Shown here: positions 1 through 39,531 of the stretch, piece by piece
How positions within the stretch are numbered: the first letter of the stretch is position 1
Layout: each line of letters begins with the position of its first letter
From: Nemertoderma westbladi
Lineage: Eukaryota > Animalia > Xenacoelomorpha
Length of the DNA: 39,531 bases
Assembly (NCBI GenBank): GCA_032718475.1
Contig: JAUCBJ010001716.1
Span: forward strand, 1-39,531
Direction: 5' to 3'
The notes under the pieces: generated by a model
Database searches by the model: none
The model's input: the letters and a program-made list of their open reading frames with translations, nothing else
Told to the model about the DNA's origin: nothing
Made by a program: the position numbers and the translations under genes

Positions 1-1354
1 CTTTGAAGGGTGGTGTATTTTCAGTATTTTTTCTATTCCGAAAGGTGCTGATATGGTATGGGTGCCAGGAACTCCTCATATCTCGAAAACTACTGGAGCT
101 ATTAAATTTTTATTTGCCTCACCTGAAAGAGGACATAATTTTAGTTAGGGACAAGTACTTTCGACGCGCTAGACGTATTGTTTCAGGGGTTCTATCTAAG
201 GGAAATAACTGGCCCACTAAATTTAGGGGCTTTGCAGCAGCTTAGCGGGTCGTATCTATAGTAGGTCATGGTGTAACATTACGAAACAACTACTTAAGAA
301 ACACTGCATGTAAATTTTTGTTGTCAAGTAAAGTGTACATTTTTTGAAATTAGTCAAATGTTACAATATGATTATAAATTATAGAAAAAATATTAAAGAC
401 TACTTCAGTAGGCCTAGTCCTTGTATTTATGTACTACGTTCTACTTTATTACATACTACGTAATGTGGTCCTATACGTCTATGCTACAGATACACTATGT
501 CTGAATGAATAATGACTAGCTGTATGTTATGTTATTAATATCGGCAGAATAACAATAAAATATTAATTTTTGCACATGTACGTACAGTAGATTAAAATAA
601 AATGAACACATATCTGGCAATAAAGTACGCTAATAAGCGTATGTACTATTGTAAGAAAAATACGGATAATGGTATTCAGGTAAAATTAGTAAAATAATTA
701 AAATTATGGTTTATTTACAGTACGGGATATGTACAGGACAAGTCTGGTGTAAATGTAATTCCAAAATCACGTTCCTCGGTTGCCGATAAAAGTGTCCGTC
801 CATTCATTGTGTAAAACGTTGCTTGGGGATTTCTAGAACATAGATGTATGCATGACCTTGCACTTGGAGTCATTGAACTGTAATTTCCAATGGTTACACA
901 TGTGTGTCGGTAATAAATTGTTTCATTATCAATAGTGCCATAGTATAAGTCGTTTTGTTTTATTCACTGTTCAACTTCATTCTGTCTGCCTGTTTTATTA
1001 TATGTGCAGTTTTATTTATACGCTTCTATGACAGCGGTGTCTCCATCCAAATAATATAATATAATATAAATATAGCTTATACAATACAGCAATATTATGT
1101 AAAATAAATAAACTATATTGACCAATAGCAATAATGACTGATCAGCTGATAGCTGGAACTGTGATAGCCTACCTGCCTACTGCTGTACTACATAACAGCA
1201 TAAGGTGAAATACGTAAATAAATGACCAGTTGCAGTCAGCCAGTGCTGCAGTGTGAGTTTCCTTTCTGCCTCCTGAATGGCCAGTTGTTATTGTGTTGCT
1301 GTGCTGTTGGTCTGATGAACGCATGTCTGCTGTTTCAGTCTCACTGTCTGCCTG

Positions 1355-1668
1355 GTGCTAGGTTCGGCTGATTTATGCCAGTCTGCGCCAGGCAAATATG
1401 TATACGCCGGGTGTGCTGGGCTGATTCCTGCTCCGGCGCCGCGTCAATTTCTGCAGCGTCGACGCCGGGAATATTTCGACGCCTGCTGCGCCGAGCGCAG
1501 CATCTCTACCATTGCCAGTGCTCCGCCGGCTACGCCGGCGTAGCACATCTCTGCGCCGACCCTTCCGGCTCATTGCCCGGCGTAGCACATTTCTGCGCCA
1601 GCTCCCGGCGCAAGTTCTAGTGCTGCGCCGAACGTGCTCGGCGTACATGTAAAACTTTTCAATAGGGG
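1355..1668. repeat. GC-rich fragment of a probable non-autonomous DNA transposon
   Basis: GC-rich island with recurrent CTGCGCC and two near-identical CCGGCGTAGCACAT(C/T)TCTGCGCC copies (~1535, ~1577). It ends in TTTTCAATAGGGG, which looks like one TIR end. No partner TIR was found in the window. Confidence 0.4.
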
Positions 1669-2132
1669 CTGTATCCCTGTAACCTTCTAAAAAATCATAT
1701 CAAACTGGTGTAGGCCTACAGGCCTACCGACCGCTACCGTTATCGGGGTACCAGTTGGGGTAATTAGCTAGGGCCTACTTAATTCTAAATTAGGGTTGCA
1801 TGACATTTTTAATTAAGGCAGTAAGGTTTCGTTTCGGCCTGTCGGCCGCGCGCCTCTCTGCCAGTACATTGTACATATACTGATATACTGATATAAGCAA
1901 GTACCGGTACATTGCACTGAATTGTTTATCATTATTATTTATTTTTGTATATTTACTTCAACATGTACACAAAAGTACAATTGTTGATTGTAACATAGTC
2001 AAAACTTATTGCACCAGATGAGTATAATAATAATAACCCTTCACCAGAGAAGGAACTAGTGTATCTCAGAAGGCATATTGTATTTAGTGTAGTTATACCT
2101 AAATTGAATTGTAACTACGTCTAGAGTGTATG

Positions 2133-5100
2133 TTAATTTTGGCCTAAAATTATGGAGCGAAGTGAAAACGCGTTGTACAAAAACAGGGAGAGATTTTTAA
2201 CTATTGTTGGATCGGTGTACTGTAGAATCCTACGGTATTTGTACATAGATGGGAACCTACTGTATTGGGGTGGCAGGTATTGTTCGCGTAAGCTACTGTA
2301 TATTGGGCATTCGAGAAGGAAGTGGTATTCTGATTCAATACGCCCCAAGTTGCATACTGGACATAGCCTGTTCAACCGTGGGATATTGTACCAGCGTCCT
2401 TCTTCGATTTTTAATCTATGTGAAGTGCATCGGAAACTAGCTATTGTACGTTTCAGAGTGGGGTAATTTTTAAGAACTATAAGGTACGGTTCGGTTCGAA
2501 ATGTATCTTTGACATAAAAGTCGCCTTTTGGGGAATTCTCTAGGGTTGACCACCAATTTTGGATATACTGACTCTGTAGCGTATCCCTCACCTTTGCTAG
2601 GAACTCCCTCCCGTTTGGTACTGATTGCGCTTCCCAAGCCCAAGAAAATCCCAAATTATTAAGTGTATCCCGAACCCCTGACGTCCAATTTGGAACCCTT
2701 TGAGAATTAAGCCCTTCCACTGATATGAGATATACCCGTTTTACTAATCTATATGATGGCAATGACAATAATCGTAACCAGAATTTTATAATCCCAATGG
2801 TTCGGTCAATTGTCAACGGGAAGACACCGGTTTCTCCATAGACTATAAAGTCTGGCGTTGAAGTTTTCACACCCAAAACATTTTTCAGAAATTTCAGCTG
2901 TAGTTTTTCTGTGTCCCTCCCTTTTGTGAATCCCCATACCTCAGATCCATACAGCAAAATAGGCTTAATCAAACTGTTAAAGAGATGTCGTTTTAGGTCA
3001 AAACCGATGTTTGGGAATGAGTTCATATAGCGGCAGAGCGTGTAGTAAGATTTGTTTGCCTTCTCAGTCAATATTTCTTGAGCCTTAATAAATTTTCCTG
3101 TTGAAGTAAAGGTAATTCCAAGGTACGTGTAATGAGGTACAACTTTCATACCTACTCCTTTATATGTCCAAGTTTCATGTGCCGCTTGGGTGCCCCCTTG
3201 TCTAAATATAACAATATTTGATTTAGTCAAATTTACAGTCAGCCCCCAAAAAGTACAGTAGCAACCTAGAGTATCAAGTGAAGCTTGCAACCCCGCCACA
3301 GTATTAGCCAGTAGAAGAATGTCATCTGCAAAAAGTAGCAGATAGAGTTTAAATAAGCCAACGTCTACACCAGTGGCATTTCCTTTGCTCAGCTCAGCTT
3401 CTAAATCGTTAATGAACAAAACGAATAGAAAAGGGCTAAGGCATTCGCCCTGCCTGACTCCAACTAGACAGTTAAAGGAATCCGACATATTGTCCCCCCA
3501 GATGACTCTTGTTTTGGCAGCGGCGTACATACTTTTTATTATTTTATAAACTTTCCCTGAAAATCCCAATGCATTAAGTTTAAACCATAGAGCACTTCTA
3601 TCAATCATATCAAATGCCTTCTGCAGATCTATGAAGGCGCAATAAAACTTACAACCTTTGGATTTATTTAAGTACTGCGTTATCAGGTTGCTAAGTATAA
3701 ATAACTGGTCAGTCGTCCTGTAACCAGGGCGAAAACCAGCCTGGGAATCAATAATTATTCCAAAGGCATCCTCCCACCACTGTAAGCGTGCGTTTATAGC
3801 CGCTGTAAACAACTTTCCTAAAACGCTAAGTAAAGAGATTCCCCGATAGTAATTTGCGTCAGCACGATTGCCTTTGTTTTTATAAATTGGAATTAAGTCC
3901 GCAAGTGCCCATTGTGAGGGAAAAATTCCAGAATATAACACAGCGTTAAAAAGCGCAGTAATTATTGGAGACAAATGTTCACAGCCCAAAATAAAAATAT
4001 TTGTGTCGAGTTCATCAGGCCCCGCCGCTTTACCGCGTTTTAATCTATTGATAGCATTATTCATCTCAGCCTCACAAAACGGTTCGCTTAGGAAATTTTC
4101 GAATATTTCTCTGCTGAGATTTACATTCGAATTTTCAGGCGGGATGTACCCAATATCCGTGAACTCAAACTCACTTGTATTATTTAGTTTGCGAAAATGG
4201 TTTTCTAATTTGTCCAGACAAATACCTGATGTGTTGTTACTTGTATTTCCAGCAGCGGACTTTAACAACTTCCAAAGCTTTTTGCTGTCACAACTTTTAA
4301 CTGAAAGAAGCTTATTGGACTGCTTCAATTTGTACTCATACTTAGCCCTCCGCAATGATTTGGAGTACGCACTGCGGGAATTAACTAGGATAATGTGGTC
4401 ATCCGGAGAAGATGAATTTTTCCACCTGTTCAGAGCTCTACGAAAAATATACTTATTTTCTGCACACTCTGGAGTATACCATGGGTGTGAAAAAAGATTT
4501 TTGTGATCGGATACATCAACTGAATTTTGTTTGGTCTCATAACTATATGTAGCATCAAGGAGGACTTTGTTAAAATCATCAACTATTGTATCAATTGTTG
4601 ATTGAGTGAATTCACATTCTAGAATTTTGTCAACAATTGAATCTAACTGAATCTTAGTATGATCAGAGTCGATATTATTTTTGAATTTTAGCTCATGTTT
4701 CAAGTCCCACTTGTGTTTGTGTTTCACATGCAATGCATGTGATTTACTGTCGCGCGATTCTGTACCCGCAGCCGCACCAGAAAATTCGTAAACGGGCTGT
4801 TGCAAATTTATACGCCTTATGGAAAAAGAAATAACACAATGTTGTGAAAATATATTTTGTGGACTAATAATAAATTCTGTAACGATATTAAGTAAATTAG
4901 TCCTAGCTAGTACGTAGTCAATAGCAGAGCGGCCTATTACCCCTCTAGTGGAACAATGACTATAGAATGAGAAATTACCCATTCCCTTGTCCTGGCCAAC
5001 TCTGCCATTTGCAATTCTCAGACCGGTAGATTTACATAAGTCCAGAAGGCGCCGTCCATACGCATTGAAAACACTGTCTTTGTTTACTCTAATTTTCGGT

Positions 5101-5807
5101 ATACTACCCCACGTTTCTAAACTATCTGGAATGTAATCAGGGGGAAGTAGATTACTAAAATCAGGTGTATCGATGCCGTCAAATTCTATGAAATCTGGTC
5201 TACAGGCAGTTCTAGCATTTAAATCACCTACTAAAATCACGTCCCCTTTATTACTATAGCAACCAATACCCTTTTCGATAGTATCAAAAAGAGAAATACA
5301 ATCGGCCACGTGTACTTTACTACTCGACGGAGGTATGTAGGCAGCACAAATAATAAGATCTTTATTTAATCCTAGTAATTCTTTATTTAATTTAAACCAA
5401 CGAATGTCCTCCCGAGAAAATTCTTCTAGCATTGTTATACCACTTGCATATTCATTGCGGACATAAACAGTCAACCCCCCACTAAATCGCTTTGCCCTGC
5501 TATGCTTGAATTTTCTCGGATAGTTAAAAGACATATAACCAACAATTTCTATATTTGCGGAACAGGTTGGATTTAGCCAAGTTTCAGCGCAGATAAATAT
5601 GTCAGACAGGGCAACGCGAGAATGGAAGTCTGGTTCCGCTAGGCACGACAAAAGACCTTCAACATTAAGGAAATCTACTATAAAATGTAAATTGTTAGGT
5701 AGGACTACCGAGGACCTGGTAATGTTGGAGTTAAAATCAGTTTGCTCTGAATAGTTGTTAGTTAATCCGGATGTGGAGGAGCGTCCTCTATTAAATCCGA
5801 TGGTGTA
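2133..5807 (-). CDS. LINE ORF2: APE endonuclease + reverse transcriptase + C-terminal CCHC zinc knuckle
   Basis: Endonuclease motifs FLNVEGL, AETW, YIPP, GDLNAR, IDY and SQH. RT motifs YRGISLL, QAGFR, FIDLQKAFD, GVRQGECLSP, LLFADD and YLG. C-terminal CPVC..ESEYHFLLEC. The frame is open from 5807 (after TAA at 5810-5808) to 2133 with no ATG before the first endonuclease motif; the ORF-track start at 5651 is a TTG inside the domain. Confidence 0.93.
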   Translation of the reverse strand, partial: YTIGFNRGRSSTSGLTNNYSEQTDFNSNITRSSVVLPNNLHFIVDFLNVEGLLSCLAEPDFHSRVALSDIFICAETWLNPTCSANIEIVGYMSFNYPRKFKHSRAKRFSGGLTVYVRNEYASGITMLEEFSREDIRWFKLNKELLGLNKDLIICAAYIPPSSSKVHVADCISLFDTIEKGIGCYSNKGDVILVGDLNARTACRPDFIEFDGIDTPDFSNLLPPDYIPDSLETWGSIPKIRVNKDSVFNAYGRRLLDLCKSTGLRIANGRVGQDKGMGNFSFYSHCSTRGVIGRSAIDYVLARTNLLNIVTEFIISPQNIFSQHCVISFSIRRINLQQPVYEFSGAAAGTESRDSKSHALHVKHKHKWDLKHELKFKNNIDSDHTKIQLDSIVDKILECEFTQSTIDTIVDDFNKVLLDATYSYETKQNSVDVSDHKNLFSHPWYTPECAENKYIFRRALNRWKNSSSPDDHIILVNSRSAYSKSLRRAKYEYKLKQSNKLLSVKSCDSKKLWKLLKSAAGNTSNNTSGICLDKLENHFRKLNNTSEFEFTDIGYIPPENSNVNLSREIFENFLSEPFCEAEMNNAINRLKRGKAAGPDELDTNIFILGCEHLSPIITALFNAVLYSGIFPSQWALADLIPIYKNKGNRADANYYRGISLLSVLGKLFTAAINARLQWWEDAFGIIIDSQAGFRPGYRTTDQLFILSNLITQYLNKSKGCKFYCAFIDLQKAFDMIDRSALWFKLNALGFSGKVYKIIKSMYAAAKTRVIWGDNMSDSFNCLVGVRQGECLSPFLFVLFINDLEAELSKGNATGVDVGLFKLYLLLFADDILLLANTVAGLQASLDTLGCYCTFWGLTVNLTKSNIVIFRQGGTQAAHETWTYKGVGMKVVPHYTYLGITFTSTGKFIKAQEILTEKANKSYYTLCRYMNSFPNIGFDLKRHLFNSLIKPILLYGSEVWGFTKGRDTEKLQLKFLKNVLGVKTSTPDFIVYGETGVFPLTIDRTIGIIKFWLRLLSLPSYRLVKRVYLISVEGLNSQRVPNWTSGVRDTLNNLGFSWAWEAQSVPNGREFLAKVRDTLQSQYIQNWWSTLENSPKGDFYVKDTFRTEPYLIVLKNYPTLKRTIASFRCTSHRLKIEEGRWYNIPRLNRLCPVCNLGRIESEYHFLLECPIYSSLREQYLPPQYSRFPSMYKYRRILQYTDPTIVKNLSLFLYNAFSLRSIILGQN

Positions 5808-5983
5808 TTATACGTGTTGTTGCCCATGGGATGACCTTCAGTGGATGAACCCGTTTCTGGGTTACCGCTAGTACTTGGTAGCCCATAGGTATTATTTGAC
5901 GGTATGGTTTTTCTTGCGATCTCCCATTCTGGGATTCCAGAATTGGACTGTGAAATTCCAGATATGGCTGTTTCGGCAGTACC

Positions 5984-7888
5984 TTAGCGAAGTACTATTT
6001 TAGGTACAGCTGTGGCAGGGACAAGAGACTGGAGCGACTCACTAGCTACATGATTGTTTGGCATCTGGTGGTTAATTATTTCACAATCCTCTATATTGAG
6101 TGAAATAGTTCTATTTCTACCTGTAACTACAGAATCTACTGGTTTTGTGGCTGACTCCTCATCCACGCTAATATCTAGTACATCGAACCTATTAGATACA
6201 GGTATACCCGGAGATGTTCTATCTAGCATGGGCGTACTAACTACATTACCGGTGCCGCCTACTACGGTCCAAGTACTACTATTTGCTACAGTATCCCCTA
6301 GAGAAATTGGTGAAACATTTTGAACAGTAGCCAATACTACACCAGTGCTGCTGTACTGGTGGGCTGCGCCACCATTAGTATCAAAAGTTTCACTTTGACG
6401 GGAACTATTGGGTCTGAGAGATACACCAGTCGAGACATTGTTAGTAAGTGATGTGGATGTTAGTGGGTTAGAGTCAGAATTGTTAAAATGAATTGAGTTA
6501 TATGGACTGATACAGCTATAATGAATGAAGTTACTGTTAGTCGGGTTATTATTTGTTGTGATGCTACCACCATTAGCATTAACATTGAGACTAGTACCGG
6601 TAGATGAGTTGTTAAAATTACCAAAGCTATTAACATTACCACAGTTAGGAACCAGTGCAGTTCTTTGGATGTGATGATAACTGGGGTTATATGGTTCGAA
6701 ATGATGTTGAGGTTGGTAGTAGGCCATGTTGTTCGTTGATGAGTTGCCGAGGTTGCGATATCGTAGAGGTTGAGATATTCCGGAATATGGGTGACGAGCC
6801 AAGTTTGGAGCACATTGACTGGATACACTGGGATTAATATTAATAATGTCTGAGAGCCTCACATTAGGATTCTCGTAAACTTCCCATCCGTTTATTTTGG
6901 TGCCGTTTAAGTACAGGTTATTTCCCCGCAACGAGTTGGTTACACCAGCGCGTCGGGCTTCCCGCGATAAACGTGATAGTGTATCACGCTGTTGTCTGAG
7001 CTCATAGGGGAGATCTTCAAGAAACTTTAAAGGCGAATCTCTCAACAGGTTACGACCTGCTGTAAGGACGGCGTTCCTGGTCTTTAGACTTAAAAATTCG
7101 ACTTTAATGGGACGTTTAGAGTTCGGTTTTATCGCGCCGATCCAGAATGCTCGTTCGATATTCAGCTGAGACGATATTTGTAATTTAGTAGTTATAATTT
7201 CTGCAATTAGAGCTTCAACAACCTCACCTCGATTCTCCACTGCCCCAGTAAGAAGTAAACAACGACTGGAGTTCTGCTTCTCCGATTCAACGTGGCATCT
7301 ATGGAGACGTTGTATATTCGATCTATTGGTTTGAATATCTCCTGCTGCCTTCCCCAATGCAAGGTTTAGCTCGTCAACACCGGCCTTGATATCCGGAATC
7401 ATTTCTAGGTAGAACGATAAACCCGGTTGGCCTATTGTCGGACCAGTGCGAGTGTCACTACGATCGCTGAATAGGCTTCCATGGACTGGTGGGGTGCACG
7501 GATAACCATGGTTTTGGGTTTGCCACCTAGTGTTTTCGAAACCTGTGGCGCTGGAATCCGAACCTGCCAGCCTCTGGGCGGCATATTGCTGGGGAAACTC
7601 GGATAGACGTTGACCCACCTGTGGAGGGTTGGGCGAATCATTGCTTGTGACACGTGGGCGTTTGTGAGAAGGCTTTCCGAGGCAGGGACCGTTACCGGAA
7701 GTAGGCCCTCTTGTACCAGTAGACCAAACGGGAAATGACGATGTAGCTAGTGTACCGGTATTTGGTATGAAAATAGGTTCATTTATTATTATCTGGGAGT
7801 TATTAGCTTCGATAAGTTCAATTTGAGTCGCCTCTCCGTAGCAGACGGAACCATCTAGCATATTAGTAACCCCGGTATTTGTATTCAT
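5984..7888 (-). CDS. LINE ORF1 nucleic-acid-binding protein (L1-ORF1/Transposase_22-like coiled-coil, RRM and CTD core)
   Basis: Core segment SRCLLLTGAVE...LNIERAFWIG...KRPIKVEF...FLEDLPYELRQQR...LYLNG, flanked by low-complexity S/N/T-rich regions and positioned directly upstream of ORF2. The same frame stays open past the 5984 stop until 5762. Confidence 0.82.
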   Translation of the reverse strand: MNTNTGVTNMLDGSVCYGEATQIELIEANNSQIIINEPIFIPNTGTLATSSFPVWSTGTRGPTSGNGPCLGKPSHKRPRVTSNDSPNPPQVGQRLSEFPQQYAAQRLAGSDSSATGFENTRWQTQNHGYPCTPPVHGSLFSDRSDTRTGPTIGQPGLSFYLEMIPDIKAGVDELNLALGKAAGDIQTNRSNIQRLHRCHVESEKQNSSRCLLLTGAVENRGEVVEALIAEIITTKLQISSQLNIERAFWIGAIKPNSKRPIKVEFLSLKTRNAVLTAGRNLLRDSPLKFLEDLPYELRQQRDTLSRLSREARRAGVTNSLRGNNLYLNGTKINGWEVYENPNVRLSDIININPSVSSQCAPNLARHPYSGISQPLRYRNLGNSSTNNMAYYQPQHHFEPYNPSYHHIQRTALVPNCGNVNSFGNFNNSSTGTSLNVNANGGSITTNNNPTNSNFIHYSCISPYNSIHFNNSDSNPLTSTSLTNNVSTGVSLRPNSSRQSETFDTNGGAAHQYSSTGVVLATVQNVSPISLGDTVANSSTWTVVGGTGNVVSTPMLDRTSPGIPVSNRFDVLDISVDEESATKPVDSVVTGRNRTISLNIEDCEIINHQMPNNHVASESLQSLVPATAVPKIVLR

Positions 7889-9286
7889 ATTGTTTCTTCT
7901 GGTGAGTTCAGTATTACTCGATTACTGTATACTATATCAATAACAGAATACAGAATAATAAATAATAATTGATAATAATAATAATAATCATGTATATTTC
8001 TTCTAGTACTGTAGTACAGTAGTAGGCCTTGGTACCGATACAGCAGTATAGTACAGTAGTAGGCCTTGGTACAATATGCCTTGGTACAATACTGTTAAAT
8101 AACTTGTTTAGATTATTATAAACATTTCAGCATTTAGTCAATTTGCATTAGCCTCAACTTTTTTAGTCCAATTGTCCAATCCGTACTAAATTCGTTATTC
8201 CTGTATTCTGGTATTCTATGCTACGAATTTAATAAAAATCTAGGTGAACTGTGAACACACCCCCCCCCCCCCCCCACCCCCCCTTCTGCCGGTACAATAT
8301 AGTACAAAAGCCTGAAAGCTGGTTACAGTGTCAATAGCGGCCTTCTGGCAGTCTGGCCTTGGTTCTGTGGTCAAGTATGAAAGGATTGATAGAACTTTGA
8401 TTCATGTAGATTTTGACTGGCATACTGCATACGTAGTAAAAGTTAGTAGGCTACTGTTTCGTTTGTATAATACAATACAGCAATATAATGCAATACGGCT
8501 GTACGGTAATACTTAGCTGCTATGCTGTGGGTGGATATAAACTCGTATAACTGAGACTCGAAATTTAGGTCATAGTCTTAAAGTAGCCCATAAACTGAAG
8601 GATAGACTGTATACTACACCGTGTGCTAGTGCTACGTGCTACGTATAGACTACGTTATGTAGGCTATGTACAGATGTATGTATGCCTCTTTCTGGCAACT
8701 TTATTGAGTTATCCTTCTGCAATTTTGCGTGCTTGGCAGCTTGGGACCGTTTTTTATGTTTTTCTAACACAAAAAGCTGCATTAAACTCATAAGATTGTA
8801 TTATTGTCATACTTTCTGACAGCTAGATTAGTCATAATCTAAGAATTTCCGCTAAATTTATTAGATTATGACTTAGGGTTAGGCTGTTAGGGTTACATGA
8901 CACTTTTAATTAGGGTTGAGGCCTGACAAACTAACCGTAAACAAAATAATAAACCAAACCATCTTTGAAAGAATAAATGGTTATGATAGGCCTATATCTG
9001 TATATGGCATGACAATACAGCGATATGCCTGCCTGGATATGACAGTGTACCGGTAACTGTCTGACTAAAGGCAGATAGGCAGAAAGGTGGTTTACAACAG
9101 TGGCCTACAAGTAACAAAAAGTGTGGGTACCGGAAACTGCATTGAGCCAATGCTTTGGTGGTGCAATCTGATTAATTCTCTATGTTCTGTTCACCATGAG
9201 CTTTTATACCTGACATAATCGGATTATTGATCTAAAATGTACACCCAGTGAAAATCTGAAGACCAAACAGCCAAACCTGCAAACTG

Positions 9287-10550
9287 GGGTGCTGGTCACC
9301 TCGCCTCACTGCCACTTCGCCGCAAGTCATCTCGCTGCAGATAATGTGCGGCGAGGTGTCTTGCGGCGAGGTGTCTCACTATAAATGCAATTTCGCCGCA
9401 TATTATCGGACACCTCGCCGCAAGTCAATATAAATCATTTATTTCTATATTTACACGAAAGCCTACTTATGGCATTGGACATTATTATAAGAAGAAATAA
9501 AATAATACGGTAAGGTTTGTTGTTATATTATAATTACTGTATTATATTACATGTTATCATAGATACTGTACAGTAAGAGTATTTGAGTAACGTATTAGAT
9601 TATAGTAAAATACGGTCATAAAGATTCATAGAGGACTATGAATAACATATAATGAGTATTCTGACATAGAGGTCAGATCAGAATACGGTCATTTAAGTTG
9701 TTTCCATGTCATTGATTACGGTACTTTGCAGCGTTACGAGTAATTTTCCAGAACACTGTTAAGTTGGCATAATGTACTGTCAGACTGTAACAATAACTAT
9801 TTACGTACATGTACAATGTACTAAGTACGGAAACGGAAGTAAGGCAACATAATGTAATAAGGTTAATACAGTAATACTGTATGTTTATGTTAAATCTTAA
9901 TTACAAATGTAATGTTCTTAGTGGATTGATATACTGTACTTATATTTGTTGTCCAGTTATCAGACACTTTTTTTGTTAAGAGCAAAATTATGGTCGAATT
10001 ACATTTCAAATTAATTTTCATGACATTAATAATAATCAATAATATTGCATTAAATATTATAATTTTTTTTAAATTTCTTACATTACCTATTCTATTTATT
10101 TGTGTGGAATTAATATCGCACTACCAAATCGCCAGGACAAATTTAAAGAAATTCCAACAAATAATTATTTATTACATGGGAAAAAAGTAGAACTTTTTTC
10201 ACTATTCTCGAGGCATTTTTAATATGTTACTCAAATACCGGTACTCTTACTGTATCTATAATAATACAGTAATTATAATAGAACAACAAACCTTACTGCC
10301 TTACCGTCTGACCGTATTATTTTATTTTATTTTATAATACATAATGTCCAATGCCATACTGCCATAACTAGGCTTCCCTGTGTAAATATAGAAATAAATG
10401 ATTAATATTGCCTTGCGGCGAGGTGTCCGATAATTTGCGGCGAAATGGCATTCACAGTGAGACACCTCGCCGCAAAGACACCTCGCCGCACATTATCTGC
10501 GGCGAGGTGACCTGCGGCGAAGTGGCAGTGCGGCGAGGTGACCAGCACCC
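9287..10550. mobile_element. Mutator-like (MULE/foldback) non-autonomous element with ~310-bp TIRs
   Basis: Ends GGGTGCTGGTCACCTCGCC / GGCGAGGTGACCAGCACCC. Long imperfect inverted arms (~9287-9597 vs ~10219-10550) contain repeated GCGGCGAGGTG. Perfect 9-bp TSD TGCAAACTG at 9278-9286 and 10551-10559. Confidence 0.9.
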
Positions 10551-10590
10551 TGCAAACTGCGAGTGGTTGGTTTTGGGTATGGTATACAGT

Positions 10591-11013
10591 TAGTAAACGA
10601 CCGGGCCGGGTTCAAACCCGGGCTGGGTTGGGGTGACCCGGACCTGGAACCGGCAAAAAATACGCCGGGTACCGGGTTTTATTAAAATTAAGCAATTTGC
10701 GTGAATGACAATGACAAGCCTGTTTGACATACCTATATACCAGTATACGTAGGTTCCATGTACACAAAGTTGTCTAAAGCAGTAGGTAGTCAGGTAGTAG
10801 TAGCATCTTCTTAGATTTTATATCATATTCGATTTTTTTTTTCAATTTTTTTCTTTTGATTTATCATTTTTTTTCGATTTTTTTTTATTTGTATCATTTT
10901 TGATACCACATTTTGGTATCACAAGTGTTGACCCGGACCCGGACCCTGCGTTTTTGAGACTGACCCGGACCCGGAACCGGACCCGGCAAAATGTTCGACC
11001 CGGTCGTTTACTA
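10591..11013. mobile_element. hAT-family MITE
   Basis: 15-bp TIR TAGTAAACGACCGGG / CCCGGTCGTTTACTA, subterminal ACCCGG repeats, and a perfect 8-bp TSD TATACAGT (10583-10590, 11014-11021). Confidence 0.92.
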
Positions 11014-11975
11014 TATACAGTATATCCTGATATCTACCTCTACCTCATTAAAGAAAAACAAAAAAAAAATCAGATTTGTACGTTTTGCGGCTCAAGTGAT
11101 CGAAATAGATACCGGTATCAATGCCTGTCATGTGCGCGCTGCCCAACTATGAGGGAGTTGGCTGCAATATGAACTCACATCTCAGTTCAATAAATCTTAA
11201 TTCAGCGTAACTCTTAAAAAGGTGTTGCATACCGGTACCTGTATTTTATTTATATTAAATTATATTGTGCCAATGTGCCCTCTGTATAGGGTACTATACT
11301 GCTTTATATATACTGAATACTGATATACTTTGTAAACATTTTTATCCGCTTTTACTTTTTAAGTGATTAAAACCAAATTATCCCGTGTGCCGTGTGGAGT
11401 TATAAAAAAAACCGGCACACTATCAGACTATAAAATATGTATATATTGTACTGCAGTCAAGGAATTTTTTCTATTATAAGTCAGTGAAAATTGAAACTAA
11501 AATAGAGTAGCAACCCTGAATATTCTTGTTGTATGAGCCCATTTGTTTGTCTGTTTGTGGTGCTTAACGGCATTTAAGTGATTGTAATAATAATATTCTG
11601 ATAATCAAAGTAATAATAAGTGATAATCAGATAATTAAAAAAAATAGTTTGATTAAACTACGGCTGTACGGTAACTGACTAAGATATAACAACTTTACAA
11701 GTTCCAAACTCCTAAGCCGCCTTATGTGTGGGCCTGTTATAAAATAATATATTTTTCTTCATTACCGGTACTTATGTAGCGTACCGGTAGCCTATAACCG
11801 GGTCTATAATGAACTGTATCAGATTTAAATACAATTTAAAGAGTTTTATTAAGAATTTAAATGGAATTAAATTGAAACATTTTTGCTACGACTTACACTC
11901 TGATTGGCCTCATCTTTATGTCTCTCTCTATATATAGGCCTATGATTTCACAGGTATTTCCATAAAGTTGCAACT

Positions 11976-13616
11976 ATGGCAACGTCTCACAATGGTGTTC
12001 TCAATTTTAATATTGGAGTTTTGGGTCACGTAGATAGCGGGAAAACCTCGTTGGCTCGGTCGTTAAGCACGGTTGCTTCGACGGCTTGTTTCGATAAAAA
12101 CCCCCAAAGTCAGGCGCGAGGTATCACCCTGGACCTGGGATTCTCGTCCTTTACCCTTCCCATTCCGCCCCACTTGGATTCCACTGACTACCATTCCCTC
12201 CAGTTAACGTTAGTAGATTGCCCGGGCCACGCCACTCTCATCAAAACAATAATAGGTGGCGCTCAGATTATCGATCTTATGCTGCTTGTTGTTGACGTTG
12301 TCAAGGGAATGCAGACGCAAACAGCGGAATGCTTAATCATCGGTGAAATTACTTGTAAGAAAATGGTTGTAGTTTTAAATAAAATTGATTTACTTCCGGG
12401 AAATAAACGCAACTTGGTAGTAGAAAAGATGACAAAGAGAATTCTTAAAACATTGGAGACAACGACTTTCCGAGATTGCAAGGTGGTTCCTATAGCAGCT
12501 AGCCCTGCGGACAATGATCCCGCCTTGGGTATTGATGATTTAATCGAAACACTAAAGGGCGAAGTCTACCTGCCGCGTAGAAGTGGTGATGGCGACTTTA
12601 TATTCTCGATAGACCATTGTTTCGCTATTAAGGGTCAGGGCACTATCATGACAGGAACTGTAACCAGCGGATCTGTTAAACTACACGATGTCGTTGAAAT
12701 TCCCGCCATGAAAGAATCTCGGAAGGTGAAATCGATGCAGATGTTTAAGGAGCCGGTTAGTTCGGCTGTCCAGGGAGACCGACTGGGTCTCTGTGTTACT
12801 CATTTCGATCCTAAACTAATAGAACGGGGTTACCTCGCATCCCCTGGGGCTGTGCTAACGTTGTATGCCGCCGTTATTAAACTTAATCCTATTCGCTTCT
12901 TCAAAGGTTCTATTAACAACAGGTCGAAGTATCACATGACCGTAGGCCACGAAACAGTGATGGGTAAACTACAACTGTTCTCATCCTCCTTAGAAGATTA
13001 TCAGTTTGATTTGGCTAAAACTTATTCGTTTCAAGATGAATTCATTCGCAACGATGAAAGTGAAATTAATAAGGTGGATTTTGTTTTGATTTATTTTGAT
13101 AAAGCCATCATTTGCCCTAAGGATTCTATTGTCATCGGTTCTAAACTCGATACCGATATCCATAGCAACACATGTAGATTGGCCTTCTACGGGACGATAA
13201 TTCAGCCAATCACCGATAAGAACTACAAGGAGACGTTCCTTCCTCTGCTGAAGATTTACAAAGTTAAGAACCGCCAAGGAACGGTGGAACGAATTCACGA
13301 CGAATCAACGTTAATAGGGAAGAATTTATTTAAGAAAGAAACGAATATTCAGAACTTTATCGGATTTAAGGTAACTCTGTCCAGTGGGGACTCCGGTTAT
13401 ATTGAGTCGGGTTTCGGGCAGTCGGGCAAATATAAACTTCGTATTCCCGCTGGGATATCCGAGGCTATTAGAAATGAGTTTATTAACGTCAGCGGGAAAC
13501 GCAAGGCTAAGAAAGAACTGGAAGATGGAACGGCGTCGCAGGAACGGAAGCCTGTAGTCGTTTCGTTAACCTTTAAACGCTTTTTGTTCGATCCTGAGAA
13601 GAAAATGATTCAATAA
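11976..13616 (+). CDS. EEFSEC: Selenocysteine-specific translation elongation factor (eEFSec/SelB), single-exon CDS
   Basis: NFNIGVLGHVDSGKTSLAR, ACFDKNPQSQARGITLDLGFS, DCPGHATLIKTIIGGAQIID, NKID, DHCFAIKGQGT, SKLDTDIHSNTCRLAF and the eukaryotic C-terminal domain (GFGQSGK; FKRFLFD). 546 aa, uninterrupted. Confidence 0.97.
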   Translation: MATSHNGVLNFNIGVLGHVDSGKTSLARSLSTVASTACFDKNPQSQARGITLDLGFSSFTLPIPPHLDSTDYHSLQLTLVDCPGHATLIKTIIGGAQIIDLMLLVVDVVKGMQTQTAECLIIGEITCKKMVVVLNKIDLLPGNKRNLVVEKMTKRILKTLETTTFRDCKVVPIAASPADNDPALGIDDLIETLKGEVYLPRRSGDGDFIFSIDHCFAIKGQGTIMTGTVTSGSVKLHDVVEIPAMKESRKVKSMQMFKEPVSSAVQGDRLGLCVTHFDPKLIERGYLASPGAVLTLYAAVIKLNPIRFFKGSINNRSKYHMTVGHETVMGKLQLFSSSLEDYQFDLAKTYSFQDEFIRNDESEINKVDFVLIYFDKAIICPKDSIVIGSKLDTDIHSNTCRLAFYGTIIQPITDKNYKETFLPLLKIYKVKNRQGTVERIHDESTLIGKNLFKKETNIQNFIGFKVTLSSGDSGYIESGFGQSGKYKLRIPAGISEAIRNEFINVSGKRKAKKELEDGTASQERKPVVVSLTFKRFLFDPEKKMIQ

Positions 13617-13955
13617 ACATTTGACAACTGATTACTTTGGGTGCAAAATCGAACAGGTTATTGTGAGTTCATTCATATTAGTTTCTTTAAATAGTTTTAC
13701 AGTACAGTTCGTTAATTACTAGTGTTAACCTTACCGCTAATTATAAATACAGAATTGTTTTTTTTATAGCGGGTTAACTGGAGTTTTGAGAATAGGCCGA
13801 AATCACAATGTTCCAAAATTCTTAGATGAATTGCACTAAATTTGGGGTGGGCGTTATGCAGTAATTTGGCGCGGTTCAAAGTAAACGTTGGGGCATCTGC
13901 TGTGGTATGGTAAGGAATTAACGTACTGGTAATACCCGTCTACAAAGTGTAGGAT

Positions 13956-14831
13956 CGTACCACTAATACGTACCACTAACACGTACCACTAACACGTACC
14001 ACTAACACGTACCACTAATACGTACCACTAACACGTACCACTAACTAACACGTACCACTAACACGTACCACTAACACGTACCACTAATACGTACCACTAA
14101 CACGTACCACCAACACGTACCACTAACACGTACCACTAATACGTACCACTAATACGTACCACTAACACCTACCACTAACACGTACCACTAACACGTACCA
14201 CTAACACGTACCACTAACACGTACCACTAATACGTACCACTAACACGTACCACCAACACGTACCACTAACACGTACCACTAACACGTACCACCAACACGT
14301 ACCACTAACACGTACCACTAACACGTACCACTAACACGTACCACCAACACGTACCACTAACACGTACCACTAACACGTACCACTAATACGTACCACTACC
14401 ACGTACCACTAACACGTACCACTAACACGTACCACTAACACGTACCACTAATACGTACCACTAACACGTACCACCAACACGTACCACTAACACGTACCAC
14501 CAACACGTACCACTAACACGTACCACTAACACGTGCCACCAACAAGTACCACTAACACGTACCACTAACACGTACCACTATCACGTACCACTAACACGTA
14601 CCACTAACACGTACCACTAACACGTACCACTAACACGTACCACTAACACGTACCACTAACACGTACCACTAACACGTACCACTAACACGTACCACTAACA
14701 CGTACCACTAACACGTACCACTAACACGTACCACTAACACGTAGCACTAACACGTACCACTAACACGTACCACTATCACGTACCACCAACACGTACCACT
14801 AACACGTACCACTAACACGTACCACCAACAC
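13956..14831. repeat. 13-bp minisatellite (CGTACCACTAACA)n, about 67 copies
   Basis: Head-to-tail tandem array with recurrent single-base variants (…TAATA, …CCAACA) and no spacers. Confidence 0.97.
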
Positions 14832-15233
14832 TCGTCTGTTAAAATGTTTATGAAATTGAAGTGCCGCTAAAGTTATAATTGGAGAGAACGCGTAAGGCCG
14901 CGTTCACATTAAACTGGAAAAATTGGATATAAATAATAGTTGCGAGTAACAAATTAATTAAATATTTTAGGCTACATTATTATTCTACCTGTACGGTTGG
15001 ACCAAGGTGTATTAAATAACAGGTCATGCAGCGAGAATTGGCCTCCAATTTATTGGAGGCTGAACAGTTTCATTAAATTTGGAAGGTCAACCAAACACTT
15101 TGAAGCACGCAACATTACTAAAATTACCCCTATGGGGGTTTTCGAAGTCGGTGCTTCCATTTCCAATACCAGTTTCCATTTTTGACGGTATTTAGAATGT
15201 CTGTTTGTCTGTTGGACCCTTTATATATATACA

Positions 15234-15592
15234 TAGTAGTTATTATATGGGATCAGGCTTTTCGGCATTTATGGGACCGGGATCCATTCTCGGGTTCCAC
15301 ATTAATTGAAATGTGATATAAAGTTGCACTGCTAAAATATTAGTTAGATAAAAGTCTAATAAAAATAATTTGTAATTGACTACTGGTACTAGATTGTTTG
15401 GTTAATTGACATATTAATTCGATATAATCGATGCCGGCGTACATTTTTGATCTGATTCAACTAGGCCTATTCATTGGATATTTTCAAACATATTTACTTC
15501 ACTATTTAAACTTTGGTATCACTTTCCAAAAAAGTCGTGTTCGGGAGCGGGATTACATTTTTTGCCGGGATCGGGATCCCTTTTGAACACTA
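15234..15592. mobile_element. Degenerate hAT-like MITE related to the 26974-27376 element
   Basis: GGGATC/CGGGA subterminal motifs at both ends. The right end GGGATCGGGATCCCTTTTGAACACTA resembles the end at 27376. The left TIR is eroded and no clean TSD is visible. Confidence 0.5.
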
Positions 15593-15686
15593 AGTATATA
15601 ATAGGTAATAAAATTAATTATTAAGTAATTTAGACATGTCTTATGATGATCCAACTCTGTAGCAAATGGAGCGGAAAAAATGAATT

Positions 15687-15758
15687 CGCCACCAGCGGGT
15701 ATCGAACCCGCGTCTACCGATAAACGTTCAGCTATGCTGACCCCTACACAACGGAGGC
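15687..15758 (-). ncRNA. tRNA-like cloverleaf (tRNA pseudogene or tRNA-derived SINE head; nominal GTT anticodon)
   Basis: Minus strand reads GCCTCCG TT GTGT AGGGGTCA GCAT A GCTGA ACGTTTA TCGGT AGAC GCGGG TTCGATA CCCGC TGGTGGC G. Acceptor stem pairs 6/7, T-arm is perfect with a B box, and a T6 Pol III terminator follows 6 nt downstream. The anticodon loop lacks U33 and purine 37, so it is probably not a decoding tRNA. Confidence 0.6.
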
Positions 15759-15995
15759 TCCTGCCTTATTCTGGTTGGATCATCCTAAGTCCTGTTTAAT
15801 TTACTTAATAAATATACAATCTATGGATGTTAAGACATATAAACAATATTATTATTTATTATTAAGGTATTATTACGCTATATTATAAGATTGTATTTGT
15901 AATTTTTCATTTGTGTAAAAAAATACATATTACATTTTGGTAATTTTGTTGAACGTGGGATTGTAGGTAATCGTCAATCAATTAATTATCATATA

Positions 15996-16739
15996 CTATT
16001 AGTATCGGCATGCTGCATTGCAGCTGCATTTTTAAGAATGCTGTGCCGGCTTGTCGACAAAATTGCGCCGCCACAACTCCCTATCACCCATGACATTTGC
16101 TAGATCATCCGCATCTTCAAGGCCAGTGTCCTTTAAGATGCGTCTCAAGAAAGTCATGGGCTGTCCTGTCCACCATGCTTATTCACTCCATGAGGCTGCC
16201 AAAGTACAAGATTATGCACTGGCTGGTCCTCACGGCGAAAGCAATGTCCTGCAAAGCGGAGGCGATTTTGTTCTAGTGTCAAGCTTGGGGGAACCAATGG
16301 ACACCTCCAATGTTATATAGTGTCTGGTTGGAGATGTGTGCATTGTACTTGACACAATGAACCCGGCGTAGCATTCTTGTGAATGTGCCATCCAGAGATT
16401 TGGTGTCCTCAGCAGTTAGAGCCCAGCATGGACTCCCATAGAGGAGTACTGGAACTACTGTTGCTCTAAATAATCGGACCTTAAGTTTCCGATTAATTCT
16501 TGGTGACTTCCAAATCCTGGAAAGCCTATTCAAGGCTACCCATGCCTTTCCCTTACGTATTCGAAGGTCCTCACCTGACTTCCGGATCCATGATCCCAGG
16601 TAACAGAAGTCATCCACATGCTCAAGCATACCATCCTTTGAGCTTATGCTCATCCGATCAGAGACTTGCTGAGAACTTTCAAAGTTAACTGTCAAAATTT
16701 TGGTCTTTCTGGAGTTATCATGAAACTGGAGTCTTTCTG
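15996..16739 (-). mobile_element. 5'-truncated, frameshifted RTE-clade LINE copy
   Basis: Minus strand encodes the RT C-terminus (VDDFCYLGS...LSRIWKS...KLKVRLFRATVVPVLLYGS..W...RMLRR), then after frameshifts AGHCFRR and DRELWRR. 12-bp TSD AATTATCATATA at 15984-15995 and 16740-16751. Confidence 0.88.
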
Positions 16740-17097
16740 AATTATCATATAGTTACCGTAGGGTGAGGGCACCCACCCTCATACCGATTATTGCTTACAG
16801 CCTGGTTGACTGCTGTACTGGATTACTGCATCACAGACCCAAATAAATGTTGACACTACTTTTTGTCAAATTTGATGATTAAAATATAATATATAATCTT
16901 TACAGTATCTATCTATTTGGGTACCGGTATATAGGATCCTTTTATATAGCTCGCCTATGAAATTGTTCCCCATTGTATTTCGGCATCTATTCTGAGATAT
17001 CCAGCTTCTGTACTTATTACAAGTTATGTTCTGATTTCTGAGGTTGGTGATCATCTATATTTTTGGTATACAACATGATATTTAATTTACCTCGTGT

Positions 17098-17304
17098 GGG
17101 TGTGTGATCATTGGTGCGGGTGGGACAGCGCGGGTGTGTGATCATTGGTGCGGGTGGGACAGCGCGGGTGTGTGATCATTGGTGCGGGTGGGACAGCGCG
17201 GGTGTGTGATCATTGGTGCGGGTGGGACAGCGCGGGTGTGTGATCATTGGTGCGGGTGGGACAGCGCGGGTGTGTGATCATTGGTGCGGGTGGGACAGCG
17301 CGGG
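17098..17304. repeat. 34-bp GC-rich minisatellite, 6 identical copies
   Basis: Unit GTGTGTGATCATTGGTGCGGGTGGGACAGCGCGG repeated in perfect tandem. Confidence 0.96.
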
Positions 17305-17624
17305 AAGCTTAATTTTGGGTGGGCAATCAATCTGCGACTGCGCGCCCTAATAATAATCTGTTCTAAAATGGCTGATATATTTATCTGATTTTTTTTATAC
17401 TTTATAATCTTATGTGAACAAACATTAGGCCCCTATATCTTTTATAGTGTGGAGAGTCAAGACAATAAATCAGCAAGTCTCAAACGACTTGCTTGTTCTT
17501 ATATTATAATTAATTATTTAGCTCCTTTGTTTATTATGTTCTATAATATGTAATTGAAAATAGACTAATAAACTTTAAACGGTTGCTATTGTTGTTAAAT
17601 GCAGACAATTTGGCGACATATAAG

Positions 17625-17787
17625 GTAGGTTTTTATATATTTTTGATTCGCATTTCATTATATGGTATATTATTTACTATGCGATGTACGGGTACCGGTA
17701 CACTACACCTACACTACACACACAGTTAGTTATCTTTCTAAATTGTATATTTATAATATTTTATTAATTAGCCTTTAGTTTTTGCAG
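17625..17787 (+). other. Probable 5' UTR intron of FHIT
   Basis: Donor AAG|GTAGGT at 17625, AT-rich body, acceptor TTTTTGCAG ending at 17787, 40 nt upstream of the ATG. An alternative acceptor TTTACAG ends at 17822. Confidence 0.5.
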
Positions 17788-17827
17788 ATTTCTCTCCATA
17801 TATAGCGGTAATATATTTACAGAAGCG

Positions 17828-18268
17828 ATGTCTACATTATATTTTGGTCCGCACATTATAATTTCCCCCCGTATCGTATTCTACCGAACTGCTTTATCAT
17901 TTGCCTTTGTGAACCGGAAACAAGTGGTTCCCGGACATGTCCTGGTATCGCCTATCCGTCGAGCCCAAAGGTTCAACGAACTCACTCCGGACGAGGTCAG
18001 TGACCTTTTCCTAGTCGCGCAAAGGGTATCTTCCATCATGATGACTCACCACTCGGCGAGGTCAATGACCTTAGCCATACAGGACGGGCCAGACTCGGGA
18101 CAAACTATACCCCATGTCCATATACACGTGTTGCCAAGGAAACCCGGGGACTTTAATAGCAACGACGATGTATACAAACATTTGGAATCTCACGATAAGA
18201 AAGTTGTTGAGTGGAGGATTGAAAGTGATATGATTCATGAAGCAGAAACATTAAAAGAGTATTTTTGA
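17828..18268 (+). CDS. FHIT: Bis(5'-adenosyl)-triphosphatase (fragile histidine triad protein), single-exon CDS
   Basis: FG.H.I, SFAFVNRKQVVPGHVLVSP, AIQDGPDSGQT and the HIT motif HVHIHVLPRKPGDF. 146 aa, full length for a stand-alone Fhit. Confidence 0.96.
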   Translation: MSTLYFGPHIIISPRIVFYRTALSFAFVNRKQVVPGHVLVSPIRRAQRFNELTPDEVSDLFLVAQRVSSIMMTHHSARSMTLAIQDGPDSGQTIPHVHIHVLPRKPGDFNSNDDVYKHLESHDKKVVEWRIESDMIHEAETLKEYF

Positions 18269-18739
18269 ATTATTTGATTCATTACTTACCTTGTTAATTT
18301 GGATTTATACGTGTCGATTGTTTTTAACTATGTTGTTAAAATTCAAGTACTTGTGGAGTATTTGAATTGAAGGTAACTTAGGATAACTTGATTAGTCAAT
18401 TTTTAAGGACAATATTTAAAACATTTTATAAATACATCTTTGTAGTTGTATGTAGAGGGTTTTGCAGCTTGCGTTCTGGAAAACTAGTTGTAGTTTTCAC
18501 AAGTCCCAATTAACTAATTAGTTTTTTAAACATCAGTTTATTCTTTAATTTAGTTACAGTGCCAAATTTAACGTTTGTTTGTTTAATTACAATTATGACG
18601 ACATCCCAACTCAAGTTTACCCAGGTAATGAATTCCACTGTTTAATCTTGAAGCATCCAGATAGATATTTATTTTTAATAATTTGTTATAGAGTGAGATC
18701 TTTGTGCTGCATTTCAAAAGTTTGTTGTGTTTTTTGTAA

Positions 18740-19774
18740 ATGTCCCACAAGGAGAAACGCGCCCTCAAAAGGAAGCACAGACAAGATGAACTGATAAAGC
18801 AACTGGAAAGACAAGGTAATGATTCCATGGAGCCGATTCCCAGTCCTCCCGCCAGGGGGCGCACATACACGGTTAGCATCGCCCTGCCGGGGTCCATCCT
18901 GGACAACGCCCAGTCTATCGAGCTGCGGTCCTACCTGGCGGGACAGATCGGCCGAGCCGCGGCGATAATGAACGTCGACGAGGTGGTTGTCTACGACGAA
19001 TCGGCGTCCGGTACCGGCGGAATATCCGGCGAGTTTACCGGGATCGGTCGTCACGGAAACGGGAACGTGCAACTGGCCCGGATCCTCCAGTACATGGAGT
19101 GTCCGCAGTACTTGAGGAAACTTCTGTTTCCGGTGCATCGCGACCTGCAGTACGCGGGTCTACTCAACCCGCTGGATACCCCGCACCACTCGCGAGCCGA
19201 TGAACCGAGCGCTTACCGAGAGGGTCTCGTTGTCAATAAGGCCGCAAAGGCCGGTAGAAGTTTAGTCAACTGCGGTATGGGAGTCGATGTGGAGGTGGAT
19301 AAACCGTTAGCTCCCGGTACGCGGGTCACAGTTCGTATGAAGAACCCCGGAGTTCACCAAGGTGCTAAGGTCCGCGGTGTTGTTGTGGGTTCTAGCACCC
19401 CCCGGCGGGAGGACGGTATATACTGGGGCTATTCTGTGCGTCTCGCAAGCAGTCTAAGTGACGTCATATCCGGTTGTTTGTATAAAGAACCCTATGACGT
19501 AACTCTAGGTACATCAGATAAAGGTGAAAGTTTGGAGGACTTAGAATTATCTCCCTTTAAACATTTACTAATTGTTTTCGGTGGTATTAAAGGAATTGAG
19601 GCGGCGTTAGCAGCTGATGGAAGTCTAGAAACTGGCGAACCGCGCGATATATTCGACCGGTATTTGAACACGTGTCCCGATCAAGGTTCCAGGACTATTC
19701 GTACCGAGGAAGCTATATTGGTAACACTTGCTGCTCTCAGACCTAAAATACTGGCTGCTAATAATACTGGCTGA
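18740..19774 (+). CDS. SPOUT1: SPOUT domain-containing methyltransferase 1 (C9orf114/CENP-32 homolog), single-exon CDS
   Basis: GRTYTVSIALPGSILDNAQSIELRSYLAGQIGRAAAIMNVDEVVVYDE, LQYMECPQYLRK.LFP.H.DLQYAGLLNPLD.PHH, GIYWGYSVR, and YLNTCPDQGSRTIRTEEAIL. Confidence 0.96.
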   Translation: MSHKEKRALKRKHRQDELIKQLERQGNDSMEPIPSPPARGRTYTVSIALPGSILDNAQSIELRSYLAGQIGRAAAIMNVDEVVVYDESASGTGGISGEFTGIGRHGNGNVQLARILQYMECPQYLRKLLFPVHRDLQYAGLLNPLDTPHHSRADEPSAYREGLVVNKAAKAGRSLVNCGMGVDVEVDKPLAPGTRVTVRMKNPGVHQGAKVRGVVVGSSTPRREDGIYWGYSVRLASSLSDVISGCLYKEPYDVTLGTSDKGESLEDLELSPFKHLLIVFGGIKGIEAALAADGSLETGEPRDIFDRYLNTCPDQGSRTIRTEEAILVTLAALRPKILAANNTG

Positions 19775-21023
19775 TTTTTTTGTGCAGTTTTAGTAATGAT
19801 AGGGCGATGATAGTGGTTGAACGCTGTGGTTATAATAAATGCTTGTGAGTTTAATATCATTTCTATGCGGTTTGCCTTTAGGGTATCCAGGTGCTAGGTA
19901 GCATAGCAACTGTTGTTAGGTTTTTGGTGACGCTTATATCGAACCATGACAACTCTACCCCGAATACTCGAAGTTCATATTTGATCGAAAGCACCAGTTT
20001 TTGATTCAATTAATTTAATTCCATTGCCTTTGGGTAGCTTTAAGTTAGTCGCTAATCCCCTGTGGAAGTTTTTTTTTCAGTGATTCAAAATATCCCTTTC
20101 AATGAAACATACTACTCGATGGTAAGTTTGCTGTTTAATTAAACACCTAAGTTTCTGTGGTTGGAGGTTCTGTGGCACACTTATTGAGTGATTTATACAA
20201 TAATAAATCCTCGATAATCAATGAATCACTTTATACAACTTGCGAACAGAGAGTCGGTGAGATAACCTGGTTTCAAGAATTGAAGTTTCGGACGAAATTC
20301 CGGAATCGAATTATAATTTTAAAGGTAAGTTTGAACAAGTTTTAGCAAACCCCTCAACTCAATCTGCACAACTGTGTTTCATACCAACAGACGGATTAAT
20401 ACCAGGAACATCGCTAAGTTTGAATTAAATCCGTGCCGTAATCCGTCACAAGTTTAAGTCATTTAATAAGCAAAGGAAATTATCGTCATCGTCTTAAAAT
20501 ATCCGTTGAAACTTATTTAATCGCCAGAAGTAACATCAGACGTTAACTGTTTTTTTTTCAAATTGATCTTATATAACGGCGTAAAATACTTTGGGTTCCA
20601 TAGCAACTAAACTCCCACTGTATTCGTTTCAAGTACTATATTTTTTGTGGCGAAATATTAAACTTCTCTGACAGAGCACACAGTGTGAAAAATAATTTCG
20701 TCCTTTTTGATCAATAACAATATTTATTACCAAATATTAATACGGATTAGTTAATAAATAATGGAGGTATTGTTGCTACAGAACGTACTGATCCCGACAG
20801 ATTTACCAGAAATTTTGTTGGTTGCAGTAGATCTAATTTAATTACCAACTTAATGCCTGACTTTGAGAACGGAGGAGAATTTCCAAAAAGGATTACATTT
20901 TTTTTGTTCAATCAGAAGTTAAACGAATTGTTTAAATAGATAAAGCAATATTATTTAAGTTGACAGCCTAATTTCACGCCGCCTGTTAGTTACTCAGTCG
21001 ACGATCCTGTCGTTTGGATACCA

Positions 21024-21303
21024 GCTACCCCGGGGAAGGGGTTACTCCTCTCGCCTCTGGCTTGGAGATCCCGTGTTCGATCCGGGGTCAAGTCAGTTGC
21101 AATTTCGTAAATTGTGCACCCCTCCAGCTATATGTAGCTAACCTGGCTTCTGCTAGAGGGGCCAGTTAATAGGTCTCGAGTGTTAAACCTTGGGTGAGAG
21201 AGTGGCATCATCTGGGTCTTACAAATGACAGCCAATGGAGAGTTAACTGTTGGGTTGCCTCTGGTGTCCCACTTTCACCAATAACTTTTCTTTATGCCTT
21301 TTA
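21024..21303 (+). mobile_element. tRNA-derived SINE
   Basis: 5' tRNA-like head with degenerate A box and B box GTGTTCGATCC (~21073-21083), GC-richer central body, and a 3' pyrimidine-rich CTTT/TTTAT tail. No TSD seen. Confidence 0.55.
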
Positions 21304-22255
21304 TGAGTTGAGTGCTAGTGGATCTGCGTTATTTATTAAACAATAACTAATTTAGTGTGTGGGCGATAATAAATTAAAAATATTAAAATTACCTCACGGG
21401 TTCCTTTCAACTGGAGTTTCTGCTAGTAACCTAAGCTCTTTCTTCAATAAGTTCTCGTTTTTGTTATTGAATACAATCCTACTAGATGTCCAGTGAGTTG
21501 CAGTTATTTATTTAACACACAAATTTACCAGATCAAATTACCTACTAAACTATTTAATAAATGTCAGTAAATTACGGAAAATAAATGCCAATAAAGACAA
21601 ATATCACTGGATTGAAGATTCTGTATGTTGTACCAACTCAGCGCCGATCCTTACTGAGTTCCGTGATTCGGGACCTTCCATATGCTGAGGACGGAATATT
21701 TCGGTGAGTTTTAATCCTCTAACTAAGGAAGCACCAAGGAAATCCACGTCGCTACAAAAAATTTATATGTTCGAAAAACTTTGTAAGGCAATTGAATGGA
21801 TTGATATTACCGCAGATATTTATTGTATCCAAGTGTTCTATAATATCGCGTGTTATACAGTATGTTGTATTTGTTGTGCATATATGCAATTTTTTATTTG
21901 TCCTTTAATTGATACACAAAATGGATATATAAAATAATAATTATCGATACTATCTTTCTTATCTTTATTTTCCCCTTTTATAAATCTTTATCATATGGTT
22001 AATGTTGGCTGATGTAAATATTGCACTTGAATTTTTGGTGAAAATTTAGTATTAGTAGTACCCTGTAATTCGTAGGCAGATAAGGTTATATTTACCTATA
22101 AAGTAGATCATTAAACATAAACAAGTTCGATTGTCCAGAGTACTTAGTAATGTTTAGATAAAAGTTGTGACAACTTCTACTATTTAAATTGTTAGTTTGT
22201 TGGAGTTATTATAATATATGTTTGTATGAAGTTTATGGTTTAAGAAGATGTCAAT

Positions 22256-25054
22256 ATGGAAAGTGAACCCCTAACATCGGATGATGAGCACCTAATAGTT
22301 ATAATCCATGAAATGGCCGGTTTAGAGACACAAAATAACTCAATCATTCCCACGTCCCAATCAGTTGGTTCCCAGGCAACCATTAACCAATCAGTTGACC
22401 GACCAACCCCGTCCATGCAACTCTACTCCGGCACGGGATTGGATATTGGTTCTGTGACGTCAGCGTCCGCCCCATCCCCGGGGGTCATTCAGCACACATC
22501 TACTGCGGCGCGGACCCAGCGACCCCTCCAACCGATGCTACCCAGGTCGTTGCTAACCGGACCCAAAGCGAAACCCAAGCGGACGAGAAGCGTATCGGAT
22601 ACGCCTCTATCGGAGAACGATTTACCGGCTTCCCACGCGACGAGCGCCTTTCCCAACCTGGTTGCCATGCAACCCGGTTACCAACCGTTAACTTTCGTCC
22701 CCTCGTTACCCGCTTGGTTACAAAATCCGCCGCTTGGTGGCGTCGTCCCCGATCCAAAGTCCGGTTCGGTTATCGTCAAGCACGGCGGCTCCCTATTGGC
22801 TACCGCTTGTGATTCAACCAATCCAGCTGTGCAGGGATTGGGGAGCGCTTACACCGCAGGTAACCAATCACTGCCCTGTATAATCGCTCCCAAACGGGCG
22901 TCCATCCACTCCGAAGCGCTGACTCACCAACAGCTGTTGATACAGACAGTTCCGCACCTGAGTGACCCCCCCGTATTGGCTGCAGATGACATGGAACCCG
23001 CCACCGCGGGCGCGGTGAAATCAGCAGGTGTGGTGGGACCAGCTGGTGCGGTGGGACCAGGCGGTACGATGGGGCCAGCTGGTGTGGGGGGACCAGCTGG
23101 TGCGATGGAACCAGGCGGTACGATGGGGCCAGCTGGTGTGGGGGGACCAGCTGGTGCGATGGGACCAGGCGGTACGATGGGACCAGGCGGTACGATGGGA
23201 CCAGGCGGTACGATGGGACCAGCTACTATTATAACAAATAGTAAATCGCATATTCCACCACAAATAGTCAAGATGGAGGTTGAATTGGAACCAGAAACAT
23301 CAACCCCAATTAGTTCCATCGCTTATAACCACGTGAGGACTAATCCAGCTAGGGGCCGGTTATCAGACGCGACAGTGATGTCAGGTGGCCTAATACAGCA
23401 GGAAGTATTACCTAACCTGGGACAGGAGGCCCTGGCCGATAGACTGATGGGGATGGGGAGTCAATTGGGGGCTGTTGATGTAGGGTCTAGTGACAAAGTG
23501 GTAAATAGATCAACTGTTTCCCAACCATCAGCGGTGGATGTGACGCCCACCTCCAAATATGTGACTACATTCATACAACCAGTGGCACCCTACCCCCAAC
23601 CAGTGGCGCCCTACTCCCAACTGGTGGTTCCCACCCCACTCCCTCAGGCTCCCGCCCCACTCGGTGACTTCCATTCACCCGGTCACTCAACTGCCAGTAA
23701 ACCCTCCAGAGACCCCGTATCCACCTCCCACCCCGAACCAGTTCTGTACTCCCCTCCGGGTCTCAACGGATTGCAAACTGAAGTAGAAGTAGCTGGTAGG
23801 GAGGGGGTGTCCCCTGGGGAGTCAGTACCCACAGAATCGGCTAAACCAGCTGCTAAATCGAGACGAAAGAACCTCCAAGGGTCCGTCAACTGGGACGACC
23901 AGCAAGGAAACTTTCAGTTTCAGTCAAAGAAGTTTACTGAGGCCATTCCACCGCTGGCTCCCCTTAGCGACCATTCTGTGTACACGTATAATCCGTTGTC
24001 CCCACGGAAACAACGTCAGGCGGCGCGACGCATATCAAAAGCGTCATCAGAGCGTAACGATAGCAACGACCAATCGCAATCCGTCGTTACTCCAACCGAT
24101 ACTCAGTTTATCCAACCAATGGAAATGCAGCCCATTAGCAGCATCGTGCAGTCCCAGTTGGGTGTCACAGAACCATTGGCTGAGGTCGACCTAACTCAAT
24201 CGACCAATCAGCTGCCATACAGCGGGGACCTCTCGGCTGTGGTTGTCTCCGAGGATGAACCCCGCAGTAGCGACGCGAGTAAACGAATCCGCGTTGAGGT
24301 CGACTCACTACCTCCGACTATCAGTAAACCCCTGTCCCCCTACGCGTTGTTCTTCAAAGACATGCAGCCGACTATTAAGGACCAATCACCGAACGCCACG
24401 TTCGGAGACGTCTCTAAGCTGGTCGCAAACCTCTGGGAGAATCTTAGCGCGGCCCGGAAGCAGGAATATAAACGACGAACGGATATCGCCAAGGCGGAAT
24501 ATCTGCAGATGTTGGCAGAAACCGGTGTTTCTAACAGTAGTGGAGCGCAGAGCTCGAGTTATACCGGAAGTGACGCCACTCAGAGTCACCAGTATGACGT
24601 CATTAGTGACTTTAGCACTGTCTACCAATCGGACGGGTCGCAAGGGAATAAATTACAGACACCGGAAGTTCCGACTACTCCCGGTAAATCCATACTGAAA
24701 CCGTCGTCCAATAGAAACTCCGTTACTATAGCGACTAGACCTCCGCCGCCGCCTCCCAAGACAGTCCGTAAACCGGTGATTGGGTTGTCCGGTCGGCCGG
24801 TGTTGGCGTCTGGGAGGGGCGCACCGCCGGTGCTGCCGGATAAACGAGCGGTGACCCCGCCACCGGTGCCGGTTATGTGTATCTGCGTTGGTTGCGAGAA
24901 GGAGGCGGTGGAGGACTCGTATTGGGACAACGAGTACTGCAGTCCCCAGTGCGTAGTGGACCACTGCAGGTGGACCTTCCAACGGTGGGTCACTGAGACG
25001 GCTGGCCAACCCGCCGCTCCGCTTGTGTCTAATAACGCCACAACTTCCGCTTGA
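22256..25054 (+). CDS. TOX4: TOX-family HMG-box protein (TOX4-like), single long coding exon
   Basis: TOX-type HMG box [57 protein letters not shown] and TOX4-type C-terminal Cys motif C..GC......WDNEYCS..CVV.HCR..F..WV. AATAAA lies immediately after the stop. Small upstream exons are possible (GTAAGT/GTGAGT donors near 20122, 20325, 21704). Confidence 0.9.
23027..23224 (+). repeat. Coding 18-bp-unit minisatellite inside TOX, encoding a Gly-X-Y run
   Basis: GGACCAGCTGGTGCGATG / GGACCAGGCGGTACGATG-type units give 22 triplets, 21 of which start with Gly. Confidence 0.9.
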
Positions 25055-25957
25055 ACCAATAAAACCCTCCATAAGTTGATAAGTAATCGTTCTATATAAT
25101 AACTCATCAGTCCGTCAGGGTTTGTATTGTATAATGTTTGTAGGATTACAACACAACGGTGTTGTAAAGAACTTTTGCGCCCCGATATTTAGGTAATTAT
25201 TAATGATATTCCACAATTGAAATATTTACTGCACTTTACTTACTTTCGACGAAGATGTAATGTTTTTTACGTACTGCTGTTCCGATTCCGAGTGGTTCGT
25301 TAGACGAATTAATGAACGTAGTGAGTGATTGAAAATAAAGCCACACCACAAGGATCAGAACAGGGTGGTACACATTACTTAGCAATAATCCAATAAGTAC
25401 ATATAGTTTTATTCCAAAATTTATTGTAACCTGAAAAACCTTTCCCTGAAAAACTGCTTACAGGTATCAAATTGTTGTTGTTAATAAAAAGTGTACCATT
25501 TTTGGAGGAATTTCTAATAAGAGGAATAAAGTACATTTATTGTATTTGCTTCATCCTTTTTCCGTTTCTATTAAATTTAATTATAAACTACATTAAAACC
25601 ATCGGGATCGAAGTAGGTGAAAATGTTTCAATGTGGAATAAAACATTGTCGCACGGGGAAGTAAAAAAAGTAGCGATATACGGAACTATTTCCAACCCTA
25701 ACCGCCAGTTTTTATTATATACTGTAGTTACTATACTGTAGTAGCATTTTTAGTGAAATCTTAATTCCGCCTCCGGCCGTTAGGGGGAAGCTATAACTTT
25801 TCTTCAAATTTTCCTATATAGGCTACAGTATTTGGCCTTCCATACAGTGGTTGGCCATGACGAAATAGCAATATTATCATTTAACACTAAATGACAGCCA
25901 TTTAAAAAATGGTTCATGGGGGGTATACCCCCCTTGACGTAGCCTTGGACTCCTTAA

Positions 25958-26232
25958 GCCCCGTTCACATCCAACGGTGCATGAGCGGTGAAGTAGTCTG
26001 GCGGTATTGAAGCGGTAAGCCAGCGGTACACTACCCGGAGCCCGTTCACACCCAACGGTACCGTTGCGGTAACTGATTGTCTATCTGTCGACTGTAAATT
26101 CAACAAGAAATTACATTAATTGTTTTAACATTGTTTAAATGGGCTGCGGTAAACCGCGCGGTTTACCGCACAACTGCCTGTTGGGTCGTTCACAGCCGCG
26201 CGGTGTACCGTTCCGTTGGATGTGAACGGGCC
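25958..26232. mobile_element. PIF/Harbinger (Tourist)-like MITE
   Basis: TIR GCCCCGTTCACATCCAACGG / CCGTTGGATGTGAACGGGCC with TTAA on both flanks. Contains an internal third copy of the TIR core (~26041) and GCGGT repeats. A lone similar end (TAAGGCCGCGTTCACAT) occurs at ~14893. Confidence 0.8.
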
Positions 26233-26973
26233 TTAACCAATATAGATAATGTAGTAGAATCAATTTAAATTGAATTTATTTAATTAAATTGAATTTAAAT
26301 ATAACTTGAATAACAATTACAAATAATTACTATTTCAAAAATTCTTATTATGGTATTACTTGGTCCGAATAAATTAATTGTTATTTCCCTGCGCGAAGGT
26401 TATTGTTATATTTACTGTTATTGAGTGGGACGGCGCGATTACTTTAGGTTTATGTTTTAGTTTAGAGAATTCAGTCTATTGTTTACTGTAGTAGTAAACA
26501 ATATCTGTAAAAACCCCCGTTCCAAAAACTATTATTATATAAAAATGTATTACACGGCGAATAAACATTATTTACCACCTTGTGTTGCTTCCGGTGTTGG
26601 AATTATGTCATTATTATTTAATTTACACTTTTTTAAATAGGAACCTAGAGTTAAAAATAATCTATTTCGTCACCGTATTGTCTAATTTAGGCCTATATTT
26701 GTACCCAATTTTATTTTAAAACACAAATTTTACAAAGGGAATCACAAACGCGAACCCGTTTATTATTAGATTAGAATCAAAATCCGATAAATTTAATTAA
26801 AAAGATGTTGAGTTTTGGAATAATCCAACGATTTATTCAATATAATATCTCAATGCTAATTTGTTTCGCTTGAGATAAAATTATTGCCTTTCCCTTATTT
26901 TTAAAAAGGTGTAAAATTGAATTGAATGTGGAATCATAGGGATTATTATTATGCTGCAGTAGACACTATATTT

Positions 26974-27376
26974 TAGTGTTGCAACGGGATCGGGATCCAC
27001 AATTTTCGGGATCGGGATTGCAACCGTCGGTATCGGGATTTATCTGCCCTGCCCTCTTTGTAGGATTACAAATAACTTTTGAGAAATCTCATGTACTAAA
27101 AAATGGTTTAAATGGTTCACAGACGTAGTAGTTTATTTCCCATATAAATTCAGATTCAGAAATCAGTTATAAATCATCCAATGGAAATCCATTAAAGATT
27201 TTTAATTTTACTGTAAAATTTTTGCACGTATGTATTATGTAGTTTACCGAAGGTAGGATATACTGTATCACTGTACGTGTAGAGCCTACAGTAGTTGTAA
27301 AATCAAATCCCGAAAAATCCCGATAATTTTCCATCGGGATCCCGATTTTCGGGATCGGGATCCCGTTGCGACACTA
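26974..27376. mobile_element. hAT-like MITE
   Basis: TIR TAGTGTTGCAACGGGATC / GATCCCGTTGCGACACTA, subterminal CGGGAT repeats, and flanking direct repeat CACTATATTT (26964-26973, 27377-27386). Confidence 0.85.
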
Positions 27377-28451
27377 CACTATATTTGCCCAATTATGTTG
27401 TTAGTGAACTTTTGACAATATGTTTTCACTTTAAAATAACAAATCGATAATAAGACATTAAAACTCTATTGTCTGATTGTACACGATTAAATGCTTAGTT
27501 TTGAATTATTATTATGGTGGGCTTGAGCTATGGGGAAGGAAAAGAGGGGTGGGGGGGGGGGGGGGGGGGTGTTGTAGGGTGATGGGAGATCTTACAGAAC
27601 TATTAAGGCATTTACAAAACAACTTTTGATGAGAAGCCGTAAAATGACAAAACTTAGTTGTTCAAAAAATTAAGACTTGTAAAAATACGTGACACATACA
27701 ATGTACCCTAAGCCTCTATATACAGTATGCAGTATACATCTGACCGTTGATTATTAATCTGTTGATTTAATGTTGAATTAAATTGTGTTTTCTACAATAT
27801 TCCTGAACCCTAATTTTATTGTTCTGGTTCCTTAACCAGCCTCTGCTCTGTAAGCTGTACCCTACATCCTTACTAACCTGCCTACACTACAAATAGGGAT
27901 AGCATTTACCCCTGTTAGTTGGTGTTGTGGGAAGGTAACGTTGCAAGGATTCCAAATCTGTATCAATACTGAATTTTGTTAGAAAATTGCTAAGACTTTA
28001 TTGACAGTAACGATGTTTTGACAAGCTGTCTCTATTTTTATTTTTATTGTTTATATTCATTCTGTCATTGATAGACTTTGCTTTGCATTTCTTTCACTTT
28101 TGAGTTTAACTATTCGGCTTACTACTAAAATGTTGTCTCTGTCCGAATGTGCATAAAATACAGTGTTGTTCTTGTGACCCTGTTGCTTTACTGTACTGTG
28201 CTACTCTGTAACTACAGAACTACAGCACTAGCACTACTAACCAGCTAACTGTACTACTGCATACTGTACTACAGCTGTACAGTACACAGTACTATCGGTT
28301 CACGGTTTACACTTTACAGTACTACCGGTACATACTGACAGTACGGTAGTTTACAAATTTAGGCGGTTAGGCCTACGTTCAGACGTTCTTTTTATTTCGT
28401 ATTTTGAATTTCACTAGTCAGAAACTGCAAAATTAACATTACAATTTGCCA

Positions 28452-28979
28452 ATGCTCACTGGCAATGCAGGCCGACCCAAGTTCCACACTACTACGTCTC
28501 AACGACGCCCTCCCGCTATCGGCGGCCTAGTGGACATAACCGCGAGCCAGCGACTTGCACCCGCCGGACCCGTCACTATCTACCAAGGCGACCCGCCCTC
28601 CCCCGCCAATCTATCCCCCGCTAAACCCGGACAGCCGACCCTGGACGGGGGAGTGATGGCGACGGGATCCCGGGGCTTCATACCCGGGTCCCATGAGTCC
28701 CCCAAGTCCGATGAGTTCACCGCGAAGCACCGACAGCGCTCGAACCGAGGTCACACCGCTCCCACCAACCCACCAATCAGCAAACAGCATTCGGAGTGCG
28801 TCAACTGTCTGTATGAGATGTGGCAGACAGCGTTGACAGCACATGCAGACCCTCCGGATATGTACCTAGACAAGTCGCCGTCACCCGGACCTCCACACCT
28901 GCGTAACTTTAAATCATTCGATTTGGAGGAGTGGTGGGGCCAGCAGCAGCTTCCTCCCAGTCTGAGAGAGGAAAGTTGA
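28452..28979 (+). CDS. MCRIP: MAPK-regulated corepressor-interacting protein family (MCRIP/FAM195), single-exon CDS
   Basis: C-terminal FAM195 signature HSECVNCLYEMWQ ... Y ... PHLRNFKSFDLEEWWGQQ (compare human HEENVRF..EAWQ ... PRLQNFVPIDLDEWWAQQ), with an N-terminal G.PK.....RR.P. The first ATG is at 28452 (the track start at 28446 is TTG). 175 aa. Confidence 0.85.
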   Translation: MLTGNAGRPKFHTTTSQRRPPAIGGLVDITASQRLAPAGPVTIYQGDPPSPANLSPAKPGQPTLDGGVMATGSRGFIPGSHESPKSDEFTAKHRQRSNRGHTAPTNPPISKQHSECVNCLYEMWQTALTAHADPPDMYLDKSPSPGPPHLRNFKSFDLEEWWGQQQLPPSLREES

Positions 28980-29915
28980 ACACAAACAACTCCAACACAG
29001 TCAAAATCCACCGTTGTCATCCTTATTTAATTTAGTCTGACCGATATACATCCTCACTTACACACAATATACCGAGAGTGCTGTATGTTCTCCTTCACTA
29101 GTTATAGTTCATATCTGTTGCGTTTTAATAGGTTTAACATTGTCAACAACATGGTCCATGATGGTAGTTGCATTAAAAATGTATCCCCATTCCCATTATA
29201 AATTAATTTTGTTAAATTACCGGCATATCAACTTAATTAGCGTTATAGTTAAACACTCGCAACGCCGTATAGTATCACTGCAGGTAAGCAATATACTTTT
29301 TGTACGCATATTGAGTATTTACATTTGTCATAGAATGGGCGACAGACAGCCACTTTATGCTAAATGTAAGATTGTTTACCATGCAGTTGTTTTACTAACT
29401 GCAATTAAAATAATGCATAAATGGATACGAAAATTTTACTGGAAAATTTGCGTGACATACTTTATGAACGCCCCCCTATTCCATCATATTTGAATATTAG
29501 AGTGATGAATTTAGCTTTCGATACCCCGATACAATAGTAGTCATAATGTTTCAAAATTACGTACGACGTACTTTATTGTATGAAAAAGGCGCTATTTAGC
29601 GATCATGATCCTTTTATATTTTATATTTTTTAAATTTTATATTTATGTATACCCTCCCTTGGTCGGTACATAATATAAAGATAAACTAGGATTGTAAAAA
29701 TTGCGATATGTCACACAATAATGTTTTTAAACATTATTTAAACAACTTAGTTAGTTTTCAAGAGATCTAAAAGAGCGACCAAATTAGTTTTGCAAGTAAC
29801 AGAGATCGTGTTACAACCGTAACACTGTAATATCATTAATCACGACGGTCCTTACTTGTTGAAAAGTCTTAAAATTTTCTTTAACTTTTTCACCGTTATT
29901 CTTTTGAATAATGAA

Positions 29916-30413
29916 TAGGGATGTGAGTTTTCCGGAAATATGTTTTTTCAATGAAATTTCCGAAAATCTCCGGAAAAGTATACTTCACCAGTAGTTTCTC
30001 TACCACAAGAGCAAAGACAACGAACAACCTCAACACAACTAAGCAGGAATCACTTGTTTCTAGTATTTACTACTTGTGTTTTACTATTGTTTTAGAATGG
30101 TTTTAATCTGGCAATATAGCAGGAGGTATTAAATTGTGAAAGAGTTAAATTTGAAAATATTTAATTTCCGAAATTTATTCAATATAAAACATCTAGGTAA
30201 TAATGAAATTGACAAAACACAAAGTCACAATCACAATTTCTGTTTAAATCGTATTATTACTGTTTTATGCAATTATTATTAGGCTATGATTATTTCTGTA
30301 AATATTTACTATTACAAGTAAAATTTAACTTTATTTATAATAATTTAATAAAATATGAAATTTCCGGGAAAATGTCTAGGGAAGTTCCTTACATTTCCTG
30401 ACTCACACCCCTA
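29916..30413. mobile_element. hAT-family MITE
   Basis: TIR TAGGGATGTGAGT / ACTCACACCCCTA (1 mismatch), subterminal TTTCCGGAAA motifs, and a perfect 8-bp TSD ATAATGAA (29908-29915, 30414-30421). Confidence 0.9.
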
Positions 30414-31165
30414 ATAATGAATAATTTAATAACTAAATAAATATTAAAATGTTGATTTTTATTCAACACTAGGAATTATACGAAATAGTTGCATTTTACT
30501 CGAACTCGACTACTTTTAAATACACTGTAAAAATGTCATGACCGCCTTATATAATATATGGTTAGTTATGACAATTTGTGAGACTAGAGATAATGGGGTA
30601 GACGACTCGGAAATTTTTTTTCGAGTTTTCGTTGGTTTCATGTGAAAGAGCATGTGAAAAATCAATTTTACTTAAAAAAAATTAATATTGGCAGAGTTAT
30701 AGCGATTTTAAAACGCAAAATTAGCAACATCGAAAAATCGGGCCGTTTCAGAAAACTGCACTAGTGACGTCACTAGTGCAGCAGTAAATGTTCATTGGTT
30801 ACTATACAATATAAATCTCTTAGTAACTAAAATAAGTTGTGTAGCTAATATTTATTTAGTGTGTTTTTGTGTTGTGTTAAGAATACATTATTTGATATCT
30901 TAATGTGGAAATTGAATCATAACAAGTTACCGGTAATTATTCCAGAATAATAATTATTTATCCCAAACTATACAGTTGTTAGCTATAAAAATAAAACATA
31001 TTTTGTAGCTAAAACTGCCAGGTGGTAGAAATCCAGTAGCTTATTGATGTTTCATTAAGCTTCAAAACTTAGGTTACTTTGAATTAGATTGTGGATTCGC
31101 ACTTTTTCGATTGCAATTATTTTTATACTAGTTTAAATTATTGAATTCCAATTGATAGTCGATAG

Positions 31166-31249
31166 TTAGTCCCGGTAGCTGTAATGGATGACATCTTAAA
31201 AATATCTTCAGCTGCCATCTCAATACAATCAGCATTAATCAGAATTTAG
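31166..31249 (+). pseudogene. C-terminal remnant of a Harbinger/ISL2EU-type DDE transposase
   Basis: LVPVAVMDDILKISSAAISIQSALIRI* resembles the typical ..LDDIV.VC.AL.NLQPPLI* ending. Upstream sequence is interrupted by stops. Confidence 0.4.
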
Positions 31250-31284
31250 TTGAACTATAACTATAATTTACATTTTTTAATTAT

Positions 31285-31610
31285 CTATTTTTTCACAATT
31301 TTGGGAAATATATATTCCTTCCAGAAGCTACTACTACGTTTAAGTAAACTTTGCATGTATATGGAATCATATGATACTTCAACTATTTTCACTTCGCCAT
31401 TTATTTCAAAAGATGGATCTGCGACGCAAAACAAGGCCCATTGTTTATTGCAAAGATGCATTTGAAGTTGGATTTGTGACATGAATTTAGCGCTTACGAT
31501 ATTCGATTGTGTAAGATAAGATTTTTGAATGGCATGTTTTGATGTTGGACATTTTACTTCTACCACATGCGTTGGTGTAATGGCATCTGAAATGGCATCA
31601 AAAAATAAGA
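31285..31610 (-). pseudogene. YqaJ/lambda-exonuclease-like (PD-(D/E)xK) domain, C-terminal portion
   Basis: ISDAI....VVEVKCP (degenerate SPDG...EIKCP), SQIQLQMHLC....ALFCV, and F(W)KEYIFP. The N-terminal half is absent from this frame. Confidence 0.8.
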
Positions 31611-32447
31611 TTTTGTGGTATTTTATAAAAACACTAGCTACAATATGAAAACAGTACATACCATTGAAAACACTAGCTACCACAAACATTTGTTTTTATT
31701 TTCTTTAAAACATTTTTTTTCACATGTAACTAGCCAAAATTTGTCAAGAACATAAACCTATAGCCCAAAACATTATGTTTTGGTATTTTTTGGTATTTTG
31801 ATATTTTTGGATGTCAAACCAAAAACAGCTATTATGAAAGGCAGAATAATGGTGACACGGGCAACACTAGTACCAGTAACACTTTACAGTGAACTGACAA
31901 AAAATCTAAATAATTTCCATCTAGTGCTAATCTACCCATCCCGCATTGTTCGCTGTAAAAACAATAAAAAAATAGATTAATGAAACGCCTGGAAGTATTT
32001 AGCTAGCTATATTTATTTTTAGCTACACCCATCATTATGTCTAAACAGAAAGTTAAAGTAAAATTAGGTGCGGCATATTCGTTCAGCCTCAGCATGATGT
32101 ACAGTTACCACTGGTACCATCATTTGCATTGACCATTTTTAAAATTCAAAGACTCACATTTCAATAGGTAATAATTGGTGACTGGTGTGCAGGATCGAAA
32201 TGGAGTGGATTCAATGGGCAGGGTGCCTATGTAGCTCTCTCAATCTCTCAAGGGTTACAAAACTTTCAGGACTGTACTTATTATCAGCATTGGATGCCAA
32301 TATTGTGAAACAATTTAAGCCAACCAGTGATCAAACAGCAGAAATTGAAATGTTACAGAAACTCTAATGATCTCTGTTTCGAGATCAGTGCATACATATT
32401 AGATGTCATATTGGTAACAATATTATACTGTATATAATATAACATGT

Positions 32448-32972
32448 ATATTTCAACCAATAGGGTTGTTGACTCAAATAATACATTTTTTCTCGAAATG
32501 CTTTTAAATAACGTAAAAAATGTAAGGGCACTGATCACAAATCTGTTTTTAATTTCACCATATTAGCGGATTTAGAGCAAAATATAGTTAGCTCGAGTGG
32601 GAATGTTGCTCAAACGGTTCGTTTTAGAAATGTTGATCAGTTCAACTTTCGTTGCTAGGCAGTAACAAGTAATAAGGCTAGTAATATAGTGTATTAGCTA
32701 GCTATATACATACATACACTATACAATGTTTATGCGTTGTCTAGCAACAAAAGTGGTACAGTAAATCAGAGCGTTTAAACATGGTTTTCCTGCGCGGGTA
32801 TCTAAACCTCTCTATCTCAGTCGGAACACGATCAAATTAAAAACGAGGAATTCAACCCCCCTACCCCAAGCTGAAATTAAAATCGGTTTTCAGATTTGTG
32901 ATCAGCATACCTTTTTACTTTTTATGAACTTGTTTATAGAACAAATATTTCACCAACCCTATTGTGAATCTA
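32448..32972. repeat. Degenerate inverted-repeat element
   Basis: CAATAGGGTTG (~32458) pairs with CAACCCTATTG (~32954), and CTGATCACAAATCTG (~32531) pairs with CAGATTTGTGATCAG (~32891). Confidence 0.5.
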
Positions 32973-35900
32973 ATGTGTATAGTGTATATCATCAACCTTG
33001 TTGTGAATCTAATGTGCATATTGTAGGCCTATTATACATATGTAATGAAATCAATTAAATGCTGAAACGAATAGTAATATCTTACTTACTTTACTAGTAC
33101 TGTATTAACATTTTAACTTTTAAAATACCTGATTTATGCGATATATATTATACGAACGTACAATTTTGATGGTATAAGGGTTTTCGAGGTCGCTGATCCC
33201 GATAAAACAAAAATATTTTCTTGCAATGCAACCATCATAAACCAAGACGAAAAGTAGTTACAAGTAAAAAATGTCCAAATAAAAAAATTTGTGTTTGGTT
33301 TGATAATTCTGAAGATATTTGGGTTTTCGACGACGAAACTAGTTATAAATATTTATGGTAATGCAAACCGAATGTTGGTGCCATTTGGTGCCCCAGAACG
33401 AAAAATACAAGAAGCAAAAATTACATACTGTTAAATTTTATCTTCGGTTTGGTAATTCTGAAGCTACAGTATGCGGGTTGTTAAAAATCATTGGTGGTAA
33501 CGCAACTATCATTTTTGGTACCACTACTTGTCTTGTGGGACGAAAAATACAAGTAGCATAAAATTTCAAACGGTTAAAATCTAATTTAGTTGGATAATAC
33601 GATATTTTTGAGTGTCGCACTGTATTTGTCATCAGCGTCCCAGAAAACCGCTAATGTCAAGATTGATTTGATTTGGTAATGATTTTGATTATCAAATTTG
33701 TGCTACTTGAATTTTTCACATTGACACATATCCAAAAATGCCCATATCAACAACAAAAAAATAAGAACTATAGAAGTCTGTCTGCGTGTAGAATTTCTAT
33801 TTAATCAATGATCCAATTTTTATCTGAACTTTCTGCGGTGAAACTCAGAACCCAATAGAAAAAATATCGGGCAAGAACGCTTTATTACCTAACAGTTCGA
33901 CCGATATTTTTTTCCGCCAGTAAAATAATAATCGCCATATTATCTAAAAGATATTATAGTTGCCAAAAATTTATTAAAAATGTATAATTGAAAACATATA
34001 AATTGTATAATAATAAATATTATAATTAACTTATATATGACATACTACATACTAGGGCCTACGTGCTATCTAGATAATGGAGATACTACAATTTGCTTTT
34101 ATCCCGTTAACCACTCAGTGACTCATATAAAATATATAAGGGTAAAAAAGTTGAACTAGACACTTCCTGCAGCTGGTATTGAATAGTTTGCATTTTCAGG
34201 TTGTACAGTTTGCTGGGTTATCAACACTATTTTACTATAGCTATATATGTTTGCCTTCTGTCTTTCCTCCAGTTTTTGGCCATATTTCATTAATATTCTG
34301 TGCAGGTTATTGTTATTGTTATTGTTATTTACCATGGAAATAATAATATAATTTTGTGTTTGTAAACTTATAACGAACCTGTCTTTAGACTGGGTAGTTT
34401 TTGTCTAAAGCTGAGGCCGGCAAAAACACGATGGATATATATATTTACCTATATCACTATATATATATGTCACTATATCACTCACTATGTATGTTCACCA
34501 AATGGCTTGAAACCACTTGCATGCATTGTAAAATTGTAAACGCAAGTATTTATCAATTGTTGTCTAGTTGTTGAATAAAAAAGTTGGGAACGATTCGAAG
34601 TGCGATATTCGAAATATTTGCATATTTTCAACATTATTGAACGCGAAATTAAATACCCACAACTCCCTTGCTTGAAATGTTTTTCAGGTGATTGATATTT
34701 AGCAATTATTATGAGGTTACTTACTACTGAAATCTGACAGAATGCCAAACGTATTATTATAGTTCTATCTCTATTCAGCCAGTTAGTGTAATGTCAAGCA
34801 GTACATCATTTATATATCGTATGTATCTATAGGGCCTAATTGTCATCGTTATAATACTGTCATCAACTTAGGCTAAGCTCAATTGTAATGCAAAGGCTTA
34901 GTAGGTTTTGTATATCTGGGACGTTTACAACAGCTGTCGATTAAACTAACAAAACCATAAAACTGAACCAGGGTGGCTGCCAGCCGGGTACCAACGGCTG
35001 TTGGGTAGACTTAAGGGAACATTTCACAAACTTTCATAGGATGCTTGTACATGTACATTATATTGGTTGCTCCGATGTTTTTATTAGGCTAACTGAGAAT
35101 GTATCAGGTATAAATACTGTAATTATAGTGTTCTTTATTTTATTTATCTAATACAGAAAAGACCCCTCCGCAGAATAAACTGCTCTTTTGGGCCGTTTCT
35201 CAGGTTGCGGATATGGATACCATTTCACACATCATCGTAGTAATTGTGATCATGATTTGTTTGCCTAGGCGAATGTGTATTACATTAGATGGGAGGCAGT
35301 TTTTTGGTTGATGCAAGTCATTCTTGGTTTGCATCTTCCAATCCCCATCTGTTTCTTGGAGTCTGTGTAAGACAGGTTCGTTTAAAGCCATCTTGATGGC
35401 GTTCTAGTATATATAATATAATAACTAGAAACGGGCCTAGCTGCCCGTGAACGAACCGCCTGGTCAACTAAAACAAAACTCATTACCGTCTCATCTCATT
35501 CTCTGTACAAGTTTCGTTTAGGTAGGTAGGACGGACGGCAATATATCAGTTCAGCTGACCGCTGTAGGCTACTGATACTGAATTGTAATTATACATTGAT
35601 TGGTTGATAAACATCTCTAGCCATGAAATGGGCGCACTGCAATCCGACCACAACTCATGCAGTATTATTGTTCAGCCAGTTTCAATAACGGGATTGGTAC
35701 AAAACAGTTTTAATATATCGTGAGGCAGACATGTTAATGAAAGGTCAACCAAGTGTGTCGTTATCAGCCTTTAGTTAAAATTCCCTGATTCCGATTCAAT
35801 ATTGCTCATTCTGCTTAATTTTTATGCTGACTGAGTTTTACGCTTTTTAATCTTTACGTTTACATATATCATTGATATTGGTGAGAAGATCAATATGGTT

Positions 35901-36547
35901 CAACTAGAAGAACTGTGTTCTCTGGTCGATGGGACAATTATCAGTAAGTACCGCCTGTAATTATTTGTTTAGTTTACTATTATTTATTACCACATTGTTG
36001 TCTTGTAATTTCCATGGTGAACATTTTAAAAAATGTATCTAAACGTTTTTGACTTTAGTTGTTCTCAATCAGAGGTGTTCCTCAATTTAACTATAATTAA
36101 ATGAACTAATTAATGTTAATTATTTTATTATTAAATTGCACCTTTTCACGCAAATAAATTAGTATACAAATATATAAACTCCAGCTACTTTTTTCACTTA
36201 CTGGTACCACTACCTATCAATTTCAATAACTCATCGCGTTACTCAAGGTGATAACAACATCCAATGAAATTAGACGCAATCCCCATTAACAAAAAATTTC
36301 AGGATACTACACAGATTCACACATGATACCATGCATGTGTGCCGTTGCAAACTGAGCTACTCGGCCACGATAAATTAAACATCAAATTTAGTCCTAATAC
36401 TTCAAAATGAGTAGGCCTACCGGTACGCAATTATCGTAATAATAAATGTTACAGATCAGTCGGACTGAACGCTGCCTTAGCGACGGCTTTTAACCCTTTG
36501 ACGCCTGAAGCTGCAATTGAAACTACATGCTAGGGCAGTTACGGACA

Positions 36548-36885
36548 GTTGCCTATATAGGCATCAATAGACATTTCCTATTTAGGCAACATTTACAATG
36601 TAGTGTTGCCTTTATAGGTAATAGTGATGTATCTTTACTGCCTAATTAGGCAACATGTGACAGTCAGAGTTATTGATTATATTTTTTAAAATAAGGATAT
36701 TAATTTGGCGCTGAATATTGTTACTTTAATAAATACAACAAGGTATAGCCCTGTAATTGATACTGGAACCAATTTTATTTACCTGTTTGTCTGGACGCAA
36801 TGGTGTCTTTTTGTGAGGTGATGTCACTCATGTTGCCTAAATAGGGAACCTCAAAAAATTGGTTTGTGATGCCTATTTAGGCAAC
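36548..36885. promoter_or_regulatory. Cluster of six perfect CArG boxes (CC[A/T]6GG) in GTTGCC-W6-GGCAAC palindromes
   Basis: CCTATATAGG 36552-36561, CCTATTTAGG 36577-36586, CCTTTATAGG 36609-36618, CCTAATTAGG 36641-36650, CCTAAATAGG 36836-36845, CCTATTTAGG 36872-36881. Confidence 0.8.
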
Positions 36886-37449
36886 TACATACAGACATAT
36901 ACATACTGATATACTTTGATTATAAGAAAACGTTTTGGAGGATTGAGTTCAGTCAATCATTTGATCTTTTTTTACTCTGTTACCGATTTCAGGATCTAAT
37001 TTCTTTTAATTTACTTCCAGTACCTATACTCTTAAGACTGTCATGTCATAGTGCGGATTCATATTGCGTAGTAGCGTAGTAGGCCTACAGTTGTAGCAGA
37101 GCAGCGCAACAGTAGGTATGCCATGTCAAGATACTAGTAGTTATTATTTAGGCTGCTTTTAACGCTCGGATTGGCAGATTGTTTCTATTTCGAATTTTTA
37201 ATAATTGAGTCCGAGCGTTTCTGTATTTAGTATTGTGAAATTTTATACCTTCACTAATTCAGTCAATATAGGCTAGGCGACTTCATTTCATTGCAAGTGA
37301 TCAAAGACATATATGTAGTTGCTATTCAGTCTTAAATCAGTTAGTATATACTGTATTAATACATTTATCTCACCATCCAACTGTATATTACACACTATAG
37401 TTAGTCAGTCACATCTGTATTTAACCTAAATATATATAACCTAAACTAA

Positions 37450-39120
37450 ATGGAATTCGAAATTGGGAGCGATACCGATGATGATTGTAATGATTCTGGC
37501 CTGATGTTGATGAATAGATTGTGGCAAAATACACTACCCGAACTTAATATACCGCCGCACTACTACCCAGTTGATCCACAACCCAAAACACCTCCATTAT
37601 CCGACTGTGATATCCCATCTCCGATTCTATCGGATTTCGATGACGAAGGTAAAGATAAATCCTGGTTTCCTGTGAGGAATGATGGCAAGGGCATATGTAG
37701 GGGTGGTTATGGTGTTGGACATGGTGGTTGTGATGGAGGAGGGGACAATGACATTGGGGTTATCACAGGGGGCATTGAGGGTAGGCCTATTGTAGTTGGT
37801 GCAGAAGGTATTTGGGGAGGTGATATTGTCGGACACAGTAGTTGGAACTAACGTCATTGGGGGTGTTATTGGCAATGGGGAAATAGTAGTTGGAACTGCT
37901 GAGGACATTGGGGGTGATATTGAGAATATAGTAGTTGGAACTAAGGACATTGGGGGTGATATTGAGAATATAGTAGTTGGAACTGAGGACATTGTTGGTG
38001 ATATTGAGAATATAGTAGTTGGTACTGAGGACATTGGGGGTGATATTGAGAATATAGTAGTTGGTACTGAGGGTATTGGGGGTGACGTTGGGGGGCTTTG
38101 GGGGTGAGATTGGAAGTGGGGCTGAGAACATCGGACATAAAAAGAGAAAACTGAAACGCAAGACGCGGGATCAACTGACTTTCAGTGCTGATAAAAAGCG
38201 CAATAGAGATTCAACTCTTTGTAAACGAAAGTCAACCTTAAAATCTAAGTCTGATGATTTGGATATTACGACTCAAGTAAAAACAGACTTAATTTTTATG
38301 ACCTCAAAGATTTCAAAGACAACCAAAAAGGAAGTTTTCCATTTAGAATTTTATTCTTCGCATGATAAACACGCTACCAATACAAGTATTACAAGTCTTC
38401 TTTCTGGCCTAAATCTTCCCCTATCTACTATTAGCAAACAAGAGTTCTCAACTAAGGGAGAGGCACGACAGGCTGTGGGCCGCATACTTATGGGAGATGA
38501 GTCTGCAGGCTATGATGGTGGTGGAACTGCATGTGATTCGCATGTGGATGCACCACAGCCACTAGTGACACCAACAAAGGCGCCATATAGTGCAATGCCA
38601 CGTGTGTTTCCTATTCCATCCCAAGTATGTAGGATTTGTGGGGAACTTAGTGGAGGAGAACGGGATATGGGAGGCTTGTGGTTTGGATGCCGTGGTATTG
38701 AAGGTAAATGTTCTGCATGGGCACATGCCACTTGTCTTGGTGTTGGAAAAAATACAACAGCTATTACGGATAAATTGGAATGGAACTGTGCTGTTCATTT
38801 ATCAGGGATCAGCACAACACAAAGCCGTGTTACACAGGTAATATCTAATAATCACGAACAAATGTGTCGGATCTGTGGGCATCAGTATGGTGTCATTGGG
38901 GACATCGCTGGCCTTTGGCTAGGTTGTCAAGGGGGTGATAGCGTCTGTAAACAGTGGGTCCATGCCCACTGCTTAGGTTTTCCAACTTTACGGAAAGGGA
39001 GTGAAACAGAAAAATCATTAGTGTGGGAATGCAAAGAAACACTCGAAATTACCTAATGTCCCTGCTTTAACCAAGAGAGGTAGAGGGCGTCCTGCAAAAA
39101 GACAAATAAATAATTTGTAA
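37450..39120 (+). pseudogene. Frameshifted gene (or gene with assembly indels) for a ~555-aa protein: acidic N-terminus, Gly-rich 14-aa repeats, MADS-box-like domain, two PHD-like fingers, AT-hook
   Basis: ORFs 37450-37851, 37796-38107 and 38061-39056, plus a tail to 39120, join into one protein after removing three single bases (G ~37831, G in the G6 run 38090-38095, A ~39033). MADS-like R..T..KRK..L..K..DL...T; two CxxC..W.GC....C..W.H..CLG...W.CxxH fingers; terminal KRGRGRPAK. Confidence 0.75.
37882..38086 (+). repeat. Coding 42-bp tandem repeat (EDIGGDIENIVVGT), about 4.8 copies
   Basis: Units start at 37901, 37943, 37985, 38027 and 38069. Confidence 0.93.
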
Positions 39121-39531
39121 TCAACTAATTGAGTTTTATAGTTTAATATATAGGCCTACTTGTTGATTTTAAAACATTATTTACCTTTGTAACCTCACTA
39201 TGCAATGATTTAAATGCAATAGTTAAGAATTTAATCAGTGAATCATACTTTTAATATTTTGTTTATCTTAAACTCAATTTAAGTATCAAACTCAATTCGA
39301 GACAGGGGAGCTGGGAGGGACTTGACACAAATCACACCTCGATGAATTAAATATATAATCTCGGCAAATTAGCAATGTTAATTATCAATTAAGGGAAAGG
39401 AGCAGGTTACAGTGGTATGCTATTCTACAATAAACGAAAGTCAATAGCAAAGGCTACAGTGGCATATTATTCTAACCAAAACAATAAATTAAATACATAT
39501 ATTCAGGTTACAGTTTCATTTTTGAGAGTAA

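Follow-up and report, generated by a model that had tools for sequence, protein, structure and literature searches.

The last 3 kb of the window, a 39,531-nucleotide stretch of DNA from Nemertoderma westbladi (GCA_032718475.1, JAUCBJ010001716.1:1-39531), appears to hold the left part of a low-copy, TTAA-inserting, piggyBac-like transposon. The protein specified by its second gene combines a MADS-like domain, two PHD fingers and an AT-hook-like tail, and is predicted to bind the six extended CArG boxes that lie in the end block of the same element, a reading to which we give an even chance. That the locus is a mobile element at all is very probable. The broader proposal, in which a piggyBac-type lineage has turned two-component, with the MADS domain as its end-recognition subunit and terminal repeats built from the CArG sites of that domain, is tentative and falls somewhat short of even.

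Transposons are known to disseminate sites to which host factors bind, and some of them encode a DNA-binding partner separately. Here a single element contains a candidate for such a partner as well as the textbook site for it, so that the target of transposon-borne MADS proteins becomes a question for a single gel. If the reading is true, a second-gene design would be added to the TTAA-type elements, with a bearing on whether MADS domains pass from hosts to mobile DNA or back, and there would be a possible route for SRF-type sites to spread through an animal genome or for SRF to be drawn away by competition. Under the two-component proposal, each insertion would add a six-site SRF-type array to the host genome, and MADS would have a first named target as a transposon helper domain.

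The left end and its CArG array

Contigs of four public runs were compared with positions 35500-39531. Three of the runs cover the region: X1 and X3 derive from one sample and X2 from a second study, perhaps the window's own source. The fourth (X5) matches only 39022-39240 and the high-copy repeat. Adjoining contigs overlap by 30 letters, and their break points are taken as probable graph branches.

As the preliminary description had it, TTAA is followed directly by CCCTTT at 36490-36499, the inward sequence beginning with CCCTTT at 36494 (Table 1). In X2, the contig with the unique flank (contig 8) ends at 36519, that is 36489 plus 30, which is the merge point expected if copies share sequence from the T of TTAA onward. 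In X3, contig 16 has the same flank as the window up to 36494 and then 111 letters unlike it; this single contig, in one of the four runs, is likely an empty allele. The end-block contigs stop at 36887 (X2 and X3) and the next ones begin at 36858 (X1 and X2), placing a branch 6 bp past box 6. In addition, 28 unplaced letters lie to the left of 36534 in X1 and X2, and contig ends are loose at 36494, 36534 and 36887.

The end block is 1.25-2.8 times as deep as the adjoining body in all three covering runs, and the body (36858-39401) is deeper than the flank in the same three (63-65 vs 28, 33-52 vs 21 and 84-208 vs 45). Read depth is no copy number, as the tool itself warns, and these values are a hint of few copies with the end block present in two contexts. 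The terminal block would stand in at least two sequence contexts, as a mirror right end or as a short derivative. The earlier proposal of a mobile element at TTAA is supported by the contigs, through the insertion boundary and through the end block, which appears to occur in more than one context and includes all six boxes.

On the inner side, the repeat that closes the window has a summed depth of 20,000-210,000 in all four runs, with many variant joints. It is crossed by contigs of element-like depth, among them X3 contig 22, which extends past the end of the window by 531 letters; the element therefore probably reaches beyond 39531. No inverted counterpart of the left end occurs in the window, and frame and Pfam searches of 36490-39531 gave no frame for a transposase.

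Table 1. Features of the candidate element and its gene, in window positions.
Feature	Position	Strand	Basis or remark
TTAA target site, left junction of element	36490..36493	.	sequence and contig breaks
Terminal block, about 394 bp, starts CCCTTT	36494..36887	+	contig ends, depth; contains entire array
CArG box 1	36552..36561	.	CCTATATAGG
CArG box 2	36577..36586	.	CCTATTTAGG
CArG box 3	36609..36618	.	CCTTTATAGG
CArG box 4	36641..36650	.	CCTAATTAGG
CArG box 5	36836..36845	.	CCTAAATAGG
CArG box 6	36872..36881	.	CCTATTTAGG; ends 6 bp short of the block's inner edge
Gene, broken in window copy	37450..39120	+	frames, X2 contigs
N-terminal frame, acidic and rich in Pro and Gly, without Pfam match	37450..37851	+	
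42-bp (14-codon) tandem repeat, about 6 copies, within gene	37819..38085	+	
MADS-box-like domain with basic N-terminal arm	38160..38330	+	Pfam PF00319, PDB matches
PHD finger 1	38622..38800	+	PF00628; relatives P0002-P0004
PHD finger 2	38862..39045	+	frame break just ahead of final histidine
AT-hook-like RGRGRP tail, in frame after third break	39070..39102	+	by eye
Very high-copy repeat	39380..39531	.	traversed by contigs of element-like depth

The pattern CC(A/T)6GG occurs nine times in the whole window, and six of these matches are clustered in the 330-bp span 36552-36881, which starts 58 bp past 36494. The six perfect boxes, the start of the array and its span are as previously described. 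Spacing from box to box is 25, 32, 32, 195 and 36 bp. Base shuffles of 407 bp (n=20,000) gave a mean of 0.03 boxes and a maximum of 2, and first-order Markov simulations of 394 bp (n=50,000) a mean of 0.06 and a maximum of 3, reached once in 50,000, in line with the earlier estimate of well under 0.1 by chance. The six-box array is far above chance expectation.

All six boxes share an 18-bp palindrome, wider than the CArG core, with the half-site consensus TGTTGCCTAW. The 10-nt spacers outside this palindrome are identical at 0-6 of 10 positions among the 15 box pairs in both orientations, which is no more than background. With unrelated spacers and the palindrome alone in common, a simple recent tandem duplication is argued against, and the box units look like a retained binding word and not like a fresh tandem repeat. 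A T stands two bases outside the CC in all 12 half-sites of the six boxes (binomial p 1e-6) and a TTN flank in nine of the 12 (binomial p 2e-7), both values assuming an independence that the half-sites do not fully have. The other three CArG boxes of the window have the flank in one of six half-sites. TTN and NAA are the prevalent flanks of the 16-bp MADS site (PMC10178880, in part). The preliminary description made no use of flanks, so their fit is added support for MADS-type sites, and the array flanks do resemble real extended MADS sites.

The broken gene and its predicted protein

The first ATG, at 37450, lies 569 bp past box 6, close to the 570 bp given earlier for the distance to the gene, but the MADS-like stretch itself is about 1.3 kb past the array, and two frame breaks lie between that ATG and this stretch. 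The window copy has frame breaks at about 37829, 38092 and 39037. All three are missing from the X2 contigs, two from those of X1 (as listed) and one from those of X3; the window copy is damaged and other copies or alleles appear open. By arithmetic, the open frame of X2 runs for about 562 codons from ATG 37450, the repeat at 37929-38042 being unbridged by any contig listed. Since the 39037 break also occurs in X3 contig 21, sequencing error is an unlikely cause of all the breaks. Splicing around the first two is possible (donor-like 37649-37781, acceptor-like 38185) and is not needed, because contigs without the breaks exist. Between contigs and window there are eight coding substitutions, four silent and four residue-changing, too few to show selection.

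The open frame 38061-39056 (331 aa) contains the MADS-like stretch and two PHD fingers, and the peptide quoted in the preliminary description (about 38181-38297) lies inside it. That description had called the domain SRF-like and had proposed a HMMER comparison with PF00319. Here, the SRF-TF profile matches a 57-aa piece with a significant E of 2.9e-5 but with 23.9 bits, below the curated cut-off of 26; the 331-aa frame scores 19.8 bits (E 5.6e-4). The best PDB matches are to MEF2 and not to SRF: in a search with a 91-aa piece, MEF2 chains make up six of the seven matches, at E values of 0.27-0.5 that are not significant alone. The MEF2 alignment retains R15, N16, R17, T20, K23, R24, K25, L28, K31 and L35 of helix 1. 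Position 14 is K in the window protein vs E in MEF2, and a lysine at this position of MADS domains goes with CC/GG-type sites. The MEF2 DNA-contact residues R15, K23 and R24 are present together with a basic N-terminal arm, R3 aligning loosely, to a basic stretch. Contact roles are described for R15 and K23, the latter reading the box border (PMC10178880, in part).

In a single-sequence model of 101 aa (mean pLDDT 58.1), two strands and a helix are placed as in MADS and helix 1 is unfolded; the corresponding model of 331 aa has a mean pLDDT of 36.6. With a low-confidence single-sequence model as query, Foldseek gave no match at E 0.001, and VIA-align, likewise with a low-confidence model, gave a best Z of 4.8 and no MADS chain among the 50 matches listed. 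The homodimer prediction scored 0.17 vs a mark of 0.32, which is no answer and counts as evidence neither way. Because the SRF-TF score is below the cut-off and helix 1 is unfolded in the model, the domain is named MADS-like only and is not assigned to the SRF-TF family. For the PHD fingers, PF00628 matches two stretches of the 331-aa frame (E 1.3e-8, 35.2 bits vs a cut-off of 24), and the zinc-ligand Cys and His columns are invariant in an alignment with relatives (A1). Pfam made no AT-hook call on the 29-aa piece.

Proposed end recognition and its alternatives

How would an element make use of such a protein? MADS proteins bind DNA as dimers. The same block would stand inverted at the right end, beyond the window, and the MADS-like protein would bind the boxes as a dimer and bend or bridge the two ends. 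It might then recruit a transposase encoded past 39531 or by a sister copy, like the Myb partner of Harbinger, with the PHD fingers and AT-hook tethering the complex to chromatin. End recognition is favoured because the array lies at the tip, fills a block that looks like subterminal repeats, and is accompanied by a protein of the matching family encoded 1.3 kb inside. Against it, the cysteine-rich domain of the T. ni piggyBac transposase binds palindromic subterminal repeats, with inverted TGCGT half-sites 7 bp apart (PMC5861402, in part), so that the array is explicable without a MADS protein. As a whole, the observation made in the preliminary description is confirmed and its interpretation is partly supported.

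If a piggyBac-type protein can read palindromes, are the boxes sites for an unseen transposase, for example for its cysteine-rich domain? Their CArG form would then be coincidental and the MADS-PHD gene would be cargo or an anti-silencing helper. The ends of piggyBac-like elements often have repeats, some of them palindromic, and 94 of 157 such elements have direct or subterminal ones (PMC5381638, in part). The inverted TGCGT motifs of T. ni also look close to the TGCCT arms seen here, but the arms are 7 bp apart in T. ni vs 4 bp in the present boxes (PMC5861402, in part). Two coincidences are moreover needed, namely perfect 10-bp CArG boxes with TTN/NAA flanks in six of six cases and a MADS-like gene 1.3 kb away, and we hold this explanation to be improbable. 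A role as promoter or enhancer, by which the element's MADS-like protein or host SRF switches transcription on or off with no part in end-joining, is the strongest of the alternatives, although still unlikely. It suits an array placed upstream of the first ATG at the distance given above and the transcription-factor-like build of MADS plus PHD, and in plants there are transposons with CArG motifs to which MADS factors of the host bind (PMC7329337, in part). However, the array begins 58 bp inside the tip and coincides exactly with the branching, deeper block, as subterminal repeats do. Promoter activity and end recognition can also be mutually compatible.

The least probable alternative separates the two halves of the locus as mere neighbours, the 394-bp block being a short non-autonomous element of TTAA type and the MADS-PHD gene being a host gene or part of a transposon of another class. 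The end block does exceed the body in depth, with a branch at 36887, and it has no inverted terminus of its own, but it could be truncated. Contrary to what separate neighbours would lead one to expect, contigs overlap from the end block into the body in X1, X2 and X3, the block is not closed at 36887 by a TTAA-flanked inverted end, and the body too is deeper than the flank in the three covering runs, which is again a hint only. Recognition of the element's own end by its own protein remains the favoured reading.

Known systems, relatives and surroundings

The piggyBac-like elements have a TTAA target, first six bases of the form C[C/A/T][C/A/T][T/G/A][T/A/G][T/G/A] and subterminal repeats of up to 400 bp that are sometimes palindromic (Bouallegue et al., 2017; PMC5381638, in part). 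The present locus is the same in all of these. For the target, this holds on the left side only, with the merge point and the likely empty allele at 36490-36493, and CCCTTT at 36494 fits the terminal motif, which is a loose one. However, a piggyBac-like element has by definition two TIRs and its own transposase, whereas here there is a left end and the visible 3 kb have no frame for a DDD transposase with a C-terminal cysteine-rich domain. The element is piggyBac-like and, its left end alone being known, is not filed as a piggyBac member.

Other classes were considered. Kolobok elements also target TTAA but have a purine-purine 5' terminus, whereas this element starts with CC. For Academ, no transposase is in view, and the position of the merge point (36490) speaks for TTAA as the shared sequence and not for the non-TTAA duplication of that class. 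Harbinger elements have a target site of 3 bp, in contrast to TTAA here, and the partner is a Myb protein there vs MADS-like plus PHD here. The proposed likeness to PIF/Harbinger is a second gene whose transcription-factor-type domain would bind element ends and join the nuclease, as is described for the Harbinger Myb partner (PMC4671723, in part). A Pfam search up to E 10 found no Myb, only SRF-TF and PHD, and membership was rejected in favour of a functional analogy only.

Compared with SRF, Mcm1 and MEF2 (PF00319), the window protein keeps the basic helix residues of MEF2 and has cognate-looking 16-18-bp sites nearby. Its domain differs in being divergent (below the Pfam cut-off), in the longer loop between predicted strands, and in its internal position in a protein where it is fused to two PHDs, and it is encoded by what is likely a mobile element. 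Captured MADS boxes occur in maize En/Spm-like elements (ZEM/TMZ1), which like the plant helitrons have, as far as is known, one half of the pairing each, whereas the present element combines gene and sites. The helitrons carry CArG motifs bound by host PHERES1 (PMC7329337, in part). In the literature searched (titles and abstract beginnings), we found no transposon that combines a MADS gene with CArG ends, and no prior description of a TTAA-type end at which such a gene goes with a terminal CArG array; an earlier description might exist outside this search, in Repbase Reports or the AcademH paper. The term 'MADS' has 0 occurrences in the main texts of PMC5381638, PMC13461360, PMC10799480, PMC10294476 and PMC11162782. 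It also occurs 0 times in four supplementary files of PMC13461360, a survey of 13,000 elements, a count that excludes a picture-only PDF, perhaps with a domain-fusion figure.

Word-index searches gave no relatives among 2,459 candidates for the 331-aa frame, among 1,783 for the PHD alignment against longer proteins or among 113 for the MADS piece against longer proteins. A HMMER search of 1.84 billion representatives gave four matches, three of which are short PHD-only proteins, one from pearl oyster; the fourth, a repetitive protein, was dropped as spurious. No full-length relative was found in the collections searched, nor a related locus in 181 stretches of metagenome contigs or in 33 of viral contigs. 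PHROG and Rfam gave no match, and the window protein is absent from the Atlas, where the PHD homologue P0004 returned PHD clusters alone. The searched collections are poor in animal repeats and these blanks say little. The linkage of gene and array comes from a single species and a single family of elements.

A motif scan of metagenomes yielded 30 loci, mostly bacterial or viral in look, none of which encodes a relative (tblastn, phmmer, PHD profile); picked by the motif itself, they were rejected as support. One locus likewise picked by motif (L006, 1131-2120), on a fungal-looking metagenome contig, has six CCTAWWTAGG boxes in repeated units with flanks TTG/TTT and CAA/AAA; its 3 kb contain no MADS or PHD relative, and it is a lead only.

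Elsewhere in the window, eEFSec (11946-13616), a HIT protein (17768-18268), a SPOUT methyltransferase (18740-19774) and a TOX-like HMG protein (22244-25054) occupy one long open frame each, which suggests an intron-poor animal genome. An apparently intact LINE lies at 2133-7921 on the minus strand, with two long open frames of 645 and 1224 aa (RVT_1 E 2.3e-32); together with the four genes, it gives the window the look of animal DNA. Long inverted repeats of 96 and 76 nt, 94-95% complementary and with internal 15-16-bp repeats, give 9287-10550 a MITE- or foldback-like appearance. A YqaJ-like exonuclease fragment at 31285-31695 on the minus strand (E 5.4e-4) is probably the remnant of another DNA transposon. 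The window also contains a 13-bp satellite of 67 copies (13956-14831) and a perfect 34-bp tandem repeat of 6 copies (17098-17304).

Follow-up and report, generated by a model that had tools for sequence, protein, structure and literature searches.

A broken MADS-like/PHD/PHD gene beside a CArG-box array in Nemertoderma westbladi, a candidate accessory gene of a DNA transposon

The locus and the gene product

The window analyzed here is a 39,531-nt stretch of DNA from Nemertoderma westbladi (contig JAUCBJ010001716.1 of assembly GCA_032718475.1). It contains five conserved animal genes, each present as one uninterrupted ORF: eEFSec (11976–13616), a HIT/FHIT-like protein (17828–18268), a SPOUT-type RNA methyltransferase (18740–19774), a TOX-like HMG-box protein (22256–25054) and FAM195 (28446–28979). 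All five are intronless, indicating an intron-poor genome region. The repeats in the window include a LINE on the minus strand (2133–7921), likely young, with two long open frames of 645 and 1,224 aa (RVT_1, E = 2.3e-32); a MITE-like element (9287–10550) with inverted arms of about 300 nt, 86–95% complementary in their best stretches; a 13-bp satellite of 67 copies (13956–14831); and a perfect 34-bp array of 6 copies (17098–17304). A YqaJ-like nuclease fragment on the minus strand (31288–31695, sub-cut-off Pfam match, E = 5.4e-4) is probably a remnant of another transposon, and 20 short ORFs between 29 and 35.5 kb matched no relevant family. The window ends inside a very high-copy repeat (39356–39531), whose depth in the short-read runs X1, X2 and X3 exceeds that over the gene described below more than 1,000-fold.

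A single-exon gene occupies 37450–39120 of the plus strand. It encodes 562 aa in its open haplotype and is broken three times in the window, where its reading frame is split into pieces at 37450–37851, 37796–38107 and 38061–39056, plus a tail. An earlier note on this DNA had proposed that three frame repairs would join these pieces into one gene, and three net −1 corrections do unite them into one reading frame that runs to a TAA at 39118–39120. The N-terminal part contains a 42-nt tandem repeat of about 6 copies (37819–38085, plus strand), encoding an acidic, Gly/Ile/Val-rich 14-aa unit. No single contig spans the repeat stretch 37928–38035, so the copy number was adopted from the window.

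Downstream of the repeat, 38193–38300 (plus strand) encodes a divergent MADS (SRF-TF)-like domain. It matched PF00319 over profile positions 4–39 of 48 with 22.4 bits (E = 8.4e-5), a score short of the 26-bit cut-off. In the ESM Atlas, the two best clusters for this segment were SRF-TF (scores 0.83 and 0.82, SRF-TF accounting for 24% and 53% of their members), and the 10 best family-bearing matches were unanimous for SRF-TF, at scores below 0.9 that make them a lead only. The whole ORF as query gave no usable match in the Atlas, PDB sequence searches found no MADS chain, and no Pfam family was found after the core at 38373–38609, where SRF- and MEF2-type proteins would have a SAM or MEF2 domain. 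The composition of the region is 44% Lys/Arg. A MADS fold is made up of a helix, two antiparallel strands and another helix. Single-sequence AlphaFold models made without an alignment had pLDDT values of 36.6 and 49.0; they were too poor for use, and Foldseek matches for the gene product were therefore disregarded. The Pfam and Atlas matches indicate that the gene product likely contains a MADS-type DNA-binding domain, which is not assigned as SRF or MEF2 type (types as in the available part of bioRxiv 10.1101/2023.01.10.523452).

Two PHD fingers follow on the plus strand. Finger 1 (38628–38798, alignment A1) is a C4-H-C2-H variant and scored 26.0 bits with PF00628; finger 2 (38865–39042) scored 24.6 bits. 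Each was scored alone against a curated cut-off of 24 bits, and the long ORF gave a PHD match of 35.2 bits. The fingers share 39% identity. In each finger, as in four PHD relatives, the last of the eight ligands is a His, and the ligands thus depart from the canonical C4-H-C3 set. A profile built from A1 retrieved the PHD chains of KDM5B and SIZ1. The Trp residues of finger 2 align with a Met and a Trp of the Pho23 PHD (E = 0.13), at positions which we take to be those of cage residues, and the tandem fingers are putative readers of the H3 tail. The MADS-like/PHD/PHD architecture described in the earlier note is thereby upheld for both fingers, which fit PHD profiles above the cut-off, while its MADS part has a match that is significant but below the cut-off.

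The protein ends in a basic tail (39073–39102, plus strand), in which an AT-hook had been proposed. Its G-R-P core is present in the window and in run X5, but a G>A change at 39089 replaces the Arg by His, giving G-H-P, in 3 of 4 runs (X1, X2 and X3). The Arg-Gly-Arg-Pro core of an AT-hook is polymorphic across runs and not found in the set as a whole, so the AT-hook was not counted among the conserved parts.

No close homologue was found among 1.84 billion protein representatives. Word-index searches among proteins of similar length, among longer ones and for the PHD region returned no homologue, and scans of metagenome and viral contigs for related loci returned no relative. The nearest protein matches were four lone PHD fragments ending in C-x-x-H, one of them from pearl oyster; these are four of five rows, P0001 having been dropped as a repetitive, spurious match. 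The nearest named PHD relative, P0004, also has a weak RAG2_PHD match. The protein P0006 (275 aa), a cluster mate of P0005, contains one PHD finger ending in C-x-x-H and a basic tail. By eye, a degenerate MADS-like segment precedes its PHD finger, a lead only; this resemblance found no support in Pfam, the PDB or a two-sequence profile.

Frame breaks and haplotypes

Six short-read runs overlap the window, three of them covering most of it, and none is recorded as RNA. Runs X1, X2, X3 and X5 (and X4, with zero cover) were compared as assembled contigs rather than as raw reads. According to their records, X2 and X3 belong to a single sample, and runs X1–X3 come from two studies.

The earlier note had described all three lesions as single-base insertions in homopolymers. 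Comparison with the contigs gives a different picture, and none of the three repairs that it proposed agrees with them. At break 1 (37829–37830, plus strand), the window has TC where the contigs of all three covering runs have a single G; the change from GGGG to GTCGG amounts to a substitution plus one extra base rather than slippage in a homopolymer. Break 2 (38090–38095, plus strand) is a 20-nt deletion in the window between two GGG runs, not an additional G: X1, X2 and X3 (3/3 runs) all carry 20 additional nt at 38092, and X2 has a second allele with 17. Both the +20 and the +17 allele restore the frame. Break 3 (39037–39039, plus strand) is an extra A, missing from X1, X3 and X5 and common to the window and an X2 contig (1,282 nt, depth 208, no gaps). 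Removal of an A near 39033 had been proposed, and this did regain the last ligand of finger 2 past break 3, a His as in finger 1; the extra A, however, is located at 39037–39039, and its removal gives WECKEH and not WECKKH.

Because break 3 also occurs in an independent X2 contig, it is likely a real allele; since X2 and X3 are one sample, both break 3 alleles likely segregate there. X1 in turn has a private extra G at 38930, after which the frame stops within finger 2, and two of its zinc ligands are lost (Cys to Phe and His to Leu). The suggestion that the lesions may all be sequencing errors is not supported, given break 3 in the X2 contig and the separate frameshift of X1. Breaks 1 and 2, which flank the tandem repeat, could still be assembly faults.

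The lengths of the open frame are 562 aa in X3, 541 or 540 aa in X2, 502 aa in X1 and 133 aa in the window. Only X3, whose contigs are open at all three break sites, has a fully open frame (1 of 4 haplotype reconstructions), which bears out the earlier expectation that an intact gene exists. The split frame is a true gene, intact in one of the sequenced copies. The depth of assembled contigs is flat over the gene (63–65 in X3, 33–47 in X1), which suggests a single copy, with no sign of amplification. Among the substitutions that separate the haplotypes, 7 of 18 are synonymous, giving a pN/pS of 0.46 that is indistinguishable from neutral (P = 0.093). The other long ORFs of the window contain no breaks in 12,063 nt, compared with three in the 1,671 nt of the gene (P = 0.0018, assuming uniform breaks and with comparison ORFs chosen for their length).

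The CArG array and the contig fork

Upstream of the gene lies an array of CArG boxes, a new observation that the earlier note had missed. The CArG consensus is CC(A/T)6GG (PMC13293092, in the part available). Six of the nine strict boxes in the window are located in 36552–36881, starting at 36552, 36577, 36609, 36641, 36836 and 36872. The cluster lies about 570–900 bp upstream of the gene, its last box 569 nt before the ATG, and is the sole CArG cluster of the window, within 1 kb of the sole MADS-like ORF found there. Dinucleotide shuffling of the region (n = 5,000) never yielded six boxes (maximum 2), the largest cluster in whole-window shuffles (n = 300) was 3, and none of 20,000 order-4 Markov simulations reached 3 boxes.

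The half-sites of the boxes are highly regular. A-G-G is invariant (12/12), the next base is variable (C in 9), the following base is A (12/12), and a pyrimidine lies two further out in all 12. The spacers between boxes differ (25, 32, 32, 195 and 36), and the centres vary among A/T only. Invariant half-site bases combined with differing spacers and centres suggest that the array resembles a protein footprint more than a plain duplication. Parts of the array also resemble each other in inverted orientation, among them 20-bp arms at 36547 and 36886. The MADS-like domain may dimerize and bind these sites; the link between the putative domain and CArG DNA consists in its co-location with the six boxes.

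The array lies in a CArG-rich 354-bp segment (36534–36887), a candidate long terminal inverted repeat that was delimited by a contig fork and by depth. The contigs of X1, X2 and X3 (3/3 runs, two studies) fork at 36887: the X1 contig stops at 36887, contigs of X1 and X3 begin at 36858, and the X2 branch continues past 36887 with 690 nt unlike the window. At the other side, contigs of X1 and X3 have 28 unmatched letters ahead of 36534. The depth of the segment in X3 is 139, compared with 63–65 for the gene (2.2-fold), and in X1 58, compared with 33–47 (1.3–1.7-fold); in X2 it ranges from 84 to 239, too uneven for copy counting. The segment is likely present twice in the genome. The simplest reading is that there are two copies of the segment and one of the gene, as in an element with two long terminal repeats. 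The fork could also be an allelic insertion at 36887, heterozygous in both samples. No second copy of 36534–36887 was found within the window.

A candidate outer end of the element lies in 36490–36533 (plus strand), either at TTAACCCTTT at 36490 or at TAGGG at 36531. The sequence TTAACCCT occurs once in the window outside 36500–36900. The target of piggyBac elements is TTAA. At 36490, TTAA stands before CCCTTT, consistent with one piggyBac-type end; the site lies 44 nt outside the contig junction at 36534. Elements of the piggyBac type have a 4-bp duplication and CC..GG termini, and Academ elements have an Academ transposase and a duplication of 3–4 or 9–10 bp (PMC10045372). No transposase, second element end or target-site duplication was found in the window, because it ends 411 nt past the stop codon. 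The YqaJ fragment was ruled out as part of the element, being 5 kb outside the candidate end.

Similar palindrome arrays occur elsewhere. A scan for the paired-CArG pattern returned 31 unrelated loci, 4 viral and 27 from metagenomes, and in the DNA fetched around them no relative of the gene product was encoded. A complete 448-kb giant-virus record with a CArG array contained no PF00319 match, and neither did control genomes. Such arrays therefore arise without this gene. In the giant-virus contigs, the same extended CArG palindrome is repeated in tandem (4953–5037 in L001/L003, 332–386 in L002 and 4884–5049 in L004), with periods of 25, 45 and 39 bp.

Origin of the gene

The CArG array and the contig fork point to a mobile-element setting rather than to an ordinary host accessory factor. 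The earlier description of the product as a sequence-specific, chromatin-reading accessory protein is supported as regards MADS-like/PHD/PHD, while the array and the fork would shift it from the host to a mobile element. On balance, we hypothesize a decaying cut-and-paste DNA transposon with two genes, of which this gene is the accessory, DNA-binding one. The segment that holds the array would be one of its long terminal repeats, and the MADS-like protein would have the role of Myb in Harbinger elements.

In such an element, a MADS-like dimer would bind palindromic CArG sites near both ends and bring in, or form a bridge to, a transposase encoded by another gene, much as the Myb-like ORF1 product does in PIF/Harbinger. 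The PHD of RAG2 reads H3 tails for the action of RAG1. The tandem PHD fingers would likewise read histone H3 tails, biasing where or when the element acts, and the gene might be autoregulated through the same CArG sites. Both the transposase gene and the other end of the element would be located past the right edge of the window, or would have been lost. The segregation of loss-of-function alleles would reflect that the host can do without the gene.

An alternative, which we consider rather unlikely, is a host gene for a transcription factor that is specific to the lineage and was perhaps domesticated long ago; it would regulate itself through the CArG boxes as an enhancer, and finger 2 and the tail would be dispensable. 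The gene appears to be single-copy and the host genes of the window are likewise intronless; the contig-borne breaks (38930 and 39037) all fall within finger 2, both length alleles at 38092 preserve the frame, and synonymous changes are in slight excess (7/18). Autoregulation through CArG sites has a precedent in plant PHE1 (PMC13293092, available portion). However, just one of four haplotypes is open, a duplication of the enhancer with sharp edges is required, and the homologue searches did not find an orthologue.

It is less probable still that the array stems from the chance insertion of a palindromic repeat or MITE upstream of a decaying orphan PHD gene to which it has no relation, with the MADS match a Lys/Arg-rich coincidence. 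The sub-cut-off MADS score, the internal inverted similarity of the array, with its 20-bp arms, and the similar arrays elsewhere without the gene are consistent with this, but two methods (Pfam and the Atlas) chose the same family from thousands, and the sole CArG cluster lies less than 1 kb from the sole MADS-like ORF found in the window. Very improbable is the version of the earlier note, an intact conserved gene in which all three breaks are assembly errors: X3 is open, and breaks 1 and 2 are missing in 3/3 runs and lie on either side of a tandem repeat, a setting in which polishing can go wrong. Against this version stand break 3 in the X2 contig, the frameshift and ligand losses private to X1, and the break density, which differs from that of the other ORFs (3/1,671 nt against 0/12,063 nt, P = 0.0018 if breaks are uniform, with ORFs chosen for length).

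The working model of a transposon-borne gene draws on PIF/Harbinger elements (Ping/Pong), in which a separate Myb-like ORF1 encodes a protein that attaches to subterminal sites and draws in the transposase (PMC4055405, text available in part). The likeness consists in a separate, putatively DNA-binding gene near candidate subterminal sites, and is not evidence of membership: in place of Myb, the protein here has a MADS-like domain together with two PHD fingers, the sites are CArG palindromes, and no transposase is seen in the window. RAG-like transposons (RAG1L/RAG2L) are two-gene elements with a PHD finger in the partner gene, and the accessible part of their description contains no mention of MADS (PMC10629977). 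In contrast to them, no kelch domain or RAG1-like gene was found here, and a MADS-like domain is present instead. MADS or SRF is not mentioned in PMC10799480 either. Plant Helitrons hold CArG motifs bound by PHERES1 (PMC6914339, available portion); there, the MADS protein is the product of a host gene, whereas here it would be element-borne. Animal genomes generally have two MADS types, SRF and MEF2 (bioRxiv 10.1101/2023.01.10.523452, in the part available). The gene product resembles SRF and MEF2 in its MADS-like core (Pfam, Atlas) and in the nearby CArG boxes, and differs from them in its sub-cut-off score, in that no SAM or MEF2 domain was detected, in the fused acidic repeat and two PHD fingers, and in the segregation of loss-of-function alleles. 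No published account of a MADS-PHD transposon gene was found in full-text searches, whose coverage does not extend to Repbase Reports and subscription journals.

The gene is real and unusual, and we lean towards regarding it as transposon-borne. With a dense array of textbook sites next to the gene for a MADS-PHD protein, the locus offers a protein-DNA pair open to direct testing. Should the array prove to be a transposon end, a transcription-factor domain would perform end recognition in a two-gene transposon, and CArG enhancers would have a route by which to spread in animals, like that of Helitrons in plants. More tentatively, there may be a third MADS lineage in animals, carried by a DNA transposon that encodes a MADS-PHD-PHD protein of its own and has a long terminal repeat composed of CArG boxes. 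Such an element would grip its ends with a transcription-factor fold, select chromatin with PHD fingers, and seed ready-made SRF-type enhancers across the genome.
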